64,000 nucleotides of DNA. Origin: an uncultured Bifidobacterium sp. (GTDB taxonomy: Bacteria; Bacteroidota; Bacteroidia; UKL13-3). Location of the stretch: contig CAZGVO010000012.1 of the NCBI GenBank assembly GCA_964529175.1, positions 12,757 to 76,756 on the forward strand, given 5' to 3'. Positions 1-64,000 of the stretch are shown here, in pieces. Positions within the stretch are counted from its first letter, which is position 1; every line of letters begins with the position of its first letter. The notes under the pieces are model-generated. The model searched no databases and had not been told where the DNA came from. It saw only the letters and a list, made by a program, of their open reading frames with translations. A program made the position numbers and the translations under genes.

Positions 1-1234
1 TTTTTGTAAAAACAGTATTTTTCGATTTGTTAAGTGCAATTGTTGCATCTAAATAAACTACTTGCATATCGTAGGCAATATTCCCTTTGTTAGTATTTGC
101 TTCAATATCTAAATAATAATTAGCTTCGTTTATATTATTGGTAATGCTAACACCATTTTGTAATAAATAACTTTTTATAGCATTGGCTAAAAACTGTTCT
201 TTGGTTTTTACATTAAATGCTTTTTCGTTCGATTTAATAAATACAAATAAACTTTCACTTTCTATTTCAATAGTGGTTTCACAATTTGTTTTTTTATATA
301 AATCAATAGCCAATAAGTTATTCGATTTAATGTACTCGTTAAACAAATCCTCCTTATCAATACTTATTTTAAAACTATATACTTTACTTTTGGTTCCAAA
401 ACTGTTTATTTTAAAATTTAAATTTCCATTTTCGTTAACCAATTTATTGGTGGTTTCTATATTGGCTTGGCCGCTAACTACTTTTATGGAGAAAGGAAAA
501 TTGGCAATGGGTTTTAAATTTTGTTTGTTTTGAATATTTAAGCTTAATATGTAATTGTTTAGTTGATAAGGTTTTAGCTTAATGTGTTGGCTTGGTGCTT
601 TTATGTTAATTTGAGCATAAAAATCACTTACATTTTTATAAGCTTCTTGATACAGTGCATTTATTTGCTGCTTTAGTTCTAAATCGTATTCAAAGTACAA
701 ATAGTTTTGAATTTGATTGGTAGCCATAAAATAATAGTTTAAACCTTGTTTGTAATTAGCTCCATTAAAACTTTCCATTCCTAGCATTACATAGTTTTTG
801 GCAATTTGTAACGCTGAATTTGCTTTATCCTTTTTTGCTTGATAGTATGCCTTTTTACTTAGTCTGTAGTAAACCCAATATTGGTGTTTATCTTGCCAAC
901 TATCAACTAACTCATAGCCTTCTAATTCTTTAATGGTTTCGGTGGTTACCGAACTTATATAGCTTTGTTTTACCTTTTGATTTATTTCAATGGTTTGTAA
1001 CGAAGTTTGGCCAATTATTTTTACTGTAATTTCATTAGCCAAACTTTGTAGAGCTTTACTTTTTGCAGCTTCCATATAATTATCAAGTTTTTTATCGGCA
1101 TAGGCTATGCCAATAAAATAATCTGAATTAAGAGGATATTTTGTTATCCATTCAGGTCTTTCAGTTTGGGCTTGTGTATCTATTTTAAGTAAAGCCCAAC
1201 ATACAACTAAAAAATACTTGATAATGGTTTTCAT
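1..1234 (-). CDS. LPP20-family lipoprotein (partial; C-terminus lies off the window start)
   Basis: Manual reverse-complement translation from the ATG at ~1232-1234 gives an uninterrupted frame to position 1. N-terminus MKTIIKYFLVVCWALL has a signal peptide followed by the LPP20-like motif PEWITKYPL..YFIGIAYADKK...AAKSKALQSLANEI. Not in the ORF track because it runs off the window. Confidence 0.5.
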   Translation of the reverse strand, partial: MKTIIKYFLVVCWALLKIDTQAQTERPEWITKYPLNSDYFIGIAYADKKLDNYMEAAKSKALQSLANEITVKIIGQTSLQTIEINQKVKQSYISSVTTETIKELEGYELVDSWQDKHQYWVYYRLSKKAYYQAKKDKANSALQIAKNYVMLGMESFNGANYKQGLNYYFMATNQIQNYLYFEYDLELKQQINALYQEAYKNVSDFYAQINIKAPSQHIKLKPYQLNNYILSLNIQNKQNLKPIANFPFSIKVVSGQANIETTNKLVNENGNLNFKINSFGTKSKVYSFKISIDKEDLFNEYIKSNNLLAIDLYKKTNCETTIEIESESLFVFIKSNEKAFNVKTKEQFLANAIKSYLLQNGVSITNNINEANYYLDIEANTNKGNIAYDMQVVYLDATIALNKSKNTVFTK

Positions 1235-1238
1235 GGTA

Positions 1239-2153
1239 CTATTTTTTTCTACTATCAATTTCAGCTTTTATTTCAGCAGCTTTTTTAAAGTCTTTTTTCT
1301 CAACTGCATTTTTCTTTAGTAATTCTAATTCTTCAATGCTAAAACTGGCATAATTACTAGTTGCAGGAGCAGCATTTTGTTTGGTTGGTTCGTAATTAAA
1401 ATTATTTACGCTTGGGCTGTATTTGTCGAAAAAAGCACTGGTAGCTTTTGAGATACCACTTTGAAATGCAGTTTTCCAATTTACAGTTGGATTGGTTGGC
1501 GCACTAATATCTCTAAGAAACAGACATAAATTCCCAATAAGTGTGATGGTTGTTGCAGTTTGTATTGCATCTGCATTTCCAGATGAAATTAAAGGAGGAA
1601 ATACTGACATAATTGTATAAGCACCTGGTGCACTGGTAGCTGTTTGAAAAGTTCCTTCGAAGTCAATTCTTGCTATGAAATCGTTTTGAGGAGCGTAATA
1701 AAACTGTAATGAACCAATGCTAAGGTATTTATGAGTATTTTCAGTAAAACCACTTTGCATATTGTATGAAGTTCCATAGTAAGGTATAACCACTAGCTCT
1801 GCATTAATTTCGTTGGCAAAATCAGCATATTTATCGCGTGAGCTTTTGGTGTCTTCCAATGGTAAGCCCGAGCGGGTAAATAAATTTACTGTGGTATTGT
1901 AATCAATAACTCTAAAACCTTTGGCTGTAAAATTATTAGCTATTAATTGCCAATTGTAATTTCTCCAATATTCAGGGTCTTGCATGGTAATGGGCATTCT
2001 ATTTGGAATAATTGCCACTGTGCGCATTTTAACTTTTTCTGCCGAAATACTTTGTTCAGAATAAAGTCTTGCTGTAGAAGTGGTGCTTGAGCATGAACTT
2101 ATAGCCACAATTATAATTGCAGCTAACCAAAGGGTGTAAAATTTAATTTTCAT
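1239..2153 (-). CDS. lipoprotein (possibly DUF799/FlgO-like) with a C-terminal UVR-like helix
   Basis: Signal peptide plus lipobox (ISSCSS). C-terminus ELLKKNAVEKKDFKKAAEIKAEID resembles the UvrB/UvrC motif. 4-bp gap to the LPP20-like gene. Confidence 0.45.
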   Translation of the reverse strand: MKIKFYTLWLAAIIIVAISSCSSTTSTARLYSEQSISAEKVKMRTVAIIPNRMPITMQDPEYWRNYNWQLIANNFTAKGFRVIDYNTTVNLFTRSGLPLEDTKSSRDKYADFANEINAELVVIPYYGTSYNMQSGFTENTHKYLSIGSLQFYYAPQNDFIARIDFEGTFQTATSAPGAYTIMSVFPPLISSGNADAIQTATTITLIGNLCLFLRDISAPTNPTVNWKTAFQSGISKATSAFFDKYSPSVNNFNYEPTKQNAAPATSNYASFSIEELELLKKNAVEKKDFKKAAEIKAEIDSRKK

Positions 2154-2164
2154 ATATATTTAGT

Positions 2165-3238
2165 TTATGGTTTTTTAAGTTTGTTTATTTCCTTTTGAAT
2201 TTCATCTGCTTTCTTGTAATCTTCAGCATCCATAGCTTTTTTAAGGTCTTCTTCCAAATCTTTTATCGATTTTTTAGCTGGTTGTTTGCTGCTATTATCT
2301 GGTGTGGTTTTATCTTTTTTCTGGCCTGCTCTTTTATCTAATTCTTTTTGTAAAGCCTCCGCTTTAGTATAATCTTCAGCTTTTAAAGCAGCCTCTAACT
2401 GTTTCTTTAATTCTTCGGTACTTAGTTTGGTATATTTATTTTGCTCAGTTCTTTTGGTTATTTCGGCTTGTATATCGTTTGCTTCACTGTATTTTTCTGA
2501 TGCAGTAGCTTGGTCTAAAAGTTTTTTAAGTTCTTCATCATTGTATTTAGCGTAGTCGGTTTTTACTATTGGAGGGGCTTCTTTTGTCTGGTAATTGCCC
2601 TCGGCAGGCGGTAAGTTGTAATTTGGCACATTTTTGTAAGAAGTTTCAGCATTCTGTTTTTGTTCTCCAAAATGATAGCTCAAGCTTAAGGAAGGTAACA
2701 TCCATAAGGGGTTGTAATCTCCGTCAATTACTTCTAATAAAAAAAATACATCTAAGTGTTGAACCAATCCTATGTCAAATCCATTTTTAAATTCGTATCC
2801 CCCACCAAGTGCTAAGCCAGGCAGAATAGGTGTTTCTTCAAATTCATCCTTGTTGGATCCTGTTGGTAAGTTTACATACGGCCCAAATTTTAAATACCCA
2901 TTTTCAGGTTTATATCTAAACAACCCAGAAAGTCCCAAAATACTAAGGTTTTCGTCCCCTTCATCATAACTCATTTTTCCGAAATGAATACCTGGTCCAA
3001 AACTTAGGCTATTCGATAAGTTTAATCTATAACTCGCTCCTATCCAAGAGCGTGCATCACCGATATTAATTTGAAATGGTTTTTGACCTTTATTTAAACT
3101 TATAGGTTTATTTGTACTTGTAGTATTATTTTTTGGCTCTTGCTTGGTCTCAGTTTTTTTATAAAATAAATCTGAATTTTGAGCTAATAAACTATTAGAC
3201 GCTAGAAGGATTGATAAGATGGTAGTTTTTAGTTTCAT
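2165..3238 (-). CDS. outer-membrane beta-barrel protein with three C-terminal UVR-like repeats
   Basis: Signal peptide, alternating amphipathic beta-strand region (…GLALGGGYEF…LSLSYHF). Three copies of a ~30-aa unit (S/T)xEELKKxLxxAxxAEDYxKAxxIQKEIxK. Confidence 0.5.
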   Translation of the reverse strand: MKLKTTILSILLASNSLLAQNSDLFYKKTETKQEPKNNTTSTNKPISLNKGQKPFQINIGDARSWIGASYRLNLSNSLSFGPGIHFGKMSYDEGDENLSILGLSGLFRYKPENGYLKFGPYVNLPTGSNKDEFEETPILPGLALGGGYEFKNGFDIGLVQHLDVFFLLEVIDGDYNPLWMLPSLSLSYHFGEQKQNAETSYKNVPNYNLPPAEGNYQTKEAPPIVKTDYAKYNDEELKKLLDQATASEKYSEANDIQAEITKRTEQNKYTKLSTEELKKQLEAALKAEDYTKAEALQKELDKRAGQKKDKTTPDNSSKQPAKKSIKDLEEDLKKAMDAEDYKKADEIQKEINKLKKP

Positions 3239-3245
3239 TTTTATT

Positions 3246-4664
3246 TTAGTTACACTTGTTTAAATATTTTTGAATTTGATCGTAGTCATCTACGCTGGTT
3301 TCTGTACGCATGTAAATGGTTAAATGCATTTTTCCATCCCTACATTTTTTATTGTTTACCAGTAATTTGCCCAATTCTCGGTGTAAATAAGGGTAAGTGT
3401 TATTGTATTTTAAACCATCGTTTAGCAAAACTTCTGCTAGTTCGGTTTTGTTTAAATTGGCCTGATAAGTGCCCATAACATAATATGGCAAATACATAGC
3501 TGGCCAAAGTTGATTAACTTGTTTGGCTAGGTCGGCAGTGGTTTTACTAACTCCGTAATCAAAAAATGATTTATAAAATTGAGCAAATACATACACATCG
3601 TTGCTCGAAAATTGAGCAGAACTTATGCCTTGCATACCACCTAAAACAGTTTGCAATAATTTTTCAACTTGAGGAATTTTAGGGGTATAAATTAACGCAT
3701 TAATACAAGCCTCAATAGCAGCATGGTTGTTAAGTGCCGATGCTTGAGTTTTTGCTATTCCATACCAAACCCTGGCATCTTCAGGATATTTATTTGATAA
3801 AAAAGTAAGTAAATCCAATGCTTTAGTGTCGTCATTATTTATCATTAAATAATTGGCGTTTAAAAGCATAATATCTAAATCAGCACTGTTAAGTTTTTTT
3901 GCAATTTTTATGGCAGCCTCAGCTTCCTCATTATTTTCCAATTGTAACAAAAACTGTGCTTTGTAATAATAGGCCAAATAAAGTTTTGGCGATGTTTCTA
4001 TTATTTCATCGCAGTAGTTTATTCCATTTTGATATTCAGCTTTTTTTCTTGCTCTAGCAGGGTCAAGGCCAAATATTGGAAAGGTTTTAGCCAATGCTTT
4101 TACCTTATCAAGCTTATTATAAACCTGAATTGGAATATCCGATAAATCTGCCTTTGGATTATTGGAGGCTTGTAAAAGGCTATTGCCAATATTGAACGAT
4201 GCTGTAATTTTTTTAGCTAATTCGCTTTGTAGGTTAAAAAGGTTATTTAAACTTCCATTTACTGAATTACTGCTAATTACTTGTCCTGTAGTTACACTTA
4301 CTGTTCTTGTACTTATTTTTACAGTTTCGTTAAGTGCTGTAATTGAGCCAAATACAAAATACTGGACACCCAAAAGTCTTCCAGTTTCTATGGCTGTTTT
4401 TTCGTCAACCAAACCTGAGTTTTGAAGTTTTACCTCCTCAATAATTTTGTTTAAATATTCACGTTCAACTACTCTAACAGTGTGGTCGTTAGTAAGTATT
4501 TCAAAAATAGCTTCAGTACAACTAGCCCCTAAAAAGTCTTTTTCGCTTCCACCGCCAAGTGTTTTAAAATTGGCAATTGCCACAGTTATTGGTGCTGATG
4601 CAAAAGCATTTACAGAAAAAAGTAGTAGGCTTGAAATATAAATTTTTAGTAAAGTGTATTTCAT
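3246..4664 (-). CDS. CsgG-like secretion-channel domain protein fused to TPR repeats
   Basis: N-terminus ITVAIANFKTLGG..LGASCTEAIFEIL..VVEREYLNKIIEEVKLQNSGLV..LGVQYFVFGSI matches the CsgG/HfaB-family pattern. C-terminal half is helical repeat-rich (TPR-like). First gene of a four-gene minus-strand operon. Confidence 0.5.
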   Translation of the reverse strand: MKYTLLKIYISSLLLFSVNAFASAPITVAIANFKTLGGGSEKDFLGASCTEAIFEILTNDHTVRVVEREYLNKIIEEVKLQNSGLVDEKTAIETGRLLGVQYFVFGSITALNETVKISTRTVSVTTGQVISSNSVNGSLNNLFNLQSELAKKITASFNIGNSLLQASNNPKADLSDIPIQVYNKLDKVKALAKTFPIFGLDPARARKKAEYQNGINYCDEIIETSPKLYLAYYYKAQFLLQLENNEEAEAAIKIAKKLNSADLDIMLLNANYLMINNDDTKALDLLTFLSNKYPEDARVWYGIAKTQASALNNHAAIEACINALIYTPKIPQVEKLLQTVLGGMQGISSAQFSSNDVYVFAQFYKSFFDYGVSKTTADLAKQVNQLWPAMYLPYYVMGTYQANLNKTELAEVLLNDGLKYNNTYPYLHRELGKLLVNNKKCRDGKMHLTIYMRTETSVDDYDQIQKYLNKCN

Positions 4665-4806
4665 GGGTAAATATTTTAATATTTACCGCAAGTAAGCACA
4701 ATTTAAAAGTATATCCTATACCTATAAGTAGGTATTTTGCATTAATTTTTTGTTAAATATCTGATTGGTAGGTTATTATGTTTAGCTTGTTTTTCTAGTA
4801 GCTTGG

Positions 4807-5583
4807 TTACCAAGTTAGTTTCTCTTTATTTAAAAATGCGTTGATACCTTTTTTGCAATCGTTGGTTTGGCGTGCATAAGCATTCATTTCTGCAGCGTAG
4901 TTTAGTGCATCAATTAAGCTTCTATTTTGTACTTCGTCAATCATTTGTTTTGTTAATGCCAAACTTTGTCCTGACGCGCCTTTGCAAAGTTTTTGTGCAA
5001 AATTGAACACATGTTCTTCTATTTCTTCAAAGTTTACCACTTCGTTTATCAACTGAAAGTTTTTTGCTTGTTCTGCAGTTAAAATTTCGGCTGTCAGTAA
5101 AATGCGTTTAGCTGTTTGTTCGCCTACTTTGCGCAATAAAAATACCATTACTATAGCGGGCACAAAACCAATTTTTACTTCGGTGTAAGCAAATTTACTA
5201 TCAGTTGTAGCAAAACAAAAATCGCAAATGGTAGCTAAACCGCAGCCGCCAGCCAAAGCAGCACCTTCTACTTGCGCTATCACTACTTTTCTCGATTGGT
5301 AAATCATGGCAAAAAGTTCCATTAAGTTTTTACTATCGGCTAAGTTTTCATCGTAAGTATTGTTTTGCATGGTTTGCAAACTACTTAAGTCAGCTCCGCT
5401 ACAAAAAGCCTCTCCATTTCCTTTAAATACTATAACCTTGCAGTTTTCATCGCTTTCAGCTTGCACAAATACACGTTTTATTTGTTGCACAAAATCAAAA
5501 CTTAATGCATTGCGTTTTTCTGGTCGGTTTAAGGTTATATAACCTACACGTTCTTTTACATGGTATAATACTAAATCGTTCAT
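4807..5583 (-). CDS. enoyl-CoA hydratase/isomerase (crotonase family)
   Basis: Crotonase fold motifs NRPEKRNAL, FKGNGEAFCSGADL, AQVEGAALAGGCGLA. Confidence 0.8.
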   Translation of the reverse strand: MNDLVLYHVKERVGYITLNRPEKRNALSFDFVQQIKRVFVQAESDENCKVIVFKGNGEAFCSGADLSSLQTMQNNTYDENLADSKNLMELFAMIYQSRKVVIAQVEGAALAGGCGLATICDFCFATTDSKFAYTEVKIGFVPAIVMVFLLRKVGEQTAKRILLTAEILTAEQAKNFQLINEVVNFEEIEEHVFNFAQKLCKGASGQSLALTKQMIDEVQNRSLIDALNYAAEMNAYARQTNDCKKGINAFLNKEKLTW

Positions 5584-5598
5584 GGTTTTTGGATTGGT

Positions 5599-7650
5599 TT
5601 ATGGTTCAATATTAATGGTAATTGCACCATTTTCAAGCACATTATTAGCTAAAATATTTTTTGTTTTTAAAAATTTTGCAATGCTTTGAGATTGAAGATT
5701 ATTTAATTTAGAGCTTATAACAATAGGTGTGTTACTTGCTAGTAAATTGGTGTCAATATAAATTTTTTCAGTTAAAATATTGGTATAATTGGGCAGTATT
5801 TTGTTACCAATATTTATATTGAGGTGATTAATTTTTACTTGTAAATTTTGGTTAAAATTAATGGTATCAACCTTGGTTATGCCGCTTGCCCAAATATGTT
5901 GTTGTAAATGAAAGTGAAATTTATCGGGATTATGCAGCAAGCTACTATCAGCTATAATGGTGCTTTGGGTGCCGTTTACTATTTGCATAGCCAAAGTTTT
6001 ATTGATATTATAAATGGTAACAAACTTTTGGTTTTCTATTTTAAAATCTTCGTAAGCATTTACTACAAAAACCATTATAAAAAAGAATAAAGCATTTTTA
6101 GCTAAATACTGTTTGCGTGTAATAAAATAATTGCATGTGTATGCTACCGCAATAAAAATGAGAATGGTTTCTATTTCGGTAATTTGAATACCTGTGATAT
6201 ACGAAAATGGCAACTTTTCGAGCCAAAGCACAATGATATTGGTAAAATAAATGAGCCATTTTACTACAAAACCAAAACATAAAGCCAAGTAGCTAAAAAT
6301 TGGAATCAGTTGCGCTAAACCTGCAGCAAATATCATGGCTATGGCTACAAAAATAATTACAGTAGTTAAAGGAATAATGAGCAAATTACTGGCTAAAAAG
6401 TAAACCGGAAACTGATGGAAATACAATAAACCCAGAGGAAAAGTAGCCAATTGTGCAGCTATAGAAACCGAAATAATATTCCAAATTTCATTGCTTATCC
6501 AATATTTAAAAGTAAACCATTGTTTAAAATATTTTTGAATACTTACTATGCCAAAAACGGCTAAAAAACTCAATTGAAAACCAACACTTGCCAGCATATT
6601 GCTATCAAACAAAAGCAACGTGAAAGCCGATGCCGCCAAAGTATTATAAATATTTGGCTTATTTTTTACCATGTTGCCAAGGGCAACAAAACTAAACATA
6701 ACACTGGCACGTAAAATAGAAGGCGAAAGTCCGCAAAGCAGGGAGTAAGCCCAAATAATTAATAGGGAGATAATGGCTTTTATAATGCGTTGGTATTTCT
6801 TTTTATCAAAATATTTGAGCACCAAATTAATGAGCCAAAATATTAAACCAACATGCATTCCACTAACAGCCAAAACGTGTAATGTTCCTGTGTTGGAATA
6901 AGCCCTCACTAATTCAGGGTCAATATCATCATCGTAACCATAAAGTAGTGCTTTAGATATGGCAATTTCTGAACTGCTTTTTACATAAGTAAGCAGCGTT
7001 TGGTTAAAAAAAGCTTGTGCTTGGTAAGCTATTTTCCATAATATATTTTCACCATTTTCATCAATAACAATAAAGTTTTTGGCGGTTAAATAAGCTTGCC
7101 TGTATATTTGATTAAAAGCCAAATAGCGCTTATAGTTAAACTCATAGGGGTTTTGTGGTCCTTTAATTTCCTGGCTTGTATTTTTTATCAATAGCCTACT
7201 GCCATAGCTAAGTTTAACAAGCAAGCTAGAATCTTTTTCAAAATATAGCATTACATAACCATCAACTTGGGTGGTTGAGTTAGGATTTACAGCTTGCAAA
7301 ACCTCAGCTTTACATTTAATAGAGTTTTTTCTAAGTAGGGGAGGTTCGGTTAAAGTTACTACCAAATATTGGCTTTGGTAATTGGTAAAATGCTGTTGGT
7401 AGTTTAAATGGTTATGGCTGTTATGCAAAACCACACCAGCAAAACCAAAAACTAGATTTGAAAAAATGCCAAACAGTTTATTGAAAGATTTAAAAAATTT
7501 CCAAAGTATAAAAATACATAAACAGCTTGTTAATAAAACAATTATGCCAGCATTAAGCGGCATAGGAAAAAACATGTTTATACCAACACCAATAGCCATT
7601 GGAATAACAATGCGTACAAACGGTATTTGATGCCAATAACCTGCTAACAC
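5599..7650 (-). CDS. comEC: ComEC/Rec2 family competence membrane protein
   Basis: Polytopic membrane protein with the competence-domain signature TGTLHVLAVSGMHVGLI; DUF4131-like N-terminus. Confidence 0.8.
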   Translation of the reverse strand: MLAGYWHQIPFVRIVIPMAIGVGINMFFPMPLNAGIIVLLTSCLCIFILWKFFKSFNKLFGIFSNLVFGFAGVVLHNSHNHLNYQQHFTNYQSQYLVVTLTEPPLLRKNSIKCKAEVLQAVNPNSTTQVDGYVMLYFEKDSSLLVKLSYGSRLLIKNTSQEIKGPQNPYEFNYKRYLAFNQIYRQAYLTAKNFIVIDENGENILWKIAYQAQAFFNQTLLTYVKSSSEIAISKALLYGYDDDIDPELVRAYSNTGTLHVLAVSGMHVGLIFWLINLVLKYFDKKKYQRIIKAIISLLIIWAYSLLCGLSPSILRASVMFSFVALGNMVKNKPNIYNTLAASAFTLLLFDSNMLASVGFQLSFLAVFGIVSIQKYFKQWFTFKYWISNEIWNIISVSIAAQLATFPLGLLYFHQFPVYFLASNLLIIPLTTVIIFVAIAMIFAAGLAQLIPIFSYLALCFGFVVKWLIYFTNIIVLWLEKLPFSYITGIQITEIETILIFIAVAYTCNYFITRKQYLAKNALFFFIMVFVVNAYEDFKIENQKFVTIYNINKTLAMQIVNGTQSTIIADSSLLHNPDKFHFHLQQHIWASGITKVDTINFNQNLQVKINHLNINIGNKILPNYTNILTEKIYIDTNLLASNTPIVISSKLNNLQSQSIAKFLKTKNILANNVLENGAITINIEP

Positions 7651-7745
7651 AAAAACAAATTAAATAAAAATGAATAAATATAACATACAAATAACTAAAA
7701 AAGTGTATAAAACTGTTTATTAATCAAATCAATATAGCTGTTTGA

Positions 7746-8237
7746 ATGTTATATAATTGCATAAACAAAGAAACAAATATGGCTTACAATTACTTATTAC
7801 TTATTCACAGTTGGTTGCGTTGGGCTTTTTTAATAGCCGCTCTATATGCAATAGTTCGCTCATTAAATGGAAAATTGGGAAACAAACCATTTACCAAAGA
7901 TGATATTACTGCTGCAAAAATTTTAATAGCACTTAGTCATACTATGTTGCTTTTGGGCTTAATACTTTGGTTTGTGAGTCCTAATGTGCAAAATGCGTTG
8001 GCTCAAGGTGCTGGTGTGTTTATGAAAGATAAATATATGCGATTAATAGTATTAGAACATCCTTTAACCAATATTATAGCTGTGGCTTTAATTCAAATTG
8101 GTAGGATAAAAAGCAAGAAAGCTTACGAAGATGCAGTTAAACACAACCGTAGTTTAATTTATTATGGTTTGGGTTTATTGTTAATTTTATCGCGTATTCC
8201 GTGGGGCACATCGCCACTGTTTAGAGGAATGGAATAA
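7746..8237 (+). CDS. hypothetical small membrane protein
   Basis: Three to four hydrophobic helices; likely start at MAYNYLL (~7779). Followed by a clean terminator. Confidence 0.4.
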   Translation: MLYNCINKETNMAYNYLLLIHSWLRWAFLIAALYAIVRSLNGKLGNKPFTKDDITAAKILIALSHTMLLLGLILWFVSPNVQNALAQGAGVFMKDKYMRLIVLEHPLTNIIAVALIQIGRIKSKKAYEDAVKHNRSLIYYGLGLLLILSRIPWGTSPLFRGME

Positions 8238-8255
8238 TTTTTACAAATACAAAAA

Positions 8256-8289
8256 AGGGAGCATTTAAAATAAATGCTCCCTTTTTTTG
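8256..8289 (+). terminator. rho-independent terminator
   Basis: agggagcattt-aaaataa-aatgctccct followed by T7. Confidence 0.7.
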
Positions 8290-8469
8290 TGGAGGTAGGT
8301 TTTTGTATTCATACTAAACATTAAAGATACCTTTTAAGCGTAAATTGAAAGTAATATACAAATATTTAGTATATGTTTTTCCTCTTACCAAAGCGGTCGT
8401 TGTTATCACCGACCGCATACAAATAAGGCTAACTAAAGTGTAAAGACACCAACCACAATCTAACATAGA

Positions 8470-8946
8470 CTACTCAGGTAAATCATTGGGGTATTTTCCA
8501 AGTTGTAACCATTGACATATATGGATAGGAGCAAAAACGCCATCTATCCAAAATTTTTTATACTCATCAGTTAATTCACCTATTTTAATCCGATCAGGTG
8601 AACCACTTTGGAATATTTTCCAATTGTATGATTTTTTCAATTTGTGCGAATCTGGCGTACTCTTAAACATAGGTAGTTCAAAATTTTTTTCTAGAGGACA
8701 GTTCCCTATTTTACTCCAATATCCAAGTTCTACTCCTTGAGTTAACCTAGTATAGGCATAAAAAAGTATTTCTTCATTCATTATTTCGCATAGGTTGTTA
8801 TTTAAGTTTTTGGTTTTAAATGCTCTTATTAAATGCCCACCTAAATAACAGCTATCTTGAAAAATATATTGGATGTAACTTTTTGTGTTATCTTCTAAAT
8901 TAACTTCAAAAATATCTCCACTTTTAACCCTAATCTTCTTTAACAT
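8470..8946 (-). CDS. hypothetical protein (158 aa), no recognisable domain
   Basis: Complete ORF bounded by hairpins (8393-8414 downstream; 9130-9164 upstream). Cysteine- and Trp-containing soluble protein, no signal peptide. Confidence 0.4.
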   Translation of the reverse strand: MLKKIRVKSGDIFEVNLEDNTKSYIQYIFQDSCYLGGHLIRAFKTKNLNNNLCEIMNEEILFYAYTRLTQGVELGYWSKIGNCPLEKNFELPMFKSTPDSHKLKKSYNWKIFQSGSPDRIKIGELTDEYKKFWIDGVFAPIHICQWLQLGKYPNDLPE

Positions 8947-9308
8947 ATAGCAATTTAATATTTAACACCAAAAAAATCCCAAAATTTTCTATCAATGCTG
9001 TTTATCTTATTTACTAATTCTTCAATATCATGTTTAATAATTAAGTTTTGTTCCATAATTCTTGCTTCTAACCGAGTAAGTCCTGATTCTATTTCGTAAA
9101 ATTTTAACCCTTTAAACTCAATTCCCCGCTCTCGCAAGTGTTAAGCGCAGCGACACTTGCGAGACGATGTAAAATAAGTTTGTAACTTATTTCTACGCTG
9201 ATTCAAATATGCTGTCATGCTAATCTAAATTTAACAACATTGATTTTTCGCATTACAAATGCTTATAATAATAAGTGCGATTTACAAAATCGCACTGGCT
9301 AGCTATGG

Positions 9309-9950
9309 CTATTTTGCTCTTATCACTTTATTGTCCGTTACCAAGTAAATGGCTGTGGCGGGTTTGTTATCTAAAATTTTTAAACCTGTAAAATCACTAA
9401 ACGCGGGCAGTACTGCAAAGTGTTCTGCAAAATAAAAGCATGGTAAACTTAAGTTTTGTTTGGCTTTGCCTTTAAGCCTAACTCCTGGATGCAAATGCCC
9501 ATAAATATTATAAAAATCGGCCTTAGGTGTTGGTTCGTGAGTAAAAATAAAAGTATCTTCAATCCATTCAGCAATAACCTGAATGCCCATTTTTTCAAAA
9601 TAAGTTTGTTTAATAATATCGTGATTGCCTTTTATTAGCACAAATTTTACTGAGCTGTTTGCTTTTATAATTTCATGTAAATCAAGCACTTCTGAATTGT
9701 ATTCAGAGTGGAATAAATCGCCCAAAAAATAAACTTGAGTTGGTTTTAGTGCAGCAAGTAATGCGTTAAATTTATCAAAATCGTTGGTGGCAATGCTTTG
9801 GCTTAGCGCAATGCCATTTTTTCTAAAATGAGTGGCTTTGCCAAAATGCAAATCACCAAGAATAAGCGTTTGTTTCTCCTCCCAAAATATGGCCTTTTGT
9901 GGCAATAACCTAAAGGTTTGGTTTAAAACAGAATGGATTACGCTATCCAA
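9309..9950 (-). CDS. calcineurin-like metallophosphoesterase (PdeM-like)
   Basis: Motifs LILGDLHFGK, YFLGDLFH, IKGNHD, GHLHPG; overlaps the lgt stop, so co-transcribed. Hairpin gtgcgattt-acaa-aatcgcac at ~9276-9296 downstream. Confidence 0.7.
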   Translation of the reverse strand: MDSVIHSVLNQTFRLLPQKAIFWEEKQTLILGDLHFGKATHFRKNGIALSQSIATNDFDKFNALLAALKPTQVYFLGDLFHSEYNSEVLDLHEIIKANSSVKFVLIKGNHDIIKQTYFEKMGIQVIAEWIEDTFIFTHEPTPKADFYNIYGHLHPGVRLKGKAKQNLSLPCFYFAEHFAVLPAFSDFTGLKILDNKPATAIYLVTDNKVIRAK

Positions 9951-9952
9951 AT

Positions 9953-11233
9953 TTACGCTATGCTTTGGGTTTTACGTTTGCTAAAATAGTAAAACATAAT
10001 GATGCCAATCAATATCATAGAAGTAGAAATAAGTTCGGCCTGAGTTGGGTGAAAACCAAAAATGTTATAAGTAGTATTAACCCTTATTTTTTCAATAACA
10101 AAACGCTCAATTCCGTTTATTATCATGTAAAAACTAATTAAGGTTCCTGGTTTGGTAAACTTGGCTCTAAATTTCCAAAGTCCAGCAAACATTAAAATGC
10201 AAACTATGGCTTCATACAAAGCAGTTGGAAAAACAGGGTTTGGTAACATGTAGCAATGTGTGCCTGTGCAATTAGTCATTTGAACACCCGCTTTTATTAC
10301 ATTATTGTGGTAATTAAAACCCCAAAACCAATCGGGTAAAAAGCTAAATCCTTCAAAATAAATGGCTCTAACATTCTGAATTCCACCAAATTCGTGAGCA
10401 TAATAATCACTGTAAAGCGGCAAAACACTCGATTCGAAGTAACCGGGAGCTGCTTTAAACATTTCGCCTGCCGCATTTAAATGGTAAGCCGAGTTAATTA
10501 CACCCCAATCGCCATCGCCACTTAAATGGCAGCCAATACGACCAATTCCGTAAGCTAACATCAATCCTGGAGCTATAGCATCCGAAAGGTGAATGGGGTC
10601 AATTTGATTTTTGCGTGCATAAAAAATGACACTTGCCGCAGCCACAATTAAACCACCATAAAAAGTTAATCCACTAAACGATATGAGGGAATTAATTGGA
10701 TCAGCTATTAGTTCATCAATATTTTCTAAATTATGAAAAATTTTAGCTCCTAAAATGCCCGAAATAGCTGCAATGAATAAAATATTCCACATGTGGTTAT
10801 GCGGATACATTTCTCGAATAACTTCTCTTGGTTCTTTATCGGCTAATTTTTTATTGGCTGCATAAATGGTGTAATAGCCATACGCACCACCAATAATTAA
10901 ACCTACAAAACTGCCTTGCATTGATAAAATAAAATCTTGCGGATTTTGAACCAACGAATCATAATTGGTTAATGCTTCAAAAAATTTGAAACCAATAAAC
11001 GACCATGAAAGAATGGCAAAAAAAGTTTCAGTTGAGCTGGCTTTTTTATCAACCCAAACTGTGGTTTTGGTTGGGCTTAATAAACCTAAACCTTCGCGTC
11101 TTTTTAACTCGTTAACGGCAGTAATAAAAGCGCCTGCAAACGATAATCCAAGCATTAAACCAAAGGTTTGAATAGGCAATGGAATGTTTAAACCAAAAAG
11201 GTCTCTTAATAAATCACTTAACGATGCGTACAT
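9953..11233 (-). CDS. lgt: prolipoprotein diacylglyceryl transferase
   Basis: Polytopic membrane protein with Lgt signature AYGIGRIGCHLSGDGDWG. Long Bacteroidota-type form. Confidence 0.6.
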   Translation of the reverse strand: MYASLSDLLRDLFGLNIPLPIQTFGLMLGLSFAGAFITAVNELKRREGLGLLSPTKTTVWVDKKASSTETFFAILSWSFIGFKFFEALTNYDSLVQNPQDFILSMQGSFVGLIIGGAYGYYTIYAANKKLADKEPREVIREMYPHNHMWNILFIAAISGILGAKIFHNLENIDELIADPINSLISFSGLTFYGGLIVAAASVIFYARKNQIDPIHLSDAIAPGLMLAYGIGRIGCHLSGDGDWGVINSAYHLNAAGEMFKAAPGYFESSVLPLYSDYYAHEFGGIQNVRAIYFEGFSFLPDWFWGFNYHNNVIKAGVQMTNCTGTHCYMLPNPVFPTALYEAIVCILMFAGLWKFRAKFTKPGTLISFYMIINGIERFVIEKIRVNTTYNIFGFHPTQAELISTSMILIGIIMFYYFSKRKTQSIA

Positions 11234-11259
11234 GAAGGTTTAGGTTTAATTTTTATAAA

Positions 11260-12150
11260 TTATTTTGATTTTAAAGTTAGGTAACCAATTAGTTTATAAA
11301 CCAATTTGGCCATGGTATATTCGGTTAAAATATTGCCTTTTACTGGTGCAATTTCTACCACATCAAAACCAACAATATTTTTAGTAGCAATTACTTTTTT
11401 CAAAAATTGAATGGTTTCGTTCCATTGCATTCCGTTAGGCTCGGCAGTTCCAACAGCAGGTACAATGCTTGGGTCAAAACCATCAGCATCAATGCTAATA
11501 TAAACGTTTTCGCCAAGTGTAGCCAATGCCTCATCTGCCCAATTTGGGTTATTGCGAATTTGGTGAGCATAAAAAGTATGTATATGGCTCGATTCTTTAA
11601 TTAAATTAGCTTCTTCAATGCATTGAGCTCTAATTCCAATTTGGGTTAAAGGAACGCCTAATTCTTGCACACGGTACATAACACTTGCATGGCTGTAAGG
11701 ATTATCGTTATAACTTTCGCGTAAATCGCTATGCGCATCAATTTGTAATACATGCACATTTGGCGTTTTAGCTTTTACCGCTTTTACACAACCTAAACTA
11801 ATAGTATGTTCTGCACCTAAAGTAACCGGAAATTTATTATCGCTAATTAATTTAGCAGTTTCTTCTTCAATTAATTTTACTGCTTTTGCATCTACTTTGT
11901 TTTTAAAATCCATAGGATGCAAAGTGCAAATGCCACCCAATTTGTAACTTTCTTGGTCTAACTCTTCATCAAAAAGCTCTACATATTGGCTAGCTTTAAT
12001 AATAGCAGCCGGGCCTTTATCTGAGCCACTTAAGTAACTTGAAGTGTATTCGTAAGGAGCTGATTGAATTACATATTTTGAGTTTTTGTAGGTGCAAAAC
12101 TCTTCTTCGGCTATGGCTAAAAAGTTTTTTTTATGGTTGTAAAATTTCAT
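11260..12150 (-). CDS. arginase-family hydrolase (agmatinase/formimidoylglutamase-like)
   Basis: Mn-binding motifs DAHSDLR, SIDADGFDP, GFDVVE. Start moved to the internal MKFYNHKK (track ORF extends to 12246, overlapping map). Confidence 0.75.
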   Translation of the reverse strand: MKFYNHKKNFLAIAEEEFCTYKNSKYVIQSAPYEYTSSYLSGSDKGPAAIIKASQYVELFDEELDQESYKLGGICTLHPMDFKNKVDAKAVKLIEEETAKLISDNKFPVTLGAEHTISLGCVKAVKAKTPNVHVLQIDAHSDLRESYNDNPYSHASVMYRVQELGVPLTQIGIRAQCIEEANLIKESSHIHTFYAHQIRNNPNWADEALATLGENVYISIDADGFDPSIVPAVGTAEPNGMQWNETIQFLKKVIATKNIVGFDVVEIAPVKGNILTEYTMAKLVYKLIGYLTLKSK

Positions 12151-12170
12151 TTTATCTAAAAATATTGTTG

Positions 12171-12962
12171 TTAAAAAATACTGGTTGGAATAGGAAACTC
12201 GTTGTTGATATCGGTTAAAACCAAAGGAGTTGAAGCGGTAATACAAATGGTGTGTTCAAACTGAGCCGATAATTTACCATCAATAGTTCTGGCAGTCCAT
12301 TTGTCTTTTTTATCTACTTTAGCTCTTGCTTTTCCTGCATTTATCATAGGTTCAATGGTAAATGTCATTCCTGGAACCATTTCTGGTCCTAAATCTTCAG
12401 TTCTGCAATGGCCAACTTCGGGTTCTTCGTGAAATTTAATACCAACACCATGTCCGCAAAATTCGTAAACAACTGAATAACCAAATGCACTTACATATTT
12501 ATCAATGGCATTGCCAATAAAACCAATTCTATTACCCGCTTTGCATTGGCCAATGCCAATAGCCAAACTTTCTTTGGTTACATCAATTAATTTTTGAGCA
12601 TACTCACTCACTTGGCCCACAGTAAACATTTTTGAAGTATCGCCATAATAACCATTTAAAATAGTGGTAACATCAATGTTTAAAATATCGCCATCGCGCA
12701 ATATGTAAGGTCCTGGAATTCCATGGCAAATTACATCATTAACAGAAATACAAGTTTCTGCAGGATAACCTCTGTAGCCCAAAGTAGCCGGAATGGCTTT
12801 GTTATCGCGCATAAATTGGTTGCAAATATCGTTTAGGTATTTGGTAGTTACCCCTGTTTTTACAAATGGAGCCACTGTTTCTAATGTTTTGGCTGCCAAT
12901 ATAGAACTGGCTTTAATTCCCTCTATTTGTTCAGGAGTTTTTATAATTATTTTCTTCGACAC
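12171..12962 (-). CDS. map: type I methionine aminopeptidase
   Basis: Full-length pita-bread fold with metal ligands; motif FCGHGVGIKFHEEP. Confidence 0.9.
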   Translation of the reverse strand: MSKKIIIKTPEQIEGIKASSILAAKTLETVAPFVKTGVTTKYLNDICNQFMRDNKAIPATLGYRGYPAETCISVNDVICHGIPGPYILRDGDILNIDVTTILNGYYGDTSKMFTVGQVSEYAQKLIDVTKESLAIGIGQCKAGNRIGFIGNAIDKYVSAFGYSVVYEFCGHGVGIKFHEEPEVGHCRTEDLGPEMVPGMTFTIEPMINAGKARAKVDKKDKWTARTIDGKLSAQFEHTICITASTPLVLTDINNEFPIPTSIF

Positions 12963-13111
12963 AGTATAAAAATGCTTTCTAAATTTTCGGCTGCAAAGTA
13001 AAGTAATTTATAGGCTAATCCAATCATAAGTTTGGTCTGCTTTTTATAAATTGTATTAAATAATTGCTTGGCAATAAATAACCAATTATGTTTGTTTTAA
13101 ATTCTATTTTT

Positions 13112-14263
13112 ATGAAAAACAAAATACAAAAATTTTTAGGTTTGGCTAGCTTGGCAGTTTTAAGCAATCAGGCCATTGCCCAAAACGATGTTTCTAGCTT
13201 TATTCGCGCGGGTAAAGACGAAGCTAATAAACTAGTTGGAGCTTATTTACAGCCTGTTACGCGTGGATTGGCTAGTGGTGTAAATGATGCTTGGTACAGC
13301 ACAGCAAAACCTCTGGGATTGTTGGGTTTTGATATTAGAATGGGAGTAGGAGGGTCGTTTGTTAGAGATGACTCAAAAACTTTTACTTTAAACGGTATTG
13401 GTACAAGTACAGATCCTAATAGTCAAGTATTATTAACTCCTGTGGGTGGAACTAGCGATACCAAACAACCAACTATAGCAGGCGATGGTTCAAGTACACG
13501 TTTTGCAGTTTCGGTTTTAAATCCATCCAGTATTGGTCCGCAACGTATTTATACTGATACCATTGCGGCATTCGAAGGTAAAAATAGTCCAATTTCGTTT
13601 GGGGCAATGCCATTTTTGCAAGTTAGTTTGGGTTTATTTAAAAATACTGAAGTAATGGTTAGGGTTTTGCCTATTCAAAGTGGTGATTTTGCTTCTAGTG
13701 GCTTTGGTTTTGGGGTAAAACATTCTATTTCGCAATGGATTTGGGGAGTAGAAAAGTTACCAATTGATATTTCAGGATTATTTACATTTACAAACAATGC
13801 TTTAGAACTTTCATTTGGAGATAATTATTTAAAAGCCAATGGTGACCCTGGTTCACTTTCTGACAGTGAGTATAAAAATTCTCAAAAATTAAGCATTAAC
13901 AATAAAGGTTACCAAGTAGGGTTAATTGTTTCAAAAAAATTAGCATTTTTCACACCATATTTAGGCATTACTCAAAACAGTGCTACAACTGAAATTGGTA
14001 TGAAAGGTTATTATCCAGTAAGGTCAGTAAGGTTAAATAGTACCACTAATTTACCCGAAAATTATATTGAAAATGTAAAAGATCCAGTAAATTTAAGTAG
14101 TACAGTTTCTTCGTTAAGAACGGCTTTAGGGTTAAGATTTAAAATGGGCCCAATCGTATTAGGCGCTGAGTATAATCATGCGTTTTCTGCAGAACAATTC
14201 AATACTTTCAATGCTACATTTGCTATCAATATTCAGCAGTTAGCTCCAATTCCTAAATTATAA
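13112..14263 (+). CDS. hypothetical outer-membrane (beta-barrel-like) protein
   Basis: Signal peptide MKNKIQKFLGLASLAVLSNQAIAQ (start moved from 13088). Gly/Ser-rich alternating pattern, C-terminal aromatic-rich end. Confidence 0.45.
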   Translation: MKNKIQKFLGLASLAVLSNQAIAQNDVSSFIRAGKDEANKLVGAYLQPVTRGLASGVNDAWYSTAKPLGLLGFDIRMGVGGSFVRDDSKTFTLNGIGTSTDPNSQVLLTPVGGTSDTKQPTIAGDGSSTRFAVSVLNPSSIGPQRIYTDTIAAFEGKNSPISFGAMPFLQVSLGLFKNTEVMVRVLPIQSGDFASSGFGFGVKHSISQWIWGVEKLPIDISGLFTFTNNALELSFGDNYLKANGDPGSLSDSEYKNSQKLSINNKGYQVGLIVSKKLAFFTPYLGITQNSATTEIGMKGYYPVRSVRLNSTTNLPENYIENVKDPVNLSSTVSSLRTALGLRFKMGPIVLGAEYNHAFSAEQFNTFNATFAINIQQLAPIPKL

Positions 14264-14287
14264 TTTTTAGACATAAATTTACTTTGG

Positions 14288-14324
14288 AAAAGGCTGCTTG
14301 AATTAATTCAAACAGCCTTTTTTT
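14288..14324 (+). terminator. rho-independent terminator
   Basis: aaaggctg-cttgaattaattcaaa-cagccttt followed by T7; abuts the next start codon. Confidence 0.65.
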
Positions 14325-14687
14325 ATGATGAAAGATATTAATGCAGAAAACGATATTGATTTATTGGTAACCCTATTTTACGATAAAATTAAAGCCAATA
14401 CTAATTTAGCTCCATTTTTTGCCAGCACCAATTGGGAGCATCACTTGCCTCGTATGAAAGAATTTTGGTATTTTATTTTACTAGATAAACCGGGTTTTAG
14501 AGGTAATATTTACGATTCGCACAGTAATAGAGGCATAAAAGCACCTCATTTCGATATTTGGATTGAACTTTTTTGTGAAACAATCAATGAAAATTTTGAA
14601 GGGGAAGTAGCAACCAAAGCCATTAACAAGGCTAAAGAATTGGCCATGCTATTTAGCTGGAAATTAACTGAAACCGAAGGAAAATAG
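14325..14687 (+). CDS. truncated (2/2) haemoglobin-family protein
   Basis: 120 aa; helical globin-like pattern (LFYDKI…PFF…HLPRMKEFW…HF.IW). Confidence 0.55.
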   Translation: MMKDINAENDIDLLVTLFYDKIKANTNLAPFFASTNWEHHLPRMKEFWYFILLDKPGFRGNIYDSHSNRGIKAPHFDIWIELFCETINENFEGEVATKAINKAKELAMLFSWKLTETEGK

Positions 14688-14750
14688 TTGTTTTAAAATT
14701 AACATAAACTTTTGTAAGAAAATCAGTATGTTAGCACCAAATTTTAAAGT

Positions 14751-15866
14751 TTGGTAAAATCAGTACGCTATATTGTTTTCATTTTGGTATTAGGCTATTA
14801 TGGTAAAATAATGGCACAACCAACTGTGTTGGGAACCGATGTGGCAACTTATCCAACTTATACTACCAATGCCTTAAGTACTTTTGGTAAATTAAGACAG
14901 TTTAGGGTTCAAGCTTCTGCAAATGCAGCAAGTGGTCAAGTTAAATGGGAGTTTGTAACAGGAACTGTTGGTTTTCCTAATTACAGCACCAATTGGCGCC
15001 CATATATTGGAGGGTTAACACTTTTTGGTTTCGATTCTATTATTTATCCTCATGCTGCAGCTGCTACTGCTTATGCAGCTGCCCAGTTAAATACCTCATT
15101 TGGTGGTACGGGTGGTTTTTTACCAGCGGTTACCAATGGTAATTACTATACTTTTAATATTGGCGATTCAGTTGGTAACAATTATATGGCTGTTTGGGAA
15201 ACTACCTTTAACCCAACTTTACTTTCAGTAGTTACTCAAAACCCAACTGTGGTTTGCGATGGTGGTGATTCTGTTTCGGTAAATGTTACTGCTAATCAGG
15301 CTTTAAATGGAAGCGAAAATGCTTATTTACGTTATTCATTAACCAATAATTTTACTTCATCAAATTTGGTGCAGTTAAACTTTACAGGAACTAATGGAGT
15401 GGCTAAAATTCCAATACCAGCGGCCTCTAATTCAATTTACTTTTATGTATTTACCTCAAAGTATAGTTTAGCAAAACTTGCGCCAAGTGGTATAGTGAAC
15501 GAACGTTATTGCGATTTAAGTTCATTAAGTATCAACAACAATAGCAATAGCAACTATAGTTTTACTGTAATAAGTGCCACTTTACCTTCAACAGCATTTA
15601 ATGTTACTGACTTGTGTGTGGGTTTGCCAACCACTTTTAATAATACTTCTGCTATTTCTTCCGGTAGTATCAGTTCTTATGCTTGGTCGTTTGGCGATGG
15701 AAACACTTCTACATCAAGTGCAAGTTCTTTTTCAAAAACCTATAATGCTGTAGGAACTTATGCCGTTTCACTTACAGCAACTAGTAATCTTGGTTGTCAA
15801 AAAACTGTTAATCAGAATATTGTAATTAACTCATTACCAGTGGTAAATTCAATAAATGCGAACTAA
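14751..15866 (+). CDS. secreted PKD-domain surface protein
   Basis: TTG start with signal peptide. PKD signature SYAWSFGDGNTSTS. Ends …SLPVVNSINAN. Confidence 0.55.
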   Translation: MVKSVRYIVFILVLGYYGKIMAQPTVLGTDVATYPTYTTNALSTFGKLRQFRVQASANAASGQVKWEFVTGTVGFPNYSTNWRPYIGGLTLFGFDSIIYPHAAAATAYAAAQLNTSFGGTGGFLPAVTNGNYYTFNIGDSVGNNYMAVWETTFNPTLLSVVTQNPTVVCDGGDSVSVNVTANQALNGSENAYLRYSLTNNFTSSNLVQLNFTGTNGVAKIPIPAASNSIYFYVFTSKYSLAKLAPSGIVNERYCDLSSLSINNNSNSNYSFTVISATLPSTAFNVTDLCVGLPTTFNNTSAISSGSISSYAWSFGDGNTSTSSASSFSKTYNAVGTYAVSLTATSNLGCQKTVNQNIVINSLPVVNSINAN

Positions 15867-16662
15867 AAAAATTAATAATAATACTATGAACAACAAATTT
15901 ACTTTTAAATCACTACTGTTTTTAGCTTTTACTTTATTGGCTTTTATGGCCAATGCTCAAAAGAAAATGTGGTCAGGAAATAGTTATAACTTTACCATTA
16001 ACTCAGCTACCAATGCATCTTCTTCTATTTTATGGACAGAAACATCGGTGCCAGTTGGTTTAACCCCAGGAACTGCAACAATTGGTGGAACCAGAGGTTC
16101 ATCGTACACCAATACATTTACCAATAGTACTGCTACTTCTAAATCATGTTCACTTTCTGTTGCCGAAACAGTTAATAGCTGTACTACCACTAATACTTTA
16201 GGTTTAGAAGTTTTTGCTACACCCACTTTTACTGCTAATTCACTATTAACTTATTGTTTTAGCCAAGCTACTGCACCAGGTACATTAAATGCTGTTGTTG
16301 CAAATTTTTCAGATATAAAAAGCATTACGGGAAATGGAAATAATTTTACTTTAAGCTATCAATTATACGATAATTCAAATGCAGTTGTGGCTGGTACAAG
16401 TGGTACGTTAACATTGGCAGCAGGTCCTTTGGCTTCAAGCGGCACCGTGTCATTAAGTGCAGGTCAGTTAAGCACTTTGTATGCTGCTTTAAATAGCCAA
16501 GCAGCAGGTACTTATACTTTAAAAATATATGGTTTTAGTACGCCATTAACTCCTACTTCAACCGAAGCAGGAGCGGTTAGTGCTATTGTAGCTTCGCCAA
16601 TTACTATCCAATCATTTTTAATCAATGCTTTGCCTGTAGCTAATCCAATTATAGCTAACTAA
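15856..16662 (+). CDS. secreted S/T/N-rich surface protein
   Basis: Own signal peptide MNNKFTFKSLLFLAFTLLAFMANAQ. Ends …ALPVANPIIAN, a near-copy of the upstream protein's tail. Confidence 0.45.
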   Translation: MRTKKINNNTMNNKFTFKSLLFLAFTLLAFMANAQKKMWSGNSYNFTINSATNASSSILWTETSVPVGLTPGTATIGGTRGSSYTNTFTNSTATSKSCSLSVAETVNSCTTTNTLGLEVFATPTFTANSLLTYCFSQATAPGTLNAVVANFSDIKSITGNGNNFTLSYQLYDNSNAVVAGTSGTLTLAAGPLASSGTVSLSAGQLSTLYAALNSQAAGTYTLKIYGFSTPLTPTSTEAGAVSAIVASPITIQSFLINALPVANPIIAN

Positions 16663-16669
16663 ATTTTAG

Positions 16670-17701
16670 TTGAAAATAAAACCTCACATATTATTCCTTA
16701 TTTTAGGGTTATTTTATTTTTCCAATTGCTTTTCGCAATACATTGATACTGCCTGTGTTGGTGAGAAAAATGTAAGGTATAAAGTAACTTTAAATGCTGG
16801 TTCTAACTATAATTGGTTGGTTACTGGAGGAACTATTGTTAATGGACAAGGAACTAATGACATTGGGGTAGATTGGGGAACTACAGCTGGGGTTTTTCAA
16901 ATTTCGGTTACTGAAACCAATGCAGCTAATTGTGTGGGCGATGAAGCAATAGCTAAAGTTTTAATTGAAGATAAACCAATTATTACTATTTCTGGTCCTG
17001 ACTCCATTTGTAAAGACCAAAAATTTGCCTTACAATCTTTTGGTGCTACCAATTATACTTGGAGCAACGGAAATGCTGGCAATGCCATTTTTGAGGTAGC
17101 CACAGCTTCTACTAATTATTTTGTTATAGGAACCAACTTAGCTTGCGCAAGCGATACCGCATTTAAAAAGGTAACCGTTGTGCCTAAACCTAATCCAGTT
17201 TTTACTGCAAATCCCCCAATTGATTGGATACGAAATGAAGAAGTAGTGTTTTCAACTAACGACACTTCCATACGCAAATGGGTTTGGGAAATTAATGCTG
17301 AAAATATGGGAATTAATAAACCTTCTTTTGGCCATGTATTTGAAAATACAGGATTTTATCAAGTAGTTTTATCAGCATATAACAGTTTTAATTGTGTTGA
17401 TACTTTTTCTATTTCTAGGTTTGTTTACAATAAGCTAAATTTTTATGTTCCAACTGCTTTTACACCAAACAATGATAATTTAAACGATTTTTTTGAACCA
17501 ATTGGCGCCAATTTTAAATCGTATTATATGCAAATTTACGACCACTTAGGAGGTTTGGTTTACCAAGGAACAGATAAAGGTTGGGATGGAAATTATGATG
17601 GTTACCAAGCAGCTTCGGGCAATTATACTTACATCATTACCATTACTGGTTTAAATGGAAGTAAAAAAGCCGTTGATGGCAACGTGGTATTGGTGAGGTA
17701 A
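16670..17701 (+). CDS. T9SS type B (gliding motility-associated) C-terminal domain protein
   Basis: Signal peptide. C-terminal YVPTAFTPNNDNLNDFFEP…GWDGNYDGYQAASGNYTYIITI matches the TIGR04131-type CTD. Confidence 0.6.
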   Translation: MKIKPHILFLILGLFYFSNCFSQYIDTACVGEKNVRYKVTLNAGSNYNWLVTGGTIVNGQGTNDIGVDWGTTAGVFQISVTETNAANCVGDEAIAKVLIEDKPIITISGPDSICKDQKFALQSFGATNYTWSNGNAGNAIFEVATASTNYFVIGTNLACASDTAFKKVTVVPKPNPVFTANPPIDWIRNEEVVFSTNDTSIRKWVWEINAENMGINKPSFGHVFENTGFYQVVLSAYNSFNCVDTFSISRFVYNKLNFYVPTAFTPNNDNLNDFFEPIGANFKSYYMQIYDHLGGLVYQGTDKGWDGNYDGYQAASGNYTYIITITGLNGSKKAVDGNVVLVR

Positions 17702-17707
17702 TTACTA

Positions 17708-19063
17708 TTAAATTTCTTCTAAAGAAACAATTTTCTCAGGATTTTCAGCCGCAAATGCAGCAATTTGATTAATCATAAAAAAGTTCTCTTTGTATTTTTT
17801 TATAAAATGAATAACCTCATCAATATTATCTTGAGGCACTTCATTTGGCACATAGCCCATACCAATTAATTTGCCTTTACTTACATAAATAGCCGAATAT
17901 TCATTTCTGTTGCGGCCTTTATCTACAATTAAAAAGCTTTCTTTGTTGCTTAATTGCACTATCAAATCGTTCACTTTTGCATTGTATTCAAAAACAGTTT
18001 CCATTTTTTTACAAGCGCAATTTTCGTCAATACAATTTTTTTGAATACCGCAAAATTGTGGGCATAAATCAAAAATGGTAGCCATTTGTTTCACATGTTC
18101 AATTGCTTCGGTTTTGGAACTATATTCCAATAAAGGTTTGGCATGCCTATGTTTACCAATAATTTCAATACCTAGCCTAATCAAGCCATTTCTATCTTGG
18201 TAATCATATAAGCCATATTTGGCATCATATCGTTTTTGAGCTTTGTTAAACTCAGGCCAATGTTGTTTTATCTCGTGCGATTCGAGTAATAATGCCATTA
18301 ATTCCGTGGCAGTTTCCTCGTGGGAAATGCTGTGTATTTCTCTTAAAAAATCTTGCCTTTGTTTGTTAGCCGAGTTGTTTGAAAAATGGCTGCTTACACG
18401 GCTTTTTATATTAACTGCTTTGCCCACATATACTACTTTTCCATCGTGGTTATGAAAATAATAAATGCCTGGTTTGCTTGGCAATTTTTCGAATTGCTCT
18501 CTGGGTAAATTTGGCGGCAAAACTTGCTCTTTAGAGCCCTTTTTGAGCATTTTATCTATTTCGCCACTATGGTCTTCCGAAAGTAATATTTCAAAAAGTT
18601 TAACAGTGGCTGCTGCATCGCCTTTGGCTCTATGCCTAGCATACATAGGAATATTTAAATAACCACATAAATTTCCTAAACTATAACTGGCATAACCTGG
18701 AATAATTTTTCGGCTAAGCCTTACTGTGCAAAGTTTATTGGTATTAAGCTGATAACCGCAAGTTTGTAATGAATGTTTGATAAACGAATAGTCAAAGTTT
18801 ACATTATGAGCCACAAAAATATTGCCTTTAAGCAGTTGGTAAATTTCATCGGCTACTTGGCTAAATGGAGGCGCATCGGCTACCATTTTGTTACTAATTC
18901 CGGTTAATGATTCAATATAACGAGGAATTTCAACTCCCGGGTTAATTAATGTTTCGTACTCATTTACAACCTTTTCTCCATCAAAAATAAAAATACAAAT
19001 TTCTGTAATTCCATTGGTTGATGCATGTCCACCGGTTGTTTCAATATCTACTATTGCATACAT
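17708..19063 (-). CDS. DnaQ-like 3'-5' exonuclease fused to a GIY-YIG nuclease domain
   Basis: Exo motifs AIVDIETTGG, FVAHNVNFDYSF, HRAKGDAAAT; GIY-YIG GIYYFHNHDGKVVYVGKA. Confidence 0.8.
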   Translation of the reverse strand: MYAIVDIETTGGHASTNGITEICIFIFDGEKVVNEYETLINPGVEIPRYIESLTGISNKMVADAPPFSQVADEIYQLLKGNIFVAHNVNFDYSFIKHSLQTCGYQLNTNKLCTVRLSRKIIPGYASYSLGNLCGYLNIPMYARHRAKGDAAATVKLFEILLSEDHSGEIDKMLKKGSKEQVLPPNLPREQFEKLPSKPGIYYFHNHDGKVVYVGKAVNIKSRVSSHFSNNSANKQRQDFLREIHSISHEETATELMALLLESHEIKQHWPEFNKAQKRYDAKYGLYDYQDRNGLIRLGIEIIGKHRHAKPLLEYSSKTEAIEHVKQMATIFDLCPQFCGIQKNCIDENCACKKMETVFEYNAKVNDLIVQLSNKESFLIVDKGRNRNEYSAIYVSKGKLIGMGYVPNEVPQDNIDEVIHFIKKYKENFFMINQIAAFAAENPEKIVSLEEI

Positions 19064-19130
19064 ATAAGGTTGTAATATTAATTAATAAATTTCAAAAAAA
19101 TAGTAGTATTTAAAACAAATTATGAGCATA

Positions 19131-19166
19131 AAAAAACCTTCTAAGTTAAATTTAGAAGGTTTTTAA
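19131..19166 (-). terminator. rho-independent terminator (bidirectional hairpin)
   Basis: aaccttctaa-gttaaat-ttagaaggtt flanked by A and T runs; downstream of the cyanophycinase gene on the minus strand. Confidence 0.65.
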
Positions 19167-19185
19167 TTATTTGATTATAATACAA

Positions 19186-20067
19186 TTATGCTTTTGCATG
19201 TGCTTCGTGAGCATTGGGTAAAAACTTACGTTCTTTAAGCAAATAGCCATTTCCTTTTACCAAAATATTTACTTTAATATTTTCAATGCAAATAGGTGAG
19301 CTTTCGCTTACATCGGTAATGTTAGAGAATTTAATATCTCGTCCATCTACAATTACCACAGCACCGCTTCCTATTACTTCTAAATAATTATTATCAATAA
19401 CAATTACTCCAGTATCTTCTCCAAGTCCTATACCTGTGCATTGCGGATTACTTGCAACTGCTTGGGCTAGTCGGTTAAAACGCCCACGTTTATCAAAATG
19501 CGAATCGATAATTACATTTGGAATAAAAGCTAAACCTGTAGTAATTTTTACTTCGCCTTTTAAATGAGCCAACTCGCTTTTTCCGCTATAAATCATGGTA
19601 TTACTCATAGCCATTGCACCAGCACTTGTTCCTGCTATTACAAAACTCTTTTCAGCATAATACCTATCGTGCAAAACTTGGTAAATTTCGGTTCCACCAA
19701 AAATACTGGTTAAGCGCAATTGGTCTCCACCCGAAAACAAAATACCATCGCATTCTTTTACACGCTGAATATATTCTGGGTTTTGCACATCTTCACGGTT
19801 ACGAATATTCATAACGCCTGCTTTTTTGCAACCTATTTTGCCAAATGCATCTATATAATTTTGTCCTACCTCTTGCGGAATAGAAGAAGCAGTAGTTATT
19901 ACTTCAATTTTTTTATCTGATCCGCCAACTTCTTCAACAAATCTTTTTAAAATAGCTAAGCTAAAAAAGTTTAAACTTTTTACTGAGTGCCCATATCCAT
20001 TTTCTGGTTCAGTGCCTTTATCTTCAGCACCTCCAATAGATATAAGTTTTCCTTTTGGTGTATTCAA
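19186..20067 (-). CDS. cphB: cyanophycinase (peptidase S51)
   Basis: IGGAEDKG N-terminus, catalytic serine in GTSAGA, overall S51 layout. Confidence 0.7.
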   Translation of the reverse strand: MNTPKGKLISIGGAEDKGTEPENGYGHSVKSLNFFSLAILKRFVEEVGGSDKKIEVITTASSIPQEVGQNYIDAFGKIGCKKAGVMNIRNREDVQNPEYIQRVKECDGILFSGGDQLRLTSIFGGTEIYQVLHDRYYAEKSFVIAGTSAGAMAMSNTMIYSGKSELAHLKGEVKITTGLAFIPNVIIDSHFDKRGRFNRLAQAVASNPQCTGIGLGEDTGVIVIDNNYLEVIGSGAVVIVDGRDIKFSNITDVSESSPICIENIKVNILVKGNGYLLKERKFLPNAHEAHAKA

Positions 20068-20117
20068 TGGTACAATTTTTAAGTGAGAAAACTAAAATCC
20101 CCCCGATTGTTTTTTAA

Positions 20118-20483
20118 TTATGCTTCTTCTTCCTCGTCATCCTCTTCGCCTTCCCACTCTTGGTCAGGGCTGGTCCACTCTTCGCCTTCCATCATTTTGC
20201 GGTATTCTACCAACTCTTCTTTGTTGTATTTGTTGCTATAATCGCTCAATAAATCTAACAAATAATCAAGGTTAGCTTTTCCATCATCTTCGGTATATTC
20301 AAAAGTGTAATCGCCATTTTCTTGAATGTTTTCGTATGCCAATCTAATCATGCGTACATAGCCAGGTTGGTTTAAATTTTCAATAAAATGTTGGCGTAAT
20401 TCTTTTAACTGATTCACTAATTTTTCGCCTTCAAATCCTTCTTTTGCCAAAGTTGCTTTAATGGCATCTATCAATTGCTTCAT
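20118..20483 (-). CDS. hypothetical acidic protein (poly-E/D C-terminal tail)
   Basis: 121 aa ending EWEGEEDDEEEEA. Confidence 0.4.
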   Translation of the reverse strand: MKQLIDAIKATLAKEGFEGEKLVNQLKELRQHFIENLNQPGYVRMIRLAYENIQENGDYTFEYTEDDGKANLDYLLDLLSDYSNKYNKEELVEYRKMMEGEEWTSPDQEWEGEEDDEEEEA

Positions 20484-20559
20484 TTATTGTTATAATTTTT
20501 AATGGGGGCGAAAATAAGGTTTTGTTTTAAAACTCTAACTATTTATTGTTTAAATTCAT

Positions 20560-20830
20560 TTTAGGCCTTTTATGAGGGTGAGATGTGAGATGGGGATTGT
20601 GAGATGGCGATTGTGAAAAGTGAGATGAGAAATGAGCACTGAGATGGGAAATGAGGATTGTGAGATGAGATTTGAGAGAAGAGAAATGAGCACTGAGTTG
20701 GGAGAGAAAAAATTTGCAATTTGCAATAGGCAATTTGCAAGGCGTATTGCTTTCAATTCAAAACCAACAATTTAACAATACAACAATTTAGCAATTTAAT
20801 CATCTAACAGTTAAACAATCAAAAAATCAA
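20560..20830. repeat. low-complexity degenerate repeat tract
   Basis: gagatg/tgagatg iterations, two copies of ~20-nt (g)agatgagaaatgagcactgag, then tgcaat x3 and caacaattta/caa(t/c)aa runs. Confidence 0.6.
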
Positions 20831-20856
20831 CAAGTCAAAAATCTCCAAATAAAAAG

Positions 20857-22149
20857 CTACACAAACATCTCTTCTTGTTCTTTATCTAAATCTTCTTTGT
20901 CTTGGTCTAACTGGCGTTTTACTAAAAGTTGCAAAGCTGGGCCAGCCATAACCGAAGTTACTACTGCCATAATAACTATGGCCACAAACAGTTTTTGATT
21001 GATTAATCCTGCTTGCAAAGCCAATAATGCTAAAATAATTTCCATTGCACCACGGGCATTCATTCCAAAACCTACTGCTAAACTTTCTTTTTTGGTTAAG
21101 CCACCCCATAATGCACCTAATCCTGCGCCTAATAGTTTACAAATTACTGCAATAATTAATACCAAAGCTGTCACCTGAAAATCGAAATTGGCAATAAAAT
21201 TTACCTTAAAACCAATGGAAACAAAAAACAAAGGTGCAAAAATATTGGTCACAAACTGATTCACTATTTCGCGCGTTTTCTCGGTTAAATGCACGCTATC
21301 GCCAAAGGCAATACCTACTATAAAAGCACCAAAAATGGCATGAATGCCAATAAACTCGGTAAAAGCAGCACCTAAAAATGCCAATCCTAATGAAATACTT
21401 AAAAATCCTCCTGGCCAGCTAAAGTTTTTTTGTGCCCAAGGCAATGATTTATTAATAATTATACGGCCAACTGTCAGCATGGCAACGGAATACAATATGG
21501 TTAAACCCAAAGTATAAATAAAACCATGAGCACCCGTGTCGGGTTTCATCATGCCTAATATTACCGAAAATAACAACCAACCAATAATATCGTCAAACAT
21601 GGCTGCGGCTATAATTATCATACCAACTTTGGTTCTAAATAAACCCAAATCCATTAAAGTGCGCGCTATAATTGGTAACGCTGAAACAGCCATAGCTGTT
21701 CCAAAAAACAAACTGAATAAAATTAATTGGGTATGCGAATTGTAGTTTTCGCCAAATAATGGAAATTGATAATATGCTACTAAAAAACCTAAACCTAAAG
21801 GAATGATTAATCCTAAAAAGCTTGTTTTTAAAGCTGTTTTGCCTTGCTGGCGAATGATAGATAAATCAACTTCCATACCTGCCACAAACAATAACATGAT
21901 AACTGATATTGAGGTAATGCCATTAAATGCAATAGCCGAATTACTTTCTTTATTTAAAACCAAATTACTTACCTGAGGAAAATACTGACCTAATAAACTT
22001 GGTCCAAGACAAATTCCTGCCATCAATTCTCCAACTACCAACGGCATTTTAAATTTCCTGAAAAATTCACCCACAAGCCTTGCCACAATAAGCAGTATGC
22101 CTAAGCTTAATATTAAACTTATTGTTTCATGGTGGTTTAAGGTTTTCAT
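20857..22149 (-). CDS. cation:proton antiporter (CPA2/Kef-type Na+/H+ exchanger)
   Basis: 12-13 TM helices, typical CPA pattern. Confidence 0.8.
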   Translation of the reverse strand: MKTLNHHETISLILSLGILLIVARLVGEFFRKFKMPLVVGELMAGICLGPSLLGQYFPQVSNLVLNKESNSAIAFNGITSISVIMLLFVAGMEVDLSIIRQQGKTALKTSFLGLIIPLGLGFLVAYYQFPLFGENYNSHTQLILFSLFFGTAMAVSALPIIARTLMDLGLFRTKVGMIIIAAAMFDDIIGWLLFSVILGMMKPDTGAHGFIYTLGLTILYSVAMLTVGRIIINKSLPWAQKNFSWPGGFLSISLGLAFLGAAFTEFIGIHAIFGAFIVGIAFGDSVHLTEKTREIVNQFVTNIFAPLFFVSIGFKVNFIANFDFQVTALVLIIAVICKLLGAGLGALWGGLTKKESLAVGFGMNARGAMEIILALLALQAGLINQKLFVAIVIMAVVTSVMAGPALQLLVKRQLDQDKEDLDKEQEEMFV

Positions 22150-22344
22150 TTGTTTGAGTTTAAAGTTTTGAAGTGTTTATGTGTTAAAGTGAGGGATTGC
22201 TGTATTGTTGTCCCGATAAATCGGGAGTTGTATTGTTATTTTCCTTTATTGTTTTATTGCTTCTTGTCAATTGCCAATTGCTTATTGTCTATAAACTATG
22301 GTCTATTAACTATCATCTATGATCTATCAACTAACAACTGTCAA
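22150..22344. repeat. AT-rich low-complexity repeat tract with embedded perfect palindrome
   Basis: ttgtattgtt, caattgccaattgc, tctat(t/c)aacta iterations. Palindrome tcccgat-aa-atcggga at ~22211-22226, about 60 bp upstream of the antiporter start. Confidence 0.55.
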
Positions 22345-23205
22345 CTAAACCCCATCTTCGTTTACCAATAATAAATTACAAGGCAAATCGGCTAAAGCAA
22401 ATTCAATATCAGTTGGAAAAACACGGTCAATCAAATTTAGTTTTCTGTCGGGTGAGTTTAGTACCAATAAATCCGCTTCATTTTCGCGGGCATATTTGGT
22501 AATTACATAACCTGGCTTGCCTTCTATACGTTCCACATTTACTTTTAAACCGCCACAATCGTTACAACTTAAAATATATTCTAGCTTTTTATTTTCCTCG
22601 CTAATTAATTGTTCTTTGTGATGAGCCATTTCGTTTTCTTTAAACTCATCGCTACGTATTAATGCGGCTTTGCTTAAATCGGTTTCTTGTATTACGTCTA
22701 CATATTTTACATTAAAAGCTTTGGCTATTTCAATGGCTTTTGCAATGGTGTTAACTGTTTTTGGATTATCAGAACCTTCAACTACTATGCGTTTTAAAGG
22801 GTTCGATTCTATCATAGGTTCAGTAAGCATTAACATGCTGCATTTTACCCTACGACTTAATTTACGAGCCACACTGCCCATAAAATATTTTATTAAACTT
22901 TCTTTTTCTAAAGCACCTGCTACCAGTAGATCAAACTGTTCATCTTCACATATTTGTAAAATAGTTTCAACAGGTTCGCCTTCGCGCCAAATTAATTGTG
23001 AGTTGCTTAAATTATATTTATCAAAAAGGTCTTTTAAAGTCTTTTCATCTTCGGTACTTTGTTTGCCAACATGTATAAAAAACAAGTTGGATACAAATCC
23101 TTTTTGCATTTTAGAAGCTTCAGCTATAATAGCCTCAAGCCTTGGCGAAAAAGCAATGGCTATTCCAATTTTTTTAAAAATTAATTCTTTTTTCTCTGCA
23201 CTCAT
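22345..23205 (-). CDS. tandem-domain universal stress protein (UspA family)
   Basis: Two USP-like halves; C-terminal …ADLLVLNSPDRK…LPCNLLLV is typical. Immediately upstream of the antiporter in the same orientation. Confidence 0.6.
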   Translation of the reverse strand: MSAEKKELIFKKIGIAIAFSPRLEAIIAEASKMQKGFVSNLFFIHVGKQSTEDEKTLKDLFDKYNLSNSQLIWREGEPVETILQICEDEQFDLLVAGALEKESLIKYFMGSVARKLSRRVKCSMLMLTEPMIESNPLKRIVVEGSDNPKTVNTIAKAIEIAKAFNVKYVDVIQETDLSKAALIRSDEFKENEMAHHKEQLISEENKKLEYILSCNDCGGLKVNVERIEGKPGYVITKYARENEADLLVLNSPDRKLNLIDRVFPTDIEFALADLPCNLLLVNEDGV

Positions 23206-23289
23206 CGTATTTAATTAATTAATAGTTTTTCTTTTTCTAGGTTTGCAAATGTATATTTTAGTTTATGTTTTATGTTTAGCTATTGTAAA

Positions 23290-24654
23290 TTATTCGTTAC
23301 AAAGTAGCCAAACTAAACTGCCTATTGCGGCAGCACCTAAATGTAACTCACGCTCATTTACTGCTTCAAATACATCATTTTCAGTATGGTGGTAATCAAA
23401 ATAACGTTGCGAATCAGGCACATAACCAATCAATGCTTTGCAATTATTTTTTAGTGGACCAATATCGGCACCACCTCCCCCAAGGTCTATTTTATCCCAA
23501 CCATAGTTTCTAAACAAATGTGCTTTAGCGGCCATATTTTTATAAACGGTAGAATCGCTAATGCCAAAACCACGCGGAACAAAACCTCCTGCATCGGTTT
23601 CAATAGCTGCATAATGGTTTTCTTTATTCAAAGCTGCTAACTCAGCATATTTTATGCCACCACGCAAACCATTTTCTTCGTTCATAAAAAGCACTGCGCG
23701 CAATGTACGCTGCGGTTTTAAGTTTAAGGTTTTAAACAAACGCAATACTTCTATACTTTGTACACAACCTGCCCCGTCATCGTGAGCACCTTCGCCCACA
23801 TCCCAACTATCTAAATGACCACCCACTAATATAATTTCATTGGCTTTGGTCGTTCCGTTTATTTGTCCAATTACATTATAGCTCAATACACTATCAATGG
23901 TGTTTTGACAATTTAAGTTAAAGTAAAATTGGGTTTGATTATTTTGTTTGATAGATTTACTCAATGCATCGGCATGGTTACTGCTAATGGCACATGCAGG
24001 AATTTTTGGAAACGAATCGTTGTAATACATAGCGCCTGTATGTGCAAATTCATCGTGAGCTAAAGTTACGCTGCGCACCACCACTCCAATGGCGCCATAT
24101 TTGGCAGCTTCTGTAGCTCCACGCCCACGTTGGTTCACAGCACCTCCATAAGCACTTCCTGTACTAATTTGAGTTGGGTCCATTGGGCGATTAAAAAACA
24201 CAATTTTACCAGCAATTTTTTCTTTGCCTAAACTTTTTAATTCTTCAAAGTTTTTTACCTCAATTACATTGGCTGTTATGCCATTTTTAGGAGTAGATAC
24301 TGAGCCACCTAATGCTAAAATATTTACTTTGTAGGGTTTATTTTCATTGATAATTTTCCCTATTTCGGTTTGTTTGCTGCCTCTTACCCAACGCGGAACC
24401 ATAACAGGTTGAAGCCACACACTATCAAAACCATAACTTTTCATTTTGTTATACATTAACTGTACGGCTTTTTCGGCCTGCGGACTACCGCTAATACGGT
24501 TACCTACTTTTTTACATAAATCACGCAGGTCTGAATATGCTTTTCCGTTAAGCAATACTTCGTCAGTAATTTGTTTAATAACAGCAGCATCGTTGGTTTG
24601 AGCCGTTAGTTGGAAGCAATAAAGAGAAAATAAGAGTATAAAAAATTTGTTCAT
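23290..24654 (-). CDS. M28 family zinc peptidase with PA domain
   Basis: Signal peptide; motifs GAHDDGAGCV, NEENGLRG, HTEND. Confidence 0.8.
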   Translation of the reverse strand: MNKFFILLFSLYCFQLTAQTNDAAVIKQITDEVLLNGKAYSDLRDLCKKVGNRISGSPQAEKAVQLMYNKMKSYGFDSVWLQPVMVPRWVRGSKQTEIGKIINENKPYKVNILALGGSVSTPKNGITANVIEVKNFEELKSLGKEKIAGKIVFFNRPMDPTQISTGSAYGGAVNQRGRGATEAAKYGAIGVVVRSVTLAHDEFAHTGAMYYNDSFPKIPACAISSNHADALSKSIKQNNQTQFYFNLNCQNTIDSVLSYNVIGQINGTTKANEIILVGGHLDSWDVGEGAHDDGAGCVQSIEVLRLFKTLNLKPQRTLRAVLFMNEENGLRGGIKYAELAALNKENHYAAIETDAGGFVPRGFGISDSTVYKNMAAKAHLFRNYGWDKIDLGGGGADIGPLKNNCKALIGYVPDSQRYFDYHHTENDVFEAVNERELHLGAAAIGSLVWLLCNE

Positions 24655-24733
24655 TACCAGTAATATATTTTATGCATTCAAATATATTGTTTGTAAGGGA
24701 TTTTAAAAGTGGGAAATTTTTCTGTTTCAATTA

Positions 24734-25432
24734 CTATTCCTTAATAGGTTTACTTGTTTTTTTAGCAGGTTTTGGGTTAATAAATTGTGCATCGTAAAAA
24801 CTTTTTACTCTAGGTTTATCATTAACATGTAGCTTAATTAAATCTAATAGAACCAAGTACATGCCAGTAGCCAGTTCTATTCTTATGGTATTTCCATCAA
24901 ACGAGCCTTCTTTTACTTCTCCTTTTTTAGTTAATTGAGCGTTTCTAACGCTTATATATTGGTTTAATATTTCAATTGATTTGTCTTTAAATTCTTGTTT
25001 TAAATCTATCTCCAATTGGCAAGCATCATTAAGCCGTTGCATAATGGTTTCAGCTTCGGTTTTTTTCATTTTATTGTATTCCTCTTTTCCGTTAGGAAAC
25101 AAAGCGTTAAAAGCCACCGGTTTTTTTCGTTTCCAGCTATATACTTCATCGTATAAATTGGTTACAAAGCCAATAAATTCATTTAATACACTGTTTACCG
25201 TTATGGTTTTTCCTTTTTTAGTGGTTACGGTAGTTTCTTGGTTGCTTAGCCATTTTCTGTATTTATTATACAATGGCTCCACTAGGGCAATCATGGCTGT
25301 ATATTCGCCTGTATTGTTTTCAGTATTTTGATATGCTTTTAAATAATTAAGATGACCTTGTGCTAATAAGCCAAAATGCTCATCACTTAGTCTTGAATTT
25401 TCAAACGGATTTTCTAAAATATTGTTTATCAT
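24734..25432 (-). CDS. hypothetical protein, left edge of the accessory island
   Basis: 232 aa, no recognisable motif; Lys-rich C-terminus (PKPAKKTSKPIKE). Confidence 0.4.
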   Translation of the reverse strand: MINNILENPFENSRLSDEHFGLLAQGHLNYLKAYQNTENNTGEYTAMIALVEPLYNKYRKWLSNQETTVTTKKGKTITVNSVLNEFIGFVTNLYDEVYSWKRKKPVAFNALFPNGKEEYNKMKKTEAETIMQRLNDACQLEIDLKQEFKDKSIEILNQYISVRNAQLTKKGEVKEGSFDGNTIRIELATGMYLVLLDLIKLHVNDKPRVKSFYDAQFINPKPAKKTSKPIKE

Positions 25433-25629
25433 ATTATATCCTATATTTTAAATGGTTATTTAGTGGCTCAAAATTACAAGTGCTAAAATTTGCATTGGTT
25501 TTTAACCAATTAGGTTTACTTAAAAACCATATTTTTTTATTTATAATAGCTACTTTTTAATGCCATAAACCAAATAACTTTAATTATCATTATTTTATAA
25601 TAGCTTGTTTAATAAAACGATAACATTAA

Positions 25630-25895
25630 TATTTTGGTATGATGATGTAATAAATAAACCAAAATCAAAAATACCATTACATGATGATGTAATGACAAAA
25701 CCGAAGCCGAAAATACCGTTACATGATTATGTAATGGCAAAACCGAAGCCGAAAATACTGTTACATGATGATGTAATGACAAAACCGAAGCCGAAAATAC
25801 CATTACATGATAATGTAATGACTAAACCGAAGCCGAAAATATTGTTACATGATGATGTAATGACAAAACCGAAATTGAAAAGGGAGACTGTCCAA
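25630..25895. repeat. 42-bp tandem direct repeat array (~6.3 units), each unit with a 16-bp near-palindrome TTACAT-N4-ATGTAA
   Basis: Units about 90% identical, e.g. gatgatgtaatgacaaaaccgaagccgaaaataccgttacat; palindrome arms conserved while the 4-nt centre varies (gatg/gatt/gata). Confidence 0.8.
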
Positions 25896-26110
25896 AAAAG
25901 TGGGTAAAGGGTACTGTTTAACTAAGTGTATAAAGGAATAATTAGTTTAAAATGAATATGTTAAATTGGCAGGAGCCTTGATTGCAACTTTTCTTACCAT
26001 AAGACTAACTTTTTAAATTACAGTAAATAGAACTATAAGAATTTATTTTAGCGCGACACCCTTTGGCGTTTCTACCAAGTAATTTTGCAGTAACTAGAAA
26101 CAAAAATACT

Positions 26111-26527
26111 ATGGAAGAACAGTTTTATTACTCAGATATTACTAATAATGAACTCCTATATTTACTGAAACAACCAAATTTTGCTGCTTCGTTAGCATAT
26201 TTAGTTGATTTTAAAAATCATTCTGATTTGACTGTTACTCCACACGATTATTCAATTGAAATATCGAATAAGGATATATGCATTGCTGTTATTTTATTAG
26301 CGGGATTTGAAACAAACGAATATTTAACTTTAAAAAATAATGTAAATTTTAATTTGATAACTTTAAGTAAAATAATACCTGGAATGTGCGAATTTGAAAA
26401 TATGCCACTAAAATACATAGATAATTTAGCCTGGTTTTTTTCTGCAATAAATAGGTCGAAAAATGAAGAAGTGAAGAAAATTAGCCGTATTAAGAATTTA
26501 AATATGGATTCAGTATCAATCTCATAA
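26111..26527 (+). CDS. hypothetical protein, tandem paralog A
   Basis: Start moved to MEEQFYY. About 60% identical to the next gene over its full length (…FAASLAYLVDFKNHSDLTVTP.DYSIEISN…). Confidence 0.5.
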   Translation: MEEQFYYSDITNNELLYLLKQPNFAASLAYLVDFKNHSDLTVTPHDYSIEISNKDICIAVILLAGFETNEYLTLKNNVNFNLITLSKIIPGMCEFENMPLKYIDNLAWFFSAINRSKNEEVKKISRIKNLNMDSVSIS

Positions 26528-26548
26528 TAATAACTAAACAATACAAAC

Positions 26549-26947
26549 ATGGAAGACCAATTTTATTACTCAAACATTTTTAATAATTCATTATTACACT
26601 TGCTTAGGCAGCCAGATTTTGCTGCTTCGTTAGCATATTTAGTCGATTTTAAAAATCATTCAGATTTGACTGTTACTCCATATGATTATTCAATAGAAAT
26701 ATCGAATAATGAAATAACTATAGCCATTGTTCTTTTTTCTGGGTTTGAATTAAATGAGTATTTGGCACTAAAGAATAAAAGGAACTTTCATATCATTTGT
26801 ATTAATCCAATATTTTTACAAATGTGTGAATTTGAGGAGATGCAATTAAAATATATTGATAAGTTATCCTGGTTTTTTTCTGTAATAAACAGATCGGAAA
26901 ACGAATTGGTGAAAGAAATTAATTGGATAAAAAATTTAACAGTTTAG
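26549..26947 (+). CDS. hypothetical protein, tandem paralog B
   Basis: MEDQFYYSNIFNN…; paralog of 26111-26527. Confidence 0.5.
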   Translation: MEDQFYYSNIFNNSLLHLLRQPDFAASLAYLVDFKNHSDLTVTPYDYSIEISNNEITIAIVLFSGFELNEYLALKNKRNFHIICINPIFLQMCEFEEMQLKYIDKLSWFFSVINRSENELVKEINWIKNLTV

Positions 26948-27050
26948 TAAAAAAATAATGTTTGGTAATACCATAACTAATTCCGTTAATTACAATTAAA
27001 ATAGGGTAGCAGAAAACTATTTAAGTAAGCAAAATATAAAAATATAAAAT

Positions 27051-27350
27051 ATGATTTCAGACGTAAGAGAAAAAGGAAGCCTCATTGAAGTTTATGATGC
27101 AAATAGTAAAAGAATTTCTTACATGAGTGTAGGAAGTAAAGAGCTTGTTGGTATTGCAAGCAATTTCTTTGTTGTTATCAATGGTTTACTAGTTGAAGTG
27201 TATGATGAAAAATGTAAACGTGTTTCATATATGAGTAAAGGTAGCAAAATTGTAAAAGGTGCAGCGGGCAATACTTTTACAGTAAAAAATGGTAGCCTTA
27301 TTGAAACCTATGATGAGAATTGTAAAAGAATAAGTTACAAAAACGCTTAA
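27051..27350 (+). CDS. small protein made of three ~32-aa repeats
   Basis: LIEVYDANSKRISYMSVGSK… / LVEVYDEKCKRVSYMSKGSK… / LIETYDENCKRISYKNA; 3-bp gap to the next gene. Confidence 0.45.
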   Translation: MISDVREKGSLIEVYDANSKRISYMSVGSKELVGIASNFFVVINGLLVEVYDEKCKRVSYMSKGSKIVKGAAGNTFTVKNGSLIETYDENCKRISYKNA

Positions 27351-27352
27351 AT

Positions 27353-28618
27353 ATGGAAATAGCAGAAGAAACAATCAAAAATTTACTTAGTCAGGTTTCT
27401 ACCATTGTAAGTAAATACGATGAAATAGCAGTAGCAAATGGAGAAAACTTCAATGTATTTCAAATACTTAACTTATCAAGTGCTGAAGTTAGATTACATT
27501 CAAAACTGTTAGCTGAATTACTAAATCCTAAAGGAAGCCATAATTTAGGAGATGTATTTCTTAAGTTGTTTATTCAAAGATTAAACAATAGTCCATTTAT
27601 AGGTGAGCCTCTGAAATTATCAGAGCTTGAAAATTCACTGATAGAAGTTGAAAAATATACTGGTAATATTGATAAGCAAAATGATACTGGAGGTAATATT
27701 GATATTTTTATTCATTTGCCAGGTCAAAGCGATTTAGTGATTGAAAATAAAATTTTTGCAGGCGACCAAGAAAGTCAATTAAGGCGTTATCATAATTTCA
27801 ATAAAACAAAGAAACCAGTACTTGTTTATTTGACATTGGATGGCAAGGAAGCAGATGAATTCACTACAAAAAATTCACAGTATAATGAAAATAAAATTGA
27901 ACCGGTCTTATTTTCTTATCAAAGTGATGTAAAAGAATGGTTAGAAGATTGTAGAAAAGAAGCGACCAATTTACCTGTGGTTAGAGAAACAATAACGCAA
28001 TACATTAATTTAATTAAAAACCTAACAGGACAAAGTATGAATAATAATATGAAAAATGACGTTGTAAAAGCTATATCTGAAAGTGGTGCTAAAGTTAAAG
28101 GAGCATTTGAAATTGGGACCGCCTTATCTGATGTTAAAAAACTGCTATTGAAAAAATTTGCAGAAGAAGTTATACTAAAAGTAAAGAAAGCGAAACCAAG
28201 TGTTAGTGCTGATTTATCAAATAATTTCGGTGAAAAATGGAACGGTATTTCATTTAGTTTACAGACAATTAGCAGTACTAATGTTTATTTTTCATTTTTA
28301 AAAGATTATAAGGATGTTTATCTCGAAATAGGTAATAAACAGAATTACTGGCAAGATAAAATAAAGAAGGTCGAATTAAAAAACATAGAATATTATAGGA
28401 ATGCTTTAGTTAATATTTCAAAAGGTTGGGGGATAATTGAAAATACTGTAAACGCTTGGAATGGTGATTGGGTATGCAGATATAGGAAAATGGATGTTTG
28501 GATAAATGATGGTAGTCTTTGGTACGATATTGCCGAAAACAAATTTGATGATAAGGCTGAAAAAGTAGCGCAAGATATTTTAGTACTTCTTGAGTCTACT
28601 GAGAAGAAACAATTCTAA
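27353..28618 (+). CDS. PD-(D/E)XK nuclease-superfamily protein (PDDEXK_4-like), paralog 1
   Basis: N-terminal GENFNVFQILNLSSAEVRLHSKLLAELLNPKGSHNLGDVFLKLF; catalytic-type motif GNIDIFIH…DLVIENKIFAGDQESQLRRYH; conserved LPVVRETITQYINLIKN. Confidence 0.6.
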   Translation: MEIAEETIKNLLSQVSTIVSKYDEIAVANGENFNVFQILNLSSAEVRLHSKLLAELLNPKGSHNLGDVFLKLFIQRLNNSPFIGEPLKLSELENSLIEVEKYTGNIDKQNDTGGNIDIFIHLPGQSDLVIENKIFAGDQESQLRRYHNFNKTKKPVLVYLTLDGKEADEFTTKNSQYNENKIEPVLFSYQSDVKEWLEDCRKEATNLPVVRETITQYINLIKNLTGQSMNNNMKNDVVKAISESGAKVKGAFEIGTALSDVKKLLLKKFAEEVILKVKKAKPSVSADLSNNFGEKWNGISFSLQTISSTNVYFSFLKDYKDVYLEIGNKQNYWQDKIKKVELKNIEYYRNALVNISKGWGIIENTVNAWNGDWVCRYRKMDVWINDGSLWYDIAENKFDDKAEKVAQDILVLLESTEKKQF

Positions 28619-28635
28619 TTATTGATTGAATAAAT

Positions 28636-29808
28636 ATGGAGTTAACACAATCAATACAGTACCTTCTTAGTTCTGTTTCCGAAATAAATAAAAAGTATGA
28701 AGAAATAGCAAGTATTACAGGAGAAAACTTTAACATTTTTAAAGTATTAAACTTACAGTCAGATGAGGTGCGTTTGCATTCAAGACTTTTAGGAGAATTA
28801 TTAAACCCCCATGGTTCTCATGGTAAAAATGAATTATTTCTGGAATTGTTTTTATCAACTTTAAATTTGAATAGTGAATATACTCAAGAGGAGATAAAAA
28901 ATGCAACTGTAATTGTAGAAGAGAACATAGGTAATATCTCAGATGATTACTCAAAAGGAGGTAGAATTGATTTAGTTATTAAATTTCTGGGGAATAAAGA
29001 AATAGTTATTGAAAATAAAATAGGTGCTGGTGACCAATTTAATCAATTAGGTCGATATCATGAGCAATATCACAATGCTCATATTTTATATTTAACACCT
29101 TTAGAAAAGAAACCTTCTAAAGAAAGCCTTGGAGAAAAATTAAAACTTGAGCAAGTAAAATGCATTACTTATAGAAATGAAATAAAGAAATGGATAGAAC
29201 TATGCCATGAAAAAACATCCAATTTTCCGATGTTAAGAGAAACTATCACACAATATATTTTTTTAATTAAACATATAACAAATCAAACAATGAATGAAGA
29301 AATGGAAAAGGAAATAGTAAAAAAAATAATTAGTAGCCAAGAAATGATGAATGCAGCTGAAATTATTTATAATAATTTTGGTGGTGCTAAAATTGAAATA
29401 ATGAAAAGTTTTGGTGAAAAGATTCGTGATAAATTTCCTAATCTTATTTGTGATCCATTTCCAGGCGATGATAATGATGTTGAATTTCATTTTTATAATC
29501 GCAAATGGAGTAATGTAAAGATTCGTATTCGATTAATAACAAATGAATATGCAAGAATAAGTATTCGTTATGAAAATGATTTTAAAGAGTTAGAAAGCTT
29601 TGCAGCATTATGTGAAAAGTTAAATAGCAAGTTTAAAAATACTAATTATAAAGAAGACCCTAACAATTTATTTGTTTATAATATTGCTAAATGGGACTAT
29701 AATATAATTTGGAATTCTGTTAATTCTGATAATGACGAATTTATTAAAAAAATATTTGAGAATATTGAGCTATATCAAAATGCTCTTGCAAACATTAACG
29801 GTTTATAA
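28636..29808 (+). CDS. PD-(D/E)XK nuclease-superfamily protein (PDDEXK_4-like), paralog 2
   Basis: Same motif set: GENFNIFKVLNLQSDEVRLHSRLLGELLNPHGSHG, GRIDLVIKF…EIVIENKIGAGDQFNQLGRYHE, FPMLRETITQYIFLIKH. About 35-40% identical to paralog 1. Confidence 0.6.
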   Translation: MELTQSIQYLLSSVSEINKKYEEIASITGENFNIFKVLNLQSDEVRLHSRLLGELLNPHGSHGKNELFLELFLSTLNLNSEYTQEEIKNATVIVEENIGNISDDYSKGGRIDLVIKFLGNKEIVIENKIGAGDQFNQLGRYHEQYHNAHILYLTPLEKKPSKESLGEKLKLEQVKCITYRNEIKKWIELCHEKTSNFPMLRETITQYIFLIKHITNQTMNEEMEKEIVKKIISSQEMMNAAEIIYNNFGGAKIEIMKSFGEKIRDKFPNLICDPFPGDDNDVEFHFYNRKWSNVKIRIRLITNEYARISIRYENDFKELESFAALCEKLNSKFKNTNYKEDPNNLFVYNIAKWDYNIIWNSVNSDNDEFIKKIFENIELYQNALANINGL

Positions 29809-29816
29809 TTTATTAA

Positions 29817-30734
29817 ATGTCTAAACGCGGCTACATATCACGCTATTTGCTCATACTTAAAAAGTTGAAAGTAAAACCTTTTGCTACTTATGAGGAGTTG
29901 CAGACTTATATTGATCATCAGTTTGAGTATTTGCAAATGCAAGATGATGGATTGCAAATTGGTTTTTCTAAACGAACGCTTCAACGTGACATCAAAGAAA
30001 TAAGTAATATTTTCGGAATTGATATAGAATATTCAAAGCAAGAAAAAGGCTATTTCATTAGCCAAAGTGAAAATGAAAACATGAATTTTCAGCGTATGAT
30101 GGAGGCTTTTGAAATATTTAATTCTTTAAATATGGCTCACGATTTAAAGCCGTTTATTCATTTAGAAAAGCGTAAACCACAAGGAACTGAAAATTTGTAT
30201 GGTTTGCTACATGCCATTAAAAACAAGTTTCAAATAAAGTTTACTTATCAAAAATTTTGGGAGGAAGAACCAAGTAAACGCCTTGCAGAACCTTATGCTT
30301 TAAAAGAGTTTAAAAGTCGCTGGTATATTATGGCTAAGGATAAAAAAGATAATCATATCAAAAGTTTTGCGCTTGACCGCTTAACGAATCTTGAAATTAC
30401 TACCCTACATTTTCAATACAATAGTAATTACAATATAGAACAAAACTACCGCTATTGTTTTGGCATTATCAGCCCAAATGAGGAGGAACCTCAAGATATT
30501 ATTTTATCGTTTGAACCATTTCAAGGAAAATATATCAAAACATTGCCACTGCACGAAACACAAACAGTTTTGGTAGATAATGACGATGAGTTGAAAATTA
30601 AGCTAAAACTTTATCTCACTCATGATTTATTAATGGAATTACTTTCGTTTGGTGATAATGTAAAAGTGATTGAACCCAAAACGTTAGCAGATGAAATTAA
30701 GCAAGCACATGAAATGGCCTTTAAGCAATATTGA
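29817..30734 (+). CDS. wHTH-WYL-WCX transcriptional regulator (BrxR/CapW-like)
   Basis: N-terminal HTH (ISRYLLILKKL…TYEEL). WYL domain FKSRWYIMAKDKKDNHIKSFALDRLTNLEIT; C-terminal extension consistent with WCX. 8-bp gap from the nuclease gene. Confidence 0.75.
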   Translation: MSKRGYISRYLLILKKLKVKPFATYEELQTYIDHQFEYLQMQDDGLQIGFSKRTLQRDIKEISNIFGIDIEYSKQEKGYFISQSENENMNFQRMMEAFEIFNSLNMAHDLKPFIHLEKRKPQGTENLYGLLHAIKNKFQIKFTYQKFWEEEPSKRLAEPYALKEFKSRWYIMAKDKKDNHIKSFALDRLTNLEITTLHFQYNSNYNIEQNYRYCFGIISPNEEEPQDIILSFEPFQGKYIKTLPLHETQTVLVDNDDELKIKLKLYLTHDLLMELLSFGDNVKVIEPKTLADEIKQAHEMAFKQY

Positions 30735-31037
30735 TTATAAAAAAATAATTTTATGGAAAACACTAAAGAGAATTTAACTGAGCAGCTTAAAGAAATAACC
30801 GAAAAGAAAAAGAAAGCGGTTGCTGCCCAATTATACGAATTAGCATCTATGTATAAGAGATAAAGAAAAGGATTTGATGTTAAAGTTGGAAGAATTGGAA
30901 AATATTAAAAGTAACTAATATAAACTCCAATGAAAAATAAGGCCTAATTACCTGCTTGTTTTTAAAAGCTTTGTTTGCATTAGTGATTGTACTAAATACT
31001 TTTGTTGTAAATTAAGTTTAACTTTCAAAGATAAAAA

Positions 31038-31325
31038 GTGCAAAAATTTGTAATAACCATATTTATAATAATTCAACTATTGATTTATTTTTTATTGCTG
31101 CCTTATGCACAAAAATCGGCTGATGGTCATATCAATAATGGTTTTGCTTTTGGTATTGTTTTTTATTTTGTAGCTGCGTGGCTGTTACTGGTTGGTTTAA
31201 TTGATGGAATTAAACATAAAAAGTATTTGATGATTATTTATATAATTGTGATTGCATTTACATTTATTTTGTGGGGAAAAGTATTTACTAATTTGGAATG
31301 TAATAGTTGCTTAAACAGTGGCTAA
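31038..31325 (+). CDS. hypothetical small membrane protein
   Basis: Three hydrophobic helices, Cys-rich C-terminus (CNSCLNSG). Confidence 0.35.
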   Translation: MQKFVITIFIIIQLLIYFLLLPYAQKSADGHINNGFAFGIVFYFVAAWLLLVGLIDGIKHKKYLMIIYIIVIAFTFILWGKVFTNLECNSCLNSG

Positions 31326-31373
31326 AAAACAAAATAAATTATTACTTTTAAAATCTTAGCATCTAAAAAACCA

Positions 31374-31883
31374 TTGACAAACTCATTAATATTAATAGCA
31401 GTTTTGTTTGTAATGAATGGAACTTTTGTAAGTTGCAACTTTGAATATAAAGTAAAACAAAACATGGAACAAAAACCCGCCACTACCCAAACTAACGATA
31501 CCACACCTAAAGTAACTGGTGTGGGTGGTATCTTCTTTTTCTCTGAAAACCCAAAGGAAATAAGAGCATGGTATAAAAAAAACTTAGGCATTGATGCCAA
31601 CGATTATGGTGCTAGCTTTGAATCGAGGAGCTTAGATAAGCCTGATGAAATAAACACTTTGCAATGGAGCCCATTTAAAAAAGGAAGCGAATATTTTGCC
31701 CCTTCAAAAAAGGAGTTTATGATTAATTATTGTGTGCAAAACATAGAAGGATTGGTAGCCCAATTAAAAGCAAATGGTGTAAACGTTTTAGATTCAATTG
31801 AAACTTTTGATTACGGAAAGTTTGTTCATATTATGGATAATGAAGGCAATAAAATAGAACTTTGGGAACCTTCTTCTAATTAA
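31374..31883 (+). CDS. VOC/glyoxalase-family protein with N-terminal signal/lipoprotein leader
   Basis: GGIFFFSENPKEIRAWYKKNLGI … FVHIMDNEGNKIELWE, the paired-βαβββ glyoxalase pattern. Confidence 0.55.
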   Translation: MTNSLILIAVLFVMNGTFVSCNFEYKVKQNMEQKPATTQTNDTTPKVTGVGGIFFFSENPKEIRAWYKKNLGIDANDYGASFESRSLDKPDEINTLQWSPFKKGSEYFAPSKKEFMINYCVQNIEGLVAQLKANGVNVLDSIETFDYGKFVHIMDNEGNKIELWEPSSN

Positions 31884-31897
31884 GAATTGAACTAAAA

Positions 31898-33073
31898 ATG
31901 ACCATTCCATTAATTATTACCATTTGTGCCTTACTTTTATTAGCTTATTGCTTTGATATTACCTCATCTAAGACCAAAATTCCTTCTGTAATATTGTTGT
32001 TGGTTTTAGGTTGGGGTGTACATAAAGCCACTGATTATTTTGAAATAAAAGTACCAGATTTAACGCCAGTTTTACCCGTTTTAGGCACAGTAGGTCTTAT
32101 TTTAATTGTTTTGGAAGGTTCGCTTGAGTTAGAGCTAAATAAATCAAAATTTGCGTTTGTTGGTAAAACTTCATTAATAGCTTTATTGCCTATGTTGTTG
32201 TTAAGTTTTGGCTTAGCCTTTGCTTTTCAATATTTGGGTGATACTACTTTTAAAATTGGCTTGGCCAATGCCATACCATTTGCCATTATTAGTAGCGCCA
32301 TAGCCATTCCAAGTGCTCAAAATTTAATGAACCATGATAAAGCTTTTATAACCTACGAAAGCAGTCTTTCAGATATTTTTGGGGTTATATTGTTTAATTT
32401 TATAACCTTAAACGATAATATTGGTTCTGATTCATTTGGGCATTTTGTTTTAGAACTAATAATTATACTCATTATTACATTTGTATGCACCATTGGGTTA
32501 GCTTTTCTCCTAAGTAAAATAAAGCACCATGTAAAGTTTGCACCCATTATATTAATGATAGTTTTGATATATGCCATTTCAAAAGTTTATCACTTACCAG
32601 CTTTAATTTTTATATTATTATTTGGTTTATTTTTAGGCAATCTTGATGAAATAAAGCACCATAAATTTATAAAATTACTTAAGCCAGATTTTTTAAAAAG
32701 CGAAGTTCATAAATTTAAAGAACTTACTACTGAAATTGCCTTTTTAGTGCGCGCACTTTTTTTCCTTGTTTTTGGTTATTTAATAAAGTTAGATGAATTG
32801 CTAAATACCTCTACAATAGTTTGGGCAATTGGTATTACAATAAGTATTTTTTTGATACGTTATTTGGCTTTAAAATTATTCAAGAAAACAATCAAGCCAC
32901 TATTGTTTATTGCGCCAAGGGGTTTGATAACCATTTTACTTTTTTTAACAATTCCGGTATCTCAGATCATACCTATAGCAAATAACTCATTGGTTATTCA
33001 GGTTATTATACTTTCAGCGTTGGTTATGATGGTTGGTTTAATTAGTACAAAAACCGAAGAAAGCGATGTTTAG
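31898..33073 (+). CDS. cation:proton antiporter (CPA1-like Na+/H+ exchanger)
   Basis: 11-12 TM helices, no soluble domain. Confidence 0.55.
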   Translation: MTIPLIITICALLLLAYCFDITSSKTKIPSVILLLVLGWGVHKATDYFEIKVPDLTPVLPVLGTVGLILIVLEGSLELELNKSKFAFVGKTSLIALLPMLLLSFGLAFAFQYLGDTTFKIGLANAIPFAIISSAIAIPSAQNLMNHDKAFITYESSLSDIFGVILFNFITLNDNIGSDSFGHFVLELIIILIITFVCTIGLAFLLSKIKHHVKFAPIILMIVLIYAISKVYHLPALIFILLFGLFLGNLDEIKHHKFIKLLKPDFLKSEVHKFKELTTEIAFLVRALFFLVFGYLIKLDELLNTSTIVWAIGITISIFLIRYLALKLFKKTIKPLLFIAPRGLITILLFLTIPVSQIIPIANNSLVIQVIILSALVMMVGLISTKTEESDV

Positions 33074-33433
33074 CCTTAATTAAGCTATTTTTTTATTTAT
33101 CATTTACACCAACTCCATAACCAAATAAGGCGGCTACTGCTGCCAAATGAATAATTAAAACTGCTTTTTGCCAAGTAGGTCTATCGTTCCATTTTTGTTC
33201 AGTATCAAATGGGTCAAAAGCTAAGCCAATTTCCATAGATGCAGCAGCTTGCATTTAATCTTTGGTGAAAAAAGTTTGGTATAATGCCATGATTATAAAA
33301 CCAATGTAAAGAAACTTGTTAAAAGGTGTTTTCATATTTCTAAAATTTGTACTCAATTTTAAAGTATTAGTAATTAGCTTTTTATAAAAACTACTCCAAA
33401 GGTTAAATTTTAGTTTTAAACGGAATTTATTGG

Positions 33434-33480
33434 CAAAAAAAATCCCTTTCAATATTACTTGAAAGGGATTTTTTATTTTT
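33434..33480. terminator. bidirectional rho-independent terminator
   Basis: A-run, aatccctttcaa-tattact-ttgaaagggatt, T-run. Terminates glyA (minus) and + strand readthrough. Confidence 0.7.
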
Positions 33481-33527
33481 AGTTGTTATAATAACAATTC
33501 AACAATCTATCAATTTAACAATTCAAC

Positions 33528-34799
33528 CTACTTATACAATGGAAACTTAGCCATCCAAGTATTGATATTTTTTCTAATATCAGCTAACATAGTTTCGTTA
33601 TCGTTGTTCATCAATGCAGTGTCAATATAATCTACTATTTGCTCCATATCTGCTTCCATCATTCCACGAGTAGTAATGGCAGCAGTTCCTACACGCATTC
33701 CGCTTGTTACAAATGGCGATTTATCATCGAAAGGAACCATATTTTTATTAATAGTTATATCAGCTTTGCCTAACGCAGCTTCGGCTAATTTTCCTGTTAA
33801 ATTTTTGCTGCGCAAATCAATTAACATCAAGTGATTGTCGGTTCCACCAGAAATAATTTTATAACCACGGCTTACAAATGCGTTTGCCATAGCTTGCGCA
33901 TTAACTGCCACTTGTTTTACATAAGTTTTGTAATCATCGGTTAAACATTCGCCAAAGGCTACAGCCTTAGCTGCAATCACATGCTCTAAAGGTCCACCTT
34001 GAGTTCCAGGGAAAACAGCTCCATCCAAAACAGCACTCATCATTTTCAATTCACCTTTCAAAGTTTTTTGTCCAAATGGATTTTCAAAATCGTTACCCAT
34101 CATCACAATACCACCACGAGGTCCACGTAAAGTTTTATGAGTAGTAGATGTTACAATATGGCAATGTTGAATTGGGTCGTTCAATAATTTTCCAACAATT
34201 AAGCCTGCAGGGTGAGAAATATCGGCTAATAAAATAGCACCAACACTATCAGCAATGGCGCGTAAACGAGCATAATCCCAATCGCGACTATAAGCCGAAG
34301 CACCACAAATAATCATTTTAGGTTTTTCAGCATGTGCTTTTGCTTCTACTTTATTCCAATCAATTAAACCAGTTTCTTGCTCTACTCCATAAAACGAAGG
34401 AACATATAATTTACCTGAAAAATTAACTGGCGAACCATGCGTTAAATGTCCACCATGCGAAAGGTCGAAACCTAAAATTTTATCTCCTGGGTTTAAGCAC
34501 CCTAACATAACAGCTGCATTGGCTTGCGCTCCTGAGTGAGGTTGAACATTGGCCCAAGTAGCGCCAAACATTTGTTTTAATCTATCAATTGCTAAATTTT
34601 CAACTACGTCAACTACTTCGCAGCCACCATAATAGCGTTTACCAGGTAAGCCTTCAGCATATTTATTGGTTAATACGCTTCCCATAGCTTCCATTACTTG
34701 TGGGCTAGTAAAATTTTCTGAGGCAATTAACTCAATGCCATGTTCTTGGCGGCTTTTTTCTTGATTAATTAAATCAAATATAACGGTATCTCTTTGCAT
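33528..34799 (-). CDS. glyA: serine hydroxymethyltransferase
   Basis: Full-length SHMT with the PLP-lysine motif [12 protein letters not shown]. Confidence 0.95.
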
Positions 34800-34849
34800 A
34801 GTTTTTCTAAATAATAATTTTACGAAAGTATATTTTCAGACGTAATTAC

Positions 34850-35524
34850 TTACATGATTTTTTGCACTACTGGCCATACCAAAACGAAGGCCACTATTAC
34901 AAATACAATTCCAATAATATGGTTCAGTAATTGTTGTTTTTTAATTGATAATAAGTGCTTTACCTTATTGGCTGAATAGCAAATAATAAATTGGTGAAAA
35001 AACATAGCTCCTAAGGTAACACTGAAAAATACTACTACTTCTACCAAGGTAGGTAAACTACTTTTAATAAAAGCAGCTAAACCAAGCCAAAATAAAAGTG
35101 TTAATGGGTTAATACTATTAAGCATTATACCTTTCATAATATAAATAAAGTTGCCGCTTGCAGGTGGTTGTATTTGATTTGGGTCGTTTGGTTTTTTTAT
35201 ATAAGTGCTTATTCCTAAAATAAGTAAAGCCACAAAACCTACTAAACGTATTTCAGAATCAAGCTGGCGCAATTGATTCTCTACAAAACTAGCAGCAAAA
35301 ACACAAAGGGCAATAAACAGCAAATCGCTAATTACCATGCCCAAAGCAATTAGTAATCCCTTTTTATAACCTCTATCAATACTGGTATGTAACAATGAAA
35401 AAAAACCTGCGCCAAATGATAGCGAAAGTATTAGCCCAGTTCCATACCCTTTTAAAATAGTTTGAATCAAAATAGTTTTTGGTGTATTAAAGTTGGCAAA
35501 ATAATAATTACTTCTAAAAACCAC
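34850..35524 (-). CDS. LysE/RhtB-family amino-acid exporter
   Basis: Six-TM small exporter pattern with conserved GxG/Asp-rich loops. Confidence 0.55.
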   Translation of the reverse strand: MVFRSNYYFANFNTPKTILIQTILKGYGTGLILSLSFGAGFFSLLHTSIDRGYKKGLLIALGMVISDLLFIALCVFAASFVENQLRQLDSEIRLVGFVALLILGISTYIKKPNDPNQIQPPASGNFIYIMKGIMLNSINPLTLLFWLGLAAFIKSSLPTLVEVVVFFSVTLGAMFFHQFIICYSANKVKHLLSIKKQQLLNHIIGIVFVIVAFVLVWPVVQKIM

Positions 35525-35635
35525 TAAGCATTCTTTTTAATTATTTAATACCCACCTAAATAATAGTTATATAAAAAATTTGCGGAATATAAATGAACCT
35601 ATACATTTGCAACCTTATTTCAAAAAAACAGAAAC

Positions 35636-37600
35636 GTGGGAGAGCATCACAGTAATCATAATAAGCTATCAGTAGCTGGACTTTTAGTTACACTTGGAAT
35701 TATTTTTGGCGATATTGGAACATCACCACTTTATGTATTAAATGCCATAGTAGGTGATAAAATTATTTCGAAAGAATTAATTTATGGAGGCCTTTCTTGT
35801 ATAGTTTGGACTTTAACCTTACAAACTACCATAAAATATGTATTAATAACCCTAAATGCCGATAACAACGGTGAGGGTGGTATTTTTTCATTATATGCCT
35901 TGGTTCGTAGGCGCAGGCCCTATTTAATTTTTCCGGCAATTATTGGTGGTTGTGCTTTATTAGCCGATGGGGTTATTACTCCACCTATTTCGGTTTCATC
36001 AGCTATTGAAGGTTTACGATTGTTAAAATCGGATACCATTAATTTTTCTGAAATTCCAACTGTACCAATTGTAATTGCTATAATTAGTTTATTGTTTTTA
36101 ATTCAACGTGTTGGTACATCCATAGTTGGTAAAGCATTTGGTCCAATTATGTTTTTATGGTTTGGTATGTTAGCAGTTTTAGGTGTTGCTAAAATTGGCT
36201 CTCATTTAGATGTGTTAAATTGCTTAAATCCATATTATGCTTATAATTTATTGGTTAATTACCACGAAGGTTTCTGGATTTTAGGTGCAGTTTTCCTTTG
36301 TACTACAGGAGCCGAGGCTTTATATTCTGACCTAGGACATTGCGGAAAAAACAATATTCGTGTCAGTTGGATTTTTGTAAAATCGGCTTTGTTATTAAAT
36401 TATTTTGGTCAAGGTGCAAATTTATTAGGCCACGAGGGTGAAACATTGGTACAAGCTGGCATCAATCCATTTTACAGTATCATGTCAACCGAGTTTTTGC
36501 CGTACGGAATTGCCATTGCTACCATGGCTACTATTATTGCCAGTCAGGCATTAATAAGTGGTTCGTTTACTTTAATTTCCGAAGCCATTAGGCTTAATGT
36601 TTGGCCAAAAGTTGCTCTAAAATATCCAAGCGAAATGAAAGGTCAGCTTTATGTACCAAGTGCCAATTTAATTTTATGGGCTGGTTGTATTGGAATAGTA
36701 TTGTATTTTAAAGAAGCAGGAGCGATGGAAGCTGCATATGGTTTGGCTATTACCATTGCCATGTTAATGACCACTTTATTGTTGGTTAATTACCTTAGCC
36801 ATATAAAAGTAAATAAATGGCTAATTGCTTTATTATTATTAATTTATGTAGCCATTGAAGGGTCGTTTTTAGCTGCTAATTTATTGAAATTTACACATGG
36901 AGGTTGGGTAAGTTTGGTAATAAGCAGTGTGTTTATTTTTGTAATGTGGATTTGGTATAAAGGTCGCAAAATCAAAAACAGATTGACTGAATTTGTTCAG
37001 TTAAAATCATACATTCCAATTCTAGAGCAATTAAGTAAAGACGAATCGGTATCTAAGTTTGCCACACATTTGGTTTATTTAACCAGTGCCGATTTACAAA
37101 ACGAAATAGAATCAAAAATTATGTATTCTATTTTACAAAAACAGCCTAAACGTGCCGATATTTATTGGTTTGTACATATTCATGTAGACGATCAACCATA
37201 TACCATGCAGTATAAAGTTGACCATATTGTGCCTAACGATATTATAAAAGTAGAGTTTAAATTAGGCTTTAGGGTAGAGCAAAAAATTAACTATTACTTT
37301 AGAAAAGTGGTAGAAGAGTTGGTTATAAATGGCGAGGTAGATGTTACCAGTCGTTATGCTTCGTTACGCGGACAAAATATTACTGGTGATTTTAAATTTG
37401 TAGTGTTACAACGCCATCTTTCAAACGAAAATGAACTTTCGGCATACGAGCAATGGATTATGGATGTGTACTTTACACTTGATAGGTTGAGTTTATCAGA
37501 AGCCAAAGCCTTTGGATTAGATACCAGTTCGGTATTGATAGAAAAAGTACCATTGGTAATTACTCCTTTAAAAGAGTTTAAGTTAAAACGCATTTACTAA
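35636..37600 (+). CDS. kup: KUP/HAK/KT potassium uptake transporter
   Basis: Signature LGIIFGDIGTSPLYVL; 12 TM helices plus cytoplasmic C-terminal domain; GTG start. Confidence 0.9.
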   Translation: MGEHHSNHNKLSVAGLLVTLGIIFGDIGTSPLYVLNAIVGDKIISKELIYGGLSCIVWTLTLQTTIKYVLITLNADNNGEGGIFSLYALVRRRRPYLIFPAIIGGCALLADGVITPPISVSSAIEGLRLLKSDTINFSEIPTVPIVIAIISLLFLIQRVGTSIVGKAFGPIMFLWFGMLAVLGVAKIGSHLDVLNCLNPYYAYNLLVNYHEGFWILGAVFLCTTGAEALYSDLGHCGKNNIRVSWIFVKSALLLNYFGQGANLLGHEGETLVQAGINPFYSIMSTEFLPYGIAIATMATIIASQALISGSFTLISEAIRLNVWPKVALKYPSEMKGQLYVPSANLILWAGCIGIVLYFKEAGAMEAAYGLAITIAMLMTTLLLVNYLSHIKVNKWLIALLLLIYVAIEGSFLAANLLKFTHGGWVSLVISSVFIFVMWIWYKGRKIKNRLTEFVQLKSYIPILEQLSKDESVSKFATHLVYLTSADLQNEIESKIMYSILQKQPKRADIYWFVHIHVDDQPYTMQYKVDHIVPNDIIKVEFKLGFRVEQKINYYFRKVVEELVINGEVDVTSRYASLRGQNITGDFKFVVLQRHLSNENELSAYEQWIMDVYFTLDRLSLSEAKAFGLDTSSVLIEKVPLVITPLKEFKLKRIY

Positions 37601-37606
37601 ATATAT

Positions 37607-37641
37607 AAAGGCTGCTTTTGTGATAAAGCAGCCTTTTTTGT
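37607..37641 (+). terminator. rho-independent terminator
   Basis: aaaggctgcttt-tgtgat-aaagcagccttt followed by T6. Confidence 0.75.
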
Positions 37642-37879
37642 TTGGTAAAACAATTTTTTATGTAAAAAGTTAATGACTGTATGTTACATAAAATTTTAGC
37701 ATACAAACATTTATTGCATAACAAAAGGTTTATGTCCATGGCTGCAGTAGCCTTTGTTTTGGTGCATATTGTTATGTTTGAAGTTAAACGCAGATATGCT
37801 ATTGATGTAATAAAAGGAGTTAATTTTCCTTTTGATGATTTGTATTTTTATATAAAAAACAAACTAGGTTTATAGTCTG

Positions 37880-39178
37880 TTAATCAATTACTTCCATTAA
37901 GGTTTCTAATTTCATTCCCCTTGATCCTTTCATAAATACGTTTGAGCTAACTATTTTATTATCAGTTAAATATAATTTACATTCTTGCGTTGTGGCAAAA
38001 CTTGTATAATTGTTTTTGGTGTTTTTAAACAAATCGCCACATAAAAGTACATTTGTTAAGCCAAGCGTTTCGCAAAAATTAACTAAGTTTTGATGTTCTT
38101 CTTCAGCATATTTTCCTAGTTCAAACATGTCGCCAAGTATGAGTACTTTATTACCAAATGGCATAGCTGCAAAGTTTTTTATTGATACTTCCATGCTACT
38201 TGGATTGGCATTATAAGCATCTAAATAAATGGTGTTTGATTCCTTTTTTATTACTTCTGAGCGATTATTGCTTGGTTTATAGCTTTCTATACCTAAGGCA
38301 ATTTGAGTGTAATTTAATCCAAAATACAAGCCCATAGCCACTGCTGCAGTAATATTGTCAAAATTGTAGTCGCCACTTAAACACGATTGAACCGATTCAG
38401 GATAATCTTCTATATAAAAATTAATGGTAGGCTGCAAAGTGCGTGCATGGCACGAAAAGTGAGCTGCGGCATTTTTACCTTCAAAATTAGCCGAGTAGGT
38501 TATTTTATTTTCAAGTAATCTGGCCATGCGCATAAGCCATTCATCGTGCATGTTTACAAATGCTAAACCATTATTTTTCAGTAAATAATAATAAAGCTCT
38601 GAGTTTGATTTTGCTACACCTTCCATATCGCCAAATCCTTCTAAATGGTCTTTACCATTATTGGTAACTATTCCGTGGCTTGGTTTGGCTATTTGGCATA
38701 AAAATTCATTTTCACCAATATGATTGGCACCCATTTCTATAACTGCTATTTGATGAGCCTTGGTTATTTGCAACATGGTTAAAGGTAAGCCAATATGATT
38801 GTTAAAATTACCTGGAGTAGCTAAAACTGTAAACTTTTGTTTTAAAACTGAAGTAACTAATTCTTTGGTAGTGGTTTTTCCGTTACTTCCCACAATGGCT
38901 ATAACTGGAATTTTTAGAGTGTCTCTATGGAAAGTAGCAAGCTGCTGTAATGTACTTAATACATCATTTACTAAAATGTATTGTTCACTAATTTTATATT
39001 GTTCTTCATCAATTATGGCATAAGCAGCTCCTTGGCTAATAGCTTGACTAGCAAATTGATTGGCGTTAAATTTTTCTCCTTTTAAGGCAAAAAATAAACT
39101 GTCTTGCGCTATCTTCCTGGTGTCGGTGCAAACAATAGGATGTTTTAAAAATAATTGATGTAAACTGGTTATATCCAT
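37880..39178 (-). CDS. murF: UDP-N-acetylmuramoyl-tripeptide--D-alanyl-D-alanine ligase
   Basis: Mur ligase P-loop GSNGKTTTKE; three-domain layout. Confidence 0.85.
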   Translation of the reverse strand: MDITSLHQLFLKHPIVCTDTRKIAQDSLFFALKGEKFNANQFASQAISQGAAYAIIDEEQYKISEQYILVNDVLSTLQQLATFHRDTLKIPVIAIVGSNGKTTTKELVTSVLKQKFTVLATPGNFNNHIGLPLTMLQITKAHQIAVIEMGANHIGENEFLCQIAKPSHGIVTNNGKDHLEGFGDMEGVAKSNSELYYYLLKNNGLAFVNMHDEWLMRMARLLENKITYSANFEGKNAAAHFSCHARTLQPTINFYIEDYPESVQSCLSGDYNFDNITAAVAMGLYFGLNYTQIALGIESYKPSNNRSEVIKKESNTIYLDAYNANPSSMEVSIKNFAAMPFGNKVLILGDMFELGKYAEEEHQNLVNFCETLGLTNVLLCGDLFKNTKNNYTSFATTQECKLYLTDNKIVSSNVFMKGSRGMKLETLMEVID

Positions 39179-39248
39179 TTTAATAAAAAATTATGAAAGT
39201 ACTTCAAACTTTAAAATATAAATTTGAAATAACAAATAACCATAATTT

Positions 39249-41525
39249 ATGCGTAAATTCATACTTGCTATTATTTCACTATTGTTTATAAACTTAACAA
39301 GCAATGCTCAAAACGTTTATTTTTCGTTGTCGAATAGTGCTAAGTTTTTAAAGAAAAACAGTACAGATACCTTAAAATCACCATTTGTAGGTGGCTTGCA
39401 AAAGCCTCAGTTCAATAAAATGGATTTAAATAACGATGGTATAAAAGATTTAGTGGTATTTGATGGTTTAGGAAATAAAGTATTAACTTATTTATGGCAA
39501 AATAACTCTTGGGTTTATACTCCAAGTTACGAAAAGTATTTTAAAAACATTTCGCAATGGTTAAAATTAGCCGATTTTAATTGCGATGGTAAAGAAGATA
39601 TTTTTACAGCTTCAGGCCAAAATTATACTTTGGTACCTGGGCAGTTTGTTAAAAATAATTCTATTAGGTATTTACAAAATACTTCTACGCAACCCAATCA
39701 ATTTACCTTTCAGCAAAAAGTAAATTGTTTTACAGTAGTTGATAATGGATTTGAAGACTGTATAGAGTACACTCCAACTGATATTGGTGTTATTGAGGAT
39801 ATGAATAACGATGGTAAGCTTGATGTGCTGTATTCTCCAGCGCAGTCAAATTATTTTAACCTTTACGAAAATACACGCCCTACAGGAATGTGCGATTCTA
39901 TTGCCTTTGGTTTAAAAGTAATAGGTTGGGGGCATTTTAATTACAAAGTAAATTCAAATGGTTTTAACTTTGGATTGCCTGCATACTATTTATTTAAAGG
40001 CGGTAAACACGTAAGTAATTCGTTTTCGGTTTTTGATTATGATGCAGATGGTGATAAGGATTTTATTTATGGCGATGGATTTTTTCCAACATTAATATTG
40101 GTAAAGAATGGAAAAGAAATGACTACTTCAGCTCGTGATTCATTTATTTTAGAAGATACCATTTTTCCTAAAAACACTTACATCCCTAAAGATATGATTT
40201 GGCCAACTCCATATTTTAGCGATTTTGATAATGATGGAATTACTGATATGGTATTAACTACCAATGAGCCTGTGGTAGTTAAAAATACAAACAATATTTG
40301 TTTTTATAAAAATATGGCTGCTAGCAATAGTGTTCCCGCTAATTTTCAGTTTGTAAAAGAAAACTTTTTACAAGAAGACATGATTGATTTAGGAGGCAAT
40401 TCGAAACCAGTTTTTGTTGATATTGATAACGATGATGACCAAGATATTATTGTAGCAACACAAGGCAATTATTTAAGTACTCAAAATAATTTTGATCAAC
40501 TGTATTTGTTTAAAAACATAGGTATTAAAACCAATCCGGTATTTAGTTTGGTAGATACCAATTTTGCGAATATTCAAGCCGATGTGAGGTTAAACTTTAC
40601 CAATGTAATTCCAACCTTTGGCGATTTAAATGGCGATGGTAAAAAAGATATGATTTTAGGATGGTATAATGGTTATTTAAATTATTTCGAAAATACATCA
40701 ACTGGTAATGATATTAGTTTTACTAAACGCGATAGCAATTATTTTGGTATTAATTGTGGCACACAAACTGCTCCGCAATTGGTTGATTTAAATAAAGACG
40801 GAAAGCTAGATTTAATAATTGGTAAATACAACGGAACTTTGGCTTATTTTCAAAATACAGGAACTGTAACACAGCCTAGTTTTACTTCGGCTCCAACTAT
40901 TGATTCTCTTGGTAAAATAAGTGTTCGTTCTCGCGAAGATACTTACGGAAATGCTATTCCATCAGTTTACGATATTGATAATGATGGAATATTTGAAGCT
41001 TTAATTGGAAGTTACAGCAAAAGTGTGGTCTTGTATACTGATATTACCAGTAATCCTGATATTAAAGCTAGAAGAATTGCCAATATTTTTAAAGATGATG
41101 CCGACATGGCCGCTGATAGCATTATGCAAGGCGTTTATTCAAGTGTAACTATTGCAAATATTGATGCTGATGCTAGCCCTGAAGTTTTAATAGGCAACCA
41201 ACGTGGTGGTTTACGCTTATACAAAAGCAATATTTTAGGTAAAATTAGTTTATCAGCATTTAATAATGCAGAAGAGCAAACATTTGAAGCAAAAATTTAT
41301 CCTAATCCAGCTAAAAATAAACTAACTATCGAAACGGATTTATTGAACGAAAAAGCGCAAGTAAGTATCATAAACATTTTAGGAGCAACGGTAATTAATC
41401 AAACTATGCCACGTGGCACACAATCAGCAACTATTGATTTGTTAAACCTAAATGCGGGTGTATATTTTGTGAAAATTCAAACTGAAACAGGCAAACAATT
41501 AGTAAAACGTTTGGTGATTGAATAG
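39249..41525 (+). CDS. FG-GAP/VCBS-repeat protein with T9SS type A C-terminal sorting domain
   Basis: Seven DxDxDG-type repeats (DLNNDGIKDLVVFDG, DIDNDDDQDIIVAT, DLNKDGKLDLIIG …). CTD KIYPNPAKNKLTIE…GVYFVKIQTETGKQLVKRLVIE. Confidence 0.7.
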   Translation: MRKFILAIISLLFINLTSNAQNVYFSLSNSAKFLKKNSTDTLKSPFVGGLQKPQFNKMDLNNDGIKDLVVFDGLGNKVLTYLWQNNSWVYTPSYEKYFKNISQWLKLADFNCDGKEDIFTASGQNYTLVPGQFVKNNSIRYLQNTSTQPNQFTFQQKVNCFTVVDNGFEDCIEYTPTDIGVIEDMNNDGKLDVLYSPAQSNYFNLYENTRPTGMCDSIAFGLKVIGWGHFNYKVNSNGFNFGLPAYYLFKGGKHVSNSFSVFDYDADGDKDFIYGDGFFPTLILVKNGKEMTTSARDSFILEDTIFPKNTYIPKDMIWPTPYFSDFDNDGITDMVLTTNEPVVVKNTNNICFYKNMAASNSVPANFQFVKENFLQEDMIDLGGNSKPVFVDIDNDDDQDIIVATQGNYLSTQNNFDQLYLFKNIGIKTNPVFSLVDTNFANIQADVRLNFTNVIPTFGDLNGDGKKDMILGWYNGYLNYFENTSTGNDISFTKRDSNYFGINCGTQTAPQLVDLNKDGKLDLIIGKYNGTLAYFQNTGTVTQPSFTSAPTIDSLGKISVRSREDTYGNAIPSVYDIDNDGIFEALIGSYSKSVVLYTDITSNPDIKARRIANIFKDDADMAADSIMQGVYSSVTIANIDADASPEVLIGNQRGGLRLYKSNILGKISLSAFNNAEEQTFEAKIYPNPAKNKLTIETDLLNEKAQVSIINILGATVINQTMPRGTQSATIDLLNLNAGVYFVKIQTETGKQLVKRLVIE

Positions 41526-41534
41526 TAATAACTA

Positions 41535-41568
41535 CCTATGCCTTCGCTTCAAACGAAGGCATAGGTTT
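41535..41568. terminator. bidirectional terminator hairpin between convergent genes
   Basis: cctatgccttcg-cttcaaa-cgaaggcatagg (12-bp stem). Confidence 0.65.
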
Positions 41569-41571
41569 AAC

Positions 41572-42444
41572 TTACTTCAAAACCCCCAACAAACCTAATA
41601 ATCCACCTGTATGAACACAAAGAATTTTGGAGTTTGGTTCAAAATAATCTTGTTCAGCTAAAGTAAAAACGGCCATCATCATTTTGGCTGTATAAACTTG
41701 ATCTAATAAAATACCTGTTTTACTAGCAAATAGGGCTATAAAGTCCATTATTTTAGGACTATTTTTAGCATAACCTCCTTCATGAAATTGATGATGGATT
41801 TTATAATAATCTTGCAGTTGATTTTTTTTCAATTCTTCATCAATATTTTCGGCTCCTTTCAATACACAAATACCTTCGGCTTTGGTAGCCAATTGTTGGT
41901 TTTTTATAGCCTTTGCAATTCCTTGTAAAGTAGTGGCAGTGCCCACTGCACAAAATACATGTTGGTAATTATCGGTCAGTTCTGTAACAATTCCTTGGCA
42001 ACCTTTAGCACCTAAAATACCTGCGCCACCTTCATTAACAAAATAGGCATTTTTATTTTGCCCAAAATATTTTTCAAATAAACTTTCTTTATCTTTATAG
42101 CTGGTTCTGTCGGTATAAATAAACTCCATGCCCCACAGTTTATTCAAAGCCAACATTTGGTTGCTAACACCTTCATCTCCTCTAATAAAAGCTGTAGTTT
42201 TAAAACCAAACATAGCACCTGTGCAAGCCAATGCATTTAAATGATTGCTGTAAGCACCTCCAAAACTAACCAAATGGTTTTTATTTTTTTGTTGTGCATC
42301 GGCTAGTGTATATTTAAGTTTTCGCCATTTATTTCCACTTATAAATGGATGAATCAAGTCATCGCGTTTAATATAAACTGAAATATTTTTTTGCTTAAAT
42401 AGCTCAAAATTTAATGGTTCAACAGGCGAGTTTATGTTAATCAT
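41572..42444 (-). CDS. PLP-dependent ACC deaminase/D-cysteine desulfhydrase-family enzyme
   Basis: KRDDLIHPFISGNKWRKLKY (family's GNKxRKL motif); tryptophan-synthase beta-like fold length. Confidence 0.65.
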   Translation of the reverse strand: MININSPVEPLNFELFKQKNISVYIKRDDLIHPFISGNKWRKLKYTLADAQQKNKNHLVSFGGAYSNHLNALACTGAMFGFKTTAFIRGDEGVSNQMLALNKLWGMEFIYTDRTSYKDKESLFEKYFGQNKNAYFVNEGGAGILGAKGCQGIVTELTDNYQHVFCAVGTATTLQGIAKAIKNQQLATKAEGICVLKGAENIDEELKKNQLQDYYKIHHQFHEGGYAKNSPKIMDFIALFASKTGILLDQVYTAKMMMAVFTLAEQDYFEPNSKILCVHTGGLLGLLGVLK

Positions 42445-42481
42445 GTAAATGTTTTATATATGTATTTTAATTAGCTAGTTA

Positions 42482-43159
42482 TTATTCCAAATTAATTTGT
42501 ATTACATTAACTGTATTAGAAGATTTGGTTGAACCATGAAAATAAATAGCTTTTCTTTTTTTGAAAACACCTCTTTTTTTATATCCATGAAATTTAGTGA
42601 TTATAAACTTGTTATTTGATGGTTTCCAAATGGCTTGGCAATAATATCTTTTATCATTTATTATATATGAAGTAGATATGGGTTTGGAATCTTCTTTATT
42701 AATTCGGTCTACATTATATTTTTTAACATTCTTAAAGTTTTCTGTTAAACTATCGTTTTGAATTTTGAAATAATTTATTGTAGTCCAATTTGTGTCAGGA
42801 TATTGGTTTTTGAAAACAAATATTTTTGAAATTTTGATTGTATCAGAAGTTAATTTATAAATATTATTTAGCTCCAGATATCCCCCTTTTTTGTCAATGG
42901 AAATACTAACAGTTGAGGTGTCATTTTGAATTGTTAATAAACAAGTCAAGGAGTTACTACTCCAGAAGCAGTCGCTATTTTTGATAAGATAAGGGTATAC
43001 TGTTTTTTGTTTTGAAGCTTTTATGAAAAATTCAATATATCCATTATTCTCAATGGTGTCGATTTGTAATATTATTTTTCGGGTTTGTGCCACACTATTA
43101 TTTACCAATATTGATTGAACACTAAAGTTCAAAATTATAATTAAAAATAGTCGTGTCAT
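42482..43159 (-). CDS. hypothetical secreted protein
   Basis: Signal peptide, no known motif; 3-bp gap from the upstream GT39-like gene. Confidence 0.35.
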   Translation of the reverse strand: MTRLFLIIILNFSVQSILVNNSVAQTRKIILQIDTIENNGYIEFFIKASKQKTVYPYLIKNSDCFWSSNSLTCLLTIQNDTSTVSISIDKKGGYLELNNIYKLTSDTIKISKIFVFKNQYPDTNWTTINYFKIQNDSLTENFKNVKKYNVDRINKEDSKPISTSYIINDKRYYCQAIWKPSNNKFIITKFHGYKKRGVFKKRKAIYFHGSTKSSNTVNVIQINLE

Positions 43160-43162
43160 TTT

Positions 43163-44491
43163 TTATTGTTTAAAACGAAATAATCTGCTAATAATGATAG
43201 ACTGATTTGCCCATAATAAAATAGCCATTAACAAAATAGGATATATGTGAATTCTATAACGCGAAACGCCTAGTACGCCAGTGGTTAATAAAAAATACAT
43301 CACAAAAAGGGCAATCAATAATTTTAAAAAAGTAGGGGAGTGGGTTTTCAATAAAAACAATATAAATATAATTACCACCAATATATTCCAACAAATTAGA
43401 ATTGCTAAAGCCAATAATCCCCAAAAGTTTATTCCTAATAAAAACTGCAGGGTAGCCTTTATTCCATACTGTTGCAAAGTTTGGTACATCCCTAAAGCAT
43501 TGTCGTTATTGGCATTAAACAATTTATATAAATCATATCTACCTGGGTCAAACATAAAAGTTAAACAACCCTTTACGTAAACTTTTAAAAATGCCATTTT
43601 ATGATTTGCCAAAAAATGATTGCAACTGCTATCAATATATTGATAACGTTGCGCTAGTGTAGCTTGTTGCTCCGATTGGCTTACAATGGCCGATGCAATA
43701 CTATCTGCATAATCAGGTCCATAAGCATTGGCAGCAGAATATTTTACCAAACAGCGCACTGCTGCAAACGATTTCATACTGGTAAACTGAAAATATCCTG
43801 TTTCTTTTTGTACTGCAAAACTTAAACTTAAGTAAGCCATTGCAGGAAAAACAAGTAAGTAAGCAATATAAATTTTGGGATAATTTTTTATGAATAACAT
43901 AACGCCACATACCAATAGTCCAATTAATATACTTACGGGTTTAGTAATTAAGGCAACGGCTATAATCAACCCAATGCTCAAAGCCTTTTTAAGTGTTGGG
44001 TTTTGATAAAATGAATAAGTAGTATTAAAAAGTAAAAATACCATTACTTCAAAAATAGTATCGCTCATAATGGTATTGGCATACACAAAATGCGCTGGAT
44101 AAAACACCAAACAAATGGGTAAAAAAATGTTTAATATTTTGGCTTTTACTCCTAATTCAGAAGCTGTTTTGAGTACGTTTAGAATTAATATTATTGCTAT
44201 AATATTTTGAATAAATAAAACAGAATAGTCTGACTGGTAAATGGATTTACAAGCAATAATAAATAAAGCATAAAAAGGCGGACGTAAAGCAAAATAATCA
44301 TTTTGAATAGGTAGCATTAAATCGCCTGCATACAAACTATTGTATTTTAATAAATTTTGAGCTTGAAATAGATACCCAGGCGAGTCAACAGTATAAATTC
44401 CGTTAAAATAAAGTGCTACTAAAAAGTACACCAAATGAATTGAAATAATAAATATGCTTAAAAATTTATATTGTTGTAGGGTTTTTATCAC
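43163..44491 (-). CDS. ArnT/PMT-like (GT39/GT83) membrane glycosyltransferase-family protein
   Basis: Polytopic N-terminus with an early periplasmic-loop Asp (VDSPGY); about 12 TM helices. Confidence 0.45.
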   Translation of the reverse strand: MIKTLQQYKFLSIFIISIHLVYFLVALYFNGIYTVDSPGYLFQAQNLLKYNSLYAGDLMLPIQNDYFALRPPFYALFIIACKSIYQSDYSVLFIQNIIAIILILNVLKTASELGVKAKILNIFLPICLVFYPAHFVYANTIMSDTIFEVMVFLLFNTTYSFYQNPTLKKALSIGLIIAVALITKPVSILIGLLVCGVMLFIKNYPKIYIAYLLVFPAMAYLSLSFAVQKETGYFQFTSMKSFAAVRCLVKYSAANAYGPDYADSIASAIVSQSEQQATLAQRYQYIDSSCNHFLANHKMAFLKVYVKGCLTFMFDPGRYDLYKLFNANNDNALGMYQTLQQYGIKATLQFLLGINFWGLLALAILICWNILVVIIFILFLLKTHSPTFLKLLIALFVMYFLLTTGVLGVSRYRIHIYPILLMAILLWANQSIIISRLFRFKQ

Positions 44492-44514
44492 CTTGCGAAA
44501 TTATTATTTTACAA

Positions 44515-45993
44515 TTGATAATTTATAGTATTTATTTAATGGAAAAACTAATTAACAAGTATATTTTAGCAATCATAGCAGTTTTGCAATTGGTATTGTT
44601 TTTTGTAATTAAAAACGATCCTTTTCATGGCGATGCTGTTACATCTACAGCTAGAGCAGCACTTAATATTTACAACCATAATTTGCAAACTATTTGGTAT
44701 CCAGCTAATTTCGATCCAGGTCATCCTACTTTATTTCCGTATTTATTAGCTTGTTGTTGGATGGTTTTTGGAAAGTCGCTGGTGGTAAGTCATCTTATTA
44801 TAATGCTTACTTCTTTTTTTATACTTTTTATTACTAGAAAAATTGCCTTGCATTATTGCCATGAAACCAAAGCCAATTTAGCCACTTTGTTAGCCGGTTG
44901 TTATTCTATTTTTATAGCTCAGCAAGCGTTATTGCTTAATACACCATTGTTCTACTTGTTTGTATTATTGGCATTTTATTATTTAATAAAACAACAAAAA
45001 CTAGGTTTTGTAATTAGCACTTTATTAATGGAATTAACTCATTTGCAAGCTAATTTTTTCTTATTGGCATTTGGCATAATTTATTGTTACCAAGTATTTA
45101 AAAACAAAGAAACCATTGTACAGTTTTTTAAAAATGGACTAATGCTTTTTTTGCCCGCTGTAACGGTTTTAGGTATTTGGTTATACGTTCACCAACAGCA
45201 TTTTGGTTGGGCTTTTTTATCGCCTAATTATACCGAACATAACGATATAAAAGGAATTAAGCAGTTTGTTCAAAGTGTGTTTTTAATTATTTGGCGTTTG
45301 GTTGATAATGGCATGTTAACCGTATATGGTTTGCTTATTTATTTATTTTTCAAACAAAAGTTAAATAAGGAACTGTTTATTTTTAGTTCAATTATATTAA
45401 TAGTTAATAGCCTTTGTATGGCAATATTTTTATATAATACCATTGGCCATAGGTATTTTATGATTAGCCAATTTTTGTTTATTGTTTTATTAATAGAAGC
45501 AAGTAATAAAAAACAACTTAAATGGATTGCAAGTTTGGTTTTGGTAAGCTTAGCAATTGGAAATGTTATGTATTACCCGGGTAAGGTAATAGCAGATACC
45601 AATTTACAATACCGCAATTTTTTTAAATTAGAGCAACAAGTAAAAAGTAATTTCGATTCTATTCGATTCTATTCTTACGCACCCATTAGTTCAAGTGCCG
45701 ATATTCGTTATTTAGATTTGGACAAAGGTTTAAAAATTAGTTCATTAAATGACTTGAATTTAGATACCATTCCTGCTTTGTTACAATCAAATGTAAATGC
45801 TGAATTTACAAAACCTCAGCGTGATTTTTTATATAATAATTGGTACGGAAACAGTTATGAAAATGGGGCTGTCTATGTAAATGTATTTTTAAATCCAAAG
45901 TATTATTCTAAACCAAGTTGGTTTAAATTAAGACAACCAAGTTATTTTGAGCAAAAATTGCAAGAGTTAAAGTATAAAATAAGAAAAGAATAG
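44515..45993 (+). CDS. ArnT/PMT-like membrane glycosyltransferase-family protein (divergent paralog)
   Basis: Similar topology; GDAVTSTARA…PANFDPGHPTLFPYLL. Divergently transcribed ~23 bp from 43163-44491. Confidence 0.45.
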   Translation: MIIYSIYLMEKLINKYILAIIAVLQLVLFFVIKNDPFHGDAVTSTARAALNIYNHNLQTIWYPANFDPGHPTLFPYLLACCWMVFGKSLVVSHLIIMLTSFFILFITRKIALHYCHETKANLATLLAGCYSIFIAQQALLLNTPLFYLFVLLAFYYLIKQQKLGFVISTLLMELTHLQANFFLLAFGIIYCYQVFKNKETIVQFFKNGLMLFLPAVTVLGIWLYVHQQHFGWAFLSPNYTEHNDIKGIKQFVQSVFLIIWRLVDNGMLTVYGLLIYLFFKQKLNKELFIFSSIILIVNSLCMAIFLYNTIGHRYFMISQFLFIVLLIEASNKKQLKWIASLVLVSLAIGNVMYYPGKVIADTNLQYRNFFKLEQQVKSNFDSIRFYSYAPISSSADIRYLDLDKGLKISSLNDLNLDTIPALLQSNVNAEFTKPQRDFLYNNWYGNSYENGAVYVNVFLNPKYYSKPSWFKLRQPSYFEQKLQELKYKIRKE

Positions 45994-46045
45994 TGAAACA
46001 ATTTAGGATTTAGCAAGTTTGATTCCATATAAACCAAAACCAAAC

Positions 46046-46882
46046 ATGAAAAAATTTTTATTAGCAATGGCATTAGTTGTTTCAGCTACTATTGCAAAAT
46101 CACAAAATAGCTGCTGCGCAATAACCGTTAGCAGTCAAAATGCAGCCTTAGCCATGAACGAAAAATTTGCATCTAAACACGAAGTACCTTTACCTTTTAA
46201 GTTAGAAAAACCAAAAGGTGAAATGATTACGTTTGCCACCAAAGAAGGTTCAAATGGAAATGCTTATTATATTAAAGCAAGTAAGCCAACTAAAAAGGTG
46301 TTGTTTGTTTTTCATGAATGGTGGGGATTAAACGATTATATTAAACAAGAAGCTGAAACTTTTGCTGCCGAAATGGGCGATGTAGACGTTTACGCTGTTG
46401 ATTTATATGACGGTGAATTAGCTACTGATGTGCCAACTGCACAAAAATTAATGATGGGGTTAAAACAAGAGCGTGCCACTGCTATAGTAAACGGAATAAT
46501 AGCCAAAGTCGGAACCGATAAAGCCATTGCTACTATTGGATGGTGTATGGGTGGTGCTTGGAGTTTGCAAAGCACTTTACTAGAAAGTAAACAAGCAAAA
46601 GCTTGCGTAATGTATTACGGAATGCCAGAAAAAAGCATAGAACGTTTAAAAACTTTGAATTGTGATGTGTTAGGTATTTTTGCTAAACAAGATCAGTTTA
46701 TCAATGCTGATTTAGTTAAAGCATTTGAAGCCAATATGAAAAAAGCTAAAAAGAAATTAACTGTATATAATTACGATGCTGACCATGCTTTTGCTAATCC
46801 TAGTAATCCTAAGTTTAACAAAGAATTTTCGGCCGATGCACATGCTAAAGCATTGGCATTTTTAAAATTGAAGTTGAAATAA
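46046..46882 (+). CDS. secreted dienelactone hydrolase-family protein
   Basis: Signal peptide MKKFLLAMALVVSATIAKSQ; VLFVFHEWWGLNDYIK, nucleophile region GWCMGGAW, DHAF. Confidence 0.7.
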   Translation: MKKFLLAMALVVSATIAKSQNSCCAITVSSQNAALAMNEKFASKHEVPLPFKLEKPKGEMITFATKEGSNGNAYYIKASKPTKKVLFVFHEWWGLNDYIKQEAETFAAEMGDVDVYAVDLYDGELATDVPTAQKLMMGLKQERATAIVNGIIAKVGTDKAIATIGWCMGGAWSLQSTLLESKQAKACVMYYGMPEKSIERLKTLNCDVLGIFAKQDQFINADLVKAFEANMKKAKKKLTVYNYDADHAFANPSNPKFNKEFSADAHAKALAFLKLKLK

Positions 46883-46897
46883 AAATTACTATATAAT

Positions 46898-46931
46898 AAA
46901 AAACCGAAGTTTAAAAAGCTTCGGTTTTTTT
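46898..46931 (+). terminator. rho-independent terminator
   Basis: aaaaccgaag-tttaaaaag-cttcggttt followed by T7. Confidence 0.7.
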
Positions 46932-46957
46932 ATGCCTTAAAAGTTTATTTTTGAATT

Positions 46958-47470
46958 ATGTTTTTCAATCTATTCCCGCGAATTGTTGTTTTTGAAGTTA
47001 ATTTAACTCCCTCACAAATTATGCAGGCCATTCATGATAATATGAATGCTAAAAACACCAATACAGAGTCTGTATTTAATCAAAAAATGCTCGAAGGCAC
47101 TACCTCTGGTAAGCAATTTGATGTAAATTTAAAAAGAGGTTTTATGGATAATAAACAAGTTCAAATTTATTTACATGGTGAAACCAAACTATTAGAAAAT
47201 GGACATTCAGAAATTGAAATTAGCTGTTATCCATTTATAGGTTTAGTATTAGCTGTTATTTTTTTACCATTTATGCTTTTTACATGTTTGTCTCAGTTTA
47301 CAAACATTTTGATTGATAGCAATATGAATTTGAAAATATTAGTAATTGCTTTTTTGGTAGTTGTCTGCTTAGTAGCATTGAGTTTTTACTTTATTTACGA
47401 TTTTAATAATTCGCTAAATTTCCTCAAGCAAGTTCTTTCGGTTGCCGAAAGTCAAAACATTGAAAAATAA
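46958..47470 (+). CDS. hypothetical membrane protein
   Basis: Two C-terminal TM helices, no motif. Confidence 0.35.
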   Translation: MFFNLFPRIVVFEVNLTPSQIMQAIHDNMNAKNTNTESVFNQKMLEGTTSGKQFDVNLKRGFMDNKQVQIYLHGETKLLENGHSEIEISCYPFIGLVLAVIFLPFMLFTCLSQFTNILIDSNMNLKILVIAFLVVVCLVALSFYFIYDFNNSLNFLKQVLSVAESQNIEK

Positions 47471-47505
47471 AAAATAAGAAATTAATTAAAAAGAAAATTT
47501 AATAA

Positions 47506-48315
47506 CTAAACAGAAGCATTATTCTTAAACTTTAACTTTCTATAAAATTTAAAAATAGCCGTATTGGTTAAAGTTCTTATGAGTTTTACTTTTAGCCAAA
47601 TTACAGGGTACATCAGCCAATTTTTGATGGCAATTGTGAGTGGGAAATTGCTCCATCCATAATGAACGTATTCCTTATATCCAAGCATACGCTTGTGGTA
47701 AGTGGCACCTTGAATATCGTAAAAAGCAATAACTTTATCTATATAAAAAGCTTTTTCTGGCTGAGTTTTAAAAAATGAGGCAAACCAAGTTGTGTCAGCA
47801 ACTAATTTATAGGCAGTATTGTAATAGCCTATTTTTTTAAAAGCATTTTTATGGGTAAACGTAGCTTGGTGGCAAATAGGGTAGTGCGAAAAGAAATCGC
47901 TATATTTTACAGGTTTGCCATTAATATAATTAACTCCGGTTGGTTCATTTACGGTTTGCACTTTGGCGTAAATAAGCTCGCAGTTGTTATAAGTATTGTT
48001 TTTAAAAATATCTGCAAGCACTTCATTATTGTAAAATGAATCGCCAGCATTTAAAAAATAAACCCATTGTCCTTTTGCTGCTTTTATGCCTTTGTTCATG
48101 GCATCGTAAATTCCTTTATCAGGTTCCGAAATAATGGTTCCTACATTACTGGTAAATTGTTGAGCTATTTTTACGGTATTATCTTTTGAGCCACCGTCAA
48201 CTAAAATGAGTTCAAAATCTTTAAACGATTGATTGATAGCCGATTGCCAAGTGTCATAAAGAAGTGATTCGGCATTATAAGTAACTGTAATTAAGCTTAT
48301 TAAAGGGTTTTGCAT
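47506..48315 (-). CDS. family 2 glycosyltransferase
   Basis: ISLITVTYNAE…ELILVDGGSKDNT, DxD-type GT-A fold. Confidence 0.8.
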   Translation of the reverse strand: MQNPLISLITVTYNAESLLYDTWQSAINQSFKDFELILVDGGSKDNTVKIAQQFTSNVGTIISEPDKGIYDAMNKGIKAAKGQWVYFLNAGDSFYNNEVLADIFKNNTYNNCELIYAKVQTVNEPTGVNYINGKPVKYSDFFSHYPICHQATFTHKNAFKKIGYYNTAYKLVADTTWFASFFKTQPEKAFYIDKVIAFYDIQGATYHKRMLGYKEYVHYGWSNFPLTIAIKNWLMYPVIWLKVKLIRTLTNTAIFKFYRKLKFKNNASV

Positions 48316-48509
48316 GTTTTGATTAACTAAAATTTAGGGCAATTACATTTTCTGTTTCTTGCAATTCCTTTTTTGCTTCCACAAGCACTAACTGCGCTTA
48401 AAAGCGAAATGCCTATCAATATAAAAGCGATGATTTTAGTAGTTTTCATGCCTGCAAATTAAAAAAATAATTGTTTTGCCATAATAAATTACTTTTGCGG
48501 TCATAAAAA

Positions 48510-48743
48510 ATGACCGACCCTAAACTAGATAAAGAAGAATTAACAAGCAGCTATGCCAAATACAGTAAAATATTTGGCTTATTGGTTCAGCTTATTATTT
48601 TCATGCTAATTTTTACCTTTTTGGGTAATTGGGTTGATAAACATTTTGCCCATAAAGTTCCATATTTAACCATTGTAGGTGTTTTTATTGGAATGGCAAT
48701 TGGTTTTTACAATTTGATAAAAAACTTTATGAGGGAAAAGTAA
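48510..48743 (+). CDS. AtpZ/AtpI-like small membrane protein preceding the atp operon
   Basis: 77 aa, two TM helices, first gene of the atp cluster. Confidence 0.5.
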   Translation: MTDPKLDKEELTSSYAKYSKIFGLLVQLIIFMLIFTFLGNWVDKHFAHKVPYLTIVGVFIGMAIGFYNLIKNFMREK

Positions 48744-48751
48744 CTGATACT

Positions 48752-49132
48752 ATGAAAACAATTATACAATTTTTTTTACTAAGCATAGGATTAAGCATTT
48801 TTATAGGCTTGGCTACTTTTTGGAGTATTAATTCATTGAAAATCAATTTAAACTTTAACGATGCAATTATTTGTTTAACGTTTTATTGCATTGTAACATG
48901 TTTAGTGTTTTATATCAGTTATTTGGGTTTGAAAAAAGGTCCGCAAAATTTTGTGATGCACTCTTACGCAGCCCTAGCAGTCAGATTTATAAGCAGTTTG
49001 TTCTATGTTTTGTACTATGCGCAAACCCATAAAACGTATCAATTATCCTTCATTTTTTACTTTATGCTGCTTTTTATTTTATTTATTGTGTTTGAAATTT
49101 ATATCCTTACAACTAAATTGCGCCTCGATTAA
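48752..49132 (+). CDS. hypothetical four-TM membrane protein within the atp operon
   Basis: Located between the AtpZ-like gene and atpB, same strand, 8-bp gap. Confidence 0.4.
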   Translation: MKTIIQFFLLSIGLSIFIGLATFWSINSLKINLNFNDAIICLTFYCIVTCLVFYISYLGLKKGPQNFVMHSYAALAVRFISSLFYVLYYAQTHKTYQLSFIFYFMLLFILFIVFEIYILTTKLRLD

Positions 49133-49151
49133 GGACGAAACGAAGAACCAA

Positions 49152-50312
49152 ATGACTCATTTAAACAATTTGAAATCAATAAACTACACCATTAAAACTG
49201 CCCTTTTAACGATAGTGTTTTCTATCGTTTCAGTCATTTCTTTCGCAAATCAACCTGTAACTAGCGAACATACTGATTCTACAGCAGCTACCGTTGAAAA
49301 CGAACATTCGACTGCTGCCCACGCAGAAGGTACACATGAGGAAAATCATGGTGAGGAAAAATTTGATGCTAACAAAACCATTATGGAGCATATTGCCGAT
49401 GCTCACGATTGGCATTTATTTGGACATACCAGTATTCATTTACCAGTAATTATTTATACAGATAAAGGGTTAGAAACTTTTTCGAGTGGCAAATTTAACC
49501 ATGGTCATGATGTATTTAAAGGTAACTACACTTATAAACTAGTTCACGAAAAAATTAAAGTTGTAAACGAAGCAGGCGAAGTAGATGAAGAAGCGAGCAA
49601 AAAAGTATTAGACTTTTCTATTACTAAAAATGTTGCAACTTTATTTATTGCAGTAATAGGTTTATTATTAATATTCTTAACTGTAGCTAAAGGTTACAGC
49701 AAAAGAGGAATCGGTGCTCCTAAAGGCTTACAAAGCTGGATTGAACCAATCATTATTTTTGTTCGTGACGATATTGCTAAGCCAAACTTAGGTGATAAAT
49801 ACCAAAAGTTTATGCCTTATTTATTAACTGTTTTCTTCTTTATTTGGTTCATTAACGTAATTGGTTTAATTCCGTTTTTTCCAGGAGGAGCTAACGTAAC
49901 AGGTAATATAGCAGTAACCTTAGTGTTAGCAGTAATTACTTTCTTAATAACTAATTTTAACGGTAACAAAAACTACTGGGGACATATTTTTACGCCTCAC
50001 GTGCCACTTTGGTTATACCCATTAATGATTCCAGTAGAAATTATTGGTATCTTCACAAAACCTTTCGCTTTAATGATTCGTTTGTTTGCAAACATTACAG
50101 CAGGACATATTTTAGTGCTAAGCTTAGTTTGTTTAGCATTCATCTTTAAATCGTATGCAGTAGGTGCAGTAGCAACTCCTCTTATCGTATTTATTAGCGC
50201 TATTGAATTATTGGTTGCTTTTATCCAAGCATTTATATTCACTATTTTGTCGGCCTTATTTATTGGAATGGCCGTTCAAGAACCTGAACATGGCGAGGAA
50301 GCACACCACTAA
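49152..50312 (+). CDS. atpB: F0F1 ATP synthase subunit a
   Basis: Start moved to MTHLNN. Conserved C-terminal helices with the essential Arg (…MIRLFANITAGHIL…). Confidence 0.85.
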   Translation: MTHLNNLKSINYTIKTALLTIVFSIVSVISFANQPVTSEHTDSTAATVENEHSTAAHAEGTHEENHGEEKFDANKTIMEHIADAHDWHLFGHTSIHLPVIIYTDKGLETFSSGKFNHGHDVFKGNYTYKLVHEKIKVVNEAGEVDEEASKKVLDFSITKNVATLFIAVIGLLLIFLTVAKGYSKRGIGAPKGLQSWIEPIIIFVRDDIAKPNLGDKYQKFMPYLLTVFFFIWFINVIGLIPFFPGGANVTGNIAVTLVLAVITFLITNFNGNKNYWGHIFTPHVPLWLYPLMIPVEIIGIFTKPFALMIRLFANITAGHILVLSLVCLAFIFKSYAVGAVATPLIVFISAIELLVAFIQAFIFTILSALFIGMAVQEPEHGEEAHH

Positions 50313-50352
50313 TCAATAAAAAATAAATTTTAAAAATTTCAAACTAAACTAA

Positions 50353-50580
<228 letters not shown>

Positions 50581-50596
50581 TTAATTAGTACCCCAA

Positions 50597-50630
50597 AAAG
50601 CCCGGTTGTTTTTAAATCGGGCTTTATTTT
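50597..50630 (+). terminator. intra-operon hairpin (partial terminator/attenuator) after atpE
   Basis: aaagcccgg-ttgtttttaaat-cgggcttt followed by a T-rich tract. Confidence 0.5.
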
Positions 50631-50663
50631 ATTTGAAAAAACTTTTATAAAATTATATATACA

Positions 50664-51158
50664 ATGGATTTAGTAACCCCAAGTATTGGTTTGATTTTTT
50701 GGAGTTCGATAGCATTTTTTATACTATTTTTTGTATTAACAAAATTTGCTTGGAAACCAATTACCAAAACCCTTAAAGAAAGAGAAGATAGTATTGATGA
50801 GGCTTTAAAATCGGCCGAAACCGCTCGTTTACAGTTGGAAAGTTTAAAAACTGATAACCAACGTTTATTAAACGAAGCTCGTGCTGAGCGTGATAAGTTA
50901 TTAAAAGAAGCTAACGAAATTAAGGATCAAATTTTAGCTAAAGCTAAAAGTGATGCTAAAAACGAAGGCGATAAAATGATAGCTGCAGCTAAAGAAGCAA
51001 TTGAAATGGAGAAAGTAAATGCCATGAACCAATTGAAAACTCAAGTTGCTAATCTTTCAGTTGATTTAGCTGAAAAAATATTACGTAACAAAATGGAAGA
51101 CAGAAGCCAACAAGAGGTTTTTGTAAATGAAAGTTTAAAAAATATAACACTGAACTAG
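50664..51158 (+). CDS. atpF: F0F1 ATP synthase subunit b
   Basis: Single N-terminal TM followed by a long charged coiled-coil. Confidence 0.85.
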   Translation: MDLVTPSIGLIFWSSIAFFILFFVLTKFAWKPITKTLKEREDSIDEALKSAETARLQLESLKTDNQRLLNEARAERDKLLKEANEIKDQILAKAKSDAKNEGDKMIAAAKEAIEMEKVNAMNQLKTQVANLSVDLAEKILRNKMEDRSQQEVFVNESLKNITLN

Positions 51159-51159
51159 T

Positions 51160-51711
51160 ATGTCGGATTTTAGAGTAGCCAGTCGTTATGCAAAGTCATT
51201 AGTTGATTTAGCTATTGAACAAAACCTGCTAGATGTAGTTTGTGCGGATATGAAATTATTTAAACAAACTATTGAACAAAATCAATCACTTGAAAACTTG
51301 CTTAAAAGCCCAGTTATTAAAGGTGACAAAAAATTAGCAGTTATTACTCAAATTTTTGCTAGTTCATTTAATAAATTAACTTTTTCGTTTATAGCTATTA
51401 TAGTGCGCAAACAACGCGAAATGATATTGGTATCAATTTGTGAAGCAGTTATAGCTCAATATAATGAAATAAATAAAATTGCTACTGCTTCGGTTAAAAC
51501 CGCAGTAGAAGCTTCAGCTGAAATTAAAGCTGAAATTCAAAACTTTTTACAACAACAAAGTGGTAAAAACGTAGAACTTAAAATGCATGTTGATCCATCA
51601 TTAATTGGTGGAATTATGATACAAATGGAAGACCGTTTGTATGATGCAAGTATTTCGGGTAGCCTACGTAAAGCCAAACAACAGTTATTAAACACATATA
51701 TCTCAAAATAA
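51160..51711 (+). CDS. atpH: F0F1 ATP synthase subunit delta
   Basis: OSCP-like; position between atpF and atpA. Confidence 0.8.
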
Positions 51712-51724
51712 ACAAAAATTAATT

Positions 51725-53302
51725 ATGGTAGAGATTAGACCTGACGAAGTATCAGCAATTATCAGAGAGCAATTAAGCAACTTTAAATCGGATGCTGAAT
51801 TACAAGAAGTAGGAACGGTACTTCAAGTGGGCGATGGTATTGCCCGTATTTATGGATTAACTAAAGTTCAATCTGGAGAGTTAATCGAATTTGCAAATGG
51901 TGTACAAGCAATTGTATTAAATTTGGAAGAAGATAACGTTGGAGCTGTATTATTAGGCTCAAGCGATTCAATTATAGAAGGTGATACCGTAAAAAGAACC
52001 GGTAGAATTGCATCTATTAAAGTAGGTGAAGGAATGGTTGGCCGTGTAGTTAACACAATTGGAAATCCTATTGATGGAAAAGGTCCAATTGCTGGCGATT
52101 TATACGACATGCCTTTAGAACGTAAAGCTCCTGGGGTAATTTACCGCGAGCCTGTAAAAGAACCATTACAAACTGGTATCAAAGCTATTGACGCTATGAT
52201 TCCAATTGGACGTGGTCAACGTGAGTTAGTTATTGGTGACCGTCAAACTGGTAAAACAGCAGTTTGTATTGATACCATTATTAACCAAAAAGAATTTTAT
52301 GAAGCTGGTAACCCAGTTTATTGTATTTATGTTGCTATTGGTCAAAAAGCATCTACAGTTGCACAAATTGTAAGTACTTTAGAAGCTAATGGTGCTATGA
52401 AATATACTACTGTAGTTGCTGCTACTTCATCTGATCCAGCTCCAATGCAGTTTTATGCTCCAATGGCTGGTGCTGCTATAGGTGAGTTTTTCCGCGATTC
52501 AGGAAGACCTGCTTTAGTTGTTTATGATGATTTATCAAAGCAAGCAGTAGCTTACCGTGAGGTATCATTATTATTACGCAGACCTCCAGGACGTGAGGCA
52601 TACCCGGGTGACGTATTTTACTTACATAGCCGCTTATTAGAGCGTGCTGCTAAAATTAACGCTACCGATTCTATTGCACAAGCAATGAATGATATTCCGG
52701 ATTCAATCAAACATTTGGTTAAAGGTGGTGGATCATTAACTGCATTACCAATCATTGAAACACAAGCTGGTGACGTATCTGCATACATTCCAACTAACGT
52801 AATTTCAATTACTGATGGACAAATTTTCTTAGAGTCGAATTTATTTAACTCTGGTATTCGTCCAGCTATTAACGTAGGTATTTCGGTATCGCGTGTGGGT
52901 GGTAATGCTCAAATTAAATCAATGAAAAAAGTTGCTGGTACTTTAAAATTAGACCAAGCTCAATACCGCGAGTTAGAGGCTTTCTCTAAATTTGGTTCTG
53001 ACTTAGATGCTGCAACTAAAGCTGTATTGGCAAAAGGTGCTCGTAACGTAGAGATTTTGAAACAAGGTCAATTCTCGCCATTACGTGTTGATCAACAAGT
53101 AGCTATTATTTATTTAGGAACAAAAGGTTTATTAAGCAATGTTCCTGTAAATAAAGTACGTGAATTCGAAGCTGAGTTTTTAAGTTATATGGAAAATAAA
53201 CATAAAAACACGTTAGATGATTTGAAAAAAGGATTATCTGATGAAGCGGCTGCAACACTTGAAAAAGTTTGTAAAGAATTATCAGCAAAATATTTAGGTT
53301 AA
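51725..53302 (+). CDS. atpA: F0F1 ATP synthase subunit alpha
   Basis: Walker A GDRQTGKT, strongly conserved alpha-subunit sequence. Confidence 0.95.
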
Positions 53303-53388
53303 TAATAGTAAAAAGTTGATAGGTTGATTAGTAAATAAGGTATTACTTTATTTCTAATCAACTTATTAACCAATCAACTAATTAAAAA

Positions 53389-54270
53389 ATGGCAAATTTA
53401 AAAGAAGTTAGAATAAGAATTACATCGGTTACTTCAACGCAACAAATTACCAAAGCTATGAAATTAGTTTCGGCAACTAAATTGCGTAGAGCACAAAATG
53501 CGATTACTTTAATGCGCCCTTATGCTGCAAAGTTGAATGGCATTTTAAGCAATTTGTCTGATAGCATTGATGTTGATTCTTTAAAAGTATATTTTGATGC
53601 ACGTCCTGTAAAAAACGTGTTACTAGTTGTTATTACTAGCGATAGAGGTTTATGTGGTTCATTTAACGCAAACGTTATAAAAATGGCCAACAAAACCATC
53701 AACGAAAAATATGCAGAGCAAAAAGCTAACGGTGGTGTTAGTGTAATGGGTATTGGTAAAAAAGGTCATGAGTATTTTTCAAAACAAGCCGTTAATTACA
53801 TTGATAGCTTTAAAGATTCATTGTTAACTGCTAACTCAGAAACTGGATTTGCTATTGGAGAATACATTTTAAATGGTTACACATCAGGTAAGTTTGATGC
53901 TGTAGAAATAGTTTATAATCAATTTAAAAATGCTGCTACTCAAATTTTAAGTGCAGAGCAGTTTTTACCAATTGACACTGCTACTTTAGCTACTGAAAGT
54001 GTTAAGAAAAATGATTATATATTTGAACCTAACAAGGAAGAGATTTTATTAGAATTGATTCCTCGCATTTTAAAAACACAAGTTTTTAGATGTATGTTAG
54101 ATTCATTAGCTTCTGAACATGGTGCTCGTATGATTGCTATGGATAAAGCTACTGATAACGCTGGTGAATTATTGAAATCATTAAAAATTGAATACAATAG
54201 AGTTCGTCAAGCGGCTATTACAACCGAAATTTCGGAAATTGTTGGTGGAGCTGCTGCTTTAAGCGCTTAA
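53389..54270 (+). CDS. atpG: F0F1 ATP synthase subunit gamma
   Basis: Conserved N- and C-terminal helices (MANLKEVRIRITSV… / …ITTEISEIVGGAAAL). Confidence 0.9.
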   Translation: MANLKEVRIRITSVTSTQQITKAMKLVSATKLRRAQNAITLMRPYAAKLNGILSNLSDSIDVDSLKVYFDARPVKNVLLVVITSDRGLCGSFNANVIKMANKTINEKYAEQKANGGVSVMGIGKKGHEYFSKQAVNYIDSFKDSLLTANSETGFAIGEYILNGYTSGKFDAVEIVYNQFKNAATQILSAEQFLPIDTATLATESVKKNDYIFEPNKEEILLELIPRILKTQVFRCMLDSLASEHGARMIAMDKATDNAGELLKSLKIEYNRVRQAAITTEISEIVGGAAALSA

Positions 54271-54387
54271 AACTAATAATAACCTTTTATATAAACAGGC
54301 CAATAAGTTTAACTTATTGGCCTGTTTTTGTTGTAACTATTTGTATTAGGTTGGCGTTTAAGGTTCATTATTTAAAAAAATACTATT

Positions 54388-55659
54388 ATGAAACTTAAAT
54401 TTTTACCAATTTTTACATTTTTAAGTTTGGGTGCTTTTGCTCAATCTTTTTTTCCATCAGTTTATGAGTTACCAACCACTGGTTTTGATTTACTAAGAGA
54501 TCAAAATGCAGTTATTTTATCTCAAATTAAAGCTTCTTCAGGAAATGGTTTCGAAAATCAAACATTATTTGAAAGTAGAAAATCTCCCAATACTCCTTAT
54601 TGGGCATTAAATAAAGTTTCTATTTGGGAAAATGCTAAATGGAACACACAAGAGTTGACTACAGATAGTTTTGTATTAAATACCCAAGGAAAGATTACCA
54701 CAGTTTATGAATTGGTAAACTATAATTATACTGGATTTAATTATAATGTAAAAAATAGATATAATTATACTTACGATGCATTGGGAAGGTTAAGTAAAAT
54801 TACTATGGAAACAGCTAATCCTGCAAGTTCTAATAATTATAGAAGTTCTTATTCAATGAATACCATTTATGACATGAATGGTGTTAGGGTATATGATAGT
54901 TTATATAGCTATGCTAATTCCAGTGTTTATATACGAGGTTATGCTTACGATGCTGCTAAAAAATTAATAAATGAATATGCTGTTCAAGGAGTGGACACTA
55001 TTACAAAGGTAACTTATACATATAATGGCAATTTAATTAAACATTCAGTATCGATGAGTTTAAATACTTCATCTGACGAATGGTATGTAGATGCTGCTGA
55101 TACTTTTACATATAGTATTGACAATCAAATAGATGGTAGAGTGTCATGGTCAATGGTTTATACATCGGCTAATAGTGGTACTTTTACACCAACTACCAAC
55201 GAAACTTATAAATACAAAATTGGAAATAAGTTAAGCGAAATAATTTCAAAGCAGTTTATAGATACGGCTTGGAATTTGTCAACTAAAACAATTATTAATT
55301 ACAATGCTGATAATAAAGCCATTGATGGATATATATTTGACTTTGTAAATAACGATTGGAGTAATAATGCTTCGCAAAAATATATTTTTAGTGATGAAAT
55401 AGTTGGACTTAAAGAATCGACATTGAATAACTTACGTGCAAAAATTTATCCAAATCCAGCCGCAGATTATATTGAAATACAAGTTAATCAAACTGAATTT
55501 ACGAGTTATGAGTTAATTGATATTTCGGGTAAAACGGTGATGGCAGGAGAGGTTTTAAATAAATTAGATATTAGTAATTTAGAAACAGGCATTTATTTTA
55601 TGAAAATAATAAATTTAAAAACCAATCAGTGTATTACTCAAAAAATAATTAAGCAATAA
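54388..55659 (+). CDS. secreted protein with T9SS type A C-terminal sorting domain
   Basis: Signal peptide; CTD KIYPNPAADYIEIQV…GIYFMKIINLKTNQCITQKIIKQ. Confidence 0.6.
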   Translation: MKLKFLPIFTFLSLGAFAQSFFPSVYELPTTGFDLLRDQNAVILSQIKASSGNGFENQTLFESRKSPNTPYWALNKVSIWENAKWNTQELTTDSFVLNTQGKITTVYELVNYNYTGFNYNVKNRYNYTYDALGRLSKITMETANPASSNNYRSSYSMNTIYDMNGVRVYDSLYSYANSSVYIRGYAYDAAKKLINEYAVQGVDTITKVTYTYNGNLIKHSVSMSLNTSSDEWYVDAADTFTYSIDNQIDGRVSWSMVYTSANSGTFTPTTNETYKYKIGNKLSEIISKQFIDTAWNLSTKTIINYNADNKAIDGYIFDFVNNDWSNNASQKYIFSDEIVGLKESTLNNLRAKIYPNPAADYIEIQVNQTEFTSYELIDISGKTVMAGEVLNKLDISNLETGIYFMKIINLKTNQCITQKIIKQ

Positions 55660-55662
55660 ACA

Positions 55663-55698
55663 AAAAGCCTTTCAATATTAGTATTGAAAGGCTTTTTA
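55663..55698. terminator. bidirectional terminator hairpin
   Basis: aaaagcctttcaatat-tag-tattgaaaggcttttt. Confidence 0.7.
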
Positions 55699-55699
55699 A

Positions 55700-56251
55700 T
55701 TAGGAAACAACTTTGGAAAAAATGAAGGCGTCTTCGTATTTTTCTTTATGAAAATTATAATCCTTAAAGAATGCATCTTTAGTAAACCCACATTGGGTTA
55801 CTACATTGATAGAAGGTTGGTTTTTAGGATTGATTACAGCCTCAATAGAGTGAAAATTAAACTGTTTAAATCCATATTCTACAATAGCATTAACAGCTTC
55901 GGTCATAATTCCTTTTCCATGAAATTTTTCGTTTAATACATAACCAATTTCTGCTCTATGATTGTTAGGATTAATGAATACATAACCTATAACTCCAATA
56001 AGTTGAGTGGTATTTTCTTTTAAAGTAATGGCCCAATTTATTTTAGTTTTAGTAGCTATTCCTTCTTCTATTTGATTAATTACATCCATGGCATCGTCAA
56101 GGTTTTTTGTCATGGGTCTTGGAATAAAATGCATGGTTCTAGGGTTAGAACGTATTTCGAAAATACCTTCTACATCTAATTTATTTACGGGCCTTAATTG
56201 AAGTCTATTGGTTTCAATTGTGGCAAGGGTGTCAAATGCTAAGTTTATCAT
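55700..56251 (-). CDS. GNAT family N-acetyltransferase (RimJ/RimL-like)
   Basis: GNAT fold motifs; IGYVLNEKFHGKGIMTEA acetyl-CoA site. Confidence 0.75.
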   Translation of the reverse strand: MINLAFDTLATIETNRLQLRPVNKLDVEGIFEIRSNPRTMHFIPRPMTKNLDDAMDVINQIEEGIATKTKINWAITLKENTTQLIGVIGYVFINPNNHRAEIGYVLNEKFHGKGIMTEAVNAIVEYGFKQFNFHSIEAVINPKNQPSINVVTQCGFTKDAFFKDYNFHKEKYEDAFIFSKVVS

Positions 56252-56257
56252 AATTGT

Positions 56258-56300
56258 AAAAAAAATAAAGCCAAAACAAATTTTAGGTTTGTTTTGGCTT
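56258..56300 (-). terminator. rho-independent terminator between the M49 peptidase and GNAT genes
   Basis: aagccaaaacaaa-ttttagg-tttgttttggctt, T-run on the minus strand. Confidence 0.7.
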
Positions 56301-56325
56301 TAATATGAAAAATCGTTTTTATAAA

Positions 56326-58416
56326 TTAGTTCATAATTGGTAGGAAGCCGTAACGTTTTCCTAAATCTAATTGATTCTTTAAAAAGTCATTTGGGTATTC
56401 AACTACAACATCAATTACTTTATCACCGTTCATGGTTGGAATTAATTTTGGTTGAATAAATCCTTTGTAAGGAGCCACATTTAATTTGTTAAAACGAGCT
56501 TTTACTTCTTTAAGGAGTTCTTGGTCAACTTTAACGCCATAGGTTTCAACTAACGCTGTAGCTGCTTTATAGTCACCTTCTGATTTTATGCGTTGAATTT
56601 CTTTTAATAATTGACCAAACAAATTACGTAATTTATCATAATCATTAATTTTAACGTAAGTTTTTCCGTCTCTTTTTACAAATTCTATTACATTGTCTTT
56701 TTTACCCATTTCGTAAGCCCATTTAGCATTTAATTGGCGGTTACGCATGTGTGCCTCTTCCAAATTTTCGCCAATATTTAAACGTGTTAATTGAGTAATT
56801 AAACCATTCATAATGTAATTATCGTATTCTGCTTTACCTACTTCTAAGTTAGGCATTACACGCATTTCAACTAATTTTGGATCCATTACATAATATAAAG
56901 CTACTAAATCTGCTCTTGCTTCTTCTAAAGTACTAGCATAATTTTTAAGTGTTTGGTCTGGGTCGCCAATACCTGGATTGATTTGACCACTTGCATGTCC
57001 TATAACTTCGTGCATGTCAGTGTGTAAATCGCCAGCTAGTGCACCAAATTCTCTTGCACGATTCATTTGTGCTTCGTTTTCAGCAAATTCTTTTAACATT
57101 GGGCTTTTTGCACCAACAATATTATAGCTATGAACAATATTGCTTAATGAAACAGATTTACTACCGTGTTTTTGACGAATCCAATTAGCATTTGGAAGGT
57201 TAATTCCAATTGGAGTTGAAGGAGCAGCATCGCCACCTTCTTGAATAACGGTAATTACCTTTGCAGTAATTCCTCTAACTTCTCTTTTTTTATGTTCGTC
57301 AGCTATTGGCGAATTATCCTCAAACCATTGAGCTTGTTCAGCAATAGCAGCAATGCGCTTTGTAGCTTCCATATCTTTCATTGAAACCACACTTTCAAAA
57401 CTTGCACGTTTGCCTATAGCATCGCCATAAACTTCAATAAATCCATTTACTACATCAATTCTGCTATCTACATCTTTTACCCAAGCTATGTTGTAATCGT
57501 CCCAAAGTTTTAATTCCCCTGTTCTATAAAACTCAATTAAAAGGTTTAAAGCATTTCTTTGATTTTCATTTTCAGCTACATTCACCGCTTTTTCTAACCA
57601 ATAAATAATTTTTTCTATTGAGTTGGTGTACATACCTCCTAAACGCCATACTTTTTCAGTAATCTGACCATTTTCTTTAACCATTTTACTGTTCAATCCC
57701 CATGAAACTGGAGTTGGGTCATCTTTACTAATTTTAGTAGCATAAAATGCCTCCACTTCTTTTTGAGTTACGCCTTCGTAAAAATTATTTGATGATGCTT
57801 TAACGTTATCAATTCCTGAAGCTAGGTCAACAATTTTATTTTCGAATTTTATATCAAATACAATAGGTTTTATAAATTTTAAAAAATCATCAACTGATTT
57901 GCCGTTTAGGGGTAAATCTTTTGAATTGCAAGATTTTACTAAACCTGAAAAATATTCAAAACTGCATTCAGGCACAAATTTTAAATTAGAATAATGGTGG
58001 TGAATTCCATTTGAAAAGAAAACACGTTTAGCATAAGTTTCAAACTTTTTGTAGTTAGCATTTTGTTTGTCGCCACGGTAGCTTTGTAAAATAGCTTCTA
58101 ATGTTTTTCTAACTGTTAAATTATAACGGTATTTTTGGTCATAAATAATGTCTCTACCAGCATTAGCAGCTTCATACAAGTAATAAGCTAATTCTTTTTG
58201 TTGAGGAGTTAACTCGTTAAAACCTTCAATTTGATAACGCAAAATTTGCAAATCGGCAAAGCGATCGCACTCTACTTCAAATCCATTTTCGGCTTGAGCA
58301 TTTTTTGATTCAATCATTTTATGTTGATGGTTTTGGGCATAGCTAGTTAGCACAAGGCTTGAACTTGTAGCTATGGTAGCAATAATGGTTTTTATTTTCA
58401 TTTTAGTTATTTTCAA
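56326..58416 (-). CDS. dipeptidyl-peptidase III-like M49 metallopeptidase
   Basis: Signal peptide; zinc motifs HEVIGH and EEARAD (M49 HExxGH…EExRAE/D). Confidence 0.65.
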   Translation of the reverse strand: MKITKMKIKTIIATIATSSSLVLTSYAQNHQHKMIESKNAQAENGFEVECDRFADLQILRYQIEGFNELTPQQKELAYYLYEAANAGRDIIYDQKYRYNLTVRKTLEAILQSYRGDKQNANYKKFETYAKRVFFSNGIHHHYSNLKFVPECSFEYFSGLVKSCNSKDLPLNGKSVDDFLKFIKPIVFDIKFENKIVDLASGIDNVKASSNNFYEGVTQKEVEAFYATKISKDDPTPVSWGLNSKMVKENGQITEKVWRLGGMYTNSIEKIIYWLEKAVNVAENENQRNALNLLIEFYRTGELKLWDDYNIAWVKDVDSRIDVVNGFIEVYGDAIGKRASFESVVSMKDMEATKRIAAIAEQAQWFEDNSPIADEHKKREVRGITAKVITVIQEGGDAAPSTPIGINLPNANWIRQKHGSKSVSLSNIVHSYNIVGAKSPMLKEFAENEAQMNRAREFGALAGDLHTDMHEVIGHASGQINPGIGDPDQTLKNYASTLEEARADLVALYYVMDPKLVEMRVMPNLEVGKAEYDNYIMNGLITQLTRLNIGENLEEAHMRNRQLNAKWAYEMGKKDNVIEFVKRDGKTYVKINDYDKLRNLFGQLLKEIQRIKSEGDYKAATALVETYGVKVDQELLKEVKARFNKLNVAPYKGFIQPKLIPTMNGDKVIDVVVEYPNDFLKNQLDLGKRYGFLPIMN

Positions 58417-59206
58417 TTATTAACTTTTGGGTATAAATGTTATTGTTTCTATCCGAAATTTGCAGCAAGTAAATACCTTTTTGCAAATTGGCTACATTTA
58501 TTTTATTAGTGGTAAATTCCTTTGATTCGCTAATGGTTGCGCCATTTAAACTAATAATTTTGTAAGTATTAATATCAAAATTAGATACTATTTCAAATTC
58601 GGTATTAGCTGGGTTTGGAAAAACAGAAAAAGTAGGTTGTTTGATTAAATTGTTAACTGATGTGTTCGGATTTTCATCAATTCCTTCACTTTCGGTGGCT
58701 AAAGCCAAATCAGCTTCTGTTTCGTAAGCACATTTAATAATATTTAATTGGCTTCCATCTTCACTTACATTTACTAATATCCAAAAATAGTACAATTCTG
58801 GCATGCCAGTAAAAGTCATTCGGCCACCAATGTATTTATTGCCTTTGCCCTTAAAATCAGTATAGTTTAAGTTTGGGCTTTGAATAAATATGCTGTTCGA
58901 TTTCCAAGTAGTTTCGTTGGTAAATGTTTTGTTATTTTTAATTTTTACAGGATAATTATTGCTTCCACTAATAGTTCCAGTAGCTAGGTAAAAGTTATTA
59001 CCGTTTCCAACTCTGCCAGTAATGGTAATAGACCCATTTGCAAAATGATTAAAAGTAATATCGTAAGCGCCATCGCCTGTTACATCTAATTGGTAGTTTG
59101 AGGTTAAACTATCAACTGTGATATTAACTGGTGTTATAAGAATAGTGGCATAACTGCTAGCAGTGCCAATAAGTAAACTTAAAATGGTAAAAAGTTTTTT
59201 CTTCAT
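58403..59206 (-). CDS. secreted protein with T9SS type A C-terminal sorting domain
   Basis: CTD FSVFPNPANTEFEIV…KGIYLLQISDRNNNIYTQKLIIENN; overlaps the downstream peptidase gene by 14 nt. Confidence 0.55.
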   Translation of the reverse strand: MKKKLFTILSLLIGTASSYATILITPVNITVDSLTSNYQLDVTGDGAYDITFNHFANGSITITGRVGNGNNFYLATGTISGSNNYPVKIKNNKTFTNETTWKSNSIFIQSPNLNYTDFKGKGNKYIGGRMTFTGMPELYYFWILVNVSEDGSQLNIIKCAYETEADLALATESEGIDENPNTSVNNLIKQPTFSVFPNPANTEFEIVSNFDINTYKIISLNGATISESKEFTTNKINVANLQKGIYLLQISDRNNNIYTQKLIIENN

Positions 59207-59283
59207 TATTTGTAATGTTTTGATTTGTTTGCGAATTAAATCTAAAAAATGTATTTATAAAATCATCGTAAAAAATACTTGAT

Positions 59284-60006
59284 TTGTGGTTGATGATTGA
59301 TTTAAAATACCGCTCCCAATTAAAAGAATTACTTGATAATGATTTGATTCCTAAAGCAGATTTGTATCAAAATTTAACAGAACTTAATTTCATTAATACT
59401 TGGCTTGGCGGCCATCAGGTAACTATTAAAGGTTTAAATCAATTTAAGTTTGAAAAAGGTAAAGAATATACCATTATTGATATTGGCTGTGGTGGGGGCG
59501 ATAACTTGATATATGTGGCTAAATGGGCCAAAAGAAAAGGTTTTACTTTTAAATTAATAGGGGTAGATTTAAAAGAAGATTGTATAACTTTTGCCAAACA
59601 GCAATGCGTAGATTTTCCTGAAATTAGTTTTATATGCAGCGATTATAGAAATCTTCCTAATTTAAATATTCAGTTCGATATAGCATTGGCATGTTTGTTT
59701 ACGCATCATTTAAAAAATGAAGAAATAAGTGAACTCTTAACTTGGTGTGGAAATAATGCAAGCTTGGGTTTTGTAATAAACGATTTGCATCGAAACATGT
59801 TGGCGTATTATTCCATAGCATGGCTAACAGCTATTTTTAGTAAATCGTATTTAGTAAAAAACGATGCAAAACTTTCTGTGGCTAGAGGGTTTATCAAAAC
59901 CGATTGGAAGCAAATTTTATCCCCAAGCACTGTTATCCAAAATAATGTAAAAATTATTTGGGCTTGGGCCTTTAGATGGTTGCTGGTAGGTAAGAGTAAT
60001 AGTTAG
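59284..60006 (+). CDS. class I SAM-dependent methyltransferase
   Basis: Motif I IIDIGCGGGDNLIYVA; acidic residue after beta-2 (GVDLKED). Confidence 0.65.
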   Translation: MWLMIDLKYRSQLKELLDNDLIPKADLYQNLTELNFINTWLGGHQVTIKGLNQFKFEKGKEYTIIDIGCGGGDNLIYVAKWAKRKGFTFKLIGVDLKEDCITFAKQQCVDFPEISFICSDYRNLPNLNIQFDIALACLFTHHLKNEEISELLTWCGNNASLGFVINDLHRNMLAYYSIAWLTAIFSKSYLVKNDAKLSVARGFIKTDWKQILSPSTVIQNNVKIIWAWAFRWLLVGKSNS

Positions 60007-60094
60007 CTTTTTATGCTTTGTGAGCTAGTGTTAATTATCATATTTTTAATTTTAATGTAATTTCTTTTCATTGTAAATATATAAAAATAAAAAA

Positions 60095-61822
60095 ATGAAG
60101 AAAATACTGTTGTTAGCTTTTGCTGCCCAATTATCCATTTTGTTAAATGCTCAAGTATTGGTGCCTGAAAAAGAAACTATTGCCAATGCAGATGCAGGTC
60201 ATAAAGAAATTGAAGTTGAAAAATCTTTAGATGGTTATAACTCATTTCCAATTGGGAATAAAGGTGTTTTATTAACTTATAAGTCGACTGAGAAGAAAAA
60301 AGGTGGCTTTTATGATTTTAACATAACTAATTATGATACAGCATTTAATGAGGTTGCTAAATACAGTGTGCAAGTGCCGAAAGAATTCACTATTGTAGAA
60401 TATTTAACCGAAAAAGAATGTGGTTATTTGCTTTTAGCTAAAGATTTATTGGATCACCCTAGACCTGGAAAAAGAAAACCAAGTTTTCAACGTAGTTACT
60501 TTTTTGATTACACTATTGTAAAAATTGATTTGAATACTAATAAACTAACCACTTATAATGGTACAAATAACAGAGCTTTATTTTTAACCGAAATGAAGGT
60601 AGTTGATGGCAAAGTAATATTATTAGGAAAACAAGGCGCTTCTGAAAGAAAAATAAATACAGTGCAAACAGCATCAATTGGTTTATTATTTGTACCTGCT
60701 ATATTTTATTCACCTAATTACGATCCTGCTATAATTACCATTGATATGAAGAGTAAAAATTTAATGAAACAAGTTGCATTAAATGATTATTTTAGAGGGG
60801 ATGCCGGGATTTTAGCTGCAAGCTATAACGAAAAAAATGGGGATTTCTCAGCTATAATTAAGCATAAAGTAAAGAAAAAATCAAAGTATTTTTTACGAAA
60901 TACCGAAGAGGGTGTTCTTAAAAGTAATATCAATATTGATTTTCCTGAAAATATGGAAATGTTTCGAGCTAAAATGGAAGTGAAGGATAATAAAAAAGTT
61001 CTTGTTGCCACATATGGCGAAAAATGGGGAGGTAAGTTTTCAGTTATGGATCATAAAACAGAGGGTATTTGTGTTGGATTATTTGAAAATAGTAACAAGG
61101 TAAATATGATAAGAATTCCATGGAAAAAATTTGATAATACCATCACTACTTTAATTGGAAGTAATTCGTTTGATGACGATAAGAAATATAAAAAGGGTGA
61201 TGCCGATGCAGAATTTGAGGTTACATTTAGTAGGATTATTATAAAAGATGGTGAATATGTTTTTTTAGGAGAAATTACACGACCTAGATATTATTACGTT
61301 ACAACAACAACTACTGATGAAAAAGGAAGACGTTCTACAAAAACAGAAACTTTTTATGACGGAATTCAAGTAATAGGTTTGATTAGTTTTGGGGTAAATT
61401 CAGAAGGAACTTTGTTATGGGAAAATGCACATGAATATTATGGTAATATAAGTTTCAAAGTGGATTCAAGAGCAGACTTTTACCAAACTGGAGATGAGCA
61501 ATATACTTCAGTGTATGTTGATAAAAATAATATACCGTATGTTTACAGTTTCCTTAGCGATAATACCACACCTTTACTTTCTGATTTTAGCCAACCATTA
61601 GGTATAAGAAATGGCGATGAAGCTAAATTTGATTACAACTGGCAATTAGGAATGCCTAAACTTTGGTATAAGGATAATTATTATTACCAAGGCTGTTCAA
61701 TAGAAGTAACCTATAAAACTAAAGTGGATGGTAAAAAAGTTAAGTTAGATAAATCGGAGAAAAAAATGATAAAGTACTATTATACTTTTAACAAAATAAG
61801 AATTCCGGTTTTAGGAGAATAA
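60095..61822 (+). CDS. hypothetical secreted protein
   Basis: Signal peptide MKKILLLAFAAQLSILLNAQ, 575 aa, no motif recognised. Confidence 0.4.
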   Translation: MKKILLLAFAAQLSILLNAQVLVPEKETIANADAGHKEIEVEKSLDGYNSFPIGNKGVLLTYKSTEKKKGGFYDFNITNYDTAFNEVAKYSVQVPKEFTIVEYLTEKECGYLLLAKDLLDHPRPGKRKPSFQRSYFFDYTIVKIDLNTNKLTTYNGTNNRALFLTEMKVVDGKVILLGKQGASERKINTVQTASIGLLFVPAIFYSPNYDPAIITIDMKSKNLMKQVALNDYFRGDAGILAASYNEKNGDFSAIIKHKVKKKSKYFLRNTEEGVLKSNINIDFPENMEMFRAKMEVKDNKKVLVATYGEKWGGKFSVMDHKTEGICVGLFENSNKVNMIRIPWKKFDNTITTLIGSNSFDDDKKYKKGDADAEFEVTFSRIIIKDGEYVFLGEITRPRYYYVTTTTTDEKGRRSTKTETFYDGIQVIGLISFGVNSEGTLLWENAHEYYGNISFKVDSRADFYQTGDEQYTSVYVDKNNIPYVYSFLSDNTTPLLSDFSQPLGIRNGDEAKFDYNWQLGMPKLWYKDNYYYQGCSIEVTYKTKVDGKKVKLDKSEKKMIKYYYTFNKIRIPVLGE

Positions 61823-61930
61823 AATAGGTATTAGCTAATAATTAAGATAGGTTGTATTCAATGCTGAATACAGCCTATTTTTGTGAAGTATTTTGACTGA
61901 AATTTTAAATTTATGATATTCAACTTGACT

Positions 61931-62608
61931 TTACTTATAGCTCAACTTAAAGCCAATGCCATGGTAATTAATTATTTCAATTGAGCTGTCGTTAGCTAAG
62001 TATTTACGTAGCTTTGAAATAAATACATCCATGCTGCGGCCCGAAAAGTAATCATCGTTTTTCCATATTTGTTTTAAAATGTACTCGCGTTTTACCATTT
62101 CGTTTTTGTTTACACAAAGTAGTTTTAGTAAATCAGCCTCTTTTTGTGTCAGTTTTTTTCGTGCGTTTGGTGCTTCTAAATCAAGGTTGGTATAGTTAAA
62201 GCAATAGGTGCCTAATTCAAATACATTTTGAGTAGGTTCTTTAACAGTTCGCTTTAAAAATACTTTTATCCTAAATACCAATTCTTCTATATTAAATGGC
62301 TTGATGATATAATCGTCAGCACCTATTTCAAAGCCTTTAATTTTATCTTCTTGCATGCTTTTGGCTGTTAAAAATATAATTGGAATTTCTTTGTTTACCT
62401 GCCTAATATTTTGCGCTAAAGTAAATCCATCTTTTTTAGGCATCATTATATCAAGTACACAAATATCAAAAGTGTTTTTTTCAAATATCTGCCAAGCCAT
62501 TTCACCATTTTCGTAATGAAATACCTCAAACTGATGAGCTTCTAAATTATCTTTAATTACAAAACCTAAGTTTTTATCGTCTTCGGCTAAAAGTATTTTG
62601 GGTTTCAT
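61931..62608 (-). CDS. OmpR-family response regulator
   Basis: Receiver ILLAEDDKNL…DICVLDIMMPKKDG; winged-helix C-terminus. Confidence 0.85.
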   Translation of the reverse strand: MKPKILLAEDDKNLGFVIKDNLEAHQFEVFHYENGEMAWQIFEKNTFDICVLDIMMPKKDGFTLAQNIRQVNKEIPIIFLTAKSMQEDKIKGFEIGADDYIIKPFNIEELVFRIKVFLKRTVKEPTQNVFELGTYCFNYTNLDLEAPNARKKLTQKEADLLKLLCVNKNEMVKREYILKQIWKNDDYFSGRSMDVFISKLRKYLANDSSIEIINYHGIGFKLSYK

Positions 62609-63897
62609 TATGCTATAGGTAAAGTTAAGGTAAACGTAGTGCCTTGGTTTAATTGGCTTTGCAAGGTAATAGTGCCTTTATGTGCTTTGGCTATTAAACT
62701 TACATAGTTTAAGCCAATACCAAAACCTTTGGTATTATGAATATTGCCAGTAGGCACTCTATAAAATTTAGTAAATACCTTTTTTTGATTTTCTTTTACA
62801 ATACCAAGTCCATTATCTGCTATATGTATGCAAATGGTTTGATTGGTTTTGTTTTCGGTAGTAATGGTAATAGTTACTTCTTCAAAGCTGTATTTAATGG
62901 CATTATCTATTAAGTTGGCTATTAAATTACCTAGGTGCATTTTATCGGCATTAATTATAAAATGAGTAGCTTGAGGCTTAAAGTTAAATACTATTTGTTT
63001 ATTAGTATTGTTAGAAATTAGTTGCTGTGCAGTTTGATTGATAAGTTCATGCACATCAAATTTTTCAGTGTTTAATTGTAGCTTGGTTTCCGAGTCGGCA
63101 ATGGATAAAACACGCTCTACTTGATTTTTTAGTTTATTGGCTTCATCTATAATTATGGTGGAATAATTTAGCAAACGTTGAGGATTATTTAATAATTCAC
63201 CATCTTTTAAAGTTTGAGCTGATATGGCTATAGTGGTTAATGGTGTCCTTATTTCGTGAGCCATATTATTAATAAAATCACGTTGAATTTCTGAAAGTCT
63301 GCGTTGTTTTAAAATTACAAATAAACTGTAGCTAAAAAAAATAACTATTATTAACACAATGGCCGATGAATACAACCACAATGCCATTTGGCCAACTATA
63401 CCCGAGGTTTTATGAGGAAAATAAATGGTAAAGTAATAATTATCGGCTTTCCAAGTTGGTAGGTTACTTTTATCTACAGGTTGGTAATTGTCTTCACCAT
63501 CTACATAACCGCCAAAAACAATTTGCTTATTACTACAATCGTAAATGCTATATTCAAATCCTTGTTTTATGTTAAATTTTTTAAACTCAGTTTGTAAATA
63601 ATGCTCCAATACTTCAGCATTTATTTTATCGTTTACCATTACAGCATAATAGTTAGGCTTAAGTTGCTTAACAGGATAAAGGGGCACACTGCTTACATTA
63701 TTGTATTTTAAAATACCTTTTACTACTTCTTTAAGCGCTATGTTTATGTTTTTATCAAATTCTTGCTCTTCGTTTTGGTAGGCTTGGGTAAACCAATATA
63801 GCTGAATGACTACTATGCCAATAATGGCCGAAAGTGCCAATAATACAAATATGCTAATGGTTCTTCTTTTCATAAAGGGTTTAACCGTTTTGAACAA
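62608..63897 (-). CDS. sensor histidine kinase
   Basis: Two TM helices, H-box MAHEIRTPL, N/G boxes (DNGLGI, GFGIGL); 1-nt overlap with the regulator. Confidence 0.85.
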   Translation of the reverse strand: MFKTVKPFMKRRTISIFVLLALSAIIGIVVIQLYWFTQAYQNEEQEFDKNINIALKEVVKGILKYNNVSSVPLYPVKQLKPNYYAVMVNDKINAEVLEHYLQTEFKKFNIKQGFEYSIYDCSNKQIVFGGYVDGEDNYQPVDKSNLPTWKADNYYFTIYFPHKTSGIVGQMALWLYSSAIVLIIVIFFSYSLFVILKQRRLSEIQRDFINNMAHEIRTPLTTIAISAQTLKDGELLNNPQRLLNYSTIIIDEANKLKNQVERVLSIADSETKLQLNTEKFDVHELINQTAQQLISNNTNKQIVFNFKPQATHFIINADKMHLGNLIANLIDNAIKYSFEEVTITITTENKTNQTICIHIADNGLGIVKENQKKVFTKFYRVPTGNIHNTKGFGIGLNYVSLIAKAHKGTITLQSQLNQGTTFTLTLPIA

Positions 63898-64000
63898 ATG
63901 TATTTTATTACCATCAATGTTTTTTCATTACCAACCATATTTAACATTTCATTATGAATTTTTGGCAAATCGTTAACAAAATAGCTGTTTTATAAGTCAC

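Follow-up and report, generated by a model that had tools for sequence, protein, structure and literature searches.

A 42-bp palindromic repeat array kept upstream of an unannotated gene family in uncultured Bacteroidota, a likely phased platform for protein docking

On the comparison of related loci, the palindromic 42-bp repeat array described here belongs to a conserved module of uncultured Bacteroidota that consists of a gene and an array, the gene being of a family without annotation. What is new is this comparative result: as judged from the loci aligned, the family gene is preceded by a 42-bp array in constant orientation. That the array accompanies the family gene as its conserved partner in every related locus examined with readable upstream DNA argues that it is likely a phased protein-docking platform and not a random minisatellite. 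If correct, the 42-bp periodicity upstream of a gene would provide a simple sequence rule for spotting the module.

In the window (the whole 64-kb stretch of DNA that was analysed), TRF resolved a tandem array at 25639-25873 with a period of 42, 5.6 copies, 88% matches, no indels and a score of 358, the only array that it reports at this place. A repeat search placed the successive copy starts 42, 42, 42, 42 and 42 bp apart. The array overall spans 25609-25888 and consists of five complete 42-bp units with a degenerate unit at either end, each complete unit running in the order linker, AAATACC, R and a 16-bp dyad TTACAT-N4-ATGTAA. The features of the locus are as follows, with the strand given where one applies.

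24734-25432, minus strand: 232-aa family gene, of a Bacteroidota family without annotation; conserved partner of the array
25469-25476, minus strand: -7-like box TAATTTTG, a TAnnTTTG match that precedes the ATG of the 232-aa gene by 44 nt
25605-25907, plus strand: 100-aa ORF with a TTG start, an in-frame reading of the repeat; not considered a gene
25609-25650: gene-proximal degenerate unit, right arm ATGTAA intact and left arm decayed; a copy at 72% identity
25651-25860: five full 42-bp units, TRF period 42 at 88%, aligned in register
25677-25692: dyad 1, TTACATGATGATGTAA, pattern match
25719-25734: dyad 2, TTACATGATTATGTAA, pattern match
25761-25776: dyad 3, TTACATGATGATGTAA, pattern match
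25803-25818: dyad 4, TTACATGATAATGTAA, pattern match
25845-25860: dyad 5, TTACATGATGATGTAA, pattern match
25861-25888 (end approximate): distal partial unit tgacaaaaccgaaattgaaaag, with similarity lost beyond
26080-26087, plus strand: -7-like box TAATTTTG, 24 nt before the ATG at 26111; context, outside the conserved module
26111-26527, plus strand: first gene of a duplicated pair (TRF period 438, 75%)
26549-26947, plus strand: second gene of the duplicated pair (TRF period 438, 75%)

An earlier sequence-only reading had described six 42-bp units at about 90% identity, which is a fair account of the five full units and the end units at the 88% given by TRF, and had set them between a minus-strand gene and a plus-strand paralog pair, both of which were confirmed as flanks from the ORFs and from TRF. 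Its further claim, of invariant arms around a drifting gatg/gatt/gata spacer, was borne out when all five perfect dyads were read: the arms do not change, and the spacers are, in order, GATG, GATT, GATG, GATA and GATG. The arms lengthen to 8 bp in several units of the window (CATTACAT/ATGTAATG), and the proximal unit retains a dyad remnant, TTGGTAT-GATG-ATGTAA, at 25634-25650. Perfect matches to TTACATNNNNATGTAA were found in a pattern scan of the 64 kb at 25677, 25719, 25761, 25803 and 25845 and nowhere outside the array, the sole extra site being a one-mismatch match at 45781; with one mismatch allowed the chance expectation is 0.84, and six matches were reached in 0 of 100 shuffles. The confinement of the dyad to the array within 64 kb points to a dedicated site and not a global one, and its absence from the rest of the window argues for a dedicated factor. 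The unique spacers of a CRISPR were not found in the array, as the segments between the palindromes repeat too and the 42-bp units are 88% alike.

The sequence-only reading had suggested a search of relatives for the dyad and for 42-bp copies. We scanned one genome per species for two TTACAT-N4-ATGTAA dyads lying 32-62 bp apart and obtained 34 loci, two of which (L030 and L019) have the 42-bp period. L030 belongs to a Bacteroidia MAG, and the product of its array-flanking gene is 68% identical to the 232-aa protein of the window; L019 belongs to a Bacteroidetes MAG, and its flanking 329-aa protein matches the broad family profile (E=1e-6). Contigs for ten further family members were added to the comparison. 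With these the search succeeded, a period of exactly 42 being found in 12 independent loci: the array precedes the family gene in 12 of the 12 with readable upstream DNA (the window, L043, L035, L036, L044/45, L030, L037-40, L042, L047, L046, L019 and L053), all of them compared through metagenome assemblies, in which tandem repeats may be collapsed. Two other loci stand outside this count, their contigs ending 113 and 358 bp upstream of the gene. In all informative loci a lag of exactly 42 gave the sole autocorrelation peak, and TRF also gave a period of 42 in L047. The array starts 57-270 bp upstream of the family start codon, in one register and one polarity relative to the gene, and the family proteins at these loci range from 86% identity to the window protein down to a match by profile only. 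On this comparative evidence, the array is a conserved cis-acting partner of the gene family represented by 24734-25432.

No conserved flank was found on the distal side, and the first genes there vary between syntenic loci: the unannotated paralog pair followed by PDC-S26 and WYL genes in the window, GmrSD in L045 and an Eco57I-like enzyme in L043. The genes beyond the array are thus locus-specific, and in some loci they are co-directional with the family gene instead of divergent from it, which places the array with the family gene and not with the plus-strand genes of the window. The gene tables of the related loci revealed no regulator gene conserved beside the arrays. The WYL protein, which had been put forward as a candidate regulator, is not the conserved partner of the array: the WYL/WCX gene is present in the window only and absent from all other loci.

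Selection on the palindrome was assessed as nucleotide diversity over the nine loci with a TTRCAT-type dyad, once within arrays and once between the consensus sequences of the loci.

Twelve arm positions: within-array pairwise diversity 0.08, divergence of locus consensuses 0.12
Central four bases: within-array pairwise diversity 0.23, divergence of locus consensuses 0.42
14-bp linker: within-array pairwise diversity 0.25, divergence of locus consensuses 0.65
AAATRCC stretch before the dyad: within-array diversity 0.21, divergence of locus consensuses 0.52; partly conserved

Variability in the arms is 3-5 times lower than in the remainder of the unit, and by this measure the arms are under selection. 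Among the arm positions only the symmetric pair 29/40 varies, giving TTACAT/ATGTAA or TTGCAT/ATGCAA, the latter in L030 and L037. The two positions co-vary (A-T 27, G-C 6, A.C 6, G.T 2; Fisher p=0.004, with units within arrays not independent). Perfect loop-less palindromes, which are typical of double-stranded binding sites, occur in several arrays, for example TTACATCATGATGTAA in L042 and CGTTGCATTGCAATGCAACG in L037. Strict dyad symmetry is not always kept, as the left arm is lost in most units of L037-40 (CTGCAACGCAATGCAA), and distant members of the family keep the period with other dyads: TCCAAGCTTGGA and TTGCGACTACTTGCAA in L047, CCCACGTGGG in L046 and TTCCAATTTTGGAA in L053. A second palindrome in every unit, 21 bp from the first, was considered and dropped as a general feature: it is not significant in the window (shuffle P=1.0) and is marginal in three loci, L036, L030 and L047 (shuffle P=0.03-0.05). 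By eye, a TTYC...GRAA form of the second dyad can be made out in L035, L047, L046, L053 and L019.

TAnnTTTG is the -7 promoter motif of Bacteroidota. In the window, L043 and L030 such a box precedes the ATG of the family gene by 24-44 nt, and L036 and L047 also have exact matches shortly before the gene. Its position between array and gene suggests that the array lies upstream of the likely promoter, that is, promoter-distal. The proximal dyad stands 89-90 bp from the -7 box in L043 and L030, 89 bp from it in L036 (hand count) and 208 bp from it in the window, so that array and promoter have no universal helical phase. A sigma-70 scan was not above chance, and no sigma-54 type -24/-12 motif was seen by eye. 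The idea that each unit is itself a promoter (TTTG ... TATTTTCG on the gene strand) was rejected, the pattern being present only in the window and L043 and missing from the other loci.

On balance, the array probably constitutes a set of phased, dyad-symmetric putative protein-binding sites, acting in cis within the family gene's 5' control region. The half-site centres of TTRCAT-N4-ATGYAA are 10 bp apart, the classical geometry of a dimer that reads two successive major grooves. Four turns of B-DNA at 10.5 bp per turn make 42 bp, so that the period would bring all dyads onto one face of the helix. We infer that the dyads are bound by protein, that binding is cooperative and that its output is transcriptional, and the choice of binders considered below is of the same kind. 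We postulate that a dimeric DNA-binding protein would fill the dyads cooperatively and that the bound dimers would build a higher-order nucleoprotein complex, probably bent or wrapped. Such a complex could set the activity of the family promoter, some 150-450 bp away, and in the window might also control the divergent defence-gene operon. Gain or loss of units by slippage would alter the number of docking sites, and unit number may thereby tune the output. As regards the hallmarks of an operator array, conserved arms and a fixed upstream position were both found, while a recognisable DNA-binding domain was not found in the conserved neighbour. The view of the earlier reading that the repeat consists of phased dimer sites and is not constrained by coding gains support from the exact period kept in 12 loci despite divergent unit sequences, from the arms being the most conserved part of the unit and from the broken reading frame described below.

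Several other explanations were weighed against phased protein-binding sites. It is hardly tenable that the ORF at 25605-25907 encodes a protein of 14-residue repeats (KPKPKIPLHDDVMT). The frame is indeed open throughout the array in the window, L045, L030, L037 and L019, and automatic gene callers put ORFs over some arrays; however, the dyad closes two of the three frames on each strand (the window frame reads TTA CAT GAT GAT GTA ATG), so one open frame per strand is expected. Stops interrupt the same frame in the orthologous arrays of seven loci (7 in L042, 3 in L053, 2 in L046 and 1 each in L035, L043, L036 and L047), which upholds the earlier dismissal of the overlapping 100-aa ORF as the repeat read in frame. 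Moreover, the 'peptides' share only the palindrome-encoded LH-DV and are otherwise unrelated between loci, and the ORFs of the gene callers lie on opposite strands in different loci. The 100-aa ORF itself begins with TTG and has no significant family match, a PaaA2 match reaching 22.7 bits against a cut-off of 27; its exact product is absent from the protein collection. A neutral minisatellite without function, beside the gene by chance or shared descent, would account for a copy number that appears variable and for a linker that drifts freely between loci. It is highly improbable all the same, since a neutral repeat would not survive with its period, orientation and position kept beside family members recognisable by profile search only, and with arms far less varied than the other positions of the unit. 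Copy number bears also on a contingency or rheostat locus, in which slippage in unit number shifts the expression of the family gene heritably and reversibly and which would be compatible with protein binding. The identical protein P0009 is encoded on four metagenome contigs with 7, 5, 7 and 3 units, the length differences amounting to exactly 84 or 168 bp, and units are homogenised within arrays and diverged between loci, a combination that indicates ongoing turnover of units. These copy numbers are nevertheless insecure, as short-read assembly can collapse tandem repeats and five Logan contigs break inside the array of the window; variation alone, furthermore, explains neither the conserved dyad nor the exact 42-bp period, and we regard a contingency locus as quite unlikely. 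The sequence-only reading had proposed a check of copy number between strains, with free variation to be taken as the sign of a neutral repeat. Apparent variation was found (7, 5 and 3 units beside an identical protein), but its use as a refutation of function does not stand: F sopC arrays vary from 3 to 17 repeats (PMC3177203), which makes that criterion too strict. A rather improbable alternative, if less so than those above, is that the palindromes act by intrastrand pairing, as a cruciform, a single-stranded DNA hairpin or an RNA hairpin, read by a structure-specific protein or serving as an RNA scaffold. Consistent with this, folding exceeded that of shuffles on both strands (plus z = -5.0, minus z = -3.6), the change from TTACAT/ATGTAA to TTGCAT/ATGCAA in L030 and L037 is compensatory and keeps the dyad, and L053 carries three different versions of the second dyad within one array, all of them self-complementary, a pattern that hairpin or cruciform pairing would explain no less well than base-specific readout. 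Low folding energy, however, is expected for any array of palindromes, and several dyads are perfect palindromes without a loop. RNA made from one strand should favour G.U, whereas mismatches in the 8-bp stem are unbiased by strand (G.T 24, A.C 26, other 36), and this balance leads us to reject the RNA hairpin. Seen from the family gene, the array also lies beyond the promoter-like box, and a period of four helical turns has no rationale for RNA. At gathering score Rfam 15 gave 0 matches, and with the limit relaxed to E<=1 it gave only chance microRNA-like matches (E 0.02-0.1, 20-23 bits vs gathering scores of 84-110); a tRNA/tmRNA scan found none.

The closest known likeness is to a plasmid centromere. 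F sopC consists of 12 x 43-bp repeats, in each of which a 16-bp inverted repeat carries all binding specificity (PMC3177203). Its spacing is 'almost exactly four helical turns', which puts the sites on one face; each bound dimer bends the DNA by ~50 degrees, relatives have 3 to 17 repeats, and the terminal repeats are degenerate (PMC3177203). Our arrays are near-identical in anatomy, with direct repeats of about four turns (42 vs 43 bp), a 16-bp inverted repeat as the one conserved recognition element, placement on one face, degenerate ends and a variable repeat number, here 3-8 vs 3-17 in sopC. This anatomy is one point in favour of a maintenance site from an integrated plasmid or island, be it a partition centromere of the sopC kind or an origin or incompatibility site of the iteron type, and the position of the window array within a low-GC block with defence genes is another. 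The other features of such systems that were looked for were not found, and we consider this reading very unlikely. Pfam scans and gene tables detected no ParA/SopA ATPase, ParB/SopB or Rep initiator beside the array in 12 loci; the repeat anatomy is present, ParA/ParB neighbours and a plasmid or prophage location are not. The flanks are chromosomal and locus-specific, made up of ordinary chromosomal genes that differ in each locus. Searches of 72,556 plasmids, 50,697 phages and IMG/VR returned no relative of the family protein or of the array DNA, a viral pattern scan returned only unrelated arrays with 21-bp or other periods, and AF2 models of the family have no Rep-like match in PDB or BFVD. 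No DnaA box lies near the array, TTATNCACA being found only at 7801 and 31103, below chance expectation. Unlike sopC, therefore, the array has no SopA/ParA or SopB/ParB gene, is chromosomal and not borne by a plasmid or phage, has an unrelated recognition sequence, and stands upstream of, and polar to, one unrelated gene family. If the interpretation as protein sites is correct, it would represent a second, independent use of the sopC design, on the chromosomes of uncultured Bacteroidota.

Other repeat systems agree less well. Iterons are 17-22-bp direct repeats without a dyad, found near a winged-helix Rep, an AT-rich unwinding region and DnaA boxes. Like the iterons of theta plasmids, our arrays consist of direct repeats in tandem and in helical phase, next to a gene whose product could bind them; unlike them, they have no Rep initiator, AT-rich unwinding region or DnaA boxes at the array, neither a winged-helix Rep neighbour nor adjoining DnaA boxes having been found. 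A genome carries REP elements in many scattered copies. The array resembles REP/BIME in its tandem, intergenic clusters of imperfect palindromes and differs in that the dyad is restricted to the array within 64 kb and tied to one gene family. BlaI/MecI/CopY operators number one or two per promoter, as against 5-8 phased copies in our arrays. The cop box of these regulators is TACANNTGTA, with a 16-base refinement RNYKACANNTGTMRNY (PMC7253601). The array shares with them inverted TACA and TGTA in the half-sites, at a spacing of TACA-N6-TGTA in place of N2 in the cop box, and no BlaI/CopY-like gene was found among the small window ORFs scanned; the resemblance may be treated as a lead only. Overall, the array is most like a phased operator or centromere-type array of putative protein sites.

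Turning to the partner protein, the 232-aa product is all-helical and basic, with a pI of 9.0. It has no Pfam, PHROG, NCBIfam or PADLOC match, an exact look-up gave no identical entry, and among its 14 close relatives 0 are annotated and 0 have a Pfam domain. A profile search expanded the family to 626 representative clusters in size classes of ~230 and ~320 aa. The AF2 model of the 232-aa protein is a helical bundle (pLDDT 81) without a PDB or BFVD match. The model of a 325-aa relative (pLDDT 95) has two helices, each of ~55 residues, and at the C-terminus a jelly-roll that best matches PirA, Ena endospore-appendage subunits and a phage cement protein; the ~320-aa relatives add such a C-terminal jelly-roll domain to the 232-aa type. 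No DNA-binding domain or fold was recognised in the family protein by sequence searches or in the AF2 models. As the sole conserved neighbour, the family protein is a possible binder of the array, though we stop short of calling it the probable one, and an unlinked host regulator is about equally likely. If the module is real, it would offer a first functional handle on a family with hundreds of clusters and zero annotation, and it raises the question of why a helical/jelly-roll protein needs so elaborate a control region.

A broader proposal, which we hold to be unlikely yet less so than intrastrand pairing, is that gene and array form an unrecognised, widespread Bacteroidota module. In one version the protein would assemble on the array, giving a sopC-like chromosomal scaffold without the partition ATPase; in the other the array would serve as a recombination or insertion landmark that gathers variable defence cargo. 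The landmark version draws on the differing first genes beyond the array and on a strain-level breakpoint 67 bp past the array between L037 and L039. In the window, the duplicated pair is followed by a 99-aa ORF, two PDDEXK_4 genes assigned to the PADLOC candidate defence family PDC-S26, and a WYL-WCX regulator gene. The block at 24.5-33.5 kb that carries these defence genes has a GC content of 0.25-0.33 vs 0.34-0.40 in its flanks. A location of the array at the edge of a defence region may matter for the regulation or assembly of such regions. In the closest relatives, too, the array is found at the edge of a variable defence-gene region.

In the closest relatives, the module formed by the family gene (window 24734-25432, minus strand) and its upstream 42-bp array is conserved, while the defence-type genes adjoining it differ by locus:

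Defence-type genes adjoining the gene and array module (coordinates within each locus)
Window, 26111-30734: two PDC-S26/PDDEXK_4 genes and a WYL-WCX gene
L045, 457-2526: GmrSD
L043, 1-2433: Eco57I-like methylase-restriction enzyme
L035, 2586-5397: P4 cII-like gene and RES-domain gene

An M28 peptidase neighbour is common to the window, L043 and L035, so the site is syntenic and the DNA beside the module constitutes a variable hotspot. Contigs L037 and L039, which encode the identical family protein P0009, share this protein, the 7-unit array upstream of its gene and the next 67 bases without a difference, past which point they are wholly unlike, placing a strain-level breakpoint directly beside the array.

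Five independent Logan assemblies (L048-L052) encode a protein identical to the window's 138-aa paralog. All of them start within the array's final unit, at the equivalent of window 25844, and run onward from there. Short-read assemblies therefore break at the 42-bp repeat, and unit counts derived from assemblies are accordingly to be read with caution.

On the distal side of the array, window 26111-26947 holds a tandem gene duplication (TRF: period 438, 1.9 copies, 75%) whose two ORFs are paralogs of 138 and 132 aa; searches of Pfam, PHROG, NCBIfam and PADLOC gave no match for either. A 21-nt stretch (26092-26112, AACTAGAAACAAAAATACTAT) that leads directly up to the first paralog and overlaps its ATG shares 81% identity with the AACC..AAAATACCAT segment of the 42-bp unit, a likeness that may be due to chance in AT-rich DNA. 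Further along, a 99-aa ORF (27051-27350) consists of three internal repeats of ~30 residues each (…GSLIEVYD.N.KRISYMS.GSK…), with sub-threshold matches only, to an SH3-like LytB domain and PbeB. More clusters of short tandem repeats, with periods of 7-54 bp, are found at 20578-20910 and 22135-22347, in the intergenic DNA around a Na+/H+ exchanger gene.

Across other family loci, the gene is often neighboured by genes for T9SS-type cargo (Por_Secre_tail) or for very large secreted proteins (L037, L038, L041, L042, L046, L047, L053 and L019). In L047, L053 and L019, a gene of one of these kinds is the immediate downstream neighbour. In Bacteroidota, this proximity may be a coincidence.

The TTACAT-N4-ATGTAA dyad also occurs in tandem arrays of other periods (19-23, 32 and 40 bp) in MAGs of Bacteroidales, Selenomonadaceae and Clostridiales (L003, L006, L007, L011, L013-L018, L021-L023, L025, L028, L029, L033 and L034), and a homologue of the 232-aa family is absent from all of these loci. 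In Bacteroidaceae MAGs, 22-bp dyad arrays are present on several contigs per genome in both orientations and are adjoined by TTTAC-N8-GTAAA motifs; these arrays look like the termini of a repeated element. At L029, a gene for an AAA_14 ATPase with a MarR-like domain lies 40 bp downstream of a dyad array of six 32-bp units.

Follow-up and report, generated by a model that had tools for sequence, protein, structure and literature searches.

PDC-S26 nucleases are guilt-by-embedding candidates for anti-phage defence; PDC candidates are defined by their embedding in restriction-modification (R-M), BREX or DISARM systems, and PDC systems are explicitly described as untested (bioRxiv 10.1101/2024.01.29.577857). 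In the literature searched, no anti-phage test of PDC-S26 was found, nor any biochemical nuclease data for a member of Pfam family PF14281. WYL regulators of the BrxR/CapW type combine wHTH, WYL and WCX domains and occur beside varied, mosaic sets of defence genes, type IV restriction enzymes among them (PMC9122601), and ssDNA is described as a WYL ligand in the literature on CapW, BrxR and DriD (PMC13622015, PMC9186387). PafBC and DriD govern core repair genes genome-wide. Type IV cassettes of the GmrSD/BrxU/HEC-05/06 group carry an effector made of DUF262 and HNH domains.

The locus described here lies in a 64-kb stretch (64,000 nucleotides, referred to below as the window) of an uncultured Bacteroidia genome. 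As expected of PDC-S26, its nucleases match the family model over their full length and have homologs in or beside type I R-M operons; PDC-S26 is, however, defined as a lone gene, whereas here two diverged copies (nucA and nucB) are accompanied by a small repeat protein (MINI), two UP proteins, a WYL regulator and a dedicated putative operator. The regulator shares with BrxR/CapW its domain architecture, a short inverted-repeat putative operator at the promoter that drives the controlled genes, a mosaic cargo and, plausibly, an ssDNA ligand. It differs in that BrxR homologues are 97% proteobacterial, in that the BrxR/CapW gene lies upstream of the controlled system while here it is usually last in the operon, and in that the putative operator has a fixed spacing and covers the -33 region of a promoter of Bacteroidota type. 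PafBC and DriD are its closest sequence relatives of solved structure, and, as at PafBC promoters, the operator would stand in for an upstream promoter element; unlike them, it is tied to strain-variable restriction-type cassettes. In sister cassettes that have the same promoter and MINI and a WYL protein 84% identical to the present one, GmrSD-like enzymes fill the exact slot held here by nucA and nucB. Both arrangements lack a methyltransferase, but the effectors of the present locus are PD-(D/E)XK proteins with an unassigned C-terminal domain.

Layout of the operon and its island

Four tightly packed ORFs on the + strand occupy positions 27051-30734 and encode MINI, nucA, nucB and an HTH-WYL-WCX regulator, with intergenic gaps of 2, 17 and 8 nt. 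The earlier note had described the same ORFs at the same coordinates, with gaps of 3, 17 and 8 bp, of which only the first needs correction. It had also taken the four genes as the complete unit; all four do belong, but the start lies about 1 kb upstream, where an operator-promoter, up1 and up2 precede MINI. The locus is most likely a single WYL-controlled operon, running from about 26054 to 30734, with the following features:

24718-33435, no strand: strain-variable island of 8.7 kb containing the operon, delimited by the synteny break against L178 and L180
26054-26068, + strand: putative WYL operator, imperfect inverted repeat CGACA-N5-TGGCG
26080-26087, + strand: Bacteroidota-type -7 promoter box TAATTTTG (consensus TAnnTTTG), 11 nt past the operator
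26111-26527, + strand: up1, 138 aa, first gene of the operon
26549-26947, + strand: up2, 132 aa, tandem paralog of up1
26999-27023, + strand: 3'-end remnant (about 25 nt) of the AAA ATPase gene that stands ahead of MINI in sister cassettes, by alignment with L108, L097, L096 and L093
27051-27350, + strand: MINI, 99 aa, three 36-aa repeats
27353-28618, + strand: nucA, 421 aa, predicted PD-(D/E)XK nuclease of the PDC-S26 family
28636-29808, + strand: nucB, 390 aa, predicted PD-(D/E)XK nuclease of the PDC-S26 family, in another subclade than nucA
29817-30734, + strand: WYL regulator, 305 aa, HTH-WYL-WCX, last long gene of the operon
30753-30863, + strand: short ORF (36 aa) 18 nt past the WYL gene, weak UVR motif, operon membership uncertain

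The up1 ATG aligns with the first-gene start of the sister cassettes and agrees with the gene call in L001. No terminator was found 3' of the WYL gene, and the 3' end of the operon is therefore undefined; the 36-aa ORF is also called as a gene in L001, and its Pfam UVR match (E 8e-4) is under the cutoff. The up1 product has no match in Pfam, PADLOC or PHROG; its family is small, with 57 representatives, and some members are fused to GmrSD_N-like or FtsZ_C domains. The up2 protein is 70% identical to that of up1 in amino acids (tandem repeat period 438 nt, 1.9 copies), and an up2 homolog adjoins a WYL-nuclease pair of genes in L042. Homology by blastn to L108, L097, L096 and L093 begins at 26994-27000; judging from the alignment, the AAA gene is replaced here by the two UP copies, with a 25-nt stump of its 3' end left behind.

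MINI consists of three 108-nt repeats of 36 aa each, in agreement with the triplication read from the sequence earlier. Its predicted fold comprises three four-stranded blades (pLDDT 96), and MINI is thus a predicted three-blade beta-propeller fragment. The predicted three-sheet blade-repeat fold is shared with Helicobacter pylori IceA2 (HrgB). Homology to IceA2 was not detected at the sequence level: identity is 13%, and a PDB profile search gave no IceA2 match.

Synteny with L178 and L180 (about 80% DNA identity) ends at 24717 and resumes at 33436, and in these relatives glyA and the M28 peptidase gene are just 1.7 kb apart at the place of the island. Within the island GC drops to 0.26-0.30, and same-strain contigs break at about 24.8 kb. 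The accessory island postulated between housekeeping genes is confirmed, with an extent of 24718-33435 in place of 24.7-30.9 kb; far from being conserved in the core genome of relatives, it is absent from those about 80% identical. A type II R-M system was rejected as a description of the locus, as a methyltransferase ORF or homolog is absent from both island and window.

The paired nucleases

The two nucleases show 36% identity in an alignment of 390 aa (BLASTP E 1e-63), within the 35-40% estimated earlier. Both match Pfam PF14281 (PDDEXK_4) over profile positions 1-183, nucA with E 5e-37 (128.1 bits) and nucB with E 8e-32 (111.1 bits), against a curated cutoff of 22.3, and both match the PADLOC PDC-S26 model PDLC04980 over its full length (nucA E 3.6e-98, residues 6-417; nucB E 4.6e-91, residues 3-379). 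The motifs listed in the earlier note are confirmed and fall on invariant columns of a 97-sequence family alignment, which both copies retain throughout (N34, F36, E45, H49, H63, E100, D117, E131, N132, K133, Q142, Y146 and Y217). They include the predicted catalytic triad D117/E131/K133 (IENK), invariant across the 97 sequences and intact in nucA and nucB, and the predicted structures contain the restriction-endonuclease-like alpha-beta-beta-beta-alpha-beta core. The PDDEXK_4-like assignment with D...ExK motifs made in the earlier note is thereby borne out, and nucA and nucB may be regarded as candidate anti-phage DNA-cutting enzymes. Any modification dependence of PDC-S26 is conjecture.

The two copies differ chiefly in a hypervariable C-terminal domain, their N-domains being 44% identical, against 16% for the C-domains. 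They fall in different subclades, and their closest relatives are different proteins, at 67% identity for nucA and 62% for nucB (from P0122 onward for the latter). These values agree with the old duplication proposed previously; the heteromer offered as its alternative lacks comparative support, because the nuclease is single-copy elsewhere and never paired in WYL-centred loci or the other contexts examined. Among some 180 related loci the tandem pair occurs in this one only, so that comparison carries no information on how the two nucleases relate; 79 of the 80 species-representative loci have a single copy, the exception being L034, where just an incomplete second copy lies at a distance of about 3 kb. 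The pair as such is not a conserved system, and the wording "undescribed" was too strong for a family already catalogued as the PADLOC candidate PDC-S26.

The genomic context of the family bears on defence in both directions. In homologous nuclease loci, hsdM/hsdS/hsdR genes are found in about 9 of 80, and also in L085, together with DEDDh and AAA genes. Phage genomes hardly ever carry the family (2 of 50,697 records), and it has no meaningful PHROG match. In the present window no R-M, BREX or DISARM system was seen adjoining the nucleases, and its 64 kb yielded neither a further recognisable defence system nor a methyltransferase or mobility gene, which counts against a defence reading.

The WYL regulator and its putative operator

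The regulator matches Pfam WYL (PF13280, E 2.5e-14) and WCX (PF25583, E 4.9e-9) and, weakly, HTH_11 (E 0.025), so that the wHTH-WYL regulator recognised earlier at the 3' end of the cargo is upheld. When compared by phmmer with all PDB chains, its closest matches were PafBC (E 3e-7) and DriD (about 1e-5), and no BrxR or CapW chain was found at E up to 0.01; membership of the BrxR/CapW family was consequently rejected. The earlier description of a BrxR/CapW-like repressor is retained as to the WYL class but not as to that likeness, and repression is an assumption, since PafBC and DriD, to which its sequence is nearer, are activators. Of the DriD ssDNA contacts, mapped by us from the phmmer PDB alignment, four of six are kept (Y144, R155, Y170 and K182), and S153 and A185 differ.

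A WYL orthologue is present in 26 of the 80 species-representative nuclease loci, with 24 of 27 copies on the same strand, and the linkage extends to the nearest relatives of nucA, to those of nucB and to an isolate plasmid; linkage of the WYL gene to the nuclease in homologous loci is real. No description of this linkage, which concerns about a third of species in the PDC-S26 family, was found in the literature searched. WYL orthologues that are 66-84% identical cap many different cassettes, with DNA homology limited to the ORF. The gene is last in most sister cassettes and first in a minority (e.g. L156, L159 and L161).

The palindrome at 26054-26068 is the putative operator of this regulator, as suggested by sequence comparison. 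It is the sole zero-mismatch match in the window, where about 0.01 matches are expected at up to one mismatch (from shuffles of a near-identical pattern), and lies 43 nt upstream of the up1 ATG. In related loci 107 instances of the motif were found, with a constant spacing of 11 nt to the -7 box (consensus from PMC7366714 and PMC2483708), whose position is conserved in the sister cassettes; the family unit reads CGNCA-N5-TGNCG, 11 nt, TAnnTTTG. The motif stands upstream of the cassettes' first genes, or of the WYL gene where that comes first. Across the 80 nuclease-centred loci, it is associated with WYL presence (24/3 vs 6/47, Fisher p 7.7e-12). The operator covers roughly -39 to -24, the expected place of the -33 element.

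Cassette family and proposed function

Sequence comparison places the locus in a widespread family of accessory, predicted DNA-targeting cassettes of Bacteroidota, of which it is a mosaic member. Only the promoter, MINI and WYL show DNA homology to the sister cassettes, and the junctions follow ORF boundaries precisely; the slot between MINI and WYL holds one or two GmrSD genes, PDC-S26, UDG-like or other genes. The family frame consists of the operator-promoter, a first gene that is usually an AAA+ ATPase, one or two effectors and a WYL gene that is usually last; MINI and a DEDDh exonuclease are often also present. The AAA ATPase and the DEDDh exonuclease are absent from this locus and, as these are the commonest partners, this copy could be impaired.

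The best overall explanation, which we consider probable, is that of a WYL-controlled operon, a mosaic Bacteroidota cassette of inducible anti-phage nucleases. The same anatomy could be produced by a PafBC/DriD-type regulator that is an ssDNA-dependent activator, replacing the -33 element and recruiting RNA polymerase; the operon would then be silent until triggered, and the position of the WYL gene as the last one would lead to positive-feedback amplification. We regard this as possible but tentative. The PDB matches and the invariant spacing of the operator in about 100 instances point towards it, as do PafBC-dependent promoters without a -35 element (PMC9186387) and the requirement, in this phylum, of a -33 TTTG motif for full promoter activity (PMC2483708). 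Every defence-associated WYL regulator tested to date is, however, a repressor (PMC9122601, PMC13622015), an activator whose gene comes last in the operon that it controls would depend on some basal expression, and the TTTG inside the operator might be a displaced -33 element, so that the spacing would reflect the promoter only. A further alternative, namely an SOS-independent DNA-damage or repair operon under a DriD- or PafBC-like WYL regulator and not immunity at all, appears very improbable: the resemblance of the regulator, and the fact that all cargo families process DNA (DEDDh exonuclease, UDG-like, PD-(D/E)XK and AAA), would fit, but the island is missing from close relatives, different strains carry different, interchanged cargo, GmrSD type IV restriction enzymes among it, members of the nuclease family lie embedded in R-M loci, and the single operator in 64 kb stands before this operon.

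Other alternatives concern the cargo. The co-orientation of nucA and nucB across a 17-nt gap, with both predicted active sites intact, would suit an obligate heteromer in which each cuts one strand or contributes one function, on the model of R.BspD6I, a heterodimeric restriction enzyme, and tandem GmrSD_N paralog pairs recur in sister cassettes; nevertheless the nuclease pair is seen in this strain only, and each subclade is found alone beside WYL, so that each is evidently sufficient by itself, which makes the heteromer unlikely. Less likely again is an addiction cassette resembling a toxin-antitoxin system that stabilises the island, in which MINI and/or UP neutralise the nucleases and the WYL protein autoregulates. 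As in type II toxin-antitoxin pairs, a small gene lies directly 5' (2 nt) of a nuclease gene; homologs of MINI are in every case followed by a nuclease gene (Mrr_cat, a PDDEXK_4 fragment or DEDDh), and PD-(D/E)XK nucleases without a methyltransferase partner are potentially toxic. However, most PDC-S26 genes have no MINI partner (0 of 80 nuclease-centred loci), and in sister cassettes MINI adjoins the AAA and DEDDh genes and not the main effector. A toxin-antitoxin role would, moreover, be compatible with abortive-infection defence.

The most likely function of the locus is therefore that of an inducible, nucleic-acid-sensing anti-phage nuclease cassette. In such a cassette, a WYL dimer on the palindromic operator over the -33 region would set transcription of all genes of the operon, including the one that encodes it, and a nucleic-acid ligand arising from phage or plasmid attack, most likely ssDNA, would switch it to higher expression. 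The nucleases would then cut invader DNA, each with its own D117/E131/K133 site and hypervariable C-terminal domain, most likely as independent enzymes with different target preferences. MINI would probably oligomerise into a closed propeller, partnering or restraining the adjacent nuclease; position and fold are what suggest the roles proposed for MINI and the UP proteins.

A broader scenario, which we hold to be rather doubtful, is that of a Bacteroidota-wide plug-and-play immunity platform with swapped effectors, in which the WYL protein is an ssDNA-dependent activator and the twin nucleases are a dual-specificity payload. If true, the fixed frame would consist of the operator-promoter, a MINI-type propeller fragment and a 3' WYL sensor, and GmrSD enzymes, PDC-S26 nucleases, UDG-like glycosylases and DEDDh exonucleases would be exchanged within it at ORF-precise junctions. 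The WYL protein would substitute for the -33 element in the manner of PafBC and DriD, and restriction of the invader would feed back positively on the cassette.

Operon structure and the two nucleases

The earlier note had placed four plus-strand open reading frames at 27051-30734 and read them as a candidate defence module of tandem nucleases and a WYL regulator. All four were found at those positions and are closely packed, with intergenic gaps of 2, 17 and 8 nt, the first being 2 nt rather than the 3 nt claimed.

Features of the operon and its 3' neighbour
27051-27350, plus strand: MINI, 99-aa ORF
27353-28618, plus strand: nucA, 421-aa nuclease ORF
28636-29808, plus strand: nucB, 390-aa nuclease ORF
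29817-30734, plus strand: WYL, 305-aa regulator ORF
30753-30863: 36-aa ORF with a weak UvrB/UvrC (UVR) motif, 18 nt 3' of WYL

MINI, earlier described as a triplicated mini-protein, indeed consists of three 108-nt repeats. The assignment of nucA and nucB to the PD-(D/E)XK superfamily was upheld, both scoring far above the cutoff for Pfam PF14281 (PDDEXK_4); their identity of 36% over 390 residues lies within the 35-40% first estimated. The last protein, taken for an HTH-WYL regulator, matched WYL and WCX, its HTH match being weak. The module is thus real and coherent, and most of that first reading is correct. With the two small genes upstream, the transcription unit would be up1-up2-MINI-nucA-nucB-WYL.

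Both nucleases also matched PADLOC-DB PDC-S26 models along their whole length (nucA E 3.6e-98, nucB E 4.6e-91). Thirteen invariant positions were checked in a 97-sequence alignment of the family (N34, F36, E45, H49, H63, E100, D117, E131, N132, K133, Q142, Y146 and Y217), and nucA and nucB retain 13/13. Across the family, the nuclease domain averages 49% pairwise identity and the C-terminal alpha/beta domain 19%; between nucA and nucB the values are 44% and 16%. This variability of the C-terminal domain is consistent with a role in recognition or as a sensor. PDC systems are 145 untested candidates, whose genes came to notice by lying inside loci of BREX, DISARM and type I R-M systems (bioRxiv 10.1101/2024.01.29.577857). 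An experimental test of PDC-S26 was not found in the literature searched, where PDC-S26 is named in two papers and PF14281 in one, as "function unknown". A PDB sequence search with nucA gave no match and Foldseek against the PDB nothing significant, so that no solved homolog can guide the mechanism; an NCBIfam search gave nothing useful. The family is practically absent from phage genomes and found on a few plasmids; searches of PHROGs and of the phage genome collection returned next to nothing, and a phage origin was rejected.

Two explanations for the nuclease pair were considered and set aside. A recent tandem duplication was rejected because nucA and nucB each have closer relatives elsewhere: the closest to nucA are 67%, 61% and 55% identical, and the closest to nucB, which is not among the nucA relatives, is 62% identical across the N-terminal three quarters. 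The earlier view that these are not recent copies is therefore sustained. A conserved two-nuclease system was rejected as well, and its suggestion of a heteromer has no comparative support: the nuclease is single-copy in 79 of 80 species-representative genome loci, the sole exception (L034) having a partial second copy some 3 kb away, it is likewise single in every metagenome context examined and on one isolate plasmid, and a second two-nuclease example was not found. nucA and nucB belong to different subclades that are joined at this locus, and the tandem pair is a local peculiarity.

The WYL regulator and its putative operator

WYL is by far the most frequent neighbour of the nuclease in the 80 loci. 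Orthologues (phmmer E from 1e-131 to 1e-30) occur no further than 8 kb from it in 26/80, bearing out the linkage in homologous loci; 24 of the 27 WYL copies are on the same strand as the nuclease and 16 are within 1 kb. Three further kinds of neighbour recur: an AAA+ ATPase in 11 loci, a 160-aa DEDDh exonuclease in 8, and genes of type I R-M systems. Gene order is AAA-nuclease-WYL in the closest relatives of nucA (L082, L084, L085 and L002), and either nuclease-WYL or AAA-DEDDh-nuclease...WYL in relatives of nucB; a Chryseobacterium balustinum plasmid is annotated with WYL followed by a PD-(D/E)XK nuclease. In L082, the closest of all to nucA, a 77-aa UVR-like ORF directly precedes the nuclease.

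A conserved upstream block carries an imperfect inverted repeat, (A/G)CGNCA-N5-TGNCG, which in some loci is a perfect palindrome (e.g., CGACA-N5-TGTCG or CGTCA-N5-TGACG). Exactly 11 nt 3' of it is the -7 box for the primary sigma factor of Bacteroidota, TAnnTTTG (PMC7366714, PMC2483708). With this box at about -12 to -5, the repeat spans about -39 to -24, the place of the -33 element. The 64-kb window holds one exact copy of the combined motif, at 26054-26087, with the up1 ATG (26111) 23 nt downstream; the chance expectation, computed for a near-identical pattern, is about 0.01 matches at no more than one mismatch. A second operator-like match at 57297-57330 has two mismatches and a poor -7 box and is within chance (0.37 expected). 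Scans for sigma-70 promoters and terminators gave shuffle-level counts, as expected for the phylum, and no terminator after WYL.

Co-occurrence of WYL and the operator-promoter motif in 80 nuclease-centred loci
WYL present: motif present in 24, motif absent in 3
WYL absent: motif present in 6, motif absent in 47

The motif tracks the presence of WYL (Fisher p = 7.7e-12), and we infer from this sequence association that the inverted repeat is a putative WYL operator. Across all fetched loci the motif occurs 107 times (97 unique), standing before AAA genes in 50 instances, WYL in 10 (WYL-first loci), nucleases in 3, and also before other first genes. Four to five such units precede successive cassettes in single loci (L011, L052, L007 and L034), which suggests arrays of independently WYL-controlled modules.

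In its domain architecture WYL fits BrxR, CapW, DriD and PafBC equally well. The best solved relatives by sequence are PafBC (E 3e-7) and DriD (about 1e-5), both activators responding to ssDNA (PMC9186387), and among PDB sequences no BrxR or CapW chain matched. Of the ssDNA contacts of DriD, mapped through the alignment, WYL keeps four, its equivalents being Y144, R155, Y170 and K182, and differs at two, S153 and A185. An activator is a serious alternative, if a somewhat unlikely one by our estimate. BrxR and CapW are repressors released by ssDNA, and because every defence-associated WYL regulator tested to date is a repressor (PMC9122601, PMC13622015), repression is favoured here as somewhat more likely. 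Defence-adjacent WYL regulators are known mainly from Proteobacteria, most defence-associated WYL clusters being uncharacterised (PMC13622015).

Conserved frame, exchangeable cargo and the island

A WYL-centred metagenome scan yielded 80 loci with WYL proteins 66-84% identical to that of the window, a conservation far exceeding that of the nucleases. Their operons follow a common grammar: AAA ATPase (of two kinds), 99-aa MINI, DEDDh exonuclease, effector(s), then WYL. The effector slot holds one or two GmrSD-like type IV restriction enzymes, a PDC-S26 nuclease, a UDG-superfamily protein or unknown proteins; AAA was counted in 34 loci, GmrSD in 25, DEDDh in 22, MINI in 14 and PDC-S26 in 8. The window DNA matches these loci in three blocks only.

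Blocks of DNA homology to the WYL-centred loci
26037-26116: promoter and 5' leader
26994-27350: MINI and about 50 nt upstream, 83-86% identity
about 29808-30732: WYL ORF, about 80% identity

The homology breaks off at ORF boundaries, namely the stop codon of MINI and both the start and the stop codon of WYL. At 26999-27023 a remnant survives of the 3' terminus of the AAA gene, which precedes MINI in other loci, and no AAA or GmrSD gene was found anywhere in the window. Since homology is limited to the three blocks, with this remnant left and both genes missing, the operon is a mosaic in which the frame is retained, up1 and up2 take the place of AAA, and two PDC-S26 nucleases occupy the effector slot.

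In the effector slot of sister cassettes, i.e., loci sharing this frame, pairs of GmrSD_N paralogs that have diverged, of about 565 and 731 aa, recur in tandem (L108 at 4119-8001; also L109, L116, L118, L125 and L168), paralleling the twin nucleases. UDG-superfamily proteins lie directly 5' of WYL in L154 (3181-4317), L137 (7252-7950) and L138 (849-1586), only the first exceeding the Pfam cutoff (E 1e-6). The metagenomic defence island L088 combines a PDDEXK_4 gene, DUF2779, AAA-MINI, a NotI R-M pair, a TIR protein and HipA.

In homologs of MINI the number of repeats ranges from two to four, and the gene that follows immediately encodes a nuclease, which is DEDDh in sister cassettes, Mrr_cat in L086 and a PDDEXK_4 fragment in L090-L092. 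MINI may thus be an oligomerising partner or a restraint of the adjacent nuclease. In the HpyAI R-M locus, the place of the restriction gene iceA1 is taken by iceA2, a gene polymorphic in its repeats (PMC2588503). Hints of LytB_SH3 (Pfam) and PbeB (PADLOC) for MINI were both below cutoff and were discarded. The two UP-family genes, up1 and up2, form a 438-nt tandem duplication (26111-26939; 75% DNA and 70% protein identity). Their family has just 57 cluster representatives among 1.84 billion proteins, is sometimes fused to GmrSD_N-like or FtsZ_C domains, and has one homolog next to WYL-nuclease in L042. Derivation of UP from a leftover AAA N-terminal domain was rejected, as BLASTP and hhalign show no relation.

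The window comes from the genome of an uncultured member of the Bacteroidia. The module was said to lie in an island of unknowns, and the comparison agrees: relatives at about 80% DNA identity have glyA, 1.7 kb and then an M28 peptidase, whereas the window has 8.7 kb between the two (24718-33435), where GC falls to 0.26-0.30. Five independent assemblies with an identical M28 peptidase (L173-L177) end about 150 nt past its start, at window position ~24800, suggesting that strains in the sampled community differ at the edge of the island. Rfam and tRNA scans and a homolog search found no tRNA, integrase, att-tRNA, Rfam family or methyltransferase in the window; a classical type II R-M system was rejected because the methyltransferase is absent. 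Both edges of the island (24684-24704 and 33452-33472) carry a 21-nt direct repeat, imperfect at 18/21, and in the relative L178 a 56-nt element 3' of glyA occurs twice, on either side of a 180-aa ORF (8205-8260 and 8833-8888); these may mark the recombination site of a hot spot.

Just 5' of the operator, the ORF at 25605-25907 contains 5.6 copies of a 42-nt unit (88% match, 25639-25873), which translate as PKPKIPLHDDVMTK repeats; no counterpart was seen in any fetched locus. Also within the island, a 232-aa minus-strand ORF (24734-25432) matched no family, and its cluster counts only two members among 15 billion proteins. The right-hand stretch of the island (31038-33073) contains a membrane ORF of 95 aa, a 169-aa protein of glyoxalase/VOC-like type and an exchanger-like membrane protein of 391 aa; this stretch too is missing from the relatives L178 and L180 and has no DNA homology to sister cassettes.

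Significance of the locus

The locus is best described as a WYL-controlled, strain-variable cassette with two PDC-S26-type nucleases. Its known parts are a catalogued candidate effector and a defence-type WYL regulator; as to function, we infer defence itself, the ligand, the polarity of the regulator, what the nucleases target and what MINI and UP do. The broader result is a WYL clade of Bacteroidota whose operator-promoter can be recognised and whose frame accepts swapped DNA-targeting effectors. No description of it was found in the literature searched, and this broader result is what makes the locus of interest; the earlier term "undescribed" goes too far for the nucleases, already catalogued as PDC-S26.

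From the locus and its relatives, this Bacteroidota clade gains a precisely delimited candidate operator joined to a phylum-specific promoter, a regulon with a defined grammar, and natural swap experiments in which one frame carries different effectors. Several points are now testable: defence by PDC-S26 nucleases and what their hypervariable C-terminal domain reads, an activator mode for a defence WYL protein, and the role of a small IceA2-like-fold repeat protein beside nucleases. The operator-promoter could double as an inducible expression part in Bacteroidota genetics.
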